The position numbers and the translations under genes were made by a program. Below are positions 1 through 64,000 of a DNA stretch of 64,000 bases, one piece after another. The stretch comes from Tubulanus polymorphus (Eukaryota > Animalia > Nemertea). How positions within the stretch are numbered: the stretch's first letter is position 1; every line of letters starts with the position of its first letter. The stretch spans positions 14,232,150-14,296,149 of the forward strand of contig NC_134026.1 of the NCBI RefSeq assembly GCF_964204645.1. The letters run 5' to 3'. The notes under the pieces are model-generated. The model made no database searches, had not been told where the DNA came from, and was given only the letters and a program-made list of their open reading frames with translations.

Positions 1-81
1 CAATAATGAATTAAAACTATGCCGCGATAGTAACTAAGTTAGTATCGAGTTCTACATATCATATGATAATAAGTAAACGGA

Positions 82-150
82 AGTAATTGGAAAATGAGGG
101 TTTCATACCAGAGGTCGAGATGTCGGCACATCACTCATCACCACAAGTAA
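82..150 (+). repeat. Left terminal inverted repeat of copy A
   Basis: Homologous to 42432-42499; followed by ATG GGA GAC at 168. Confidence 0.8.
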
Positions 151-167
151 TTTTTTTCCTCTAAAAA

Positions 168-3132
168 ATGGGAGACAGTGAACACCAAACAGAAAACATT
201 AATGTTAATAAAAATCAATATTTTTGTTCATATTGTAAAAAATACATCGATAAATCTCAAAAATCTCGACATGAAAAAGCTGCAAATCATAAAAAAATGT
301 TATAGATTTCTAGACACCAGAAAATTCCAATGAAAGAAAAGAACGATTAAATGATATGAAAAAGATGAAATTAAATGTAATGTTTGTAATGAATTTATAG
401 CAAAAAGGAATTATAAAAGACATCTCAAATCACAAAAACACAAACAAAATTTTAATAAAGATATTTTAGGAACAGAATATTTTGATGATTAACCTCAACA
501 AGTAAAAAACCAGCTTCAAAAACTGAATCTATTTCAAATAAACCTTATATGAAAAATGTTTGAAATTATATCGATTCACTAGAAATATAAGATAAAATTG
601 AAATTTTAGAAACATTACGCAGTAAAATTGGTCCTGCAGCTATAGTATTTAGGTTTTTAAAGGTACAACAGTAGAAGATTATAGTTAATGTATTGAAATA
701 ATGGAAAAAATAATGGTCCTTGTAACAGATGTTGAATATCCAAAAATTAGTATTGCTGGAAAAGTAACTTTTATAAAATCAGAAGTAAAATGGAGTATAA
801 TATTCAAACACATTCTGAAGAAATAATTTTAAAAACACAAATAAAAGAGCAATTAGAAAAAATATTTAATGAATTTAAATGTGATATTGAGGAAAGATAT
901 TTTGAGGGTTCTGGTTTAACATTGAATGAAATTATATTTTTAGATTTAAATATTTATAATACAAAAAGGAATAAAGCATCAAAAAGTAATACAATGTTTA
1001 CAAATAATTCAAACTTTACAACAGAAAAGGATATTAAAGCATCATCTTATATTAAATTACCATTTACAACAAAGGCAGTAATAAATGTTTTAAAAATGAT
1101 AATAAACGTTTTCTATGGTCAATTATTAGTTGTTTACACCCAACAGAAGATATTACGCATAGTTTTAGAATAACAGATTATCGGAAATATGAAACATTAT
1201 ATAAAATTGATCAATATCCAGTAACCATATAAATGATTTCTAAAATAGAAAAAGTTAATAATTTAAAAATAAATGTATTCGAATTAATGCAATTACCAGG
1301 GACAAAAGGTGAAAATATTAAAGATTATACATTAGAAGCTTTATATTTAAAAGAATATTATGATGATGAAAGTGTTATAGATTTGTTATATTACAAAAAA
1401 AGATGAAAATGAACATTATGTGTGGTTAAAACAAATATATTTATTCTTTAGGACAGAAAGTTATCACCATAATAAAATTTATCTATGTAGAAAATGTTAA
1501 TCTAAATCTAGAACTGAAAATGCGTTACTAAAACATAAAGAATTATGTGATAATAAAGATTTTTGCAAATTAATAATTCCAACAGAAGAAGATTATAAAT
1601 TGAAATTTACTAATTATAAATTCAAAAATATAGTGCCATTTGTAATTTATGGGGATTTTGAATCGTTGAATAAAGAATTAACTGATCAAGATAGAAAAGA
1701 AATATATAACAAAAAGCAATTTTTAAAATCAATGGACAAAGGAAATAAATTAAATGAAAACATAATTCAAGACCCACCAATCATAAATACAATTAAAAAT
1801 GTTCATCAAAGAGCTGCTGCTTATGGAATTTATATAAAATCAAATTATCCTGAATTATATGAAAGTCAATATATTTCTTTTAGAGGTGAAGATGTAGTAA
1901 ATGAATTTTGTAATAAAATAATTGAATTAGAAAGTGATTTTGCACAATTATGATACAAAAAAAAGAATAGTTATGACAAAAGAAGATGAAATTGATTTCA
2001 AGTATGCAACTCATTGTTAACAAAATTTAACAAAAAATTTTTAATAAAACATTAAATATTAGGAATCATTTTAATATAAAAATCATGGTGAATTAGTAGA
2101 TTTTCAAAATCAGATGTTATGATATTGGCTGATATATTTGAAAAATTTAGAGAAGTTAATTCAAATCATTTTAATGTTGATCCTTGTTATTGTTTTTCAA
2201 TTCCTGGTTTAACCTGGCAATGTGGTTTAAAATATACAAATTTAGAATTAGATTTATTAAAACAACCAGACATAGTTTTATTATTTGAAAAATCAAGTAG
2301 AGGTGGAAGTAGTGGTGTTATGGGAGATAGGTATTTTAAAGCAAATGATGAATATAAATTATTATATATTGACGCCAATAATTTATATGGTTGGGCAGTG
2401 ATGCAACCTCAACCATATAATAATTTTATATCAACAGAAGTTCAAAATTATGAGCGCAATTATGAGTTTAGAAGATGATGCACCTATTGGTTATTTCTTT
2501 GTAGTTGATTTAGAATATCCTGATAACATATAGTTCAAAACAAGAAATTTACCTTATTGCCCAGAACATTTAGCCGTAGATGATAGTTATCTAAGTGAAT
2601 ACCAGAAAAAATAAAATCGAAAGACCATGTTTTTACAGAAAAATTAATATTAACACAACATAATAAATATAATTATATTGTTCATTATAGAATGTTAAAA
2701 TTGTATCTATAACAAGGAATGAAATTAAAGAAAGTACATAGATATATTGAATTTAATCAATCGAAGTGGTTAGAAAAATATATAGATTTCAATACTCAAC
2801 AATATCTAAAACAGATTTTGAAAAAGATTTTTTTTAAATTAATGAATAATAGTTTTTTTTGGAAAAACATGTGAAAATATTAGAAATAGAAATGATATTG
2901 AATTAGTAAATAATTCTGAACGATTGAAAGATTTACAATCAAGTCCTAGACACTTAGGAAATAAAAGATTTGAAGATTATTTAACAGCAGTAAAATTACG
3001 ATGAAATTTAATAAACCCATATTCTTTGGTTCAACTGTTTTAGAAATATAAAAATTATTAATGTATGATTTATATTATAATGTTTTACAACCACTTTTTG
3101 GGGAAAAGCATATTGAAATATTATATTTTGAT
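168..3132 (+). pseudogene. Protein-primed family B DNA polymerase (N-extein), with N-terminal C2H2/U1-type zinc fingers
   Basis: Fragments give CSYCKKYIDKSQKSRHEKAANH, exonuclease VIYGDFES, DVMILADIFEKFR, motif A YIDANNLYGWA, motif B KLMNNSFFGK (~2836-2865) and motif C start ILYFD (3118-3132). Confidence 0.9.
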
Positions 3133-3762
3133 TCTGTAACAGCTGATACTCCAATATTATTAAAATACAATAATCAAATATTAATAAGAAGAATTTCAGA
3201 AATAATACCTTATCAAAATAAATTTCATATTTCATATGGTGAAAAAGAATTAATACAAATAAGTGGATTAATGGATGTTTGGACAAAAAATGGATGGAAA
3301 AATTAAAGAATATAATTAGACATAAAACAAATAAAAAGATGTATAGAGTTAGATCTAAATTAGGGTTTGTAGATGTTACTGAAGATCATAGTTTAATTAG
3401 AAAAAATGGTGATGAAATAAAACCAACTGATATAAAAATTGAGATGAATTATGACATAAAAGATTTTATCCAAGAATGAATCATATGTCATTTGACAAGA
3501 TAATTGATAATATTTATAACATAGAACCTGAAATCTTAGAAGAAAAAGAATATTTTATCAAAGGATTTTTTATGGGAGATGGTTCAGCAGGTGTGAATAA
3601 TTATGCTGGAGGCAATAAATATTGTTGGTATTTATGCAATCAAGATTTCAAATTATTAGAAAGAATTAAAAATTATTGTGAAGAAGTTTATTCACATAAA
3701 ACATTTAAAATCGTGGATCATATGAAATCAACAGCAGTTTATAGAATACTTGTAAATAATCC
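3133..3762 (+). mobile_element. Intein (pol-c site) with LAGLIDADG homing-endonuclease motif; frameshifted, C-terminal part lost
   Basis: Directly after YFD: block A SVTADTPILL, then VWTKNGWK-LKNIIRHKTNKKMYRV, block B VDVTEDHSL, block C FIKGFFMGDGSAG; two single-base frameshifts (~3300, ~3441) and a stop join the three ORFs. Confidence 0.88.
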
Positions 3763-3945
3763 AATTCTATATTCTTGCAATAGTGAAAAGTAATACTTCA
3801 ACAAAAGAACAAATCTTAAAAAACATCGATAGTTACATACTAAAAATACGTTATTTTCGAATCGATCGTATGGATTTATTGTTGAAATTTAGTTAAATCG
3901 ACGCCATACTTTACATGGCGATATAACGTGACCTTGCGCTAAGAG

Positions 3946-4895
3946 GTGACTCGTACTCGTGCTAACTCATACGTGTCAAACGGAGAACCGACAATGGGCA
4001 GACCAAAACGTAAACAAAGTCGTAACAGCTCTGGCTCTGCAAGTTCCAACGCATCCAATGAACCGGATCGAAAGAGACATTCAACCAGAAACCGCTCTCA
4101 TCAAGAACCAGTCTACGAAAATGAAAACGAAAACGCCGCATCCGACGATGTTTTTGAAACCCTGCCCTCCGACCGATCTCTACAGGACGAACTTCTGGAT
4201 GTTAAGATTTTAGAAGTTCTGAACAGCGATGTTGTCCGCAGTATTTTAGAACCGTTGGTCAACTCGGTACTGTCATCGTTTAGGAGAGAATTGACGATCA
4301 TTATGAACGATAAGATGGACAGATTGGATACTCTTATGTTTGATCTCGGGAAATCGCAGGACGATCTCAAAAGTCACATAGAGACAGCTGTCGAGAAAAT
4401 GAGTGATTCTCTAAATCTCATCAAACAACAAATTGTTGTCCTGGAAAAGAAATGTTCTGACAACCAGGCTCAAACTAGAGCTCGAAGCTTACCAAGAAGA
4501 ACTAGAAATGTATACAGGGCGTAATTCAGTGCGGATTTTTGAATTGGATATCTTAATTTCAGACAATCCAATCAGACAATCCAATCGATCGTGCGCATTG
4601 GATTGGTAAACCGCCTATCGATCCCCGATTACCACGACCACTCATCGTTAAATTTGTTAGACATCTGAACAAAGAACGCATTCTCAAACAAAGGCGTATT
4701 TTGAAAGGAACGAAAATCCGTATTTGCGAGGATCTCACCAAATGTAGAGCAGATTCTCTTAAGTTTCTATATAACCATGAAAGCGTGAGCGCGTGTTGGT
4801 CGTTTTACGGTCGGATTAATGCGATTTTAAATGGGAAAAAGTTCAACGTAAACGGTTACGCGGAATTCGACAGAATCCTGAAAAGTAAAAAATAA
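3946..4895 (+). mobile_element. LINE ORF1p-like (L1/Transposase_22-type) gene fragment, no ORF2
   Basis: Higher GC than flanks; coiled coil followed by IDRAHWIG...PRPLIVKF...LKGTKIRICEDLT...WSFYGRI. Confidence 0.7.
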
Positions 4896-5123
4896 CGAAT
4901 TCGTTGTGTTTCGAAAACCCGCGCGTGCCAAAATAAATGACTCGAGTATTAAAAGATTAAAAGGAAATAAATGTAAATTCAGAACTTATTTACTAGATAG
5001 ATTTCAAAGATTATCTAGTGAAGATATTGAAGATTTAAAATCTGGGATATTTTATTTCATATATAAAGGTTAGAATGAAAAAGGGCACCATGATATAGAT
5101 TTCGAATAAAATATGTAAAATAA

Positions 5124-5886
5124 ATGCAAGATAAATTAAAGGAATATAGAATATATGTTGATTCTCGAAAACTTACAAATTATAAATCACATAATTTAGT
5201 TGTATAATTAGATAGAGAATTTAAAAATTGTTTAGATTTAAAATTATTAAATAGTAAGTTTATGTAATTCTTTTTATAATATATCGAATAAAACTATTGA
5301 ACACAGAGTCTTTTTAATTCACGATAGAAATACAAATATATGGTTTCATCTTTATCTTAAACCAGGATTATATAATTTAGAAACATTAGTGCAAGAAATT
5401 AATAAAAGAGCACGCTCAAAAATGGGCGCATCTGCTGGATTTGGATTAAGACTTATTGAAAGTGATAGCTCTGATAAGATAAGAATAAAACTAGGCAATG
5501 AATATCAACATCAATTTCTAGTTAAAAAACCTTTAGCTAAACTGTTAGGAATAACACCAGATGTAAGGATACGTAATACTGATGCTACGCCAAACTTAAT
5601 ACCTTAGACACACTTTTATATTTATTGCAATTTAATTGATGCTACAAAAACATTCGAAGCAACTAAAGATACAACTTGTAATTCTAGTATTCTAAATATT
5701 TTACCACTGAAGAATGTTAAAGAATTTGGAAAGTAAATAAATTATGATTTAACAGAATGTGATTTTAAGCCTTGTATATCACAATTTAATAATTTTAAGT
5801 TAGAAATTAGAAATCATAATGGATACTTAATTGATTTAAATAACTTTCCTGTGGCATATGAATTAGTTGTAAGATGTAAAGAGTAA
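5124..5886 (+). pseudogene. Putative minor capsid (penton-like) protein, copy A
   Basis: Homologous to 44474-45145; motifs YVDSR, NSFYNI, PGLYNL, LAKLLGI, FYIYCNLI, GYLIDLNNFPV; internal stops. Confidence 0.65.
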
Positions 5887-5963
5887 GAGTTCACTATATA
5901 AATACGAATATTACAGCAGGACCGAGTATATGTTTTGGGTGTGATTTTAAACATGGTAAAGAA

Positions 5964-8690
5964 ATGAGAATTAAACTAAATGATGTAATTACTGATATTA
6001 AAAGTAAATCATTTAACAATGCATCAATGATTAATAAAGAAAATTATAATATAGAAAAAGTGATTGATTTAATTAAAACATCTTTAGAATATTATGAATT
6101 AAATGAAGATGGAATTATCGATGATATTAAAAACATATTATCTAAAATATATGATAATCATAAAAGTAGTAATGAAATAAATGTTGAAATAATTATAACT
6201 AAGATAACTAAATATTTTGAAGGTGATTTTTTGATAAATAAATGAGTGATAATAAGTGGATAATAACTGGTTTATATAATGGAGCATTACTATCAGTTGG
6301 AACTGTTGGTTATACAATGTTATTCAAAAAAGTATTTAAAATGGGAAGTATTAATGTTGATAGATTTGATATCAATGATATTTTAAAATTAACGTTAGCA
6401 GTTACTTTATCTAATTTAACGATTGATTATTTGGAAAAACAAAAATATATTCCTCCTATAAATGCATAATTTTTGTTAAATAAATGGCATCTGCAATTAT
6501 AACTATGATAGGATCAGCAATTGTTAACGCTTTAGCATTTACAGGTGGTGGTTATTAATTTAAACATATTGATAAAAATGGTTCATTATCAGAAGAAAAA
6601 AGACATAAATTAGCATTAGAAAAATATAATAAAGCTGCAGAAGAATAAAGAGAAAAAAGACAAAACTATATGGATTATATTAATAAAGAATTATATAATC
6701 AGAAAATTTCACATATAGATTTTCAATCAGCCGATGATGCTATGAGTTTATATAACGCAGTAACAAATAAAGAAAAATTACATGTATATAAACCTAAATT
6801 ATCATATTATTATACCCCAGGTAAAGAACAACAACAATATGAAATAATTTGGATTTTAGGTGGAACAGTTATTGTATATTTGTAGCATATAAATTTACAA
6901 ATTAGTAATCTTTTTGTTAAATAAATGGATGATAAAGTTGATATTGATATTATTCCTCATGATATAAATAAAACTAAATCAAAATTATATTTGGAAAAAC
7001 AAATATTAGAATTTGAAAATGATTTAAAAGTTAAAAAGAAAAAATATTTAAAAAGCAAAATTATATTATTTAATTATTAGTGGTTCAGTTACAATTAGTT
7101 CGGTGATTACAGTTTTGGCAATATTCTCGCCATTAACACCTTTAGCTATATCAATTTGCGTTTTAGGTTTAAGTTCTAGTGTTTTAACCGGAATAAGTTC
7201 AAAATTAAATATAAAAAGTTATAAAGAAAAAATAAATCTACCATAAAAGAAATTATATAATTAAAAAATAAATTAGATTATATCATTAGTTTAAATGGTA
7301 ATATAACAATTGAAGAACAAGATAAACTGTTAAAATAATTAATGAATTATTAACTTTTTTATTATATGAATGGGGTTTCCAAAAGCTTTCCAATATAATA
7401 AATCAATCAAATATTCCAGCAATAGATTTTAATAGAAATTTAGATTTTAAATTCAATTAACTTAGAAATTTATGTTACTGAAACAAAGTTTTTTATTCCT
7501 GGAATGGAAAATATATTCAATACATATGAAGTTATTTTTACTGGAGATGAATATAATATATATGAAATATTGGCAGAATCAATTAAATTTTGCTGTTTAT
7601 TGTGCAACAACAGGATGTGGTATAAGTTGGAACAATCATCTTAATAACTTAGATAAAAATTTGAATTATTATCATTTAAAATTAATTCATACAATATTTA
7701 GATTATAGACATACTTTCAAATAAGAATTATATTAAATGAATTAGAATGTCCTTTACCTGGATCGAAATATTTCAAAGAATTGGATAATTATATTTATCT
7801 ATCTAAGTTTATTACAAAATATGTAATGAATTTAATATAAATATTAATTCTGATTTTAGTGCGCATGGTAAATTGCATGGTGTTGGTGAACAGTTCGAAA
7901 TAAAAATATTGATTATATGCATAGAGTTGGAGCTTATCATAATTATAATATTGATAATAATAATGGTTGGGTTCATTTTATTTTAGAAAATAGTATATAA
8001 AGAATAAATCAATCTATAACAATATATTTAATTTGTATTTTAGGTGCACAAGTTGAAACAAGATCACCAATAGTTGGAAATGATAATACATTATTTGACG
8101 CAGAAACAATTCAAAATTTTTATTTGAAGATTCTATTCATAATGATAAAAATAGATCAATTCCAGAAAATATAGTCAGATATCAAACTTATTTAGATAAA
8201 TCACATATTAGATTAAATTATTGTATAGGTCCTAATTTCTTAATTATTTCTGATGATTTAATATTAAAAATGGGAAATATAATTGGTAATGATAATTTGA
8301 TAAAAACTGCAACGATAAATAATTCATTTGCTTTAAATGAGATAAATAAAAAGATTATTACTGCTCACTAATGGAAAGTGAAAAAATTTAAAAAAACATT
8401 CAATCAACAGAAACTAAAACTAAGAATATTAAATTAAATAATGATTCTAAAATAAAAGATTACAATACATCAGAAAATATAAATACTGATAATATCCAGC
8501 ATGAAATAATCAAAACTAATAATGATAGTAAATCCTAAAAATACTAAATTAGCTATAACTTGTATAGGAATTGTAATAGGAGGAATATTATATTTTTGAT
8601 TTTAATTTTTTTGATTTTATAAATGTATGTAGAAGTTGGAGAAGATATTTCAAAGGATACTTTTGATGAACCCGGCATAACTGGAAAAGA
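5964..8690 (+). pseudogene. Decayed block of Polinton unknown and membrane-protein genes (73-75 aa gene at 6242-6469 intact)
   Basis: Colinear homologs of 45162-48000 (MSDNKW..., MASAII..., two-TM gene, KYWQNQLNFAV gene). Confidence 0.8.
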
Positions 8691-8700
8691 CTATACATAC

Positions 8701-8704
8701 AGTA

Positions 8705-8735
<31 letters not shown>
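8701..8735. repeat. (CTA)n microsatellite
   Basis: Direct read. Confidence 0.9.
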
Positions 8736-8736
<1 letters not shown>

Positions 8737-10259
8737 GACATACTGACCAATGCAGCAGTGGCTACTTGTTTGTTCACTCGAGGCGATTGATTGATTGATC
8801 TGAATGTGACATTGGACATCAGCAGTTGATCCAGTGAAAATAATGACCGTCATCAGGTAACTTCACTTGCTTGCTTACTTCGTTCAAAACAATTGTAGAA
8901 ATATGAACATTGAATATTATGAGTGCTGTTTCAGAAATACTATATTGATTGTCTATTGTAGATTATTGTTAGCGTTTTAGTGATGATTTTGTGAGTGGTA
9001 ACTCGTGGGATATTTTAAGAAATTGAAGTAATACGTATCAAATTAGCTCAGAATAGATTGAAAAGAATAGATTGCGATGCATCAAGGTAAGTTTGAAAAA
9101 TGGATTCTGAACCATTAATTGAAAACTCAGTCCAGGTTTAATTGTAAGTTATATGTATTCTGATTTCAGAAAGATAACATTATGCAGTAATCAAAGGAAT
9201 AAAGAGTCAGCATTAGCTGTCATGAAATGAGATTCCAAAAAACAGGCGGTGAAACTCTTTGATTCTGATAAACTGTTGAGGTTGAGATTATGTAGGCTAG
9301 ATTATGTGAATAACTGCACTAGCGAGCTTTCAATTTGAAATGTGATTGAGAATTGTCTTTCTGGTCGAAGCTGGTCTTTATGATTCTAAATACACTATCA
9401 TTCAAATCAGGATGCGATATCAGGATGGTCCCAATTTGTCGATGAACAAAAAATTACTGTTCTTTGTCATGAAATACGTAGTGTCATTACTTATTCTCTT
9501 GTCAGGGGCTGAACAAGATTTTGTACCAGAAGTGAACAATAAATATTGAATTCAGTGAAAATGAGTTTGTCGTGATTAATTTTTCAATCGATTTCTAGCA
9601 AAGTCAACATTTACATTGTGTGGTCCATGAGGAGAGATGATATTGTGAATTTCCAGTGTGATCTTAATAACTTGTCTTGACCAAGTCTCTTAATTTGTCC
9701 CAACTAGCTGTCAGGATCAGGAAATCAGTTGGCCGAGGTGGATCCAAATATCTGATCTCACAGAGCACTGAGGAGTTCAACAATTGTAAAGTTTATTCAG
9801 ATACTAAATATAGTCATTTTACAACACTGTATTAAAACATCAATTCACTAAATACATCTCACGAACGGTAAATATAAAAGGATGTCCCCCGTTCCTTCAA
9901 AATGTTCTGTATTCAGTTACTGTCGCGGCTGAGCTCACCTCGCATTAGATTTGGATGCTTGTTAGTTTGTGTTCCGAGTAGCAGGTAAATTATCAGCAGA
10001 ATGATCTGATACTTACAGCAATTAATGTATTTCCGTCCATTGTAAATGGCAATTTTGATATCGCTCGAAGCTAAGCAGATTCGAAGAGACGCCATCTTAA
10101 CCAGGAAGTTACTTGCTACTTTACATGTTTGACCTTATTTGACATGCATCGAAAATGTAAAATGTATATAATGTAATATATGTATATATCCGGACGCAAT
10201 TACGAGGCATTCATGTAGCACAGCACAATCTCTGACATCAGTAGGGAGGATGGATTTGG

Positions 10260-13200
10260 GGGCTGGTTTAAAACACAATGATTTATTATCTGTGACTGTA
10301 TATATTGATTGAATGGTTACCAGTCCAGCAAGTTCCGTTACTTTCTGTTCATTATATTTGTTACACTGTGTATTTGTGGGAAAGATCCTGATTCCATTTT
10401 GTAAATCTGGGAAATTGGTGGCATGAACATCTGTTTGTCTAGTGCTTAGTGTACGTATATCGTCGGTGCGTAGTGACAGTAGCCCGGATGTAAACAAAAC
10501 AAATCAAAACAAGAACACCGGCATCTGCAATTATGAAGGCGGTTTCGAATCCCATCCGATCGAATCATTTCTTTTATCAGAAATGAAAAGATATTAATCT
10601 TTTAAATCAATAATTATACAACACAATTAATTCACCTAGACATGAATAAGTTGTCCGAAATCTTTAACAAAAATGTCTTCCCTTTTGATTGGCCTACTTA
10701 CACAAAACGGCTCTAGACCGAATTTTGAATATTCCTCAAAACAAATTTGAAGATTAAAACTGAATGTCCAAAACTTCGCAATGAATTCCAATAAATCCTC
10801 AATTACACTTAAAAATCAATTAGAAAAACCTACAACGGTAATTGATTTCATACCGGTATATCTTAACTTGCTCTACATATCTTTTCGTGATATTATTATC
10901 ATCGAGCTAACCTCATGCCTTAGCTCCTGTCCTCTCGTGCATGGGTGAAAAGGTTTCAGAAATTTTTGTAATACTTAATCATTGTCGAAAAAATTCGAAA
11001 AGGGTTTGTCATAAGCTAAATGTCATAATCATTGTGAAACTCTATACTATTTAAGGACTTTTAATTACAATTTGCGTCATCGTATTTGTTTATCAATGAT
11101 TTACAAAAATTTACTTTTCTGCAGGAAACAATATATGTTCATTGACTATGATATTGATCTCAGTGTTTGATAAAAACCGACTGTAGATATGTTTTGATAT
11201 TGTATTGATGAACTTGAACTTATATTTGTCGCTCCATATATAGCATTTATAGGATGAGACATGCAATAAATTGACAAAATAAAACATTGACATGGCATTC
11301 ATTAAATACTTAAGTGCATACATTCTCCCTCTGCATGGACTCGAACCCGATGGCATTGCGAGAAAACCGGAAAAAAACGTGTTTTCAGTCACCGGAACTA
11401 CGTGTGCTTTGTTACTAAATATAGACCGTCATTCCAGTGGATACGTATTAGATCGCACCATATCGTCAGGTGTTTGTAAGCCTTTTCGAAATCTATTACA
11501 TATGTCTGCTAATTTTGCTGACAAACATTGATTGTAAAATCTGATGTTGTGAATAAATCTGTCCAAACGTTATTCGAACCGCCATGTATTATGTCATTGA
11601 AAACAAAGTGGCCCATCACTGGTTTTAGTTGGAAGAAATCGCCAGATGTTATCACGCATAATTGACCAAAGTCTGTCTTTTCAGTTGGTGTTAAAATTTC
11701 ATTTAATCGTCGATGAATATAATGATGCATTTTATTTGAAACCATGCTTATCTCATCAATGATATGATAGTTAACATCAGCCCATTTGTTGTGTCAAGTG
11801 ATTGATTATTTGATACGAAAGGATGCAATGTTGTGCCACCAATGCTGAATGCTGCCACACCTGTTGGCGCAGTAACAACAACAATATTTTGGGGGGACCA
11901 TAGATGAAATGAATTTGTGGATGCGTTTTACCATTTCCTGCACCACCAGACACATGCAAATATAAAGGTGCAGGTGGTTTTTTTAGTTGACCTACTGCAT
12001 ATAAAAGCATATCAGCTGCATGTTTTTTATGACATCGAATACAGCTAGTTGATCAGTGCTCAGCGCAGAGAGCGCAAGTCATTGGTGTCTGGTTATTCTG
12101 AAACAAATGGATTGTTAGTGTCATTTGATTGTAAATCAACGTAGTTGTACATATCATTTAACGCAATGTCTGTCTGTATAGGTTCATTGGGTTTATGAGT
12201 GTTAGGAGCAATGACAGGACCAATGTCAGTAGAGTTGTGAGTGACGCTGGTAATTTGAAGCAGCTGCTGTTTGTGCTGAAAGAACTGAGTATTATTTGTC
12301 CATATCTACATGGTATATCTGGAATGATTCAAATGCAGTTGCATGTCTCAATAGATCAGATTCATATCTGAATGGCCAGTATAAAAGAAGAAGATGGTAA
12401 AAGTAATCATCGCCATCTGATGTTTGCGTTACTCTTTGCATGTTAACACAGCATGGTATTTGGCGTTTATGTATGAAGCCATAACTTGACTGAAGGGGAA
12501 TCATATTTTTTAAGTGTTTTTGGTTAAGTTTCGTAGAGCAAGTAGGTAGAGGCGAATTTATATAGAGTCAAAGGTGTTGAATTCAGTAGTGTTCGGTCAA
12601 TGAATGTAACGATTTATCAAATTTGAATGGAAAATGTCTGTTTACTGATCAACCATATCTAAGATATCTGCAGCTGGCTTGAGGAGCTCATTCTCTTTTC
12701 TGGTCTCTTAGTATTTATGAAAATTGTACTTCTTGATGAATCAGTGGAAGAGAACCTAATCGGAAAATCAGCTTCATGTTGGTTGATCTGTCTGTTAGTA
12801 AGCAATGTATGGCCTATAGCACGTAAAACTTTTGTTTGAGTGTTAGTATTTTGAGGTTTCAATTTTGCAGCTATTTTAAAGTGGAGATCTTTGGTTTCAG
12901 GTTTACATATATATGTTGAAATGTAATCGGCAGCACCTACAGCTGATCCGATGATCTGTATGTCCATATTTGCATTCCATTTGTCAAGTATGCATGTATT
13001 GTAAGGGTTGATCATGGTTTCATAATATGCCCTCTTTAGACTGTAGAAGTGTGATTTCGTTATAGGTGTTTTATTACAAAGATTTTAGTTGTACGAGTCG
13101 GTAATTGAAGGAAAAGTGAAACGGCAATTTGATTTTTGTGTACGACATGTGTGGATATGGCTGTGTGTTTGCAGTTTTGTCAGATTATGGTGATGGGAGT

Positions 13201-14600
13201 CCTGGATATGTGGTTTAGATACTGTTATTTGCTTGTCAATAACTGTATCTAAATCTAAGCCGTTCAAGACATTAATGTTTTCAAAATCAGGTACATAATC
13301 CAACCACAACAAGCAATGTATGCGTGGTGCTCCCCTTAGCTGGAATTCTACTCGCCAAAACCAATCAGTGATTTTTCCCAGTGGATAGGGTTGGGCAGGA
13401 ATGACATCACGAAATAATTTTTGCCATCAGTGACTGAAATGTCTTGCCGCATACGTTGAGTATTTAGAAAGTAAGTCACATCTATACTCAGTAGATGAGT
13501 GCAGGAACCTGTCCAAAGTAGTATCCAGTTTGTATATCTATTATGCCCTGTCAGAGATCGGGCCAGTGAAGGTCATTGGCTGATACCTTGAGGAGACGGG
13601 CCTAAAGTATGCATCATTGCAAAGAGATCGGACCTAGTTGCATACCAAAATGGTTCTGTACAACGGATCTGTCTCACGACGAGCCAAAAAATATGCTGGA
13701 TCAGACCAACGTCGATCACTGCTCAGAATACGAGTTTGTGCATACTCCAAGTAGGAGAAGCCTTTTTGTTTATGGTACCCACCAATAGCAGATGGAAATA
13801 ACCATGGAGATGATGATATTTCCACATTGAAGTATTTATGGGCATGTGCTCATTTCTCTGGACAGAGTATATGGGTACCGTACCGGATATTTGAGTGTTA
13901 TAGTCAGACACTGATTTGAATGAATTGAGTATAATTCCCAGGCAACACTAATGTATTGTCGATGTAAACATTGCCATATTTATCCTCAAATGGATAGCTC
14001 AATGAATACTGTGTATAGTATCGATGAAAACATCGTTATATAGATAGTTATTTGATTCAAACCATTCTTGTGCTGAATGTGTTTTCTGATAGCGGATGGG
14101 ATGTGCATAGTTTTGGTGTTGGTTTGAATTAATAATGTCACTTTGCATCCGGAAAACTTTGTCATCATTTGGAGATGGAGGAAGTGTCTGTGCAGGTTGA
14201 AGTGTGTGCGATGGGAAATGAATCGCTTGCCCTTTAATGACCTTTTGGCCATATGTTGAGTGTAATAATTGTCATGAACTGTTGAGTGATGGAAACGTAT
14301 AAGTTTGTCCATGCATTCAATGGAAGTTTGTTTTGGTTCAGGGTAGCCACACACTTTTCACAGACAATACAGTTTGATAGTATTATATGGGTGATGATCC
14401 TATGGTTAAGAACTTAATCATGCAGTAATTTTATCTGGTACTTGTGTGCGAATATTTTGTTTGCAGTACATTTTTTCACAAACTGAACATATGTATTTTG
14501 GGTTACTGTGAATACTTTTATCAAAATGGTTTGGTTTCTGAGCCTTCCGTTTAACTTTTGTGTAATCGTTTTGAGCAAGGGTAGGAAATATTACCTTTAT
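10260..14600 (-). mobile_element. Decayed Helitron/Helentron Rep-PIF1 helicase gene
   Basis: Minus strand: FWRVEFQLRGAPRIHCLLWL (Rep HUH, ~13300-13360), NPYN...WNANMDIQ, SGGAGNGKT (Walker A), IIDEISMV, GDFFQLKPV, IFPTN..C..YN (10340-10400). Confidence 0.88.
10465..11459. mobile_element. 995-bp non-autonomous DNA transposon inserted in the Helitron helicase
   Basis: Ends GGTGCG...CGCACC; 8-bp direct repeat ATATCGTC at 10457-10464 and 11460-11467; removing it rejoins helicase ...GLQTPDDIRTLSTRQ. Confidence 0.8.
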
Positions 14601-14689
14601 GGTTGGGTAATCAACGGATTGAATTCATAGTGTACTGTGATATCTGATCTTTGTTCAGGACAAGGGTAGATGATAAAACACGACTCAGA

Positions 14690-15345
14690 ATTCTGGCCAA
14701 AATTGACATCTTTAGCAACCAAAAAAGGTCACAGGACGGCCATCTTGAGTTCGATCGACCCAATTTTTCTCATGCTGATGGGCTCTTTGGGGTACAAATA
14801 CAAACGAAAGATCAAGATAATTTATCGAAGCATCTTCAAAATTTCCCTCGAAAACATCAAAAATGTGCTGATTTTGGCGAACAACAATGGTTGCCACTCG
14901 GCCATCTTGAATCTGACAGGGCCAGTTTTTGGACTGAAGATATGTCTAGGGTAGATACATGTGTAAGCCAAATATAAAGACATTGCATTGAAGTGTCTTT
15001 GAAACTTCCCAAAATAACTGGATTCCGTCTACGGACGGACGAACGGATGGACGCTGGAAAAGTGAATGCAATATCCTGCTGGGACTAAAGTCCTAAGTGG
15101 GCTAAAAATATCTGATTTTGGCGAACAACAATGGCTGCCAGTCGGCCATCTTGATTCCGACAGGGCCGATTTATGGGCTGAAGATGTGTCTAGGATACAT
15201 ACTCGTGTAACACAAATATTAAGACATAACATGGAAGCGTCTTAAAAACTTCAAAAGAATAACTGGATTCCGGTAGGAAGGACGGACGCCGCAAGAAAAG
15301 TGAACGCAATAGCCCACTGGGGCTCAAGTCCCAGGTGTGTTAAAA
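14690..15345 (+). repeat. HINE/DINE-1-like non-autonomous Helentron repeat, two tandem ~240-bp units
   Basis: Repeated GATTTTGGCGAACAACAATGG...GGCCATCTTGA unit, (GGAC)n tract, terminal stem-loop TGGGACTAAAGTCC(T/C)A followed by an A run. Confidence 0.6.
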
Positions 15346-16244
15346 ATTGGGATTGTGGACGTAATAACAGAATGGTCCGTCAAATCACACGTCAATCATG
15401 GTCGGTGTGTTTAAATGTTGCGAGCAATAGATTACCATAGGAGCTCCTCTGCCCTCGGCTGACAAAAGGCAGTATGTCAGTCAACTTCATCTTCACCGTC
15501 AAGGGATTCGAGCCCACTACGCTAAAGCTGTTCCCCGAACCCCTTGACCTCACGAGTCGTTGGAGTCGTTACTAGCCGACCAGAATCGGGTCGTACCAAT
15601 CACAGCGCTTGTAACAAATGACATTAGGCATCTGTTGGCTTTCCTGTTAAATGGACCAATCAGCGAACGTTTTACCGAACGAGGAGGTATATCGCAGATC
15701 GATATATGACGTCATGCGGAACAGCGCCGTGAGGCCAGGGGGGTGGTGGAAGCGAGTTCGGGAGTGATACCGGACCTCTGGCAAGCGAAGATGGTCAACT
15801 TGAGTTCCGAGATTTTAATAATTATACGTTTAGGCTTTAATGGTTCTTCAATTTATCGATCAGATAGATCTGAAAATTGGTATGTGTATAATTCAACTTA
15901 CCTTTGATGCATTGAACAGGAGATTTCGAGTTTTTAGAAATAATTCTAGCGTTTAAGTGACGTACTTAGTTTTCTAGAATTAAAGCCGTTATTCTGTCCT
16001 CACTTATTATAACTGCAGTAAGTGCAAGATACTGCTTTTTTGTCATCCAGTAATAAAATATACTGCTTCTTGTCATGGAATTGAACACTCCTCAATCAAA
16101 TGAAAGTGATTACGAAATTAACGGTTGATCATATATTTATCAATTTCTTTCATTAACAAACATTTATAACAATACATTCAACATACTTTAGATTATTAAT
16201 GTATTAACATTATTGATTTCATAAATTTCATTTCGTTATTTTTG

Positions 16245-16532
16245 CAAAAAAATCAAGATCAAGGTAATTAATCAAAGCGTCTTCAAAAATCTTTCCTCAA
16301 AAAGTTCAAAAATGTATATAAAGTGCTGATTTTCGCGAATAACAATGGCTGCCAGTCGGCCATCTTGATTTTGACGGGGCTAGTTTTTTGGGCTGAAGAT
16401 GTGTCTAGGGTAGAGACATGTGTAACCCAAATATCAAGACATTACATTAAAGCATCTTCCAAACTTCTCAAAACGAACGACGAAAAGTGAACGCAATAGG
16501 CTGTTGGGACTAAAATCCCAAGTGGGCTAAAA
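16245..16532 (+). repeat. Third copy of the same HINE-like unit
   Basis: Aligns by eye with 14805-15107. Confidence 0.65.
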
Positions 16533-16947
16533 AGAAATCGATGCCTTCATTTTGATGTAGAGACGACCTTTTGATAAAGAGATGACCTCAGAAATGTGTA
16601 CCTGCTTACATAAACAAAAACAGCGAGCGGAAATTCACTACCAAAATTCACTACCGTATTTCCCAGCCAGTGGGCGAGGTAGTTTTTAGCCTTACATGCA
16701 TGGATTTGGTAGAGCTTCGAAAAATAAATAGAGGGAAAGTTTCAAGAACTGATTTGTGTCAATTAATTTCTTGAGTTGACGATTTACGATTGTCTGCGAA
16801 ATTGTATTGTTAAAAAAATTGTATTGTGCATCAAGCGCACAGTACTCAAAGTCAACTGCTGCCATAGTATCATGCGCAGGTTCCGAAGAGTCTTACCTAT
16901 TTTAGCGTCGACAACCTTTCTACAAAAACAGTTTGGGGGGTCCGCCC

Positions 16948-17091
16948 AGTAATTGGGAATATGGGGGTTAAGATCAAAGGTCGAGAGGTTGAGAGTACAT
17001 GTAGAAAAATAAATTCTCGCACGCTCGAATTAATTTTTCTACTCACTCGCCCTCTCAACCTTTAACCTGAACCCCCATATTCCCAATTACT
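16948..17091. repeat. 144-bp terminal imperfect palindrome
   Basis: AGTAATTGGGAATATGGGGGTT ... AACCCCCATATTCCCAATTACT with pairing continuing towards a central CTCGCACGCT loop. Confidence 0.9.
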
Positions 17092-17555
17092 CCTAATAAT
17101 GTTCATATATATGAATAACATATATAAATGAATAACATGTATAAATGAATAACTTCTAAAATCAATTTTGATAAAAAATATGTTATTAAAATGGAGAGTA
17201 AACAAATACACAGTGAGAACAACAATCATTTCTAGATAGAATTAAAGATACTACAAATGCTAAATCAGTAGATTATAAATTCAAAAAGAAATGAATTAAC
17301 AATTCATAAGAAATATTTGATTACTAATATTGAAACAATTACTAATAACTATGGAGATATATTAGTTATCCACTTAGAATATGAGGGATTGAAAGGAAAT
17401 AAATATAAATTCAGAACATATTTACCAGATAGATTTCATAGATTATCTAATGAAGATCTAGAAGAATTATGTTCAGGTGATTTCTATTGCATATATAAAG
17501 GTTAGAATGAAAAAGGGCACCATGATATAGATTTAGAAGAAAATATCTAAAATAA

Positions 17556-18300
17556 ATGGTAGAATTAAAAGAATATAGAATATTTGTTGATTCAAGAAGA
17601 CTTACGAATCATAAATCTCATAATTTACTAGTACAATTAGATAGAGAATTTAAAAATTGTGTTGATTTAAAATTAGTAAATATTAGTTTATGTAACTCAT
17701 TTTACAATATATCGGATAAAACTTTTGACCATAGACTGTTTATGATTCATGATAGAAATAGAAATAAATGGTTTACTTTACTTTTAAAACCAGGATTATA
17801 TAATTTAGAAACATTAGCACAAGAAATTAATAAAAGAGCTACTTCATTATCTGCTGGATTTAGAATTAGATTTTTAAAAAGTGATATCAATAATAAAGTA
17901 AGAATAAAGTTAACTAATGAACAACATCATTTTATAGTAAGAAAACCATAAGCTAAAATTTTAGGAACTACACCAAATAAAGTTCATGCAAATGTTGATG
18001 CTACACCAGACTTAATGCCTTGCACACATTTCTATATTTATTGCAATTTAGTTGATCCTACAAAGACATTTGAAGCAACTAAAGATACAATTTGTAATTC
18101 TGATTTATTAAATATTTAACCATTAAAAATGCTAAACACTTTGGAACACAAATTAAATATTATTTAGCAGAATGCGAATTTAAACCTTGTATTCGACATT
18201 TTAATGATTTCAAATTAAAGTAAGAAATCATAATGGTTACTTAATTGATTTGAATAACTTTCGTGTAATTTATGAATTAGTTATGAGATGTAGAGAGTAA
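17556..18300 (+). pseudogene. Putative minor capsid (penton-like) protein, copy B
   Basis: MVELKEYRIFVDSR...; stop at 17951 but homology continues to 18300. Confidence 0.65.
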
Positions 18301-18316
18301 TTTTTTCATTATATAA

Positions 18317-21300
18317 ATGAATAAAACAGTAGGACCGAGCATATGATTTGGATTTGATTTTAAACGTGAGAAAGAAATTAAATTTGATATTAATGATGTA
18401 ATTACACATATTAAAAATATTGTATTTACTAATGAAACAACTTTTGAATATGAAACAACAATAAATAAAGAAACTTTAAATGTAGAAAAGAATACTGATT
18501 TGATTAGAAATGCTTTAAGATTTTATGAATTAGATGAAGATTTTATCATCGATGATATTGAAAAAATAATAACTGAAATATATAAAAATGAAACTAATAA
18601 TATTATAAATATTGAAATAATAATAACTAAGTTTACTAAATATTTGAAGATTTTTTTATTAATAAATGAGTGATAATAAGTGGATAATAAATGGATCATA
18701 TAATGGAGCATTATTAGCAGTTGGATATACAATGGTATTAAAAAAAGTATTTAGAATGGGAAGTATTAATGTTGATAGATTTGATATCAATGATATTTTT
18801 AAATTAACGTTTGCAGTAACTTTATCTAATTTGACTATTGATTATCTAGAAAAACAAAAATATATTTCTCCTATATAAATGCATAATTTTGTTAAATAAA
18901 TGGCATCTGCAATTATAACTATTAGCATTTACAGGTGGTGGTTTAAACATATTGATAGAAATAGTTAATTAGCAGAACAAAGAAGACATAACTTAGCATT
19001 AAAGAAATACAATAAAGCGGCAGAAGAATATAGAGAAAAGAGACAAAATTATATGGATTATATCAATAAACAATTCTATAATCAGAAAATTACACAGAGA
19101 TTTTCAATCAGTCGATGATGCTATGAGTTTATATAACGCAGTAACAAATAAAGAAAATTACATTTGTACAAACCTAAATTATCAGATTATTATACCCCAA
19201 GTAATGAACAACAGAAATATGAAATTATTTGGATTTTAGGTGGAACTGTTATTGTTATATTTGTTGCATATAAATTTACTAATTAGTAATTTCTTTTCTA
19301 AATAAATCGATGATAAAGTTGATAATAATGATATTATTCCTCATGATATCAGTAAAACTAAATTAAAATTATATTTTGAAAAAAAATATTAGAAATTGAA
19401 AGTGACTTAAAGATAAAAAAGAAAAAATATTTAAAATCTCAAATCATATATTATTTTATTATTAGTGGATCGGTTACAATAAGTTCTGTTATAACATTTT
19501 TAGCTATATTCAGTCCATTTACTCCTTTAGCTATATCAATTGGCGTGTTAGGATTAAGTTCAAGTGTTTTAACCAAAATAAGTTCAAAATTAAATATAAA
19601 AGGTAATAAATAAAAAATAAAATCTAATATAAAACAAATTAATAAATTAAAAAATACATTAGATTATATAATAAGTTTAAATGGTAATATAACAGTTAAA
19701 GAACGAGATAAATTATTAGAAGAATCAATTAATTATTAATTTTTTATTATATAAATGGGATTTCCAAAAGCTTTCCAATATAATAAATCAATTAAATATA
19801 ATATTCCAGCAATAGATTTTGATAAAAATATTTCATATAAAAATTAAGTTTTAAATTCATTAATTAATTTAGAAATTTACGTTACTGAAACAAAGTTTTT
19901 TATTTCTAGAATGGAAATTATATTTAATATAAGTGAAGTTACTTTTGCTCGAGATGAATATAATATATATAAAATAAAATCTAATATGAGATATTGGCAG
20001 AATCAATTAAATGTTGCTGTTTATTGTGCAACAACAGGATGGCATAAGTTGGAACAATCATCTTAATAACTTAGATAAAAATTTGAATTATTCCGATTTA
20101 AAATTAATTCATACAATAATCAGATTTCACACGTATTTTCAAATTAGAATTATATTAAACGAATTAGAATGTCCTTTACCTGGATCGAAATATTTTAAAG
20201 AATTGGATAATAATATTAATCTATCTAAGTTTTACAAAATAAGTAATGAATTTAATATAAATATTAACTCCGATTTTAGAGCGCATGGTAAATAACATGG
20301 CGTTGGTGAACAGTTTGAAATAAAAAGAATTGATTATATGCATAGAGTTGGAGCTTATCATCATTATAAAATTGATAATAATAATGGATGGATTAATTTC
20401 ATTTAAGTAAATAGTGAAGGTTTTTCCAAGTCTGGAATACAAAGAATAAATCAATCTATAATAATTTATTTAATTAATTTGTATTCTAGGTGCGCAAGTT
20501 GAAACAAAATCACCAATAGTTGGGAATGGTAATACTTCATTTGACGCGCAGAAACAATTTGAAGTTTTATTTGAAGATTCCATTCATAATCATAAAAATA
20601 GATCAATTCCAGAAAAAAGAGTAAGATATCAAAATTATTTAGATAAATCTCATGTAAGATTAAATCATTGTATTGGTCCTAATTTATTAATGATATCTAA
20701 TGATTTAGTATTTAAGATGGGAAATATAATTGGTTATGATAATCTAATTAAAACTGCATCAACACATAATAAGTTTGGGTTACATGATATAAATAAATAG
20801 ATTATCACTGCTCCAAAACTAATGGAAGGTGAAAAAATTAAAAAACATATTCAATCAACAGAAACTAAAACTAAAAATATTAAATTAAATAATGATTCTA
20901 AAATAAAAGATTACCATACATCAGAAAATATTAAAACTGATATTATTCAACATCATATTATTAAAACTAATAATGATAATAAGTCACATGAAAATGCTAA
21001 ATTAGCTATAACTTGTATAGGAATTGTAATAGGAGGAATATTATATTTTAAATTTAAATTTTCTTTATTATGTAAATGGATGTAGAAGGTGGAGAAGATA
21101 TTCCAATGGATACTTTCAATGACCCTGGTATACTTGATGAACCACAACCTGATTTTCCTACTAGTATTGATAATGATGATGGATCAGCATATAATAATAA
21201 TTTAAATAATGATGAAGATGATGGTGAAATTGATAACGAAACGCGTGAAAAATTTGAAGAATATATGACAGCTCCCGAAAGGGAAGTAATTAGACCAGTA

Positions 21301-22775
21301 ATATTTAGAAAAGATTTAATGAATGTATTAGTAAATACAACTGATCCTTATTTTAAAAAAGAATTATATGGAATGAAAAGTAGAGTAATAGATACAATTG
21401 TTAACGAATTATTACCAAAAGATGTAATAGATGAAGTTGATTCAGAAGTAATTGTAATGCAAATTGAAAAAGATGATCCACATTTCACGAATAATTTAGA
21501 ATTTAAAAAGGATGCATGGTTTTATAATGTTGAATTAAATAAAAAAGATGTATCAATTCAATTATCTAAAATGGGACAAGAAAATATATTTGAACCTGGA
21601 ATGTTAGCAAGTTGTACTATTGAACATTCAAAAGGTGGTTCAGAACTTCTCAGAATTATATGGAATGCAATCGATAGAATAAATGAAGAAGAACCAATCA
21701 AGGATATTGATATTAACAAATATTCACCATTTAAAAATCCAAATTTAAATCCTACTTTTGTTGATTCAGAAGTGGAAGAGTATGGAGATCGATTAGATAA
21801 ATTAAGATCTTCAACACCAGAAACATCGAGAAGAGACACTAAACCAATTGATATTGATTTAAGTCAATTACAATTAGTAAAAAAATATTTGACTCAATAG
21901 ATTCAGTTAATGCGGCAGAAGAACAGATGAATAATACTTTAGATACACCTGGTACCGAACCTGGAACAAATCAAATGCAACTTTTCTGAGAAAAAGGATT
22001 TATTGATTTAACTGATGAAGAATTAAAAATATTTCCCAAACAAGTACGTAGAGAAATTATTAGTATAAGAGATGAAACTGATAAAATTACCGATATTAAG
22101 ATGAGATTTTCTAAAATAACCCTGTTAGAAAAAGAATTAACTGATACAAATGAAGATTTATAACAATTAGAATTAGATAGAAATCTTTTGAAGTAATTGA
22201 TGAAGCTGATTATGAAAGCAGAAAGTCATCTTTAGAAAAAGAAATTGATGATTTAAAATATAACAAAGAATTACAGGAAAAAGAAAGAAAAATATTATTA
22301 AAATCATATGATCTTAATCATATTAAAAAATTAAAAGTAATTTTTAAAGATTTAAAAATAAAACCAGATTCTAAACTATCATTAAAAGATAGAATAAAAT
22401 TATTATTTAAATTAAAAGGTATAACAATTCTTTCAATTCTAACAGCTGTAACTATGGTATTTACGACAATAGGTTTAGCCATTCAAATTCATTAAAATCT
22501 ACACCTTCTCCTAAACCACATGATAAACCACCAAATAATAATAATTCTATACAAGATAAAGTTAAAGATGGATTAAAAAAATTAGCAAAATAATTATGAG
22601 AACTATCTACAAATCTGCTGCAGCTTTTCCCGGAGTTATAGCATCAATCGTTGGTTTTGTTTTAAAATCTGCTGGGAATATTCTTAACTTTGCTGCTGAA
22701 CATATAATTTTATTTTTAATTACAGTTGTAAGTGCTATTATTTTTGGATTAGTGAATATAATCAAAAATAGATAA
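18317..22775 (+). pseudogene. Decayed unknown and membrane-protein gene block, copy B
   Basis: Colinear with 45162-49383; includes 18666-18878 and the 21076-22775 variable gene. Confidence 0.8.
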
Positions 22776-22784
22776 TTAATTTTA

Positions 22785-23857
22785 ATGAGTGGGAGTTATA
22801 TAAATCCTTCAAAGAATTCTAGAATATCTAATTCTATTAAAGCAGAGAGATCTCATCATATAATTACTCATAATCCTTCAAATATTAATCCTGATGAAAC
22901 TCTATATCTTAGATTTCCGAGATCATATCAAAATACTTTTTATGTTCCAAATAGTATTTATTTATCAGCTGATATAAATGTAACTGGTAATAATAATAAT
23001 TATGTTGTAGATAATGTTGGGAGATATTTTATTAGAAAATTAATTGTAAAGATCGGTCCAGTGGTTATTTTTTCATTAGAGGATTATAATTTATTTATGT
23101 ATTATAAAGATTTATGGTTAACAAATAAAAATAGAAATAATATGATATTTCAAGCATCCAATCAGAAAACCGAAATAAATTAAGATCAGGGGCTAATGAC
23201 GCAATAGTAACTCGTACCGCAGATAATTTGATAAAAAAGATCTAGGTAACTGACACAGTAACTGATGAAAATATTGCTAGCATAATTCAAACTCAATATC
23301 ATCAAGGATTTTAATTATTATATGATTATATTGAAAAATTTAAAATTGTAACTATTAATGCAAATGATGAAATAATCAATGAGAATATTAACTTCCCAAG
23401 AAGATATGTAAAAGGCGTATTAATATTTTTTACCCTTGCAACATATTCTAATGGCGCATTAAATGTTGATAATTATTATGATCCGGAAATTTCAAAAGTA
23501 GAAATAACAATTGAAGGCATAGCAAGTAAAATATTTTGCCAAGGAATGAGAATGATAGATCAATGACCAGAAATTAGAAAACATTTTATTAATGAAAAAA
23601 TGAAATCATCTGAAAATTGTAATATCAATCAAATAGATTATTATACTGGTAATAAATACGCATTATGGTTAGATTTTAGAACAACAGAGGATAATTTATT
23701 ACATGGTTCTGGTATAAAATTAAAAAATACAAAAGATGGGATACAATTATTCATGAAAAAGAAAAAAGGAGATTTAAATTACAAAATGCATATTTATATT
23801 ATATCTGACGCGCAATTAAATATTATAAATTCTCAATTAAATAGTGTTATGTATTAA
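22785..23857 (+). pseudogene. Putative major capsid protein, internally deleted
   Basis: Homologous to 49404-50651; deletion near 23245. Confidence 0.6.
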
Positions 23858-24063
23858 AATTTTAATAAAAATTTTTATAATAAATGGAAGGAGTAATATA
23901 TGAAATACAAAGTCCAAGTGAAATGATATCAGATATATATTATATAATAGCTTATGATGAATATAGTAAGTATTTTGGAGAATACTTTAATCAATTCAAA
24001 TATAGAATAAGTAAAATAGAAAAGAATATTGAAACTAAAATAGAAGATAATACTGAAACTAAA

Positions 24064-24066
24064 ATA

Positions 24067-24151
<85 letters not shown>
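24064..24151. repeat. (TA)n microsatellite
   Basis: Direct read. Confidence 0.95.
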
Positions 24152-24154
<3 letters not shown>

Positions 24155-24417
24155 TTATATTAATATGAAATTGATAAAATAACTAAAAATCAAACTCGTA
24201 CTGTTTTTTATTTAAAAAACACATATATAATTTATATATGCTAAAAATTCTATAATATTTCAAATTTTAATTATTTATGTATCTAATACGTATTTACTAC
24301 ATATTGGGTGTTTTAAGTATTAATTATCTAATACATATTGGGGGTTTTAAGTATTAAGGTATCTAATACGTATCTAATACGTATCTTATACACAAATGCT
24401 TAAATTATGATTTTATT

Positions 24418-24996
24418 TTATAAATTTATATTCATATGGAAATTGAAGTCTCAGTAATAATTTTGAACCTTTATTTAGTCTTTAGTTTATTCATATATTC
24501 ATCATGTAATTCAGTAGGTATTATTTGATTTTCTTCGAATGATTGTTGCATAGATTTTCTATCTTTATTGTAGAATAAAACTAAAAATCTTATATTCTCC
24601 CTAAAATCTTTCACAATTGAATTATATTTTTGATTTAAAACCCACGTTGTTATCCCAAAATGTATCCCCGAGAAAGCTAAAAACATAACTCACTTTCTCT
24701 AACTTTTGAATCATGTAAATTAGCACAATCATCTATGATAAATAATGTATTTGAACCTTTATAAATATCAATTGCTATTTTAATACAATTATCTAAATTT
24801 TCTTTTACTGTTTTAGGATCTAATATAATATACTATTTTATCTTAACTATATCCCTATTATATGTTTTATTCGTTTCATTCAATGATATTATATTATCAA
24901 AATGATTTTTATAAATAGTTTCTAACAAATCTAATTTGAAATGCGTTTTACCACATTTGGTTACTCCAGTTCAAATATAAATAAATCTTTATTCAT
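24418..24996 (-). pseudogene. A32-like packaging ATPase, copy B
   Basis: TGVTKCGKT, FIIDDCANLHD, HFGITTWVLNQKY; homologous to 51806-52411. Confidence 0.85.
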
Positions 24997-25017
24997 TTAT
25001 CTTTTAATTTTACTAGA

Positions 25018-26092
25018 TTAAATCCATTCATTAAATTTATCATCATACCCTTTATATTTCCCTTTATATTTATAAGAATATTTCTTACCACGTAATGTTT
25101 TTGTTTTCAATACGTTTTCTATTTTGTATTCTATTTCATCTGGATTTGGTACAAGTGATAATTCTTGTTCATAAAAATAACCTAAGATTTCTACATCTTT
25201 TAGATATTGTAATTTATATACAAAAGGTTTAGTTAATATTATCTTTTTAATCTTAAATATTTCTTCAGTAAAATTTGGGGTATAACCTTTATAAAATGTT
25301 TTTCGATATTTAGATATTCTTACATGTTGCCCAATTTTAAATTTAGGTTCTCCAAAATCATGTGTTACAAATGCTCCATATAAATTATTCCAAACTACTT
25401 CTGAATTATCCACTTTTCAAGCTTGTATAGGTTTCATATTTATAGAACTAGAAATGTTTAGAATTATTATAACCTTTCACTAAATCATCTAATACATCGA
25501 TATATTTATATGTTTCATTTGCAGTAAAATATTCCCACATTCTAGTTTTCAATGTTTTATTATATCTTTCTATGATAGATGCTTTTTTATCTGAGTGTGT
25601 TGAAAAATATTCTATTCTGTTATCAGATAATAGTTTTTTTTAAATGTTTATTATGAAATTACTTACCTTCATCAAATTGTATCTTACCTGGAATAGCTTC
25701 TTTAAATATTAATTTAAATGCATTTTTTACTTGTTTACCAGTTTCTTTTTTTGATTGGTATACTCCATGCGTATCTACTGAATATATCTATAACATTTAA
25801 TATCCAAAAATATCCTTTATTGTATTCTTCTAAGTTCTTCATCATATCTATTAAATCTGCTTGCCATTGTTGATCAATATATGAAACCATTACTTTTCTT
25901 GTTAAATAATTTTTATCCATTTTCTTATGAATTTGATATGTTGGTTGATTTTGTACCCATAATCTTGGTTCACTATATTTTATATTTTCTTTATCAGATT
26001 TTATTTTATCCCATAATTCTGAAACGCTTGAATATGATACTCCACTCTCTGTGTTATAATATAAATCTCTTCAATATTGTGTTTTTTTTCAT
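25018..26092 (-). pseudogene. Retroviral-type (rve) integrase with C-terminal chromodomain, copy B
   Basis: QWQADLIDM, VIDIFSRYAW, FKIGQHVRISK, KGYTPNFTEEIF, YKIENVL...KGYDDKFNEWI. Confidence 0.9.
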
Positions 26093-26881
26093 CTTATTTT
26101 AATCCATCAATAATTATTTAGTTTTAGTTTCGTATATAATAGGTTTACAATCATCACTACTATCATCATTATCATTATTATTAGATTTAGATTTATACTT
26201 ATATTTATATATTACACCAGAAAATATAATAACTGTTACTAATCCAATTGTAATATATGATTTATTATTATTTCCAGCATTAGAAGAATTAGATAAATTA
26301 TTATTTGAATTAATATCGGGTGATTCATTTATATCTTAACATCATCATTCATTTATTTTAGTTAATTTTTCTTCCGATTCAATATTATCTGATTTACTTT
26401 TATCTTTACATACTAAAGGTTTGATATTGGAAAATATTATAAATCCAGTAGAAATGAAATTGTCTTTTCAATATCAATAATATTCTTATTAGATTTCTTT
26501 GACATTTATATTAATAAAAAAGCGAAAAAAATATTATAATAATACTAGCTAGTTAAAGTTAAAGAATTTTAAATACTAGCTATTTGAAGATATGTAATTT
26601 CTATTCAATTTTTATCAAAATCTATTTAATCTAGTTTTAATTAGAATTGCATAAGAAAATATTAAAAATATAATAGAAATAATATCTAGTTGAAGGTATG
26701 TAATTTTTAATACTTTCTATATGAATTAGGATTCAATATCACACTACTCTTGTCTATCTATAGGAGCAGTTACTATTACTGTCCAGATAAGTCATTTTGG
26801 ATTCTCGATATTAAATTCCTCAACGTATTGTTCATTATTTGGATCATTGTTCCATAATTCAATAAATTCCATTGCTTTATC

Positions 26882-27598
26882 TTACTGATCTAAATATAAC
26901 TGAAAATCTAGTTTGTCATGTTTAATCATATTTTCTATCTTTTCGAGTGGTCTTAGATTCTTCCAATTCCAAATTAACTTTTCATTACAATCATCATCCA
27001 AATTAAATTTAGATATTGGTAACACGTGATCAATATGAAAGTATTCACCATAATTATCTATTTTTATTTTATCATCAAATTGATAAACAATCCAGGATTT
27101 TAGAAATTCATCTGAACAGTCTAGCAAATTATATAGTGTTTCTGAGAGTTTCTCTTTGCTGAATAATTTTGATACTTTAGATCTTAAACAATTTTTCAAT
27201 TTGTAATTAAAATATGTTTTATATCTTTCATTTTGATAATTATTTTGATACGCTTTATAATATTCTCTATTATCATCCCTCCATTCTCTCATATATTCTG
27301 TCATATAGTCTGGATGATTTTCTCTCCATTGTTTATTATTAGCTTTGCATTTTTCTAGATTATTTGTTCGATATTGTTTACCCAATTCTTTACATTTTGC
27401 AGTGTTATTTGTTTGATATTGTTTATTATATAGTTTACGACAATTTTTGCAATAATAACTTTTACCATCTTTCTTATTTTTATCTTTATTAAATTCTGCT
27501 ACTGATTTATTTATTTTACACTTGGAACATTTCTTATAGTATATTTTTATAACCCCAGTATTATTGTTTATATTAATAGTTTGTGATTGTTCCTCCAT
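26882..27598 (-). CDS. Zinc-ribbon plus HNH endonuclease of the type common in large DNA viruses (stop at 26882 may be premature)
   Basis: KKCSKC...F.KD....DG...YCKNC, helical repeats, LDCS.EFLKSWI.YQF, DNYGEYFHIDHVLPIS.F, W.NLRPL...EN..K. Confidence 0.75.
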   Translation of the reverse strand: MEEQSQTININNNTGVIKIYYKKCSKCKINKSVAEFNKDKNKKDGKSYYCKNCRKLYNKQYQTNNTAKCKELGKQYRTNNLEKCKANNKQWRENHPDYMTEYMREWRDDNREYYKAYQNNYQNERYKTYFNYKLKNCLRSKVSKLFSKEKLSETLYNLLDCSDEFLKSWIVYQFDDKIKIDNYGEYFHIDHVLPISKFNLDDDCNEKLIWNWKNLRPLEKIENMIKHDKLDFQLYLDQ

Positions 27599-27681
27599 TG
27601 ATAATACATATTTTTATCAAAATTGATTAATATAATCTCATTCTCCTTTGTTTCTTCTCTTTTGAACTTTAAGTATTCATT

Positions 27682-27900
27682 TCATCTAAATTGGTTACTC
27701 AATGATTGATTACATGTATCACATTTGTTTATTTCTTTTTCATTCTTTAATTCTTCTAGTTTAGTTTCTAATATATCATCTTTATATTTTAACTTTAATT
27801 TATTCTCTAAATGTCTTTTAGTTCTATTATGTCTTGCTTTTTGAGATTTATCTATATTAATTTTACATGTTGAACAGTAGTACTTCTTATTTGCTTCCAT
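27682..27900 (-). pseudogene. Zinc-finger ORF fragment next to the right TIR, related to the pPolB N-terminus
   Basis: YYCSTCKINIDKSQKARHNRTKRH resembles the ORF start at 168 and 59104. Confidence 0.6.
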
Positions 27901-28629
27901 TTAAATATCAAATTTTTTATTAAAATTTATTTTAGAAGTTATTTTTATATATGTTATTCATTTATATGTTATTCATATATATGGAATTATTAGAGTAATT
28001 GGGAATGTGTTGGTTCAAGTCAAAGGTTGAGTCGAGCGTGCGAGAATTTATTTTTCTACTCTACCCCCACATTTTATGGGATCTCTGGCCACTTGGGCTG
28101 GTGTCTTTCGTCTCGGTGGCATAACAATGATCACCTGAAAAAAGGAAATCGTTCCAGTCAAGTTGTGAATTCACCGCTCAAGAGTCTTTGCTATGGAGAC
28201 CGAGACTCGTAGTAAGAAGGCCTTAAGTTTGATGGTTTCAATGATTTTACCTTCAAAACATGAGGTAGCCTACCATCATCACGGCGTAAATATAGCCTGT
28301 TATGATAATATCGATGAACAGGCTAGAGGGGGTAAACTTCAAGACTTTTGGACATCCTTCAACCAGTGTAAAATGGATAAAAAATCAGTGCCAATGACAC
28401 GGCTATGGTTACGGAGTACGTAAACGAGTGCAATAGCTGCGGTCATGGAGTAGGCGGTTGAAAGTTAATTTTTAAACGAGCCTCACTTAGCCTAACCCTA
28501 ACCCTATTCCTTCACGCATAAGCGTAGGTAGATAAGTGCTGGTCCTGACCTAAGGCTTTATCGGGTATGTACCAACAACCTTCACCAAGAACCTTAGTAT
28601 CTGATGTACCAGAGTAGAGTGGGTACACT

Positions 28630-29134
28630 TATGTTTATTTCAACTGACTTGAGAGCACATCAGGTGGCCTAGCTCACTCATTTGTGGTAGTAAATAACCT
28701 GATAAAGGTCTTATTAGGACCAGAAAGTACTGGCAGTGGACCTAAAACATCATTTTTTAATCCATTTGAAACTGTATTGAAGGATATCCAAAAAGTATGC
28801 ATTGAAAGGGGTTAAATAAAGAAATTTGACTCTGATTTGAAAGTTTGAAACTACATGTTTCCTTGCCTACACACCAAACTTCAGTTAGTAGTTTAGTATA
28901 TGGAAACATATTGTTAAACTTTTAAATCGTGGAGTTTCTTTTCTCTCATGAACCCCTTTCAATGCAGACTTTTTGGATATCCTTTAAAGCAGTTTAAAAT
29001 GGATTAAAAAACGATGTTTTAGGTCGGCTGCCATTGCTTTCTGGTCGTAGTGAGACTTAAATCAGGTATGTACCACTAAACCTGACTGAGCTAGGCCAAC
29101 AGGTATGCTCACAAGTCAGGTTGAAATAGACATT
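28630..29134. mobile_element. Fold-back MITE-like element with ~185-bp imperfect arms
   Basis: 28630-28813 is the reverse complement of 28951-29134 (e.g. GGATATCCAAAAAGT.TGCATTGAAAGGGGTT / AACCCCTTTCAATGCA.ACTTTTTGGATATCC). Confidence 0.8.
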
Positions 29135-30184
29135 AGGATCGTAGAGCAACGTATAGATCACTGTGGAAACAGCCAGACTACAGGACTGGGTGAACATCAA
29201 CCATGACCGTGCCAGGCCACCTGATGTGACCTCAAATCAAGTTGGGATAGACATTAGGCTATATTCAAACCCGCATGTCTATACAAATCAGAATACAGTG
29301 TGGATTGTTACTCATTGGCCTAGGCCTAGCCCTAGCTTGTTATCCGCGGCCCGGGACTTGGGCCTTTCAAATTACTTAATTTCAAATTCACATACTCACT
29401 TTCCTCGTCGTCGCCCGACAGAGCAAATTATCTAAACGTAGGCTTGCTGATTATGATACATGCCTACAAATCAGCAAAAAACGGAGGATAAACGATCAAA
29501 AACGAACTACGAATCATACGCAGGGCGCACTGCATACAATATGGAAGTCACCACAGACTTTACTAGTTCAAATTCAAAATTATTTTATTGATCCAAATGA
29601 AAACAATTAACAAACTGGATTACAATATAGTAAAGGTTTTGAAGAACAGATATTACAAACATGAACACAGGAGAAAAAAGTAATATTGATTATTATTGAT
29701 ACGGTATTCGTGTGAGAAAGAAATAGGTCACGTGATCGGCGTCAATAATAGGTCACGTTATTGGTGTCAGTTCTCGTTCGAGACTGTACATGGCACCTCC
29801 GCATATAGGTGCAATTTATAGTTTTGGGTTTAAAACCGGCATGTGAGATAAGTACTGGGATTAATGCGCCCTTTTTCAATAAACAATTCTAGCACTCAAT
29901 TTTTGGTACGCGTCATATGTAATGTTTAAGCTCAGTCAGTATTGATTTCTAAATTACATTTCCGCACAAGTGGTGACATGTTTATTTGTTATGATTGTAA
30001 TTGATACGGTTAGCTACATTGACCCAACCTGCCCGTAGAGACTTCCTTTTTCCCAAACTAGAACTTCCGATTATCTCGACGAAGTCTCAAGGTCTATGAA
30101 CCTCTTGTTTGTGACCACATGATCTGAGAGTAGTTCACTGACTGGAATTTCTGCGATGTACTCATGTTCGATCATTTAATGCAG

Positions 30185-30325
30185 ATATCAGAACTTCATA
30201 ATCTCGGAAAACAAATGGTTATGATCACGAGTGGAGCAGTGGCGTTTGGCAAACAGAAACTTAGACAAGAAATTATGATGTCGATGAGTATGAGGCAAAC
30301 AATAAACAGCAGAGAAAGCATGATG
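30185..30325 (+). CDS. ALDH18A1: P5CS coding exon (gamma-glutamyl kinase domain)
   Basis: CAG|[47 protein letters not shown]|GTAAG; 141 bp, phase 0. Confidence 0.93.
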
Positions 30326-30559
30326 GTAAGAAAAATGTAATGACTATCTTTTAGGTGAGTTTTGTATGTACAGAAAATAAAATAAATAAAAATTTAAAAA
30401 ATAAAATAATAAGAATACTAAAATCAATTGTAATTATCAAGAATCCGAAATGACTTATCTGGACAATTTGATTGCTCCACATAGATAGCCAAAGTAGTGA
30501 GATGTTTCATTAATTAAAGATAGAAATATTGTTTTTTTTGCTTTTTTCTAATATATAAA

Positions 30560-31100
30560 TCAAATTTCTATAGAGAATTTTCGGAATTTCAGAAGTTTTT
30601 TCATTTTTAACAGTAGTAGTTTCGGAATTATTAACATCATCAATTTTATTCAATTTTTATACCAACTACATCCTATCAAAAGGATTTCAATTACAAAGCC
30701 AGTTGAATAATAAAAATATTTATTGAACAATTTAGAAGGAGTAGAAATAAAATTACTTTCATCTTTATTATTTTAAAACTTTCATCATTTCTTTTTTCTT
30801 ATTTAGCTTTTTTAAATTCTTTTGATTTATTTCCTTATTGCCGAGACCATTCAATTTGTTTCTTGGTTCTCGGTTCTTTCTTCACAGTTAATACCTTCTC
30901 TTCTTCCACTTCGCGAATTTATTTCAGAAAAATTTTTTATATCAATGTATGAAAATGTTATATTTCCAGTTGGTCATAAATCCACATAATTGAAATGATA
31001 GATATCCAATCCATTTATTTAATTCAGTCATTACTAAATAATCATTTTTTAAATCGGAGTATAATTTATTTTCATTTTCGATTGGTAGCAAATCTTATCT
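30560..31100 (-). mobile_element. Polinton fragment in a P5CS intron
   Basis: Reverse-strand homolog of ~53080-53700 (KNDYLVMTELNKWIGYLSFQL, QIEWSRQ). Confidence 0.75.
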
Positions 31101-31558
31101 AATCTTATCTAATGTTTATAATTTGATCTGATTATGTTTTCTTAAATAGTCAGTACCTTTACGTATATCACATACATGAATAAAGTCATTAGAATTTATC
31201 TTTAAATATTCAGTATATTTTTCATCAATTCAAAGTCCATTTTATCAATTATTTCAAAATTATTATGTGATAATTTCTTTAATTTGAAAATAGGTTTTTC
31301 TAAGGTTGATAAAATTAAGTGTCTACCGGGACTAATATAGAACCTTTTTTTAACTTTTTAGTAATTTTTCCTATTGAAGACAATTCAAAATGAATATCAT
31401 TTAATACATTCAATTGTAGTGTTTTAATCAATAATTCTCCTAAATCAATATTAGTTTCAAATAAACCTTGGTCTGTTAAAATATAACTGAAATGAAGATC
31501 TGTTGAACATCTATACTTTGTTGAAAAACCCTTTGTTGAAACTGGTCTTTTTATTTAG

Positions 31559-31666
31559 AGAGGCTCAGGCATGGTTGACCCAAGAGCATGTGCAGCAAGT
31601 GGTATGTCTGGCTTAATGGCACTGTACGAACAATTGTTTGGACAATATGGCATTCAAGTAGCACAA
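31559..31666 (+). CDS. ALDH18A1: P5CS coding exon
   Basis: TTTAG|[36 protein letters not shown]|GTAAG; 108 bp, phase 0. Confidence 0.93.
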
Positions 31667-32572
31667 GTAAGGAAACTATCTTACTAAATAACTGATTCTA
31701 TGACTTTATAAATCACTCGAATGAGGTCACATTAGATACGCACTGTAGCTTTGCTGTATTTCCAACTAAACAGTTTGTTCTCATGTGAGTGGAGGAGGAG
31801 AAACAAATAATTAGACATAAGAACACACGTACTAATATATTATTTAGCAACAGTTTCCCTTCTGATGTTATTTCGATGTGAAAGTGACTAACAACCCAGA
31901 TAGTGATAGAAGCTGTAAAAGTATGATAGCTCGGAAATCTGCTTTAAAATTTTACCGTAGATATTTCTTTCCAAATACCTGTAAAAATGCACGTATTTTT
32001 CGAATTAGAAACATTAAACGCCAATAAATTAAATATGCCACAAATTAATGGCGTGTAGTTTCCGTTGAAGGGAGATGGACGATCAGTCACCAATGAACCA
32101 CAGAGTTTACGAGTAGGTTGCGTAATCTTAATTCAATTTCGAGATCGCAGTCGGATATGGAGCACTATCCCCCATAGTTTCATAAGCTGGTCTGCAATTA
32201 AGTGTTTTTTGATGTAGTTGACGAATTTGCAATTTTGTGCCGTAAATCTATAATTTTTCTCAGGACTAAAGGACCAAATATTTGTACTACTTTGATACAA
32301 AGAGAAAAAGTAGCACAAGCATCTGCGAATAACTTTTCTTACCATCATCAATCGTTCAAGATAAGTTGACGTTGCACAGCTAAAATATGAAATATAAATG
32401 CAAAACTTGTGTCAATTTGGCGAGGACACTGACACTGATTTTCAAGATTGCATAGACAAATGGATTACGCATAATCTAACCGGCCTACCCGTTCGCTCCA
32501 TTCCATCGAACGCGCGAAAGCGATACATTGTGGGCAATACATCATCAGGTGTTGATTCTACTTTTGTTTCAG

Positions 32573-32725
32573 ATACTGGTGACCAAACCTGATTTGGAAA
32601 ATGAAAATAACCGATCGAATTTACAGGGAACAATAAGAGAACTATTGCGATTAAATATTGTTCCGATAGTAAATGCCAACGACGCTGTTGCACCTCCACC
32701 TTGTGCCGATATCGACCTCCAAGGG
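32573..32725 (+). CDS. ALDH18A1: P5CS coding exon
   Basis: TTTCAG|[51 protein letters not shown]|GTAAGT; 153 bp, phase 0. Confidence 0.95.
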
Positions 32726-34539
32726 GTAAGTATCTCCTCAAAGATTTGTTCGAAACAATGCAGATAAAGAATCGATCAAGATTGTGAACAATTTGGTAGG
32801 AAGTCTGTTTCCAGCTGGAATACTTCTCCAGCTAGACATCTTCATTTCTGTGAAATAATTTACTTAGACTTAATTGACTTGAACTGCAAACTTGCAATCA
32901 ATCCTTTTATGGAAACAACCTAAATTGCAAGATAGTGTTGAGTTTCGAACCCGTTTAACTGATGAGCCTACATACATCTCGAATACCTCTCGCAATGCAT
33001 TTTCAGCGATAGTGGAGTTGGCATTGAACCAATTATTTAAAATCGTGGTACGTTTTTTGATGCGAGCATTTTTTCATGCGTACCCTGCTTAAACGACACA
33101 CGCACACGTACGGACGCACACACCACATGCGCACACACGCTCGCACAGTATACGCTTTCACAGTTTAGACTACTACATAATGATACGATAACGCTGCGTG
33201 CTAGTGCGTTCAAGTTGCGTTCAAATGAATTTTTTTTTAAACAATTTATTATTTTGTATCATGAATAATCATTTTAACAATTAAAGCAAAAGATGAGCAC
33301 TGTGTTTCCTGTTATGAACTGTAATTTCTTGTGACCTAATACTAAGCAGCAAACTATTTTTTGTTTGGCGTATGAGTATAGGTCAATAGTGGTAGAATCC
33401 AGGGTTTAAAAACGATCCACTTACAAACGCCTATTCCATGGTACCAGTACCTTCCGCGGTTCTATATTGGAAGAGGTTGCCAAGAATTTCAATAATCAGC
33501 TGCCCTCTATTTGGTGATATGGTATGCATTCTTATTCTATATATTTTTCATATTATGAAAGTAATTTTTTCAAAATATAAAACATTTTTCCTACCGTCAT
33601 CCCTATCAAAATTTGGGCATTGACACTAAACAGATGTACATTTTTGACCTCATAAAATAATTATTTGTAAATGAAATATGAAATAGAACTTTGAACTCAA
33701 GGATAAAAAGAGATTTCGTAAGTAATGATATTGCCAAACAAGCTCCAGCTTTCGAGGCAAACCACTTTGCATGTTGGCAATTCATCTTATTGTTTTGAGG
33801 AACCTTACAACCTCAAGACATACTAATTTATTCGTGTTTGATAACTACGCTCAATTAAATGACAGGCATTTTTACAATATCCCTACATATTTCATCAGCC
33901 AGAGCATTACCATCGTCTTCCTGGTTAGAAAGATAATTTAAAAAGGCCAACTTTTTACAAAATACGAAAGGCTTATCTTAATAAGGTACCATGACTTCGA
34001 AGAAGAGCGGGTTGAGATGAAATTTAACTTCTCGAATGCGTCTTGGATAGAACAGTAGATGGAGATGAATACTGATTTCTCGAATAGGTTTAATCGAATA
34101 GTAGGATATGAATCCTGTATTATCTGTACGATGTGCTATATTTCCGATGTGGCTCAGCAATTAACAAACAAAACACATTTTTCTGGGTATATAATTATCG
34201 GAATATTTCGCCAATATTCGCATTACCTCATGCGCCTGAATACGCGCTGATGTTAACAATCATCTCCACTCTCCCTGATTGCATTGTACATTAACATACC
34301 TTCAAGGACATTCGTTAGACAGGCATCCTCATGTGGTCGGCTTGGACCTAATGCACAAATTTGACGTCCGTTAAGTAACTACATTTGAAAATGAACTTCT
34401 CCTTCAATCACAAGATGCAGTCCAACGCGAGGGTCTAGATCTCTCGGGAGATTTTTCATTTCCGTCACCGACATTAGGTTCAGTTGGGACATCGCCTAGA
34501 GTTATCAGAAACATAACATCATATGATATACCTGCAATG

Positions 34540-34670
34540 AAGACAGCACTCAAAGAAAAATTGCCAACATTAAACGCTGAACAGAAACTTAACTACGATG
34601 CAGTTATGGGATCACTTAAGAATGATGATGGCAAACTATACTGCATCAATGCAAGTGGTGGAACCGGTAC
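34540..34670 (+). mobile_element. Short Helitron PIF1 helicase fragment
   Basis: LNAEQKLNYDAVM...KLYCINASGGTGT (lead-in and Walker A). Confidence 0.55.
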
Positions 34671-35109
34671 ACGTACGTACAGACAATACTAAGAATAAGA
34701 GACCTCGAAGTCTCATCATGACCTTTTAGGAAATCGATATTTTAGGTATCCGCGAACAAATCTATCGCGCGCGATCGTGACCTTCAACCAAACGTGGGCT
34801 GTAACAGCCTAAAATGTCGGAATTTTATCGTGATTTGTTTGCATTTCAAGCCGTTTCAATCAGTTTAAACAGTGTCTATTGTTCACGTGAGTACAGAAAT
34901 AATCTCGGAGGCCTAAATGATGTATGTGTGTGGTGCATGTCGACCAAAAAAATTGAAAAAAACGACTGAACTTGTTTCTATTTAGATTCCTAACTCGGTC
35001 TATTGCAATAATACCACGAATATGTCATGCCTTTTCATTCATGATAACCCATGAACCAAAATATTTGTATTACACATATACATTTCGGCCCAACTCCATC
35101 AATAGGCCC

Positions 35110-38100
35110 ATATTGAAGAAAGATATTTTGAAGGTTCTGGCTTGTCACTGAATGAAATTATATTTCTAGATTTAAATATTTATAATATACCAAGAAATAA
35201 AACATTAAAAAGAAATGAAATGTTTACAAATGATTCAAACTTTACAACAGAGAAGGATATTGAAGCATCGTCTTATATTAAACTACCATTTACAACAAAG
35301 TCAGTTATAAACGTTCGAAATGAAATAAAGAATGTTTTCTATGGTCGATTATAAGTTGCTTACACACAACTGAGGAAAATGTTTGTAGAGTAACAGAGTA
35401 CCGGAAGTATGAATCATTATATAAAATTGATCAATACCCAGTTACTATGAAAATAATACCTAAAGATACAATACCTAAGATATAAAAAGTTGATAATTTG
35501 AAAATGAATGTATCGAAATTAATGTAACTACCAGAGAAAAAAGGTGAAAATATTAAAGATTATACATTAGAAGCTTTATATCTAACAAAACATTATGATG
35601 TTGATATGTTATAGATTTATTATACTTTAAAAAGATGAACATTATATGTGGTTAAAACAAATAGATTTATTCTTTAGAACAGAAAGTTATTTTAACTACC
35701 ATCTTAAAATTTATCTTTGTAGAAAATGTTTATCTGAATTTAGAAATGAAAATGCATTACTAAAACATAAAGAATTGTGTAATATTAAAGATTTTTGAAA
35801 ATTAATAATGCCAACAGAAAAAGATTATAAATTGAAGTTAGTTTACTAAAAATTAATTTAAAAATATAGTTCCATTTGAAATATGGAGATTTTGAATCGT
35901 TGAATAAAGAATTAACTGTCCAAGATAGAAAGAAATATACAGTGAAAAACAATTATTTAAATCAATGGATAAAGGAAATGAACTAAATGAAGACTTAATA
36001 CAAGACCCACCAAGTATAAATACAATTTAAAGGGTTCAGCAAAGAGCTGAATTAGCAACAGATTTTACAAAATTATTAATTAAAAATAAAAATAAAAACA
36101 ATTATGACCAAAGAAGATGAAGTTGATTTAAGTAATGCAACTCATTGTTGTTACTGTGAACGTTTTTATTCAGATGATGATCATTTAAATTTAACATAAC
36201 GTGGAGCTGCTGATGAAGATTGTAACCTACAAGCTAAGAAAGTTAACTTCGTACCAATATTATTTCATTATATTTCAAGCTATGATACCCATTTATTTAT
36301 AATACAATTATTAGAAAAATTAGGTGTCATCAATCAAGACATAGAAAAATATAATGCTATACATGATGCAAGTGTAAAAAATAAGATTCTAGACTATTAG
36401 CTAAGACATCTGAAAATAAAATTTTATTTCAATTTGTTTGCTTTTGACTTTTAGATTGTTATAGATTTTTAGCAAGTTCATTAGATAGTTTAGCTTAAAG
36501 TTTAGTTGACAATGATTTTATAATAACGCTATTTATTATCCAAATGAACAAGACTTTTAATTATTAAGATATAAAGGCGCAATACCTTACTCATTTTATA
36601 AAACGCAGGATGATTTCAAAGAAACAAAATTATTGAATGAACAATTTTATGATCAATTTAAAAATAAGTAGGTGAAAGATGAAATGTTTAATTAAACGTT
36701 GAATACATGGAATCATTTCTATTTTAATCATGGCGAATTAGTTGACTTATATTTGAAATCAGATGTTATGATATTGGCTGATATATTTGAAAAGTTTAGA
36801 ATTAATTCAAATCATTTAAATGTTGATCCTTACAGTTATTCAAGTTTAACTTGGCAATGTGGTTTAAATATACCAATGTAGAATTAGATTTATTGAAAGA
36901 ACCGGACATGGTATTATTGTTTGAAAAATCTATAAGAGGTGGAATTTGTGGTGTCATGGGTGATAGGTATTTTAAAGCAAATGATGAATATAAATCATTA
37001 TATATTGACGCCAATAATTTGTTTGGTTGGGCAATGATGCAACCTCAACCATATAAAAATATAATATTAACAGAAGTTGAAGATGATGATAAAACTGATT
37101 GGGAAGTTGCAATTAAGAGCTTAAAAGATGATGTACCAATTGGTAATTTCTTTGTAGTTGATTTAGAATATCCTGATAACATAATGTTTTAAACAAGAAA
37201 CTTACCTCATTGCCCGGAACATTTAGTCGTAGATGATAGTTATCTATGTGAAAATCAGAAAAAAATAAAACCGAAAGATTATGTCTTTACTGAAAAATTA
37301 ATACTTACTCAAAATAATAAATCCAATTATATTGTTCATTATATAATGTTAAATATAATAATATTGTTCATTTTTTGGATGTTAAAAATATTTCAAACAA
37401 GGAAAGATATTACAAAAGGTACATAGATATATTGAATTTAATCAATCGAGATAGTTAGAAAAATATATACATTTCAATAGTTAACAGAGAACCATATCTA
37501 AGACAGATTTTAAAAAAGATTTTTTTTTAAGTTAATAAGCAATAGTTTTTATGGTAAAACAGTAAAAAATTGTGAGAAAAAGAAATGATATTGAACTAGA
37601 AAATAATTCTGAACGATTGAGGCACCTAAAATCAAGTACTAGACACTTAGGAAATAAAAGATTTGAAGATTATTTAACAACAGTAATATTAAAAGGAACA
37701 TCAATGAAATTTAATTAACCAATTTTGATAGGTTCAACTCTTTATCAAGTATCAAAATTATTAATGTATGATTCTTATCATAATGTTCTTTGCCACTTTC
37801 GTGGGTAGAAACATGTTGAAATATTATACTTCGATTCTGTAACAGCAACAAGGAATTTTTATGGATGATGGCTCAGCAGGTGTGTATAAATATGTAAGCC
37901 GTAATAGATATTGTTGGTATTTATGCAATCAAGATTTGAAATTATTAGAAACAATTGAAAAATACTGTGAAGAAGTTAATTCGCATACAGTTTTTAAAAT
38001 CATAGATTAATTATATAGCAATGATGATGATAAAATTCCTGGTTACTAGGAGGAGATGAACTAGGAGGTGATATCTGTTGAGATAAGAAGTAAAATGTAT

Positions 38101-38160
38101 AGAACTAAAGATCATGAAGCTAAATAGTTAAAAGGAATCACAACGCACGTGGTTGACAAG
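35110..38160 (+). pseudogene. pPolB, copy C, with endonuclease VII-like insert and intein remnant
   Basis: YGDFES, ATHCCYC...DH...RGAA...CNL (~36138-36230), YIDANNLFGWAM, NSFYGK, ILYFD, then C-terminal KIPG...DELGG...RSKMY...KGI. Confidence 0.88.
37836..38010 (+). mobile_element. Internally deleted remnant of the same intein
   Basis: ILYFD|SVTA joined to GIFMDDGSAGV...YCWYLCNQDLKLLE.IEKYCEEV.SH..FKIID. Confidence 0.85.
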
Positions 38161-41100
38161 CATAACTTTATGGCTATTAATTATTTATAATTTTATGACA
38201 TTGTTTCATCAGGTTTAAATCATCATCAGCTGAATCACCATCTTCTAATTCTTCATCATCTAAAAGTTCTTTATTTTGTTGATTAGTAAATTCAATTATA
38301 TATTTATAAATTTCATTCATTCTTTATTTTCATCGGATTGTTTTTCTATAATTGTTTTAGGTCGTTCTATTCCATTATTTTTATTTAAATGCTCTATATT
38401 GCTCCACATTTCATCTCGCTCTTTTTGTCTCTTTTTATTTGTTATTTCATCAATTATTCATGGAATTATAATATCGATGTTTAAAAAATATAAAATTTTA
38501 TTTAAAAAGAATCCATAATAGATTGAATCTTTTATCTTCTTATCAATACAATAATTTAATATTTTAATAAATGTTTCTTTTATATTACCCATATCTTCTT
38601 TTGTTAATTAAGGGTTTTTATAATGATCGTTTAGTAATAAATATAAATACATTTTCTTTTCTTTTGTGTTACATGTTGATGGAATAATTGTTTTTATTTC
38701 ATATTTCTTTCTTAGTTAGTTCATCATTTTTATTTTCTATTATTTTCATTGTTTCAAGCCATTGCATATATTCTTGTCTTATTGTCTTCTATAGAAAAAT
38801 ATTTTAAAAATTTCATCTAGATATTTTAACTTTGGCTGAATAAGAAAATCACTTGTTTTTTCATCACCCCATAAATTTTTTTGATAGCCACATTCATTAC
38901 GAAATATCATAGAATCGTTTTGTCTTAAGTACTCGTAGATACATTGTGGGCATCTTTTTCATATCTTGGCAATAGATGTACATTAAGCTCTTGGCATTTA
39001 CTTACGTCATCTTTATGTTTTATTATGTGAGTTTGGATTACTTGTTGTATCAATCAATGTACAATATTTACAATAATATGTTTTTCTTACTAATTCATTA
39101 TATTGTTTTTCTAATTTTTGAAGTGTAACTTTATTGTTCGATAACGTTTTCTCATACTTTATTTTTTCTAATAAATTATTTTTTCTTTCATTAATTTCTT
39201 TTTCAAATTTATTGAAAATTTTATTTACATGTACTTCATTAAATTGACGATTCTCCCAATCATCTATACTTTTAGAACTAAATTTTATTCGAAAATGCTC
39301 GCAGAAATAATTTCTTATTTCATTCTTATCATAAAATAAAAAGGTCTTTTCCAAATAATTTCAAGTTCAACTTCAACAGAATTATTATCACGTTACTATC
39401 ACCATTAACCATTAGGTCATTAATTTTAGACTTCTCTTAATGTTTTATTACAATTTGGACAGTTTGTTAGGGTATTTATAATTTTGATCATGTTTTTTTC
39501 ATATGCCAAGGCATATTACTTGTTCTTTGTAGTTCACTACAAATTTCACATTGTATCTTCTCGTCCATTTATTTAGGAAAAATTTATCAAAATCATTTTC
39601 GAGGGGTTCGATGTATTTTTTTTAAAATAATAAATGGTAGATTTAAAAGAATATAGGATATATGTTGATTCTAGAAGACTTACAAATTATAAATCACATA
39701 ATTTATTAATGCAACTGGATTTAAAATTTAAAAATTAGTTATGTAACTCTTTCTGTGTCGGATAAAACTGCTGAACACAGAGCCTTTTTTAATCTTAAAC
39801 CTGGGTTATATAATCTAGATACATTATCACAAGAAATTAATAGCAAAGCCTTGCACAAATTAAGTAGTGATTCGGGTTTGGCAATTGATTTTTAAGCTCT
39901 TAAGTGATAGTTCCAATAGAATTAAGATAAGGTTAGCTCATGATGAAAGACATCAATTTTTAGTAAAAAACCTATAGCTAAACTATTAGTAATTACACCT
40001 GAAAAACTTTACTTAAATGTTGATGCTATGCCTAATTTAACACCTAACACACACTTTTATATATTTATTGTAATTTAATCGAATCTACAAAAACATTTGA
40101 AGCAACTAAATATATATTTTGTGATTCTAGTATATTAAATATATGACAATTAAAAACTATTAAACAATTCAGTACACAAATAAATTATAATTTAGCTAAG
40201 TGTGATTTTAAACCATGTATTCCATTTCCATCTATTTCATTTATAGGAGCAAATGTTATTTCAAATATAATATCTTCTTGAATTGCGTATTTATATAAAG
40301 GTGCATTATTATTTATAAATTCAAAGTCTAATGGAATTTTATATCTGCTTCCATAAATCTTTTTTATTGAATTATCTGTAGCATTAGTTATTATTGCATT
40401 ATTAGCTTCTGATCTTAATTTATCATGGTTTTCTGATTGGATGCCTTGAAATATCATATAATTTCTATTGTTTCTTTTGTTAACCATAAGTCTTTGTAAT
40501 GCATAAATAAATTATAATCATCTAATGAAAAAACTGTTTCTGGTCCAATCTTTAAAGTTAATTTTTTAATCAAATATCTCCCAACATTATCAACAACATA
40601 ATTATTATCATAGCCAGTTACTTTTATATCAGCTGATAAATAAATACTATTTGGAACATAAAAAGTATTTTGATTTAATCTCGGGATTCTTACATATAAA
40701 GTTTCATCAGGATTAATATTTGAGGGATTATGAGTAATTATATGATGATATCTTTCTTCTTTAATAGCATTAGATATTCTAGAATTCTTAGAAGGATTTA
40801 TATAACTCCCTCTCATTTATTTAACAAAAAAATTAATTATTTATTTTTGATCATATTCACTAACCCAAAAATAATAGCACTTACAACCGTTATTAAGAAT
40901 AGAATAATATGTTCCGCAGCAAAACTAATAATATTTCCAGCAGATTTTAATACAAAACCAACAATTGAAGCAATAATTCCAGGTAAAGCTGCATCAGATT
41001 GTTTAAATAGTTCCCATAGATATGTGCCTAATTTCTTTAAACCATCTTTAACTTTATCTTGTATAGAATTATTATTTGGTGGTTTATCCGGTTTGTAAGG

Positions 41101-42342
41101 TGTAGGTGTAGATTTTAATGAATTTGATATTGCTAAACCTATTGTTGTGAATACCATAGTTACAGCTGTTAGAATTGGAAGAATTGTTATACCTTCTACC
41201 TTAAATAATAATTTCAATCTATTTTTTAATGATATTTCAGAATTTGGTTTTATCAACAAATCTTTAAAAACAACTTTCTAATCTATTAATAGTATAATCA
41301 TATGATTTTAATAATAATTTGGTTTCTTCTTTCTGAAATTCTATGTTATATTCTAAATCATCTTTTTCTTTTTCTAAATATGCATTTCTTTTTTTAAATT
41401 CGATTTCTTCAATAACTTTATTATCTCTATCTAATTTTAATTGTTCTATTTCTTTAATTTTATCAGTTCTATCTTTTTCTAAAGTTCTAATTTTAAAATC
41501 TCATACTTTTATCATGCGCAAATTTATCAGCTTTATTTCTTATACTAATAATTTCTCAAATTGCTTTATCAGAAAATATATTTAAATCTTCTAATTGTTG
41601 ATCTGTTGCGACAAGTAACCCATTTGGTAAAAGTTTTTCAGATTGAACTCTTCTTGAATTAGGTTTACTAGTTTTTGAAGTTATATTCTGTTCAGAAGTT
41701 GTTTCTATTAACATTTTCTATTTCATTACTATTTCTTATTCTTTCAATTCTAGATAGGTTTAACTTAAGCAAAGTTGATTCTGCTAATATTTTGTTTTGT
41801 TTTTTATAACTTTGCGCGTAGTAGCACATGCCCGTAGTAGCACATGTGGGTCAACATATCCATGCTGTGAGTTGACCCCTAGGTGGCTCTCTTTCAAAAA
41901 ACGGAATGTAATGAACTGATTTCGGGTGAAATCTTTGCTCGCATCTCTGAACGACATTCTATCCAGAAAGGCAGAAACCCGTTATCGCTGCTTGCAGCTA
42001 TATTATTCTTATAAGATTTCTTAGAATTTATTTTAGGAAAAAAGTGAAAAAAAATATTATAATTATTTTTCAAATGATACTAGTAACTCTTTGGGTTAAT
42101 ACTAGCTAGTTAAAGAATTCTATTATTAACTAAGAAATATTAGATTTGAATATCTATTGGAAGTTATGTAATTTCTATTCAAATCTTATCAAAATCTATT
42201 AAATCTAGTGTTAATTAGAATTGAATAAGAATATATTAAAAATATAATAGAATTCAATAGTTAGTTAAGGATATGTAATTTTTAATACTTTCTATTAGAT
42301 TAGGAATGATTTCATAATCATATATTTATTATGCAAATTGTA

Positions 42343-42408
42343 TTGATTTCAACATTCCTCACCGGGCTTCCGAAGCCCGGTAAGGTATGCGTGGAATGTT
42401 GAAATCAA
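42343..42408. repeat. Small nested palindrome
   Basis: TTGATTTCAACATTCC / GGAATGTTGAAATCAA enclosing ACCGGGCTTC-C-GAAGCCCGGT. Confidence 0.8.
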
Positions 42409-42705
42409 CATAGTATAATAAAACAGCTGTTAGTAATTAGAAGATGGCGTTTTCATACCAGAGTACTCGAGTACTAGACACCACTCATCACCACAAGTAT
42501 TTTTTTTTCCTTACAAATTGGGGAGAATGAACACCAGCCAGAAAACAATAATGTTAATAAAAATCAATATTATTGCCAATATTGTAAAAAATACATCGAT
42601 AAATCTAATAAATCTCATCATGAAAAATCTGCAAATCATATAAAAAATGTAATAGATTTTGAAACTCCAGAAAATTCCAATGAAAGAAAAGAACGATTAG
42701 AAAAT

Positions 42706-43090
42706 ATGAATGTGGATGAAATAAAATGTGAAGTTTGTAATGAATTTATAACAAAAAGGAATTATAAAAGACATCTCGAATCACAAAAACACCATCAAAC
42801 TTTGAGTAATAATGTTTCAGGAAAAGATTTTTTTGATGATAAACCTCAAAAAGTAAAAAAACCAACTTCAAAAACTAAATCCATTTCAAATAAACCTTAC
42901 ATGGAAAATGTTAGAAATTATATTGATTCACTAGAAATAAAAGATACAATTGAAATTTTAGAAACATTACATAGTAAAATTGGTCCTGCGGCTATTATAT
43001 TTAGATTCTTTAAAGGAACAACAATAGAAGATTATAGTAAATTTAATGAAATAATAGAAAAAATACTAGATTTGATAACAGATGTTATCA
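42706..43090 (+). pseudogene. pPolB N-terminal zinc-finger remnant, cut by deletion
   Basis: Matches 357-735 up to ITDV, then jumps into the 3' end of the opposite-strand gene. Confidence 0.75.
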
Positions 43091-44405
43091 AATCAATATC
43101 ATCATACTCGAAATCACTATTGGCTTCTTCATTTTCATTTAATTGTTCTTGTATAATTTGTTTAGGTTCTTCCATTTCATTTTTCTCATTTAAATATATT
43201 TCTATCTTGTACCACATTTCATCTCGCTCTCTTTGTTTCTTTTTGTTCGTTAATTCATCAAATGGAATTATAATATCGATGTTTAAAAAATTTACAATCA
43301 TATTTAAAAAGAATTCATAATTTATTGAATCTGTTATTCTATTTTCCAAATGAAACATTAATATTTGTTTAAATATTTTTTTTTATATTTTCCATATCTT
43401 CTTCTGTTAATTTAGGTTTTTCATAATAATCGTTAAATAATAAATATAAATACATTTTCTTTTGTTTTGTGTTAAATGTTGACGGAATAATTGTTTTTAT
43501 AATATCTTTTTTAGTTATTTCACCATTTTTATTTTCTATTATTTTCATTTTTTCAAGCCATTGCATATATTCTGGTGTATGATCTTCTATAGAAAATATT
43601 TTAAGAATTTCATCTAGATAATCTAATTTTGGATCTATGAGAAAATTTCTAGTTTTTTCTTCACTCCATAAATTCTTTTGCCATCCACAATCAACACAAA
43701 ATAACACAGTACCTTCTTGTCTTAAGGATAACTACATTGTGGACATTTTCGTTTATAATTTATTGGTAATAGATCTTCATTAAGCTCTTAGTATTTTCTT
43801 ACGTTTTCTTTATGTTTTATTGTTCTATTATGTAGATTTGAATTACTTGTTGTAATAATCAATTTACAATATTTACAATAATATGTTTTTCTTGTCAATT
43901 CATTATATTGTTTTTCTAACTTTTCAACTGTTTCTTTATTATCTGGTAACGTTTTCTCATATTTTATTTTTTCTGATATATCATTTTTTCTTTCATTGAA
44001 TTCAGTTTCAAATTTATTAGAAATTTTATCTATATGTGCTTTACGAAATTGATGATTCTCCCAATCTTCTATATTTTCAGGGCTATATTTTATTCGACAA
44101 GGCTCGCAGAAATGATCTTTTATATTATCCTTATCATAGAATAAGAAAGGTCTTTTCCAAATAATTTCAGGTTCAACATCAACAGAATTACTATTACTTT
44201 CGTTACTATCAACATTAACCGTTGTGTTAGTAATTTTGCACTTCTCTGAATGTTTTTTAACATAATTTCTTGAGAATAATTTATTACATTTTGGACAGTT
44301 TAGTTTAGGGGGTTTATAATTTTCTTCATGTTTTTTCATATGTCGAGCCATATTACTTTTTCTTAGAAGTTCACCACAAATTTCTCATGGTATCTTCTCA
44401 TCCAT
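43090..44405 (-). pseudogene. Multi-zinc-finger protein gene(s), broken by stops
   Basis: Several CxxC...H...H/C motifs in ORFs 43788-44351 and 43369-43707; likely start TAAATG at 44405; homolog at ~38200-39568. Confidence 0.6.
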
Positions 44406-44473
44406 TTATTAAGGAAAAATTTTATTAAAATTAATTTTTAGTGATGAGCGGTAATTTTTTTATGTTATAGATA

Positions 44474-45145
44474 ATGGTAGAATTAAAAGAATACAGAATA
44501 TTTGTTGATTCTAGAAAACTTACAAATTATAAATCACATAATTTACTAGTTCAATTAGATAGAGAATTTAAGAATTGTGTTGATTTAAAATTAGTAAATA
44601 TAAGTTTATGTAACTCATTTTACAATATATCAGATAAAACTGATGAACATAGAACCCTTTTTATTTTTGATAATCTTGATAAAAAATGGTATCAACTTAT
44701 GCTTATACCAGGATTATATAATTTAGAAACATTAGTGCAAGAAATTAATAGAAAAGCTCGGAATGGATTAGGTAATGGTAATTCTAAATTTAATATTAAA
44801 TTAATAAAAAGTGAGATCTCTAATAAAATTAAAATAAAGTTTGATGATGAAATGATTAAATCTAATGTATTTATGATAAAAAGACATACTTTCATGGTAA
44901 AAAAACCTTTTGCTAAACTGTTAGGAATTACTCCAAATAATTTTATTGATGGAAACATACACGTTAACTCAAATATAATACCTTTTACACACTTTTATAT
45001 TTATAATTTAGCTGAATGTGATTTTAAACCTTGTATTCCACATTTCAATAATTTTAAATTAGAAATAAGAAATCATAATGGTTATTTAATTGATTTGAAT
45101 AATTTTCCTGTGATATATGCATTAGTTATAAGATGTAGAGAGTAA
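44474..45145 (+). CDS. Putative minor capsid (penton-like) protein, with in-frame internal deletion near 45003
   Basis: Motif pattern VDSR / NSFYNI / PGLYN / AKLLGI / IRNHNGYLIDLNNFPV..L; lacks the YCNL...LP segment present in copies A-C. Confidence 0.6.
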   Translation: MVELKEYRIFVDSRKLTNYKSHNLLVQLDREFKNCVDLKLVNISLCNSFYNISDKTDEHRTLFIFDNLDKKWYQLMLIPGLYNLETLVQEINRKARNGLGNGNSKFNIKLIKSEISNKIKIKFDDEMIKSNVFMIKRHTFMVKKPFAKLLGITPNNFIDGNIHVNSNIIPFTHFYIYNLAECDFKPCIPHFNNFKLEIRNHNGYLIDLNNFPVIYALVIRCRE

Positions 45146-45161
45146 TTTTTTCATTATATAA

Positions 45162-45485
45162 ATGAATATAACTGTTGGACCGAGTATATGTTTTGGATTT
45201 GATTTTAAACGTGAGAAAGAAATGAAATTTAACATTAATGATGTAATTATACATATCAAAAATATTGCATTTTCTAATGAAACAACATTTGAGTATGAAA
45301 CAACAAAAGATAAAGAAACTTTAAATGTAGAAAAGATTACTAATTTAATTAGAGAATCTTTAAGATTTTATGAATTAGATGAAGATTTTATCATCGATGA
45401 TATTAAAAAAATAATAATTGAAATATATACAAATGAAAATAGTAATGAAATAAATGTTGATTTGATCATAAATAAGTTAACTTAA
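45162..45485 (+). CDS. Polinton hypothetical protein
   Basis: Homologs at ~5905-6245 and 18317-18665; TAAATG start. Confidence 0.6.
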   Translation: MNITVGPSICFGFDFKREKEMKFNINDVIIHIKNIAFSNETTFEYETTKDKETLNVEKITNLIRESLRFYELDEDFIIDDIKKIIIEIYTNENSNEINVDLIINKLT

Positions 45486-45519
45486 TATTTTGAAGATAGT
45501 ATTTTTTTTTGATTAATAA

Positions 45520-45741
45520 ATGAGTGATAATAAGTGGATAATAACTGGATTATATAATGGAGCATTACTATCAGTTGGAACTGTTGGTTATTCAATGGTA
45601 TTAAAAAAGGTATTCAAAATGGGAAGTGTTAATGTTGATAGATTTGATATCAATGATATTTTAAAATTAACATTAGCAGTTACTTTATCTAATTTAACTA
45701 TTGATTATTTAGAAAAACAAAAATATATTCCTCCCATATAA
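45520..45741 (+). CDS. Small hydrophobic (two-helix) protein
   Basis: Near-identical open copies at 6242 and 18666. Confidence 0.75.
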   Translation: MSDNKWIITGLYNGALLSVGTVGYSMVLKKVFKMGSVNVDRFDINDILKLTLAVTLSNLTIDYLEKQKYIPPI

Positions 45742-45765
45742 ATACATAATTTTTTTGTTAAATAA

Positions 45766-46188
45766 ATGGCTTCTGCAATTATAACTATTATAGGATCGGC
45801 AATTGTTAACGCTTTAGCATTTACTGGTGGTGGATATTTATTTAAGCATATTGATAAAAATGGATCATTAACAGAACAAAAAAGACATAACTTAGCATTA
45901 GAGAAATATAATAAAGCAGCAGAAGAATATAGAGAAAAAAGACAAAACTATATGGATTATATTAACAAGGAATTATATGATCAGAAGATTTCACATAGAG
46001 ATTTTCAATCAGTTGATGATGCAATGAGTTTATATAACGCGGTAACCAATAAAGAAAAATTACATCTATACAAACCTAATTTATCAGATTATTATACCCC
46101 AAGTAAAGAACAACAGAAATATGAAATAATTTGGATTTTAGGCGGAACAGTTATTGTTATATTTGTAGCATATAAATTTACTAATTAG
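45766..46188 (+). CDS. Protein with N-terminal hydrophobic segment, coiled coil and C-terminal TM
   Basis: Intact 140 aa; homologs at 6484 and 18900. Confidence 0.75.
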   Translation: MASAIITIIGSAIVNALAFTGGGYLFKHIDKNGSLTEQKRHNLALEKYNKAAEEYREKRQNYMDYINKELYDQKISHRDFQSVDDAMSLYNAVTNKEKLHLYKPNLSDYYTPSKEQQKYEIIWILGGTVIVIFVAYKFTN

Positions 46189-46208
46189 TAATTTATTTTT
46201 CTAAATAA

Positions 46209-46634
46209 ATGGAAGATAATATTGATATTATTCCTCATGATATAAATAAAACTAAATTAAAAATATATTTAGAAAAACAAATATCAGAATTTGAAAGTGA
46301 TTTAAAAGTTAAAAAGAAAAAATATTTAAAAAGTAAAATTATATATTATTTGATTATAAGTGGTTCGGTTACAATTAGTTCTGTAATAACATTTCTAGCA
46401 ATATTCAGTCCATTAACACCTTTAGCTATATCAATTGGTGTGTTAGGATTATGTTCAAGTGTTTTAACTGGTATAAGTTCAAAATTAAATATAAAAAGTA
46501 ATAAAGAAAAAATTAAAACTAATATAAAAGAAATTAATAGATTAAAGAATACACTAGATTATGTAATGAGTTTAAATGGTCATATAACAGTTGAAGAACA
46601 AGATAAATTATTAAAAGAATTAGTTAATTATTAA
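46209..46634 (+). CDS. Two-TM protein flanked by coiled coils
   Basis: Intact 141 aa; homologs at 6925 and ~19307. Confidence 0.75.
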   Translation: MEDNIDIIPHDINKTKLKIYLEKQISEFESDLKVKKKKYLKSKIIYYLIISGSVTISSVITFLAIFSPLTPLAISIGVLGLCSSVLTGISSKLNIKSNKEKIKTNIKEINRLKNTLDYVMSLNGHITVEEQDKLLKELVNY

Positions 46635-46650
46635 TTTTTTTATTATATAA

Positions 46651-47907
46651 ATGGGGTTTCCAAAAGCTTTCCAATATAATAAATCACATGAATATTATAA
46701 ATATAATACTCCAGCAATAGATTTTAGTAACATGATAATATATAAAAATTTAGTTTTACCTTCATTGATTAATTTAGAAATTTATGTTACTGAAACAAAC
46801 TATTTTATTTCTAAAATGGAAAATATATTTAATACATATGAAGTTACTTTTACTCGAGATGAATATAATATATATAAAGTAAAATCTAATATGAAATATT
46901 GGCAGAATCAATTAAATTTTGCTGTTCATTGTGCAACAGCTGGTTGTGGTGTAAGTTGGCATGATCACTTGAATAACTTAGATAAAAATTTGAAATATTC
47001 TGATTTAAAATTCATTCATACAATATTTAGATTTCATGTATACTTTCAAATTAGAATTATATTAAATGAATTAGAATGCCCTATACCTGGATCAAAATAT
47101 TTTAAAGAATTGGATAATAATATTAATCTATCTAAGTTTTATAAAATATGTAATGAATTTAATATAAATATTAATTTCGATTTTAGAGCGCATGGTAAAT
47201 TGCAAGGTGTTGGTGAAGAGTATGAAATAAAAAGAATTGATTATATGCATAGAATTTCAGCTTATCATAATTATAAAATTGATAATAATAATGGTTGGGT
47301 TTATTTTATTGAATCTTATAGTGAAGGATTTACAAAACCTGGAATACAAAGAATAAATCAATCAATTAGAACTTATTTGATATGTATTTTAGGTGCGCAA
47401 GTTGAAACAAGATCACCAATAGTTGGAAATAATAGTACTTCATTTGATGCGCAGAAACAATTTAAAGTATTATTTGAAGATTCCATTCATAATGATAAAA
47501 AGAGATCGATTCCAGAAAACATTGTAAGATATCAAAATTATTTAGATAAATCTCATGTAAGACTAAATTATTGTATAGGCCCTAATCTATTAATTATTTC
47601 TAATGATTTAGTATTAAAGATGGGAAATATAATTGGTTATAATAATCTAATTAAAACTGCAACAATAAATAATTCAATTGGATTAAATGATATAAATAAA
47701 AAGATTATTACTGCTCCAAAATTAATGGAAGGTGAAAAAAATAAAAAACACATTCAATCAACAGAAACTAAAACTAAGAATATTAAATTGGATAATGATT
47801 CCAAAATAAAAGATTACAATACTACAGAAATACTACATGAAAATACTAAATTAGCTTTAACTTGTATAGGAATTGTTATAGGAGCAATATTATATTTTAA
47901 ATTTTGA
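46651..47907 (+). CDS. 418-aa conserved unknown protein with C-terminal TM anchor
   Basis: Intact ORF; homologs at ~7370-8600 and 19755-21075. Confidence 0.8.
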   Translation: MGFPKAFQYNKSHEYYKYNTPAIDFSNMIIYKNLVLPSLINLEIYVTETNYFISKMENIFNTYEVTFTRDEYNIYKVKSNMKYWQNQLNFAVHCATAGCGVSWHDHLNNLDKNLKYSDLKFIHTIFRFHVYFQIRIILNELECPIPGSKYFKELDNNINLSKFYKICNEFNININFDFRAHGKLQGVGEEYEIKRIDYMHRISAYHNYKIDNNNGWVYFIESYSEGFTKPGIQRINQSIRTYLICILGAQVETRSPIVGNNSTSFDAQKQFKVLFEDSIHNDKKRSIPENIVRYQNYLDKSHVRLNYCIGPNLLIISNDLVLKMGNIIGYNNLIKTATINNSIGLNDINKKIITAPKLMEGEKNKKHIQSTETKTKNIKLDNDSKIKDYNTTEILHENTKLALTCIGIVIGAILYFKF

Positions 47908-47922
47908 TTTTTTATTATATAA

Positions 47923-49383
47923 ATGGGTGTAGAATGTGGAGAAGATATTGGAATAGATAATTTTGATGAACCTGGCATAACTGATGAACAACAACCTGAT
48001 TTTAGTGAAAAAAGTTTTAATGACGGTAATAAGCCAGGATATAATAATAATTTAAATATGCCTGATTATATTAAAAATGCAGAATCACAATTAAATCCTG
48101 AAAATTTAGACCCAGATTTAGTAAAACAAGATTTAGATAATTTAAACAAAATACCTAAATTAGAAGATTTAATTGAAAAATCTAAACTTAACATAAATGA
48201 TGAAGACGTTGGACTTTTAGCAGATCAATTAAAATTTTTATATAATGGTAAATGTTATTATCGTTTGAAAGGTGATTATTATATTGATATCACTTATAAA
48301 AATAATAAAAATAAAATATTATCAGAATCAACTTAAGAAAAATTAAAACCAGATAGAATTAAAATAATAAGTAATAGTAATGAAATAACTGATGTTACAC
48401 AAAAAGAAAAAGATGATAATATAGACGTATTTAAACAAAGAATTAATGAGTTATTTGACAAAATCAAAAAGAAATCAGAAACAGAAACAACTTCTGAACA
48501 GAATAAAACTTCCAAAACTAGTAAACTTAAATCAAATAAAGTTCCAATTGAAAAACTTTTACCGAATGGATTAATTGATGCAACAGATCAACAATTCGAA
48601 GATTTAAATAATATATTTTCTGTTGAAGCAAATAGAGAAATTAAAAGTATAAGACTTGCATCTGATAAAATTGAGCATGATAAAAGTATAAGAGATTTAA
48701 AAATTAGAACTTTAGAAGATGAATTTTTTAAATCAAGAAAATGATCGGAACAACTAAAATTAGATAGAGATAATAAAGTTATTGAAGAAATCGAATTTAA
48801 AAAAAGAAATGCGTATTTAGAAAAAGAAAAAGATGATTTAGAATATAACATAGAATTACAAAAAGAAGAAATTAAATTATTGTTAAAATCATATGATTAT
48901 AATATAAATAGATTAAAAGTTATTTTTAAAGATTTGTTGATAAAACCAAATTCTGAAATATCATTGAAAGATAGAATAAAATTATTATTTAAATTAGAAG
49001 GAATAACAATTCTTTCAATTCTAACAGCTGTAACTATGTTATTTACAACAATTTGTTTAGCTATATCAAATGCTTTGAAATCTACTCCTACTCCCAATAA
49101 ACCAGATAAACCCCCAGATAATAATTCTATACAAGATAAAGTTAAAGATGGTTTAAAGAAATTAGCAAAATATTTATGGGAACTATCAAAGAAATCTGCT
49201 GCAGCATTACCAGGAATTATTGCATCAATTGTTGGTTTTATATTGAAATCTGCAGGAAACATTATTAACTTTGCTGCTGAGCATATTATTTTATTTTTAA
49301 TTACAGTTGTAAGTGCTATTATTTTTGGGTTAGTGAATATGATATCAAAAAGATATCAAGAACAAAATAATAAAAATAAATAA
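47923..49383 (+). pseudogene. Acidic/coiled-coil protein with C-terminal hydrophobic helices; two in-frame stops
   Basis: ORFs 47923-48336 and 48880-49383 are in the same frame; homologs at 21076-22775 and 40837-41810 (-). Confidence 0.7.
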
Positions 49384-49403
49384 TTAATTTTTTTATTAAA
49401 TAA

Positions 49404-50651
49404 ATGAGTGGGAGTTATATAAGTCCTTCTAAGATTTCTAGAATATCTAATGCTATTAAAGCAGAAAGATCACATCATATAATTACACATAATCCTTCAA
49501 ATATTAATCCCGATGAAACTTTATATGTTAGAATTCCTAGATTAACACAAAATACTTTTTATGTTCCAAATAGTATTTATTTATCAGCTGATATAAAAGT
49601 AACTGGTCATGATAATAATTATGTTGTTGATAATGTTGGGAGATATTTGATTAAAAAATTAACAATAAAGATTGGGTCTAGAAACAGTTTTCTCATTAGA
49701 TGATTATAATTTATTTATGCATTATAAAGATTTATGGTTAACTAAAGAAAATAGAAATAATATGATATTTCAGGGTATTCAATCGGAAAACCATAATAAA
49801 TTAAGATCAGGAGCTAATGACGCAATAGTAACTCGTGCCACAGATAATTTGATTAAAAAGTTTTGTGGAAGCAAATATAAAATTCCATTAGACTTTGAAT
49901 TGATAAATAATAATGCACCTTTATATAAATACGCAATTCAAGAAGATATTATATTTGAGATAACATTGATCCTGTAAATGAAATTGTATTATCTAGCGTT
50001 GTTAAAGATATGGGTTATAAATTATCAAATATATGTTTAGAATATAACACAGTAACTAATGAAAATATTGCTAGCACAATTCAAACTCAATACAATCAAG
50101 GATTTTCATTATTATATGATTATATTGATAAATTTAAAACTGTAACTATTAATGCAAATGTTGAAATAATTAATGAGAATATTAACTTCCCAAGAAGATC
50201 TATTAAAGGTATATTAATATTTTTTACCATTGCAACATATTCTAATGGTGCAATAAAGGTAGATATTTATTATAATCCTGAAATAACAAAAGTAGAAATA
50301 ACTATCGAAGGAATAGCAAATAAAATATTTTGTCAAGGAATGAGAATGATAGATCAGTGGCCAGAAATTAGAAAACATTTTTTGAATGAAAAAGTAAAAT
50401 CATTTGAAAATTGTAATATTAATCAAATTGATTATTATACCGGCAATAAATACGCATTATGGTTAGATTTTAGAACAACAGAGGATAATTCATTACATGG
50501 TTCTGGGAAAAAACTACAAAATACAAAAGATGAAATACAATTATTCATGAAAAAGAAAAAAGGAAGCTTAAATTTTAAAATGCCCATTTATATTATATCT
50601 GACGCGCAATTAAATATTGTAAATTCACAATTAGATAGTATTCAATATTAG
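49404..50651 (+). pseudogene. Putative major capsid protein (double jelly-roll), two frameshifts
   Basis: Three ORFs join to ~415 aa, beta-rich, conserved in three copies, next to integrase and ATPase; the fold is inferred. Confidence 0.6.
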
Positions 50652-50681
50652 AAATATAAAGTTAAAATTAAGGATATATAA

Positions 50682-51805
50682 ATGGGTGGTAAAAAAACTC
50701 CTAATACTAAAGAACAATATTTAAGAAATTTATATTACAACCCTGAGAGTTCGGTTGCTTATTCTTCTACCAAAAATATATGGCGTCAAGTAAAACAAGA
50801 TAAATTAGATAAGACAATCCCACAAAATTTAGTTAAATATAAAGATATAAATGAATTTATGTTAGAACAACCAACATACACAACACATAAAAAAATTGTT
50901 AGAAAATATAAAACTCGTAAAACTATGGTAAGTTATGTAGATCAACAGTGGCAAGGAGATTTAATTGATATGAAAAATGTTAAGAAAGATAATGATGATT
51001 ATTGGTGGTTATTGAATATAATTGATATTTTTAGTTGTTATGTATGGAGTTTCCCACTTTATAGAAAAGATGCTGTACAAACATCAAATGTTTTAAGAAA
51101 ATTTCTTTCGGATGATAAACTAAAACCAGAAAAAATACAATTTGATGATGGAAAAGAGTTTGATAATTCACTTGTTCATGAACTCTTAGACAATCATAAT
51201 ATTAAATATTTTTCAACAAAATCGGATAAAAAAGCGGAAGTTGTTGAACGATTTAATAGAACATTAAGAACAAGAATGTGGAAATATTTTACAGCAAATA
51301 ATACTTTTAAATGGATTGATGTTTTACCAAAATTGATAGAAGGATATAATAATTCTTATCATTCTTCTATTGGAATGAAACCTATTGATGCTAGAAAACC
51401 TGAAAATGCTGAAATTGGAATAATTTATATGGAGCATTTGTTATAGATGATTTTGGTGAACCTAAATTTAAAGTTGGTCAAAATGTTAGAATTTCTAAGT
51501 ATAAAAAGATATTTGACAAAGGATACGATCGAAATTTTACTAGGGAAATATATAAAATAAAAAAGGTAATAACAACAAAACCATATGTCTATAAATTAGA
51601 AGATTTAGATGGTGAAGAAGTTGATGGCTACTTTTACGAAGAAGAATTAAGTTTAACTACTGAAAATCTAGAACAAGAATATAAAATTGAAAAAGTATTA
51701 AAAACAAAAACTATTAAAAGAAAAAAATATTCTTTAGTAAAATGGGTTGGATGGCCAGATAAATTCAATGAATGGATATTGTCAAGTAAAATTAAAAATA
51801 TATAA
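50682..51805 (+). pseudogene. rve integrase with chromodomain; frameshift near 51415
   Basis: QWQGDLIDM, IIDIFS, IQFDDGKEF, VVERFNRTLR, YNNSYHSSIGMKP, then YKIEKVL...LVKWVGWPDKFNEWI. Confidence 0.92.
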
Positions 51806-52411
51806 ATGAATAAGGAATTATTTATATTTGAGCCTCATAATATGTTAATTTCTGGTGTAACAAATTGTGGAAAAACTTATTTTATATTAAATTTATTAGA
51901 AACTGTTTATGAAAACTATTTTGATAATATAGTATTTTTTTGTCCAACATATGAATTTAATCAAACTTATGATAGAAATATTACTAGAAATAATAAATTT
52001 ATTATATTTGATCCTAAAACAGTAAAAGAAAATTTAGATAATTGTATTAAAATAGCAATAGATATTTATAAAGGATCAAATACATTATTCATTATAGATG
52101 ATTGTGCTAATCTACATGATTCAAAAATTACAGAAAGTGAGTTATGCTATTTAGCTTTTTCTGGCAGACATTTTGGGATAACAACTTGGGTTTTAAATCA
52201 AAAATATAATTCAATTGTTAAAGACTTTAGAGAAAACATTAGATTTCTAGTTTTATTCTACAATAAAGATAGAAAATGGATAAAAAATGCACTTGAGGAA
52301 AATGATATTATTCCACATGATTTACATAATGAATATATGGATAAATTGAAAAATATTAAAAGATGAAAATTACTATTTAGATTACAACACCCATTTAAAT
52401 ATGAATTTATT
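51806..52411 (+). CDS. A32-like (FtsK/HerA) packaging ATPase; stop at 52366 probably premature
   Basis: Walker A GVTNCGKT, Walker B FIIDD, GRH...Q...R.N motifs. Confidence 0.9.
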
Positions 52412-52416
52412 TAAAT

Positions 52417-52690
52417 TCAACTAGCTTGTTGATCTAGTTGAATTCTAGTAACATTCTAGTTGAATTCTAGTTATTAGTAGTTGAAACAAAAATAAAATAA
52501 AATTCAACAATATTTTAACTAGCTTGTTAATCTAGTATATTTTTAGTTACATTCTAGTTGAATTCTAGTTATTAGTAGTTGAAACAAAAATCAACTAAAT
52601 TTAACAAGAAATAAATAAAAACAACAATATTTCAACTAGCTCGTTAATCTAGTTGAATTCTAGTTACATTCTAGTTGAATTCTAGTTGCA
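52417..52690. repeat. Internal tandem array, three ~100-115-bp units with five CTAGTTGAATTCTAG cores
   Basis: Direct read. Confidence 0.85.
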
Positions 52691-52719
52691 ACAACACAAC
52701 GATTTTTTTTGTTATATAA

Positions 52720-53325
52720 ATGGTAGGTGAAAAGAAAGTAAAATCTAAAAATGGTGATGTTCCAATTGAAAAAACTTAAGATGATTTAGGAATGACAGAA
52801 AACAAATTAATTCCAGATGATGGTGCTTTAAATAATGTTACAACAAATAATAATTATGAATATTATCTTTATTGTAAACATCAATTAGAAATATTAATAG
52901 CATCTGGAAAATGTAAAAATTTTGTCGGTAAAAATTTAACTTATAATGAATTAGATACAATGAAATCAGATGAAATTATTAGATTATTTAGGATTTATGA
53001 AGCCGCGAGAACAGCTAGAATTAATGACGCGATATCAGAAAATGTAGTAAAAGGTTATAGTAAATTATGTAATTATATACTACCAATTGAAGATGAAAAT
53101 AGATTATATTCCGATTTAAAAAATGATTATTTAGTTATGACTGAATTAAATAAATGGATTGGATATTTATCATTTCAATTAGGTGGATTTATGACATTAT
53201 TATCAACTGGGGTTATAACATTTTCAAATATTGAAAGTAAAAATATTTCTATAATAAATGAGCGAGGTGGAAGAAGTGAAGGAATTAACTGTGAAGAAAA
53301 AACCGAGTTCACAGAAACAAATTGA
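52720..53325 (+). CDS. Polinton hypothetical protein (TAAATG start at 52720, early stop; open from 52792)
   Basis: 177-aa ORF; homologous fragment at 30950-31100 (-). Confidence 0.6.
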
Positions 53326-53545
53326 ATGGTCTCGGCAATTAGGAATTAAATCACAAGAATATAAAAAAGCTGTAAAAGAAAAAATAAGTAATAAAAACGT
53401 TAATGAAAATAGTGAAAATATTGTTATTTCTACTCCTTCTAATAATAGAATATTTGATAAATGTCTATATTTTACAGTTGGATTTGTAATTGTATTCATT
53501 TTGATTGGGTGTAATTGGTATAAGAAATTAAAAAAAAATTCATGA
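53258..53545 (+). CDS. Small basic protein with C-terminal TM
   Basis: Homologs at ~30650-30915 (-) and 63667-63950. Confidence 0.65.
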   Translation: MSEVEEVKELTVKKKPSSQKQIEWSRQLGIKSQEYKKAVKEKISNKNVNENSENIVISTPSNNRIFDKCLYFTVGFVIVFILIGCNWYKKLKKNS

Positions 53546-53777
53546 TATTAATAATTCTGAAACAACTGCTATCAAAAATGAAAATACTTCTGAAATTCCA
53601 AAATTTATAATAAAAAAATGGATTAATATTTTAGAAAAAAAAGCAAAAAAAATAATTTTTTTAATTAATTGAATATCTCACTACTTTTGTCTATCTATGC
53701 GGAGCAATTAAATTGCCCAGATAAGTCATTTCGGATTCTTAATATTCATTATTTTTATTAATTTATTTTTTTTAATT

Positions 53778-54104
53778 TAATCAACAATTTCTAAATTATG
53801 ATGGCCATCTTCATTTTTTCCATGATAGATTATTTTAAATCCTTCTAAATCTTTTAATTCCTCTGTACTCAATGAAGTCCATTTATCAGGTAAAATACTT
53901 AAAATTCTCGCGATGTACTAACATTACAGTAGCTTAAATTCGCTGATACTTTCTCTCCATATTTAGTTTTTATCTTTTCTAATTTCAATATTTTATGTTC
54001 AATTTCTTTTGTAACATCAACTAACTTTTTTATTTCAAATATGTTTTTTTTGCTGGTTTAATTCTGTTATTTATTGTTGCTAAGAATGCTTTTCTATCTC
54101 CCAT
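53778..54104 (-). pseudogene. Small TIR-adjacent gene, diverged relative of the 17190-17550 / 58768-59067 ORF
   Basis: Minus strand KIKTKYGEKV...LPDKWTSLSTEELKDLEGFKIIYHGKNEDGHHNLEI versus LPDRFHRLS..DIEELCSGDF...YKGKNE.GHH.IDFE. Confidence 0.6.
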
Positions 54105-54974
54105 TTATTAGGAAAAGAAATTACTTGTGGTGATGAGTGGTGTCTAGTACTCAAGTACTCTGGTATGAAAACGCCATCTTCTAATTACTGCTGTTGTTGT
54201 TACCATTAACAACGACCGAACATCGAAAGTAATAGACACTGCAATTCGGGCAAAATATCATACATTGAAAATTTATTCAGCATGACAAAACAGCTACAGT
54301 CAAATTAGATGTAACACTCATAATTTCTGATTCTGCATCGTCACTTTCTTGTGATAAACTTCTTGTTACCTAAAAGAGAAATATATCTAGAGCGTAGAAT
54401 AGAATTAACTTGGAGTTGTAGTTGGCAAATATAAATTGCTGCACATATTTAAAGGTTTCTAATTAAGTAACCCCTTTCCCGATTTCTTAATAACTACAAA
54501 AACGGTACTTACATTTAGAACTGTAAACTCCGAATTGTATTACAAGAGAGAAATATATGTGTCCTGTTTATATACGTGCTTATATCTAACTGCTTCAATG
54601 AAACATTGAACGGCTACATCTGTTTGATCAATCAATATTCAAATTAATTACTTCAATACAACTAAATGGAGTGAGCGCGCAACATAGGTTTTGAGACAAG
54701 CAATTTTCATATAGATCGGGCGTCGCAGTTTTTGTACGACATGCTTATTGTAAAGAATGGAACTTACTAATAAATTGCAAAAAAACTAAAGTAATTCTCG
54801 AAGGGAAGACTACGAAACCCCCCGGAGTTTAATATAAACGGTCGAGTGTTGGAGTTAGTATATAACTATAAGTATTTGGGTATACTATTCCCCATACCGG
54901 GTCTTTTGTTCAGTGCCGAAAAGCGTTAGCAAACCAAGCGCGGCGGGCTATGTTCTCTGTTTTAAAAAAGGTTA

Positions 54975-55360
54975 GGTAATATTCACTCGACGTTGATGTT
55001 AGTTTAAAGCTATATGATAGCATGGTATTACCAATTCTATTATTTGGATGTGGAATTTGGGGTTACGAAAATCTCGGAGTTCTCGAGTGCGTGCGGCAAA
55101 TTTTTTTAAATATTTACTCAAGTTAAAGAAATCAACTAATAGCTCATTTGTCTATGGATAACTTGGCCGTTTTCCTCTCGAAGTTTATGTGCAGCTCAGA
55201 ATTGTAAAATCTTGTCCGAAATTAACATCTGATGATAAATCATAGTCAAAGGTTTACATACGCAAATGTTTAATACATTTCTAATGTTAAATGTTGCAAT
55301 GTATATTGTAAAATAATTTTGTGCTCTGTGCAATTGTTTAATTGTGGAGTAAATAAACTA
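54975..55360 (+). mobile_element. 3' fragment of a LINE ORF2
   Basis: LKLYDSMVLPILLFGCGIWG...FKYLLKLKKST...VYG*LGRFPL, typical post-RT region. Confidence 0.7.
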
Positions 55361-55369
55361 ATTGTAAAA

Positions 55370-55930
55370 TATTCAAATAAAATTCAAATTCAAATTTATT
55401 TTATTACATCATATTTACAAAGCATATCATTGGTTCATGCAGTAATAAAGATTAGGACAGAACAAATATTATTATAGAATTTTCAAAATGGTAATGAATT
55501 TCTATAACTAAATGAATATTATTTTTCTAATAACTAGATCAAGAGTGACTCTCCCGTTTATTGGGAAACACACGCAACTAGTGGAATAGGTTTGATATTA
55601 ACACACATGGTGTAGGTATAAACTGTTCATCAGTATAGAATTTGTAAAACATAAAAACCGAAATCAACATCGGTCGAGACCCAGACAAAATCAATTCATA
55701 ATTTATTCATTGGATCTACGCTACAATATATGTATTTATTCAAATATTTCAATAAAAAGATTAACTTCTTAAAACTATTCCAAGTCATAATACGCTCTTA
55801 TCTGTCAATTTACTCAATCTATGGACTCAGCAGGTGCTTAAGATGAGTTCTTAATAGGACAGATCCATTTTTAGCGTGGTGATAATACAGGATCGTGGTG
55901 TTTGAATGGCAAAATAAATGCCTGGTCGAA
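55370..55930 (-). repeat. ~560-bp retroposon-like repeat with (TTTGAA)n tail, copy 1
   Basis: Reverse complement of 60223-60823. Confidence 0.8.
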
Positions 55931-58255
55931 TAAATTCATATTTGTTTATTTGCATGTCCGCATACGTTCGGTTTCAAAGCTGAATCACATTTGAAGTTTA
56001 CACAGTGGTTGCATATTAGGTTCGAATATACCAATGCATTTTATTCTATGTATCGGTATTTCAATTTACTACAATTCCCATCCTCCTGAATGTCTTTGCA
56101 GAAAACCCGTCATCGCTGCTTTGCAGCTATATTTCATCATAAAATTGTTCCTTTGTAAGCTCAGTTATCTTAAAATCATTACATGATTTATAAAAAGAAT
56201 ATGGCGTGGCACCTGTATATCTCATTCATTGAAAATCATCATTATTTGGAAAGTGTTGTTTCAATACTTTTAATTCACCATCGATCAAACTTTTTGATAA
56301 ATTATCTAATGAACTATTTAAAAACCTATATGAGTCTATAAATCTTAAGCGACCGAATTGGAAAGATATATAATTTTCAGATGTTTTAGCTAGCATTCTA
56401 AATCTATAAGTTGGTATTTTGGGTGGTGGTGATGATGATTGGTATTGATTTGGTATTGTTATTTTTCACAAACATTTTACGATCCTTAAGGTAGATGCTA
56501 AACCAATTATATGCATGTCCACGAACCCCATAATGTGCTTATTTGAATAAAAGGTTGTCTATATTGAGTGAGTCGAATGTTTTCGATAAATCTAAAAATA
56601 AACCTAATGGGTAGTTATTGTTTTCTAAATTATAGATAATATTCCCAATGAAATCAGTCATGGCATGGATAGTGGAATGATTAGGTCGAAATCCGTATTG
56701 ACTGGGGTTTATAATTTTGTGTTTAGTGAAAAATTTGTATAATCGCGTATGACCTAGTTTCTCTTGGACTTTTGATAGGGTTGGTAGAAGATATATATGG
56801 CGGTAGTTATTGAACAGTTGCTTGTTACCATTTTTAGGGTTTTCTGTTTCTTCACAAAAAACCCTATTGAGATTCGCGTGATTGGGTTTTCTGTTAATTC
56901 ACAGAAAACCCTATTGATTGAGATTCGCGTGTTTCTTATTATCATTTTATGTCACACTATTTTCACTAAAAGAACATAGGCTTTGTTACCTTGCCACTGT
57001 TGTCGATACAATCCGTATGATATCCTTCAGCTCACTTTGATCTACAAATACTCTGTGCGTATTCTGATAAATGAACGTAACAAAAGCGCTGTAAACATCG
57101 AAAATTGGGTCCCATTCAATGAGGCGACATGTTTTTCTGAGTCGTCATCCCGAAATCCACAGGAGGTTGCTCGTCACTTCGTTTATCAATTCAAGTGTAA
57201 ATAAACAAATTTATTGCCGCAAGACGTCACATTCAGCCGCGGTTTTTAAACAGTAATTTATAACCATTACCCATTTTCCTCATCAAATCATATTATCGAT
57301 ATACAGGAAATTTAATGCTCTTGATTTTAAAAGCACTGTCGAGCCAGTAACATCGACGAATCGACGTGTGTCTCTTCGTCGTCGTTCCGGGGATCAGCTG
57401 TGAGTTTCTCCTCATCATGACAATCAAATGAAGTACAAATAAATTTATTACTACCAGTGATTTGGCCGCGGGCTTCAAACAGTTAGTTTAACAATACCTA
57501 ATTTTCTGTACCAAATTTACTGTATATTTACTAGGATAAATCATTAGAGTACCGGTGAGTCGTAGGCATACGTGGCAAAAAATTTATATTTACATTTTTC
57601 TTTTGTTCAAAGATTCATCTTAACCGCTGGAGGTCCCCCGTTATGCCGATAAACACACTAAAACACTTGAATAAAATTGCGAAAACTGTGTCAGAAATTG
57701 ATTTTATTATGTAAAATCGTAGAAAAGGTGCCCAGGTTGGTAGGTTCCGGTAGGCTATTTGACGCTGTTTGTAGGTTGAAAGCTGTGAACGCTGATACAG
57801 TGAGTGTAGTGCACACGTTTGGATTGTCTTTACAAACAGAAAGGGGAGCGTGCGCACTGCAAACAAGATGGCAGAAACTCTCTTGTGAAAAAATTGGGTC
57901 CCAGGCAACAACTTTATAGCGGATAATTAATGAATATGTACCGAATAAATAATTTTGTACTATGATATTTGGCATTTATTGCCAGCCTCAACCACGGCAC
58001 AAGCCCCTATGAACTAAACTATGAGTCCATTCTTATATGAATATGAATAGTGCTTTTCGGCGTTCTAATGCATTTTCTAACCCGATAGTAATTCCTCATC
58101 AGCATCTATTATAAACACAACATTTTGGCCCAAGATAGAGTTTAATACACAATCAATATACAGAGAAAATTACAATTTTCAGTGAAGGGCTACTCGAACT
58201 GTTGAATAAATAAACCACCAAACGGTGTAAACGACAAAATCCATTTTGATTTCAG

Positions 58256-58474
58256 GTCATAAGTGTGAAAGACAACGATAGTCTAGCAGCAAGACTTGCG
58301 GTGGAAATTAAAGCGGAACTCTTGATCATCATGTCTGATGTAGATGGATTGTACACGACCCCACCGGGAGAAAGCGGTTCGCGTCTGCTTCATTCTTTTT
58401 CGCCATTAGCAGAAAATATTAACATTGTGTTTGGAACAAAATCAAGAGTTGGAATGGGTGGCATGGAGTCCAAG
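58256..58474 (+). CDS. ALDH18A1: P5CS coding exon
   Basis: TTTCAG|[33 protein letters not shown]...[15 protein letters not shown]|GT; 219 bp, phase 0, continues ...DLQG from 32725. Confidence 0.96.
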
Positions 58475-58540
58475 GTATAGTAGTATAGTAGAGTTTATTT
58501 TGCATAATAGATTGGTACAAAGATGTGTAATTACAATATG

Positions 58541-59360
58541 AGGAATTAGATAAATGTTTTTTTCATACCAAAGGTCGAAGGGTCGAGCTCATAAAAAATA
58601 GAAATAAATTCTCGCACGCTTGCATTTATTTTTATTTCTTATTCACTCAACCCTTCAAACCTTTGATATGAAAAAACATTTATCTAATTACTCTAGCACT
58701 CTAGTAATTCCATATAAATGAATATCATATAAATGAAATCAATTTTTTTTTTAAAGTTGTCATAAAAATGCAGAGTACACAAGCACATATTGAGAACAAC
58801 AAATCATTCTTAAATATAATTAAAGTTACTACAAATGCTAAATCGGTAGATTATATAATTCATCTAGAATATGAAGGATTAGAAGGTAATAAACTTGAAT
58901 TCAGAACGCATTTACCAGATAGATTTCATCGATTATCTAGTGGAGATATAGAAGAATTATGTTCGGGATTATCTAGTGGAGATATAGAAGAATTATGTTC
59001 GGGTGATTTCTTTTTCATGTATAAAGGTAAGAATGAGATAGGGCACCATGGTATAGATTTCGAATAGTATAAAATCAATTTTAAGAAAAAATGTGTATGA
59101 TAAATGGAACCAAATAAGAAGTACTGCTGTCCAACATGTAAAATTAATATAGATAAATCTAAAAAAGCGCGGCATAATTAAGCTTAATCTCACTTACAAA
59201 ATAAATTGAAATTAGAATATTAAGATGATATATTAGGAACCAAATTAGAAGAATTAAAGAATGAAAAAGAACCATATAAATGCGATACATGTAACCAATT
59301 ATTTAGTGAAAAAAAGATATTATTAACAACATTTAAAATCTAAAATTCATATTAAAAATA
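58541..59360 (+). mobile_element. Polinton end fragment E: 152-bp hairpin (58541-58692), small ORF 58768-59067, zinc-finger remnant from 59104
   Basis: Hairpin shares loop AAATAAATTCTCGCACGCT with 16948-17091; ORFs homologous to 17190-17550 and 27682-27900; 36-bp tandem duplication at 58931-59002. Confidence 0.8.
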
Positions 59361-59399
59361 TAGCTGCAAAGCGGCGATGATGGGTTTTCTGAAAAGCCA

Positions 59400-60186
59400 T
59401 TCACTAGGATGATGGGGATCGTAGTAAATTGAAATACTGATACATAGAATAAAACGTATTTACAGATTCGAACCTAATATGCAACCGCTGTGTAAACGTC
59501 AAATGTGATACAGCTTTGAAACCGAACATACAATCAACAAATATGAATTTAAATAATAATAAGAACGCAACTATCACAATCTTCATGATTATAATGAGTT
59601 TATTTACATGTTCAAACGTTTCGATCGATTTCGACTCATCTCTTCGGGTCCTTTTCAAGAAATGACATGAAAAGATACAAACTATGTATAGTATAGTGTT
59701 ACTAATTACAGAGAATATCATGCAGGCGTGAAGTGGCCTAGTTTACAAAGTACAAATGGATTATAAACATATCAAAATATGTTCAGTAAAAAAGAGACAC
59801 CATGTGTTGAAAGTTGTTTGTTAATACTTGAAAAAGAAAAATTTGATGCACAATTTTTACATAATGTTAAATGTTCCTTAATTTCTGAATCTCCTTTTAA
59901 TATTGTTTGCCTACAGCACTTAAGGAACATTTAACATCATGTAAAAATTGTGCATCAAATTTTTCTTTAAAAAACAACTTTTCAATCGTTGATTCTGGAA
60001 AACATGACTTTGAAATCACCATCAAAGAGGCATTATATATAAAATCCAAAAAACCAAGTATTAACAAACAACTTTCAACACATGGTTTCTCATTTTTACT
60101 GAACGTATTTTGATATGTTTATAATCCATTTGTACTTTGTAATTTGTACTTTGTAAACTAGGCCACTTCACGCCTGCATGATATTC
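59400..60186. mobile_element. Penelope-like retroelement remnant
   Basis: GIY-YIG C-terminal signature ALKEHL...NFSIV...IKEALYIKSKKPSINKQ (59907-60113); inverted duplication 59714-59790 / 60093-60185 resembling an inverted pseudo-LTR. Confidence 0.7.
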
Positions 60187-60222
60187 TGGATACTCTTCCG
60201 AAATAATATAATAAGAATTTAC

Positions 60223-60823
60223 TCGACCAGGCATTTATTTTGGCATTCAAACATCATGATCCTGTATCCTGTATCCTGTATCACCACGCTAAAAATGGAT
60301 CCGTCCTATTAAGAACTCATCTTAAGCACCTGCTGAGTCAATAGATTGAGTAAATTTACTGATAAGAACGTATTATGATTTGGAATAGATTTAAGAAGTT
60401 AATCTTTTTATTGAAATATTTGAATAAATACATAAATTGTAGTGTAGATCCAATCAATAATTGTGAATTGTTTTGGTCTGGGTCTCGACCGATGTTGATT
60501 TCGGCTTTTATGTTTTACAAATTCTATATTGATTAACTATGCTATAACTCTATACTGATTCTATAACAATTTATACCTGCAACATGTCTGTTAATATCAA
60601 ACCTATTCCACTGGTTGCATTTGTTTCCTTATTAACGGGCTAGTCACTCTTGATCTTAGTTATTAGAAAAATAATATTCGTTTAGTTATAGAAATTCATT
60701 ACCTTTTTGAAAATTCTATTATAATATTTGTTCTGTCCTAATTTTTATTACTGCATGAACCAATTATATGCTTTGTAAATATGATGTAATAAAACAAATT
60801 TGAATTTGAATTCGATTTGAATA
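60223..60823 (+). repeat. Copy 2 of the (TTTGAA)n-tailed repeat
   Basis: Inverted relative to 55370-55930. Confidence 0.8.
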
Positions 60824-62834
60824 TGAGAATTAAGAATAACTTGTGTTTTTTCCACTTGTCTAACTTGTCTCTCGTTCCAGAGTTTCAATTACAATCAAAT
60901 CCAAATTGGCTAAAAGTACATAGGAATAAATGAAATGAACTGTTAGTCACTGCAAACCTATTCCAGCGTTATGTCGATCGCGTTGAATCACTTTGATTGA
61001 GCTGAAAGAATCAGATCTTCTATGGTGCAACATCGGTCGAGGAGTGATATCTTGGTGTTGACTGTCCTTGACCATCTAACTTCATGCGTTTGATTTTGGT
61101 ATCAGCATCATACCAACATGAACTGCAAAATATTCACACAACGTGAACACCTTCAGTACATGTATACAGTAATCAAACTTTAACCGATTTTTGGATATTT
61201 TAATGAACGTTAGGCTTATTTCAGTATTCTAAAGCAGGAAATAATAAGCCCAATCAATAGGCCCTATTCCTATTGGTACAATTGTATAATGCGTACAGCT
61301 GTACCGTACACTTATCGGTCAATATTTGAGAAATCGGTATACCAAGCCTATGTACAGCTAAATGTACAGGCCTACAATGATTTCTGGTATACAAGACGTG
61401 ACCACACGAACGTTCGTTTTGGATCTAGGTTTGATTATTAATGTTAGCAGGTCAGAGAAGGCCTGGTTAAATCACATGGCTCAAATCAATTAGCCTTTCT
61501 GCCTGTGAATACTTCAGTGTATTGTTTTAATCATATCGAGTGAATAGTGCATAGACCGAATTAGACTTTGGGCTATTCCTGATCAAATCCTATACCTGTG
61601 ATAACGGTACCAGTAATAGTAGCATCGATGTAGGGCCGACGAGAGGGAAAAAGTTGTGTTTGTTGTGCGTAGCCGTAGGCATGGTAGGCTTATCGTACTC
61701 ACTTAATACTTAAAACGCTGTTGTTACCCGTACGTGACTGTACGGTGATACGGGTTAGCCGTATGTGAGTACGAAAAAAATATTCCAGCGGTAGTCCAGT
61801 GATTTACCCACTGAGCCACAGAACGTAACTGCAGGGTGGATGAAAGTTGATTTACAAATAGCCTCACCTTACCCAAACCCTATTCTTTCACTCATACGCG
61901 TATGTAGATTATAGGAACTCACGTACGGCGTTTGTAGGGAACTCACGTACGGTTAAACTGTGGAGATCACCGTACATTCACGTGCGGATAACAACTTCGT
62001 ACTTAAAATGGTATTGACTACTATATAATAGCCTATATAGACAAATAAATACCGGTAGGCTTTCTTAGCTTCCACACTTCACAACCGAACCAACTGACCT
62101 ACCAGTATATTTTAGTCCCAATACGCGCCAACCGGCACAGGCCTACCACTGTTTGTCAACTGGTGTGTTCCGTAGTATGCTATCGTAATCACCTGATACT
62201 TGTCTGTCGTTAGTTTTCCTTTCTGAGTTGAACGTAAGCCACCCGCGACTCAACGACCTTGATTTAAACTTGGTGAATTCAAAATCTCTTCATTGACACT
62301 TTTGGTGACATGAACAGATCAGTATTATACTAAAATGAAATCACCGGAATAACAATACATCAAAAATATTAAAGAGGTAACAAAAATGCCCGTAAACCGA
62401 TCAGACACGTGAACGCTGGACTCGTAAACTCTTGGACTCGGACCCGCTGAGCAATAAATTCATAAAATTGACCTTCAAATTGATTTTGGAGAAGAGAGGG
62501 AACAATTCAATAGCTCTTCCTCAAAAAGAAGAGAGAAATATCGGAAAGAAAACACAACATGGCTACTAATGGAACGGGGCCAAATTTCCTATGTTTACAG
62601 CTCAACAGTGCCTTTATAACGTGGATTTATCAAAATTCCCATGCAGGATCTGGAGATTGAAGTGAGCTGAAAGATATCATCTGGATTGTATCGGCAACAG
62701 CGGTAAGGTAAGGAAGCCTTTACACTTTTAACAAAAACTGTGTGGAAAAGGGAAAGAGAAATATTACAATAATCACGCGAATCTCAATAGGGTTTTTTGT
62801 GAAGAAACAGAAAACCCTAAATATCGATAATGAT

Positions 62835-64000
62835 ATTTAAGGTAAAGATTATTTTGATAAAGATAAATATAAGCAACAAAAGATAAAAAAAAAACAAAAA
62901 ATTAACTAAACAAGAAAAGACCATACATGGAAGATGTAAAAAATTACATTATTTATTAGATGATAAAAGAGATATGAAATAGCTGAAGTATTTAAAATTG
63001 ATATTGGTTCAGCAGCTATTGAGTTTAAATTTTTGGCAAAACATTAGAAAACAATAAAAAATATTTAGAAAATATGAAAGATATAATATAAATAATTACA
63101 GGCGAGGAATATCCAAAAATAAGTATATCTGCGAAAGTTAAATTCATAAAATCTGAAGATAAACCAATATATAATATAAAATCTCATTCACAACATATTT
63201 TTTCAACACATATAGTCGATAGATTAGATAAATGTCATAATGAATGTCCAAATTTTTCAAATAAATCCGATAATAATAATACATCTGATTTTAGATATAA
63301 ATCAACTAATTCTCCATGATCTTTCATTTTGAAATGATTCCGAATATTTAATGTTCCATTAAAAACTTCATCTTTTATATCTTCATTTTTAATTGATCAT
63401 AAAATTGTTGTTTTAAAAATTGTGTTATTTTTAAATCATTATGATTTGTTATAAAAATAATATGGAATTGCGCCTTTTTAACTCATTAATTGAAAATCAT
63501 TATTTTTGGATTATATTGTTTTAATATTTTTAATTCATCACCAATTAAACTTTTAGATTATCAAGAGATCTACTTAAAAATCTATAGGAATCTATGAATC
63601 TTCAATATCCAAATTGAAAAGATATTGATTATGTTTTATGTTGGTAGTAAAGATTTTTCTATAATATGTGAGCGAAGTGGAAGAAGTGAAAGAATTAACT
63701 GTGAAGGAATAACCGAGAACACAGAACAAATTGAATGGTCGCGGCAATTAGAAATTAAATCAAAACAACTTGAAAAGCACAAAAAGAAAAAATGAATAAC
63801 GAAAATAAAGATGAATATAATGTTGAATATAATGTTATTTCTACTCCTTCTAAATTATTTAATGAATTTTTATTATTCAACTGGACTGGTAATTTTACTC
63901 ATTTTGATTGGATGTAATTGGTATGAAAAATCAAATAAATTTTGTTGTAATAATTCTGAAACTTCTACTTTTAAAAACGAAGAAACTACTGAAATTCCAA
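62835..64000. mobile_element. Jumbled Polinton fragments: pPolB N-terminal piece (+), pPolB internal piece (-, ~63250-63640), small TM gene (+)
   Basis: IGSAAIEFKF...YPKISISAKVKFIKSE; minus strand FIDSYRFL...HGELVDLYLKSDVLLLSDLFENF; SEVEEVKELTVK. Confidence 0.75.

Follow-up and report, generated by a model that had tools for sequence, protein, structure and literature searches.

The 64-kb stretch of DNA analysed here (the window) carries, inside motif C (YFD|) of a protein-primed PolB (pPolB) of a Polinton, a decayed pol-c LAGLIDADG intein at positions 3133-3824, and its match to inteins is far beyond chance. The pPolB intein clade to which it belongs is not a one-off: it is spread over many Polinton families, in which alleles with and without the intein occur; such a clade in Polinton polymerases is apparently undescribed. 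Both intein copies in the window are dead, non-functional relics. Intact members of the clade, judged by their sequences, probably self-splice from the polymerase and are likely to home into intein-free Polinton copies. A pol-c homing intein in a Polinton pPolB had been proposed in an earlier sequence-only reading of the window; the YFD|S site and a series of ordered profile matches bear this proposal out, and all the intein and pPolB motifs quoted there were recovered in place. The features of the first copy are:

1030..3132, + strand: N-extein of copy 1, from a decayed protein-primed Polinton PolB; its last residues are the YFD half of motif C, and it has numerous stops and frameshifts
3133..3824, + strand: intein remnant, copy 1, 692 nt long (intact relatives, about 1,040 nt)
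3133..3162, + strand: block A with Ser1 (SVTADTPILL), the residue with which all 101 complete relatives start
3369..3395, + strand: block B with TxxH (VDVTEDHSL), TEDH codons at 3378-3389, matched by the intein profile and TIGR01445
3554..3583, + strand: block C, first LAGLIDADG motif (FIKGFFMGDG, GFFMGDG), matched by LAGLIDADG_3 and the intein profile
3810..3848, + strand: probable C-terminal junction, with the intein's final residues, Asn at 3822-3824, then 8 C-extein residues (KN|IDSYILKI)
3850..4930, + strand: unrelated insertion with two ORF pieces (3943-4524, 4557-4895), taking the place of the remaining polymerase

The pPolB of copy 1 was recognised by Pfam (DNA_pol_B_2 at 2092-2475, E 0.001) and by tblastn, in which the queries P0164, P0175, P0280 and P0290 matched it in several broken pieces. 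The frame 3052-3303 reads from extein into intein as IEILYFD|SVTADTPILL, with IEILYFD ending at 3132 and SVTADTPILL starting at 3133 in one frame; VWTKNGWK, IIRHKTNKKMYRV..VDVTEDHSL and FIKGFFMGDGSAG..CWYLCNQDFKLLE come next, across two frameshifts and one stop, with IIRHKT preceding VDVTEDHSL and FIKGFFMGDGSAG lying further downstream. The damage to the intein comprises frameshifts near 3300 and 3441, a stop at 3452-3454, a break near 3760 and, near 3809/3810, the internal loss of a large piece (about 350 nt); taking 3810-3848 as the junction, the second nuclease motif and block F are absent. A profile of 96 complete PolB inteins nevertheless matched three pieces of copy 1 in order, at model positions 1-63, 57-111 and 121-204 of 344 (E values 1e-7, 1e-21 and 6e-26), and the sole other strong match was the second window copy at 37843-38007 (E 2e-14), the next lying at E 0.065. 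On the broken pieces of copy 1, Pfam LAGLIDADG_3 (E 0.008) and TIGR01445 intein_Nterm (E 0.007) scored below their family cut-offs.

The C-terminal junction, which the sequence-only reading had declared missing, is probably present behind the internal deletion, as ILKN|IDSYILKI at 3813-3848. The surrounding stretch 3807-3854 translates as EQILKN|IDSYILKIRY and ranked top of 127,900 six-frame 16-mers compared with 10 junctions of intact relatives (score 25.6). The score by itself is modest, because a chance site reached 25.3 and moved ahead with a 12-mer probe, which left the copy 1 junction at rank 2; position, strand and frame of 3810-3848 agree with a C-terminal intein junction. The +1 residue after the Asn is Ile (IDS), which is no nucleophile. 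Beyond about 3850 the summed contig depth is lower and a second alignment begins at 3851. The two ORF pieces of the insertion, for which Pfam gave no match, resemble a LINE ORF1 of invertebrate type. The C-terminal part of the pPolB was not found elsewhere in the 64-kb window by tblastn. The arrangement of copy 1 is not an assembly error, since contigs from runs X2 and X3 span it, bridging 3780-4062 and 3780-4541.

A second copy and the Polinton marker genes lie further along the window:

36071..37835, + strand: decayed pPolB, copy 2, with 80% DNA identity to copy 1 and also ending in YFD
37836..38007, + strand: intein remnant, copy 2, SVTA, a deletion, then 52 endonuclease codons
50682..52363, + strand: Polinton marker genes of a sister copy, identified by Pfam and tied to the family by self-alignment
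50682-51443, + strand: rve integrase (Pfam, E 1e-9)
51413-51802, + strand: chromo-domain piece (Pfam, E 6e-5)
51806-52363, + strand: A32 packaging ATPase (Pfam, E 4e-12)

Thus pPolB, rve integrase and packaging ATPase all occur in one element family, the combination by which a Polinton/Maverick is recognised. Self-alignment revealed nested and broken, decayed Polinton copies which are 74-89% identical along long matches, copy 1 extending past the window start, and the 25 longest of 43 inverted pairs resemble sister copies in opposite orientation. Candidate ORFs for capsid proteins and the maturation protease gave no telling Pfam match in the window. In the endonuclease stretch shared by the two intein copies, 3 synonymous and 16 non-synonymous codon differences were counted, which argues for neutral decay of the window copies.

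The window stretch is present in four runs of one study, from at most two samples, one run possibly being the source of the window itself; no RNA run was among the runs listed as containing it. Several contigs of the same organism bridge position 3132, record 13 of X2 and record 21 of X3 end exactly there, and loose contig ends of X1 and X4 depart from the window at the same position. Across this junction the summed depth of X1, which is no copy number, falls from about 54,600 to about 11,100. The contig end positions at 3132 point to empty alleles beside filled ones in the window's own family.

Intact relatives were retrieved by several routes. With 3455-3790 as query, phmmer returned 170 matches at E <=0.001, 150 of them listed, and a scan of viral contigs yielded 10 loci from 36 candidates, many of the relatives being giant-virus contigs. 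A complete intein was present in 101 of the 163 proteins collected, with Ser as first residue in 101/101, YGD before the site in 98/101 and a terminal Asn in 99/101. When an 18-piece profile (2 window pieces and 16 short database fragments) was run against longer proteins, 198 of the 7,998 candidates scored were matched; among the 120 matches listed, at least 16 are protein-primed PolBs with the window-type intein, at least eight of them holding the whole intein. All 60 matches listed for the A4 profile are polymerases. Word-based searches for longer proteins gave none among 47 candidates with 3455-3790 and one among 28 with 3052-3303 (P0155, 79%); no relative turned up when viral contigs were scanned with 3052-3303 or with P0163. 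A DNA pattern of the C-terminal junction picked out one viral and three metagenome loci; the only pPolB among them (L013) encodes, at the DNA level, an intein with terminal Asn and Thr+1 and one frame break.

The eight complete pPolB inteins run from S to H/KN|TDS and contain both nuclease motifs. Contigs from which the intact relatives come reach a length of 1.0 Mb. In P0163, a protein of 1,537 aa, the junctions are YMD|S..HN|TDS; in P0168, P0175 and P0170 they are YSD|S..KN|TDS, ASD|S..HN|TDS and YLD|S..KN|TDS. Ser1, both GFxxxDG motifs, the H/K-N end and Thr+1 occur in 9/9 complete inteins tabulated (these eight and P0299), the His motif of block B is intact in 8/9, one of these with a one-residue gap, and both nuclease motifs are retained in all nine, down to 42% identity. 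A Hint-domain match and full-length relatives ending in N|TDS, on which the sequence-only reading had made its intein claim depend, were both found: the relatives include P0163, P0168, P0170 and P0175, and the Hint domain is seen as Intein_splicing in P0163, in the structure model of P0168 and, below cut-off, as TIGR01445 in the window. P0163 exceeds the Pfam cut-offs for DNA_pol_B_2, Intein_splicing, Hom_end and LAGLIDADG_3. P0168 is predicted to fold as Hint plus LAGLIDADG; its model has pLDDT >90 across most of the intein and is poor in the extein pieces, and it matches the structures of TliVMA, PI-PfuI and PI-SceI (E 3e-15 to 2e-11), PhoVMA and the NCLDV PolB models of a phycodnavirus, Megavirus and HaV01. 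A PDB sequence search with P0168 returned no match. Intact relatives in other Polintons are likely still to splice and spread.

Filled and empty alleles coexist within two young families. The P0163 cluster has 136 members, and among the 15 listed, seven are filled, six are empty and two stop short of the site; the exteins of its full-length members are 94-99% identical. Compared with the carrier P0277, all six empty alleles differ at 8-9 of 20 residues round the site and at 1-5% elsewhere, the differences concentrating from about -6 to +44, whereas the six other carriers differ at 0/20. The empty sites come in three versions (YFD|TDA, YTD|CDS and YGD|TDA), and as the six alleles represent these three non-independent site types, binomial p-values overstate the case. 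The filled state is read as ancestral in this cluster because the flank of the carriers resembles that of other filled families. We read the empty alleles as putative conversions from templates with altered sites; alternatively, a co-conversion tract brought in by the intein may explain the site-centred differences, and plain recombination is a possible explanation too. The nuclease would take part both in conversion from altered templates and in the co-conversion tract. Such sharp target-site differences in 6/6 empty alleles agree with the prediction for homing with resistance. Of the 121 members of the P0168 cluster, 15 were listed; three of these are complete carriers, and a single empty allele retains the site unchanged. 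In this family the empty P0290 and the extein of the filled P0287 are identical at 740 of 742 residues.

All pPolB inteins, including that of the window, form one clade (FastTree 0.979, 203 rows; SH-aLRT 98.5 and bootstrap 100, 65 rows; 100/99, 31 rows). The 65-row tree was built without eight near-identical cluster members and without most of the distant inteins, 15 of those outside the 58-tip clade being kept. Separate intein and extein trees, which had been suggested earlier, agree among Beta-type pPolBs and disagree for P0170, whose extein is 23-32% and intein 42-50% identical to the others and which falls inside the intein clade (bootstrap 99 and 94). Since P0170 is typed as an Alpha-type pPolB from its stronger PF03175 match, this discord suggests a jump between pPolB classes. 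Agreement between the two trees would be expected under plain vertical inheritance no less than under repeated homing.

Rooted on other-site inteins, the pPolB clade nests in the best tree among the pol-c inteins of RNA-primed PolBs, which form one group in 0/200 bootstrap trees; an AU test does not reject them as one clade (p=0.165, 31 rows). The sister group of the pPolB clade has bootstraps of 83 and 75 with 65 rows and is an unresolved fork with 31 rows. A cellular Pol delta (P0260; Chloropicon) carries the same intein family. The donor was likely a giant virus. The origin from an RNA-primed NCLDV PolB put forward in the sequence-only reading is supported in part: the relatives are mostly inteins from RNA-primed PolBs of giant-virus type, whereas direction and donor are left unsettled by the AU test and by P0260. 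A Mesomimivirus-like GFPLIxxN group was considered as donor and dropped for weak tree support.

Several known systems resemble this one. The Mimivirus PolB intein is a pol-c allele (Ogata 2005, PMC549080), and as far as the available text of the sources describes them, Mimivirus, NCLDV and archaeal pol-c inteins share with the pPolB inteins the YxD|TDS site, Ser as first and Asn as last residue, Thr at +1 and a LAGLIDADG nuclease; sizes are also close (339-350 aa against 351 in Mimivirus), and identity between the window piece and environmental RNA-primed PolB inteins reaches about 48%. In contrast, the extein of the pPolB inteins is a protein-primed Polinton PolB (PF03175), the site is preceded by YFD, YMD, YSD, YLD or ASD rather than YGD, the inteins form a clade of their own and the carrier is an integrating multi-copy transposon. 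Polinton pPolBs carry HNH and VSR domain insertions (Jeong 2023, 10.1101/2023.08.22.554363, in whose available text the word 'intein' is absent), and citing that work, nuclease insertions in pPolBs were suggested to result from intein invasions (Krupovic 2024, PMC11071308). These likewise place a nuclease within a Polinton pPolB; as described in the available text, however, they lie elsewhere in the protein and no Hint domain is reported for them, whereas the Beta-type carriers found here have both an HNH-like domain (PF02945) and, as a separate unit, the complete intein of Hint and LAGLIDADG parts that splits motif C.

Viral-like DNA polymerase inteins are also described on nuclear scaffolds of Klebsormidium, Tetrabaena and a labyrinthulid, together with interparalog intein spread in Anaeramoeba (Gallot-Lavallee 2023, PMC10710043). 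Common to both cases, judging from the main text, are virus-borne polymerase inteins in eukaryotic nuclear DNA and paralogous B-family polymerases invaded at one site; the hosts there, however, are algae and protists, and 'Polinton', 'animal' and 'metazoa' are absent from that main text. Animal Hedgehog/Hint proteins share the Hint fold and the N-terminal nucleophile, and their Hog-Hint domains, as summarised in the text available, cleave and attach sterol without a homing nuclease (PMC7765530, PMC5784728); unlike them, the pPolB intein has a nuclease, a terminal Asn and a split extein. In the accessible parts of the surveys, eukaryotic inteins are placed in fungi, algae, protists and large DNA viruses, and animals are represented by Hedgehog-type Hint domains; a set of 257 eukaryotic inteins names no animal host there (PMC5784728). 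The Alpha and Beta class names come from PMC8502044, in the available text of which 'intein' does not occur, and pPolB inteins are absent from the available text of PMC7765530, PMC12220804, PMC5718144, PMC13768754 and PMC3671162. The suspected novelty thus held in the literature covered, with no earlier description of a true intein in a Polinton or other protein-primed PolB; supplements, InBase, Repbase and subscription journals could mention one.

The intein insertion divides YxD|TDS precisely. As the two aspartates of motif C lie on either side of the insert, a filled polymerase would need splicing and, by established intein chemistry, would work only after Ser1/Asn/Thr+1 splicing. The two-motif nuclease would cut empty alleles, and repair from a filled copy would duplicate the intein, between integrated copies or between replicating elements. 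According to the trees, the intein would have entered once, long ago, from an RNA-primed PolB (probably that of a giant virus), then stayed for a long time in Beta-type pPolB lineages, and later jumped at least once to an Alpha-type pPolB; the empty alleles surviving in one young family may owe their altered target sites to selection to escape cleavage. In its widest form, this reading holds that animal chromosomes carry self-splicing homing inteins, a giant-virus pol-c intein having crossed from RNA-primed to protein-primed PolBs, ridden Polintons into several animal genomes and jumped between the Alpha and Beta classes, now acting as a gene drive among dispersed Polinton copies, to which cleavage-resistant empty alleles are the response; we consider it evenly poised between right and wrong.

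The same inteins could conceivably splice and no longer home, being passengers inherited with the Polinton, the empty alleles arising through ordinary recombination between Polinton families. This is rather doubtful, although the identities of intein and extein rise and fall together among Beta-type pPolBs (69/75, 66/68, 49/44 and 45/43%), the two trees agree and an unchanged empty site persists in the P0168 family. A homing nuclease out of use should decay (Goddard-Burt cycle), whereas both nuclease motifs persist in 9/9 complete inteins despite identity down to 42%; in the empty alleles the differences are concentrated at the site and take three forms, and the jump to P0170 requires mobility. 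Filled copies might instead be dead on arrival, incapable of splicing and copied in trans by intein-free helper Polintons, since the same families hold empty full-length polymerases and young copies would show open frames regardless. Dead copies are very unlikely, however: for splicing residues to stay conserved between inteins of 42-70% identity and in two pPolB classes, purifying selection must have acted for long.

The host is probably an animal. The window contains an RT fragment (Pfam RVT_1) whose motif we take to be of CR1/L2 type, typical of animals; together with the LINE-like ORF1, which resembles an animal type as well, it speaks against a real element in a non-animal host, for example an AT-rich protist or fungus, akin to the viral PolB inteins known from protists. 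As a lead only, the Atlas clusters nearest to P0163 point the same way, most of them being pPolBs of arthropods and molluscs (scores 0.83-0.84). A non-animal host is thus unlikely, even though no host gene was recognised in the window, the nearest Atlas clusters of the integrase (Preplasmiviricota, Parabasalia and Arthropoda) are not diagnostic of host, and Beta-like PolBs are also known outside animals, according to the available text of PMC8502044. An assembly chimera, or chance giant-virus DNA beside a Polinton, might be suspected in such a tangle of nested, broken elements; the probability is negligible, as both copies in the window join intein to motif C at the exact codon, independent contigs span the junction and many other pPolBs show it too; the intact relatives refute a chimera.

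If the homing reading is true, the range of inteins takes in protein-primed PolBs and, probably, the nuclear DNA of animals, and homing has operated across two polymerase classes which share little besides the motif C site. It would also provide sequence evidence for Polintons and giant viruses meeting in one cell. With their many copies, filled, empty or altered at the site, young families would form a natural test bed for the cycle of homing and resistance in one genome, and, as a filled polymerase needs splicing to work, a spliced junction would also mark Polinton expression.

One Polinton family is represented in the window by at least four decayed copies that are nested and lie in both orientations, with long matches between them showing 74-89% identity. 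The following features, among them fragments of the protein-primed DNA polymerase B (pPolB) gene, were recorded in the window:

11500-13430, minus strand: remains of a decayed Helitron, with Pfam matches to Helitron_like_N and PIF1
46209-46631: gene for a small membrane protein with two helices (weak SLATT_fungal match, E 0.003)
56130-56405: extra pPolB fragment
56540-56900, minus strand: part of a non-LTR reverse transcriptase (match to RVT_1 at E 8e-11)
63250-63625: extra pPolB fragment

The Polinton cluster is interrupted by the Helitron insertion, and a pPolB fragment directly adjoins the reverse transcriptase fragment. SLATT is one of the genes that PMC8502044 gives for MELD viruses.

The retrieved relatives include giant-virus PolB inteins at these two DNA loci:

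L011, 4000-5060: giant-virus PolB intein
L014, 1-650: giant-virus PolB intein

In both, the nuclease motifs appear degenerate, whereas the visible splicing ends are intact.

The pol-c intein family also occupies a second PolB site in three database proteins (P0007, P0013 and P0017), and two of the three inteins inside a topoisomerase II-like protein (P0171) belong to it. Further members were found in two PolBs that look archaeal by eye (P0040 and P0051), and a complete intein of the family lies at YGD|TDS in the DNA polymerase delta of Chloropicon primus (P0260).

Follow-up and report, generated by a model that had tools for sequence, protein, structure and literature searches.

Introduction

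Pol-c inteins of the Mimivirus R322 type, carried by family B DNA polymerases of giant viruses and archaea, sit at YxD|TDS, start with Ser, end with Asn and are followed by Thr at position +1, and they also have a block-B Thr/His, a LAGLIDADG endonuclease and a length of ~350 amino acids; precursor splicing and endonuclease homing chemistry are described for this allele (PMC549080, in its accessible text). These features are shared by the insertion described here. Unlike in the giant-virus and archaeal hosts, however, the extein is protein-primed and shows no significant likeness to theirs (best E 0.003–0.07), and the intein lies within an integrating element in a chromosome.

Eukaryotic inteins have been placed in fungi, protists, algal plastids and giant viruses in the accessible portions of PMC5874633 and PMC5784728, one of which states that inteins are absent from multicellular organisms, while viral inteins are given in PMC5784728 for giant-virus families and unclassified viruses. 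Intein-bearing viral-type DNA polymerases are also described, in the available text of PMC10710043, on nuclear scaffolds of Klebsormidium, Tetrabaena and Hondaea. These, too, are inteins that an endogenous virus polymerase has carried into a eukaryotic chromosome, but they concern giant-virus-type genes in algae and a protist, whereas the Polinton family studied here has many copies and its host is likely an animal.

Polintons or Mavericks (Polintoviricetes) have a protein-primed DNA polymerase B (pPolB), an rve integrase, an A32-like ATPase, a capsid-like gene, terminal inverted repeats and a 6-bp target duplication, all of which recur in the element studied here; the difference is that its pPolB contains an intein. 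HNH and VSR endonuclease inserts have been described in Polinton pPolB2 (Jeong et al., 10.1101/2023.08.22.554363), and HNH-type inserts in polinton pPolBs have been suggested to stem from intein invasions (Krupovic et al., PMC11071308), both as far as the accessible text of these papers goes. Those inserts likewise place a nuclease domain in a Polinton polymerase, but the one described here includes a splicing domain and interrupts the catalytic motif. None of the words intein, Hint or LAGLIDADG is used in the main text of 10.1101/2023.08.22.554363, and no intein appears in the accessible main text of 10.64898/2026.10.13.758929 or PMC11131425. In the literature covered, including the accessible parts of PMC12220804, PMC5718144, PMC3671162, PMC2777158 and PMC13768754, no Hint and LAGLIDADG intein is described in a Polinton polymerase; one might be mentioned in supplements, in the PMC5784728 and PMC10710043 intein tables, in Repbase or in subscription papers. 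Polinton pPolB is a new host class for the pol-c allele, whose known hosts are archaea and giant viruses.

Here we describe two decayed polymerase genes, copies A and C, in a stretch of 64,000 nucleotides (the window, meaning the whole stretch of DNA that was analysed). Copy C is best explained, with a probability that we put at about 0.8, as the relic of a Polinton polymerase in which motif C was split by a Hint and LAGLIDADG intein; when intact, this intein is predicted to have been self-splicing and likely homed into empty alleles.

Polinton copies in the window

The DNA of the window is of eukaryote type, rich in A and T, and its frames are short and broken. A single Polinton family is represented between positions 76 and 53800 by five or more partial copies, 68–89% alike and in both orientations, which are cut by LINE-like and Helitron-like pieces (a LINE reverse transcriptase among them) in what amounts to an element graveyard. 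Element B retains both inverted repeats (95 bases at 93%), a 6-bp target duplication at 42426–42431 and 54190–54195, and genes that are mostly open; beyond its N-terminus the polymerase is deleted, and element B may have transposed non-autonomously. The ends of the element to which copy C belonged were not found within the window. The coordinates of all features are collected in Table 1.

Table 1. Features of the intein-bearing polymerase copies and of element B, in window positions
Feature	Position	Strand	Basis
Copy A, N-extein, decayed pPolB, ends ILYFD (3118–3132)	540–3132	+	DNA_pol_B_2 E 1e-3; tblastn of P0003 and P0173
Copy A, intein with block A, block B (3375–3389) and first LAGLIDADG (3554–3583)	3133–3812	+	P0173 1184–1419; LAGLIDADG_3 E 0.008
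Copy A, intein C-terminal dipeptide KN (3819–3824) and C-extein codons 1–8	3813–3848	+	Match to P0003
Copy C, N-extein, decayed protein-primed DNA polymerase B, ends ILYFD (37821–37835)	35110–37835	+	tblastn of P0003 and P0173
Copy C, intein codons 1–4 (SVTA), then deletion 1	37836–37847	+	Alignment to copy A
Copy C, retained first LAGLIDADG block, homing endonuclease of intein	37849–38007	+	84% to 3561–3718; P0173 1328–1385
Copy C, polymerase C-terminal sequence after deletion 2	38008–38172	+	P0003 1197 onward, E 5e-12
Element B, same family; terminal inverted repeats start AG (42432), end CT (54189)	42426–54195	+	85% to copy A 82–733
Element B, candidate major capsid gene (double jelly roll), two frames	49407–50648	+	Atlas features 0.96–0.97
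Element B, retroviral-type integrase	50685–51802	+	Pfam rve E 1.4e-9
Element B, packaging ATPase	51809–52363	+	Pfam Pox_A32 E 3.7e-12

Judged by sequence, the pPolB, integrase, ATPase, capsid-like protein, terminal inverted repeats and 6-bp target duplication identify the element as a Polinton, and the features of element B match those listed in the accessible text of Jeong et al. (10.1101/2023.08.22.554363) and Krupovic et al. (PMC11071308). The protein-primed polymerase domain DNA_pol_B_2 is matched at E 1e-3 by the window fragment and at E 5e-17 by the intact relative P0173. For the capsid candidate, the Atlas clusters carry DJR-like_dom or Capsid_NCLDV on 10–16% of their members, which is of low recognition value; two capsid-like clusters have mollusc and arthropod labels with few members, and a single-sequence fold gave a pLDDT of 31. 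Together with the LINE reverse transcriptase and the Helitron pieces, these labels make it likely that the host is an animal. The region 44474–45142 of element B, with a weak match to DUF5901 (E 0.03), may be the minor capsid gene. A further apparent difference from described Polintons is that no motif or family match to the maturation cysteine protease was found in the window, where all copies are deleted, and searches of PHROGs and of PDB sequences returned nothing for most of the element's open reading frames.

Two polymerase relics with an intein at the same codon

An earlier note on this DNA had described ILYFD|SVTA at copy C as joined by a deletion to the LAGLIDADG block and by a second deletion to the C-terminus of the polymerase, and we see exactly this arrangement at 37821–38172. 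Motifs YIDANNL (37001–37021) and NSFYGK (37541–37558) are present in the N-extein. The DNA aligns to copy A as far as A:3143 with 80% identity (947/1183 columns) and resumes at A:3561 for 158 ungapped bases with 84% identity (132/158), deletion 1 having removed ~417 intein bases relative to copy A and left a frameshift. The retained block is the counterpart of residues 1328–1385 in the intact intein-bearing P0173 (E 2e-11). Deletion 2 is in frame and joins this block to C-terminal polymerase sequence at 38011–38172 (P0003 from residue 1197, E 5e-12; P0173 from residue 1572), with a loss of ~185 codons, among them the C-terminal end of the intein and the latter half of motif C. Both deletion junctions are read from the window sequence. 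Having lost block B, half of motif C and the C-terminal junction, copy C is dead: two deletions have left a relic of the Polinton polymerase gene in which neither splicing nor homing is possible now. At deletion 2 (38002–38010; compare 3713–3721), Asp-His stands at both of the joined places, in the intein of copy A and in the C-extein of P0003, which hints at a microhomology-mediated deletion.

More of the intein survives in copy A, where it spans 3133–3824 overall, with the N-terminal junction reading YFD|SVTADTP at 3124–3153. Its match to P0173 runs through four frames at 47–80% identity, it matches the intein profile with E-values of 1e-20 and 2e-13, and block B reads VTEDH at 3375–3389 (TEDH at 3378–3389). 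It is broken by two frameshifts and stops, followed by a deletion of ~115 codons. The eight codons that follow the terminal KN encode seven residues identical to the first eight of the P0003 C-extein, with the first C-extein codon altered; this is the sole match of at least 6/8 in the window, and 60 shuffled windows contained no 7/8 matches. Both splice junctions are therefore present in the window, in copy A. The N-terminal Ser of the intein is found in both copies, while block-B TEDH and the terminal KN are kept in A and deleted in C. Just past the C-terminal junction, copy A is interrupted at 3900–4950 by a GC-richer insert with no Pfam match, presumably LINE ORF1-like. Base composition does not set the intein apart as foreign (GC 0.238 versus 0.239).

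By tblastn of P0003, no polymerase in the window other than copies A and C extends to motif C, and, as the earlier note had it, both carry the insert, at the same codon after YFD, and differ at many sites (80–84% identity, with different flanks and different deletions).

Intact relatives carry a complete intein

Relatives were gathered with an intein-biased query. P0001, a fragment with 79% identity, gave 2232 phmmer matches, and among the best 150, which we classified, were 107 P0003-like pPolBs (7 filled, 75 empty and 25 without coverage of the site), 39 Pol-delta-like polymerases (36 of them filled) and four unassigned. A profile built from nine filled fragments found 1743 longer matches, the best 120 of which comprised 24 filled P0003-like pPolBs, P0179, 93 Pol-delta-like polymerases and two unassigned.

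Database searches showed that intact pPolBs contain a full Hint and LAGLIDADG intein of 333–354 amino acids at the pol-c site. P0157, P0173, P0179 and P0191 are full-length open frames with inteins of 337–354 amino acids, and all four match Intein_splicing and LAGLIDADG_3 (E <1e-4), with DNA_pol_B_2 on three. P0173 is the closest to copy A (47–80% across the intein), and the empty relative P0003 reads YFD|TDS at the pol-c site. Ser1, TEDH, both acidic residues of LAGLIDADG and the terminal Asn are kept in 5/5 aligned pPolB inteins, and among proteins with the C-terminal motif of the clade the terminal Asn is present in 56/56 and the +1 Thr in 55/56. From these residues and its position exactly at YxD|TDS of polB motif C, the insertion is assigned to the class 1 inteins as a pol-c allele, and the intact form is predicted to splice itself out of the polymerase.

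The predicted model of relative P0174 (pLDDT 90.5) has homing-endonuclease inteins as its best matches (E 6e-20), namely TliVMA, PhoVMA, PI-PfuI and PI-SceI, together with I-DmoI. The model indicates a Hint fold with an inserted LAGLIDADG domain, an assignment that applies to P0174 and not to the broken copies.

In viral contigs, a search for related loci found nothing with the window junction or with P0173, and the N-junction pattern of the intein occurred in none. In metagenomes, the same pattern gave nine matches: a pPolB with an intein (L007), a cellular-type polB with an intein (L001) and seven chance matches. A word search with the LAGLIDADG fragment found no longer protein, and a profile search against PDB sequences brought no gain, as its matches were dominated by exteins.

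Age of the insertion and copy number

The comparison of intein and extein divergence that the earlier note had proposed gave the same dS for both parts. Between copies A and C, the extein has a dS of 0.279, a dN of 0.093 and a dN/dS of 0.33 (95% interval 0.22–0.51; 284 codons, seven stop codons skipped), and the N-terminal half of the polymerase again gives 0.33 (289 codons). The shared intein block also has a dS of 0.279, with a dN/dS of 0.60 (95% interval 0.30–1.22; 52 codons) that is indistinguishable from 1. Copies A and C split while the polymerase was under purifying selection, and since intein and extein share the same dS, the intein is as old as this split and was inherited through a replicating family. 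The equal dS also argues against recent homing between these two copies, and the evidence for homing lies in other lineages.

We also examined genomic reads of run X5 (~12% of it read), which bears a related species label only and may not be from the species of the window. Positions 2900–3900 received 2021 reads, of which 1874 were <95% alike (most 80–95%) and only 20 at 99%. Depth was 211–241 on 2900–3001, 515–588 on 3036–3137 and ~215–270 on the intein to 3681, with 139 and 64 reads leaving the alignment at 3132 and 3136, the insertion codon, and 96 entering at 3037. The intein is thus covered to the same depth as the polymerase upstream (~210–270), which means that many copies carry it. We read this as one subfamily that is nearly all filled and a second that matches only near motif C without the intein, filled copies making up ~40% at the site. 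A depth of 6.5 at 3818–3851 was considered as single-copy depth, giving ~35–40 filled copies, and was dropped as too uncertain. The view of the earlier note that the intein was present in an active, multiplying family is borne out by the extein dN/dS, the equal dS, the read depth and the existence of intact filled polymerases.

Filled and empty alleles

Filled and empty alleles occur in the same 90% clusters: among 15 listed of the 136 members of the P0157 cluster, seven are filled, five are empty and three lack coverage of the site. Four of the empty members are 95–99% identical to P0157 in the N-extein and 89–92% in the C-extein, and P0157 and empty P0282 are identical from -178 to -8, with differences bunched at -7 to -2 and +3 to +44. 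Bunching of this kind would be left by homing with flank conversion, by the survival of cleavage-resistant empty alleles, or by plain recombination. In the P0175 cluster, empty P0293 and filled P0295 are identical near the site. The empty members P0278 and P0279–P0283 of the P0157 cluster show three motif-C flanks, YFD|TDA, YGD|TDA and YTD|CDS, and filled alleles are uniform; the variant flanks possibly represent escape from the endonuclease. For the window family, the idea of a co-conversion tract ahead of the site was rejected, as identity just before motif C is equally high between empty relatives (25/32 in both).

An extein tree was built from 41 exteins, leaving out P0144, in which no site was found, and the unalignable P0179. 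The filled label needs seven changes on this tree, at least six of them forced by strong branches. Copies A and C are sisters (support 99), with empty P0003 as the next relative (99), and the intein and extein trees broadly match for the P0003-like polymerases, which together with the equal dS points to descent rather than homing in this family. In other lineages, the filled and empty alleles, the patchy distribution of the intein and its sharing between polymerase classes suggest that it may well spread by homing into empty alleles.

Relationship to giant-virus inteins

A quick tree of splicing domains, made from 110 of 132 extracted inteins after removal of near-copies and with copy A added, places the pPolB inteins in one group of 15 rows (support 96), including P0347, which was unlabelled beforehand, within a 26-row group (99) that also holds 11 Pol-delta-like rows. 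In a likewise quick whole-intein tree of 36 rows, the pPolB group has a support of 100 and its join with the giant-virus inteins 91, the 11 giant-virus sister rows forming a clade of their own. The C-terminal motif of the clade occurs in 19 viral contigs, all 19 Pol-delta-like and 17 of them named giant-virus MAGs, and full-length inteins of giant-virus MAGs are 35–42% identical to that of P0173. The sister row P0215, identical to L015, has an intein 38.5% identical to that of P0173 and an unalignable extein (best E 0.07), and for P0179 against P0173 the inteins are 45% identical with a best extein E of 0.011. Since like inteins sit in unalignable polymerases, they have crossed between such polymerases at least twice. 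As the outer rows are Pol-delta-like, we infer a direction from giant viruses, which are the likely source of this intein clade.

Mechanism and alternative explanations

In our preferred reading, of a Polinton polymerase with an intein in motif C, the polymerase would be made as a precursor with the intein, and chemistry involving Ser1, the block-B His, the terminal Asn and the +1 Thr would rejoin YxD to TDS and restore the metal-binding motif. With the catalytic motif interrupted by the insert, no filled element could have replicated unless splicing took place in the host cells, splicing itself being deduced from the residues conserved in relatives. The LAGLIDADG endonuclease would cut the empty motif-C DNA, and repair would copy the intein in, so that homing could take place between co-replicating or integrated Polinton copies. 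A single transfer from a giant-virus PolB, while a giant virus co-infected the cell, would have brought the clade into Polintons. That no part of polB is more conserved than motif C would have favoured this step, and loss and regain and at least one jump to a second pPolB class would have come later.

A pol-c intein in Polinton pPolB spans the gap between RNA-primed and protein-primed polB and serves as a marker that giant viruses and Polintons have been in contact. Genomes with many copies, some of them filled and others empty, also make the homing cycle directly measurable. We advance more tentatively, at somewhat less than even odds, the bolder proposal that an intein of giant-virus origin settled in the polymerases of Polintons and persists in animal chromosomes as a homing element, which converts empty copies and has passed between the two polymerase classes, the empty alleles with changed flanks being escape variants. 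If this proposal were true, animal nuclear DNA would be home to a genuine intein family, and the intein would directly testify that a giant virus and a Polinton had exchanged DNA in one cell.

The alternative that survives best accepts a real intein that was only inherited and lost, with one old gain, vertical descent and repeated precise loss or recombination with empty relatives, and no homing since. It agrees with the equal dS in A and C and with intein tree groups that equal the extein groups for P0003-like polymerases, and the flank differences in the P0157 cluster could be ordinary recombination between subfamilies; however, both catalytic acidic residues of LAGLIDADG are kept across inteins that are only 44–47% identical, the same clade occurs in the unalignable P0179 polymerase, and filled and empty alleles with identical flanks exist (P0293/P0295), so that we consider it unlikely. 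Entry or spread of the intein among already dead copies, with the endonuclease acting in trans and splicing never needed in the family, is very unlikely: although A and C are both pseudogenes, filled copies seem to occur beside empty ones in run X5 and the interval of the intein dN/dS includes 1, the equality of intein and extein dS makes the insert as old as an A/C split that took place under polymerase selection, and relatives have open full-length filled frames. A reversed direction, in which the clade arose in Polintons and passed to one giant-virus group, draws on the whole-intein tree, where the pPolB inteins and the 11 giant-virus sister rows are each one clade and neither is nested, but all outer rows are inteins of RNA-primed-type PolB and 75 of the 82 site-covering P0003-like matches among the best 150 of 2232 are empty, which makes it highly improbable. 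The remaining alternative, the objection that the earlier note had itself raised, takes the two loci for a recent segmental duplication, or for an assembly artefact of a single accidental insertion; it is suggested by their nearness (35 kb) only and can be practically dismissed given a divergence of 16–20% with synonymous excess, distinct deletions and flanks, and run X5 reads that are mostly 80–95% alike, i.e. from many other copies.

Other polymerases with inteins or nuclease domains

Several further polymerases came to light in these searches. The cellular-type polB at L001:5001, on a metagenome contig, has a long pol-c intein after YSD, and P0028, a fragment of 140 amino acids, is a further intein-bearing polymerase with a different extein, placed in neither of the classes tested. 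P0179 is a pPolB of another, unalignable class with an intein of the same clade; a motif in it resembles, we assume, the VSR insert of mollusc-type pPolB2, and Pfam gave no VSR match. In the N-terminal half of four P0003-like pPolBs (P0157, P0191, P0290 and P0005) there is a match to Endonuclease_7 (His-Me finger). In the window itself, an open frame of 242 amino acids at 26885–27610 on the minus strand is endonuclease VII-like (PHROGs E 1e-16), adjoins a Polinton copy and is possibly a free-standing HNH gene.

Follow-up and report, generated by a model that had tools for sequence, protein, structure and literature searches.

Poxvirus-type late-promoter layout at the gene starts of a decayed Polinton in an animal-type genome, and its possible dependence on a helper virus

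Results

The window, i.e. the entire 64-kb stretch of DNA analysed, contains a decayed Polinton/Maverick, one of a family of many copies in an animal-type host genome. Its features are as follows, with promoters given as T run + spacer + TAAATG.

42426..42431, +: left target-site duplication (TSD), 6 bp
42432..54189, unstranded: Polinton/Maverick copy of 11.76 kb, decayed and with internal deletions that removed most of the DNA polymerase gene
42432..42524, +: left terminal inverted repeat, which at its inner end contains the decayed beginning of the polymerase gene
42478..43086, +: surviving 5' part of the gene for a protein-primed DNA polymerase (pPolB), with zinc-finger N-terminus, from blastn to the copy at 82-733
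about 170-3800 and 35100-38000: longer pPolB copies elsewhere in the window
43120..44405, -: gene fusing a C2H2 zinc finger with a VLTF3-like late transcription factor, interrupted by a stop and frameshifts; a paralogue lies at 38320-39568 (-)
44403..44419, -: late-type promoter of the 44405(-) gene, T5 + 6 nt + TAAATG; divergent, without an upstream gene
44474..45145, +: putative gene for a minor capsid (penton) protein, a guess as to function; sole start in this copy without TAAATG
45146..45164, +: promoter, T6 + 7 nt + TAAATG; gene 45162-45485, 107 aa
45502..45522, +: promoter, T9 + 6 nt + TAAATG; gene 45520-45741, 73 aa, conserved
45750..45768, +: promoter, T7 + 6 nt + TAAATG; gene 45766-46188, 140 aa, conserved
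46196..46211, +: promoter, T5 + 5 nt + TAAATG; gene 46209-46634, 141 aa
46635..46653, +: promoter, T7 + 6 nt + TAAATG; gene 46651-47907, 418 aa, family marker
47908..47925, +: promoter, T6 + 6 nt + TAAATG; gene 47923-49383 for a coiled-coil/membrane protein, interrupted by two stops
49388..49406, +: major capsid promoter, T7 + 6 nt + TAAATG
49404..50651, +: major capsid protein gene of the double-jelly-roll type, split by frameshifts into three pieces that share 63-80% identity with the intact gene of related locus L002
50664..50684, +: integrase promoter with a short T core, AAAATTAA + 7 nt + TAAATG
50682..51805, +: frameshifted gene for an rve integrase that ends in a chromodomain (Pfam rve E 1.4e-9, Chromo E 6e-5)
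51788..51808, +: ATPase promoter, AAAATTAA + 7 nt + TAAATG; its TAA doubles as the integrase stop codon
51806..52414, +: A32-like packaging ATPase (Pfam Pox_A32 E 3.8e-12), premature stop near the end
52703..52722, +: promoter, T8 + 6 nt + TAAATG; gene 52720-53325, conserved, early stop
53244..53260, +: TTT core + TAAATG within the upstream gene's coding region; gene from 53258
54102..54116, -: promoter, T4 + 5 nt + TAAATG, in the terminal repeat; broken gene from 54104 to about 53780
54097..54189, -: right terminal inverted repeat, in which the 54104(-) gene has its promoter and start
54190..54195, +: right TSD, 6 bp, identical to the 6-mer of the left flank

The copy exhibits the hallmarks of Mavericks/Polintons, namely (i) terminal inverted repeats (93 bp, 86/93 identical, AGT ends), (ii) a 6-bp target duplication, and (iii) the gene set of capsid, A32-like ATPase, rve integrase and pPolB, the last as a 5' remnant only. 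It is decayed and deleted, yet cleanly integrated. The longer pPolB copies were identified by tblastn with a Pfam DNA_pol_B_2 protein (E 3e-41 at 2101-3135; 8e-20 at 36806-37399). A model of the intact L002 capsid orthologue (pLDDT 84.5) matches NCLDV-type capsids (E 8e-20), and the capsid matches Atlas clusters with Capsid_N/DJR. The product of 46209-46634 weakly matches a SLATT-like two-helix membrane protein, while that of 46651-47907 yields a confident structure model without a fold match. Pfam detected no adenovirus-type cysteine protease, a feature of Maverick/Polinton group 1, among the ORFs scanned, nor was one recognised in near-complete relatives, and no RNA polymerase gene was recognised in the window or in L002 and L015, which are near-complete but not complete. 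The genes are intronless, as a preliminary description of this DNA had held: they are colinear with intact homologues, and intron-sized gaps are absent.

The C-terminal piece encoded by 43120..44405(-) matches Pfam Pox_VLTF3 (PF04947) with an E-value of 1.6e-4, below the curated cut-off, and the intact homologues of the fusion gene, P0146 and P0147, do not reach the Pfam VLTF3 family when taken alone. Against 10 giant-virus VLTF3 proteins, all of them non-pox homologues, the zinc-finger/VLTF3-like fusion scores 96.7% in HHalign (E 3.8e-10, 184 columns; control alignments 0.2-0.6%). As judged from these alignments, the product comprises a zinc ribbon and a helical domain homologous to NCLDV VLTF3, of which it appears to be a distant relative. 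VLTF3 was previously reported in a subgroup of the Mavericks/Polintons (which are classed as Polintoviricetes and include 'adintoviruses').

The preliminary description had proposed that nearly every gene starts with TAAATG, and each site it named is indeed present: the motif overlaps the start codon, as in pox late promoters, at 13 of 14 starts, and the homologues of the exception, 44474, all read TAAATG (5124, 17556, 39634). Enrichment over shuffled sequence is barely seen window-wide (147 occurrences vs 124 +/- 12, reached by 3 of 100 shuffles) but is strong at gene starts. A Markov model gives a rate of 0.068 per first ATG after a stop, so that about one such start is expected; the binomial p for 13/14 is 2e-14 at a rate of 0.073 and 2e-10 even at 0.15, and shuffling the upstream 30-mers of the 14 starts yields a mean of 1.2 TAAATG with a maximum of 7 in 100,000. 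Other decayed copies in the window retain the motif at 17 of 23 hand-picked orthologous or accessory starts; the HNH/endonuclease VII gene (26882-27613) does not belong to these, its start being without TAAATG in the copy concerned. In host-like stretches TAAATG accounts for 20/722 ATGs (2.8%), these ATGs not being gene starts; a single internal exon was the host coding sequence found in the window.

Comparison of 80 related loci revealed that use of TAAATG is all-or-none by lineage: 17/18 starts in clade 1, 66/66 in clade 2, 3/4 in a further group and 3/180 elsewhere. L002 has it at 14/14 starts, including an accessory nucleoside kinase gene, and L015 at 12/13, the exception being a polymerase ORF at the contig end. 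A helper-type promoter, as in virophages, precedes essentially all genes of the window copy, L002 and L015. Clade 2 has a GC content of 30-39%, and A+T-rich motif-negative relatives show TAAATG at 3/19 starts. In clade 2 the codon preceding ATG is TAA in 66/66 cases, whereas the same genes' own stops are TAA (28), TAG (15) and TGA (14); AATAAA explains just 10/66 of these starts, and 31/66 hexamers are neither AATAAA nor ATTAAA. Overlapping head-to-head starts in clade 2 carry TAAATG in 22/22 cases (one orthologous junction in 11 loci), and only 3/27 tandem starts abut a stop. Clade 1 starts read AATAAATG (9) or TATAAATG (8) throughout, and near stops AATAAA exceeds expectation (13/16 vs 5.8 and 21/52 vs 9.2), although these figures are inflated by the fixed TAA. 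Neither A+T content, nor overlap with poly(A) signals, nor 'any upstream stop' explains the lineage pattern. AATAAA is undepleted on the coding strands of every group, the motif-negative ones included, and this test could therefore not separate nuclear from cytoplasmic transcription.

The proteins of the clades are only ~33-36% identical to each other, and TAAATG is invariant while spacer letters vary. It is also carried by lineage-specific accessory genes (the kinase, 23884 and the VLTF3 fusion) and lies within overlapping coding regions. Two sister loci, L006 and L009, exhibit an ASFV-type ATTT...TATA layout instead, a pattern noticed post hoc. In A+T-rich giant-virus VLTF3 loci TAAATG occurs at 6/24 starts, a figure inflated because the records were pre-selected by motif, and 2 of these 6 possess a T core. 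The TAAATG motif is short, and orthologous starts share common ancestry.

Gaps at co-directional junctions are mostly 15-35 bp (8/11; 16, 34, 24, 20, 16, 15, 20, 30, 0, 305 and -68 bp), in line with the spacing described before, and TTTTTNT is found at 7 of the 11. At least two T occur at positions 9-11 before TAAAT in 13/13 window starts vs 5/19 non-start TAAATG (p 2.5e-5), in 15/17 clade 1 starts vs 19/52 controls, and in 62/66 clade 2 starts vs 12/69 controls; the 10th nucleotide is T in 11/13 window starts vs 5/19 controls, and 10/13 have a run of 4-9 T followed by a 5-7 nt spacer. These positions were noticed in the data before the published vaccinia position was consulted: the relevant passages of PMC11980589 place a conserved T at the 10th nucleotide upstream of TAAAT in late promoters, and those of PMC5294985 give a spacer of 5-7 bp. 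The layout of a pox late promoter is thus present in its T core as well. The suggestion that the T runs are pox early terminators fared less well. Since their spacing is locked to the next TAAATG, and since they occur at divergent and terminal starts where nothing upstream is to be terminated, they are better read as promoter cores, and the terminator function is probably wrong or secondary. TTTTTNT is somewhat scarce on coding strands (observed/expected 0.49 in the window, 0.39 in clade 1, 0.81 in clade 2).

Discussion

Because 13 of 14 starts have the late-promoter layout and the element encodes a relative of VLTF3, parasitism of a pox-type virus is a likelier explanation than host transcription. 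Hence, as far as can be judged from sequence, this Polinton was probably transcribed, like a virophage, by RNA polymerase that a co-infecting pox-type helper supplied. The earlier proposal of a pox late initiator is strengthened by the vaccinia-type T spacing, the lineage-wise motif use not set by GC content and the VLTF3-like gene, while transcription by a helper polymerase stays presumptive. It would begin in the AAA of TAAAT, and the message would gain a 5' poly(A) leader through slippage, as happens in vaccinia; an otherwise zero-length leader with T at -3 would thereby become translatable. All genes, the integrase included, would turn on together late in helper infection, and replication, packaging and integration would depend on the element's own pPolB, capsid and integrase, as in mavirus. 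The zinc-finger/VLTF3 fusion, which has a late-type promoter too, would not trigger the cycle but modulate or block the complex that transcribes the helper's late genes. The acquisition of the intein and of the HNH gene, which the earlier proposal tied to such transcription, may plausibly be linked to it; the HNH gene, for its part, has no TAAATG. On the other side, no helper virus was found, TAAATG by itself is not pox-specific, and nuclear, helper-free transposition would more readily account for hundreds of germline copies. Coral polintovirus genes have been reported as expressed, with no helper mentioned in the relevant parts of PMC11131425.

Among the alternatives, it is rather unlikely that the element's own zinc-finger/VLTF3 protein acts in the nucleus, without a helper, to recruit the host's RNA polymerase II to the NCLDV-style promoters. 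The element does encode a VLTF3-like domain and a chromodomain integrase, and its copies are many. Mriyavirus-like small NCLDV relatives are not known to possess a polymerase of their own. A Pol II message starting inside TAAAT would, against this explanation, be almost leaderless with T at -3. Moreover, the VLTF3-like gene lies itself behind TAAATG and thus cannot start the cycle, and it was not found in the clade 2 loci, incomplete as these are, where the motif is nevertheless universal. In favour of this explanation, VLTF3 is found in small NCLDV relatives such as mriyaviruses (bioRxiv 2026.06.19.733378).

We consider it improbable that the polymerase came from a non-pox helper, be it a different NCLDV or a plasmid-like element of the cytoplasm, with TAAA as initiator. 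Some giant-virus starts read TAAATG and yeast elements use TAAAN, no poxvirus was found with this host, and VLTF3 was compared to non-pox homologues only; yet TAAATG on the ATG with T at the 10th nucleotide is the late layout given for poxviruses in PMC11980589, and the other NCLDV motifs in the relevant sections of a review (PMC5294985) differ from it. Quite improbable, too, is a mere relic, in which an ancestor used a pox-type helper and the endogenous family now transposes in the nucleus, having retained the motif by descent. A decayed, deleted and yet cleanly integrated copy and an HNH gene without the motif would suit this scenario, but not the invariance of the motif across such divergent clades, nor its presence on lineage-specific accessory genes and inside overlapping coding regions. 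Finally, that TAAATG reflects no promoter but A+T bias, an upstream poly(A) signal or stop, or a guard stop, with the T run as terminator, is hardly credible: the uniform clade 1 hexamers, the AATAAA near stops and the scarcity of TTTTTNT fit it, whereas the exclusive use of TAA and never TAG or TGA, the many clade 2 hexamers unlike either poly(A) signal, the motif at divergent and terminal starts, the few tandem starts abutting a stop and the motif-free A+T-rich relatives do not.

Returning to the pox-type helper, it is tempting to speculate, tentatively, that one animal Polinton family has split into helper-keyed lineages, two pox-type and one asfarvirus-type, some of them equipped with a VLTF3-like factor for taking over or blocking the helper; they would be virophages of pox- and asfar-like viruses, passed on in animal germlines, and possibly an inherited antiviral defence. 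Promoter mimicry is known in protist virophages, and poxvirus-associated Polinton-like viruses (PLVs) are known, but our literature searches gave no report of such mimicry for endogenous animal Polintons. Virions of animal Mavericks/Polintons have not been observed (bioRxiv 2026.06.19.733378). Lineages silent until a pox-type infection would explain the missing virions and indicate infected animals as the place to look. The mavirus model of an integrated virophage would then extend from protists to animals, a cheap sequence test would sort endogenous Polintons by probable helper, and Polinton promoters would serve as a barcode by which large DNA viruses still to be discovered in invertebrates could be recognised.

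With Mavericks/Polintons (PMC8502044, PMC11131425) the element shares pPolB, rve integrase, A32 ATPase, double-jelly-roll capsid, terminal inverted repeats and the 6-bp TSD; it differs in that a cysteine protease gene was not recognised and that gene starts have a viral late-promoter layout; look-ups of the term 'promoter' in both papers gave nothing. The PLVs found in entomopoxvirus occlusion bodies (Barth et al. 2024, PMC11296320) are likewise Polinton-like and tied to invertebrate poxviruses, with gene flow including homing endonucleases, but they have a cysteine protease, lack an rve integrase, and owe their link with poxviruses to co-purification; we liken them here by description, and 'promoter', 'motif' and 'TAAAT' do not occur in the main text of that paper. 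The late promoter of vaccinia, as far as described in the passages cited above, is the same in motif, T position and spacer; its function is demonstrated, whereas in the Polinton it is the layout that is known. Yeast pGKL elements (PMC6211774) are linear, too, and have pPolB, a TAAAN initiator and A leaders, but they possess a pox-related RNA polymerase of their own and stay unintegrated, while the Polinton, in which no such polymerase was recognised, integrates. Mavirus and Sputnik virophages resemble it as small integrating pPolB + rve viruses without a recognised RNA polymerase and with one late motif throughout, the CroV late promoter preceding all mavirus genes according to the pertinent section of PMC6723459. 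They have protist hosts, Mimiviridae helpers and an experimentally established dependence, whereas the Polinton combines an animal-type host with a pox-type motif and a presumptive helper.

The element and its genomic surroundings

The window alternates between host-like DNA (~35% GC) and A+T-rich blocks, the latter being decayed copies of one element that are 70-90% alike to one another. Host-like and other pieces lie among the Polinton fragments:

11500-14300, minus strand: decayed Helitron
56542-56898, minus strand: reverse-transcriptase fragment
58250-58477, plus strand: host amino-acid-kinase exon, with likeness to animal P5CS; this exon and the type of element suggest an animal host

The element at 42432-54189 is a Maverick/Polinton, bounded by terminal inverted repeats of 93 bp (86/93 identical) with an identical 6-mer at each flank, and encoding an rve integrase with chromodomain, an A32 ATPase and a double-jelly-roll capsid protein. 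Only the 5' end of its protein-primed polymerase is left, a longer part surviving in two other copies, and several of its genes are interrupted by stops or frameshifts. Since 45,230 of the 12.9 million reads of one genomic run fall on 11.3 kb of the element, mostly at 90-99% likeness, the family is multi-copy. Contigs from three other runs gave only 2-3 short pieces apiece, which carries no weight in either direction. Gene order differs in the copies at 19755-25950 and 35100-41730 (an inverted integrase and ATPase; an inverted capsid block). The window thus comprises either several subfamilies or copies that have been rearranged. Imperfect, CTAG-rich tandem repeats of ~100 bp occupy 52416-52690, in the gap that separates the ATPase gene from the following one.

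The family marker, a conserved protein of 418 residues (46651-47907), yields a confident model (pLDDT 84) with a hydrophobic helix at its C-terminus, and comparison of this model with a viral structure library gave no fold match. Another copy carries an HNH/endonuclease VII gene (26882-27613, minus strand; PHROG E 3e-16) whose start lacks TAAATG. To judge from the sequence, the polymerase probably contains an intein (3130-3800 and ~37840-38010), a LAGLIDADG-like piece situated right behind the motif-C aspartate; the matches of this candidate to LAGLIDADG and endonuclease entries are weak (E 0.007 and 0.0004), and a profile search gave no confirmation.

A two-part motif at gene starts

The preliminary description held that nearly every gene of this copy starts with TAAATG, and this is borne out: the motif is found at 13 of 14 starts, and the exception carries it in three other copies. 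Chance alone predicts ~7% per start; 100,000 shuffles gave a mean of 1.2 and a maximum of 7 among 14. Moreover, the T run is coupled to the start that follows it, a point absent from the earlier account: a run of 4-9 T ends 5-7 nt before TAAATG at 10/13 starts, and at least two T occupy positions 9-11 at 13/13 starts, compared with 5/19 non-start occurrences of TAAATG in the same element. That the run also precedes divergent and terminal genes speaks against the proposal that it acts as a terminator. Internal in-frame ATGs were dropped as a comparison set because TAA, being an in-frame stop, cannot precede them.

In reviews of vaccinia, the late promoter is made up of a core that contains T, a spacer of 5-7 bp and TAAAT(G/A) (PMC5294985), and the 10th nucleotide upstream is a conserved T (PMC11980589). 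We had noticed the T peak before this position was known to us, and the correspondence is thus a match rather than a blind prediction. The integrase and ATPase promoters (50664-50684 and 51788-51808) both read AAAATTAA, then 7 nt, then TAAATG, with no long T run, and possibly constitute a second timing class.

Related loci as controls

The 418-residue protein has 281 homologues. As controls, the best 80 of 231 metagenome loci were retrieved with an alignment of 63 sequences; 76 of the 80 yielded at least one full-length gene among 17 conserved families. The start was defined as the first ATG behind an in-frame stop, a rule that cannot miss an in-frame TAAATG. Use of the motif turned out to be all-or-none, as summarized below for counts that include orthologous starts and are hence not independent of each other.

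Starts with TAAATG, and T core at the same distance
Clade 1 (4 loci, 20-23% GC, sharing 59-65% identity with the window protein): 17/18; T core at 15/17 starts vs 19/52 non-start TAAATG
Clade 2 (17 loci, three near-duplicates left out, 30-39% GC): 66/66; T core at 62/66 starts vs 12/69 non-start TAAATG
L010 and L045: 3/4
Remaining loci: 3/180, including 3/19 in ten A+T-rich loci

Each of the two clades has support of 1.0 in the tree of the 418-residue protein; three clade 2 loci lie outside this tree, two of them (L038, L062) being assigned by other genes and L065 by the motif alone. In the trees of this protein, the capsid protein and the ATPase (FastTree, midpoint-rooted, without an outside root), the motif-negative loci L005, L006 and L009 are placed among or between the positive clades, which implies either repeated gain or loss of the trait or a confounding effect of mosaicism on the trees. 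The polymerase of clade 2 locus L015 (8186-12253) has no tblastn match in the window, unlike that of motif-negative L020, which indicates that the type of promoter and the polymerase are exchanged independently of each other.

Within clade 2, every member of 10/10 gene families has TAAATG, and most members of 9/10 have the T core. Non-promoter readings do not fit this clade in that (i) the codon preceding ATG is always TAA, the gene stops being 28 TAA, 15 TAG and 14 TGA, (ii) the start hexamer is AATAAA at only 10/66 starts (ATTAAA at 25/66), and (iii) in two overlapping divergent genes each motif lies inside the other gene's frame and is kept in 11 loci. TATAAA was likewise rejected as a Pol II TATA box, as it would place the transcription start within the gene and occurs at just 4/66 starts. 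A deoxynucleoside kinase cargo gene (L002, 10340-10981, minus strand; Pfam dNK, E 2e-31) has the full T core and TAAATG. The pattern is real, lineage-specific and two-part, and it agrees with the pox late promoter in letters and spacing.

A VLTF3-like late transcription factor

The gene running from 44405 (minus strand) to ~43120, previously listed merely as a start, encodes zinc fingers, behind which come a zinc ribbon and a domain of helices. Pfam Pox_VLTF3 is matched by the final piece of this gene at E 1.6e-4, short of the cut-off, and by that of the paralogue at 0.014; Pfam gave no match for a longer, X-containing read-through and two intact homologues. A profile of these three sequences compared with ten giant-virus VLTF3s scored 96.7% (E 3.8e-10, 184 columns), against 0.2-0.6% for control profile pairs. 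Word-based searches returned no VLTF3-like relatives, and the 86-residue piece gave no lead from Atlas. VLTF3 is already on record for some polintoviruses in the available text of PMC11131425, and 'VLTF' appears in a figure legend of PMC8502044. The motif might be served by the element's own VLTF3 together with host Pol II, an explanation that we regard as unlikely; the window's copy carries the gene, and none was found in clade 2 loci.

Other possible promoter layouts

L006 and L009 (47-49% GC) exhibit TATA within the last 20 nt at 13/18 starts, compared with a mean of 2.2 and a maximum of 8 in shuffles and with 13/112 (expected 14) in other GC-rich negative loci. ATT or TTT lies 8-16 nt above this TATA at 13/13 starts vs 29/91 other TATA. 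As excerpted from PMC5294985, the ASFV p72 late promoter has TATTT spanning -15 to -11, with TATATA over -1 to +5. This layout, recognized post hoc in two loci, would agree with lineages each tied to a helper of its own from a single viral class. A short protein of another kind, resembling VLTF3 over 26 columns (78.8%), is encoded by the same two loci. That a helper other than a pox-type virus serves the TAAATG lineages themselves, the promoters of which match vaccinia, is likewise unlikely, slightly more so than the element's own VLTF3 with host Pol II.

In GC-rich motif-negative loci (e.g., L018, L020, L036, L049 and L070), TTGAAC / TGAAACAT is repeated upstream of genes. It accompanies 23/42 genes for the 418-residue protein, 5/15 capsid genes and 7/12 ATPase genes, is nearly absent in the motif-positive clades, and may represent a third promoter type.

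Proposed mechanism and comparison with known systems

Most likely, the integrated element would lie dormant and be awakened when the cell is infected by a pox-type virus. Polymerase and late factors of this helper would initiate in TAAAT, slip and add an A leader, slippage of this kind being described for vaccinia and yeast elements in parts of PMC4542343 and PMC6211774. All element genes would thereby be switched on late. For replication, packaging and renewed integration the element would use proteins that it encodes itself, in the manner of mavirus with CroV (PMC6723459, in excerpt). Every step beyond the motif is one that we infer. That the motif is a relic, in a copy with interrupted genes, is the least probable of the three main alternatives, clade 2 having it at every start.

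Several observations count against a pox-type helper: TAAATG is found at 6/24 starts of giant-virus loci, which were themselves selected by the motif; the HNH gene lacks it; samples of coral show expression of polintovirus genes, according to part of PMC11131425; and the poly(A) signal was of no help, depletion of AATAAA and splice donors in coding strands giving no separation between motif groups. Queries of IMG/VR with the 418-residue protein, ATPase, HNH, capsid and VLTF3-like sequences returned no relatives, and a motif scan there gave 120 scattered single matches, 25 of which open a frame of at least 60 residues, with no helper candidate. No poxvirus RNA polymerase subunit was recognized among TAAATG-led ORFs, 60 inspected by eye and 16 by Pfam.

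Among freely accessible papers, our literature search found none on pox-type promoters in animal Polintons, and a prior mention is possible. The term 'promoter' is absent from the available text of PMC8502044, PMC11131425, PMC5499653 and two 2026 preprints. PLVs are known from entomopoxvirus occlusion bodies, in a report whose main text, as available, has no promoter analysis (PMC11296320). Mimicry of helper promoters is already established for protist virophages, and the TAAATG/T-core set, to judge from sequence, probably acts in the manner of virophage promoters, its carrier being by membership a Polinton.
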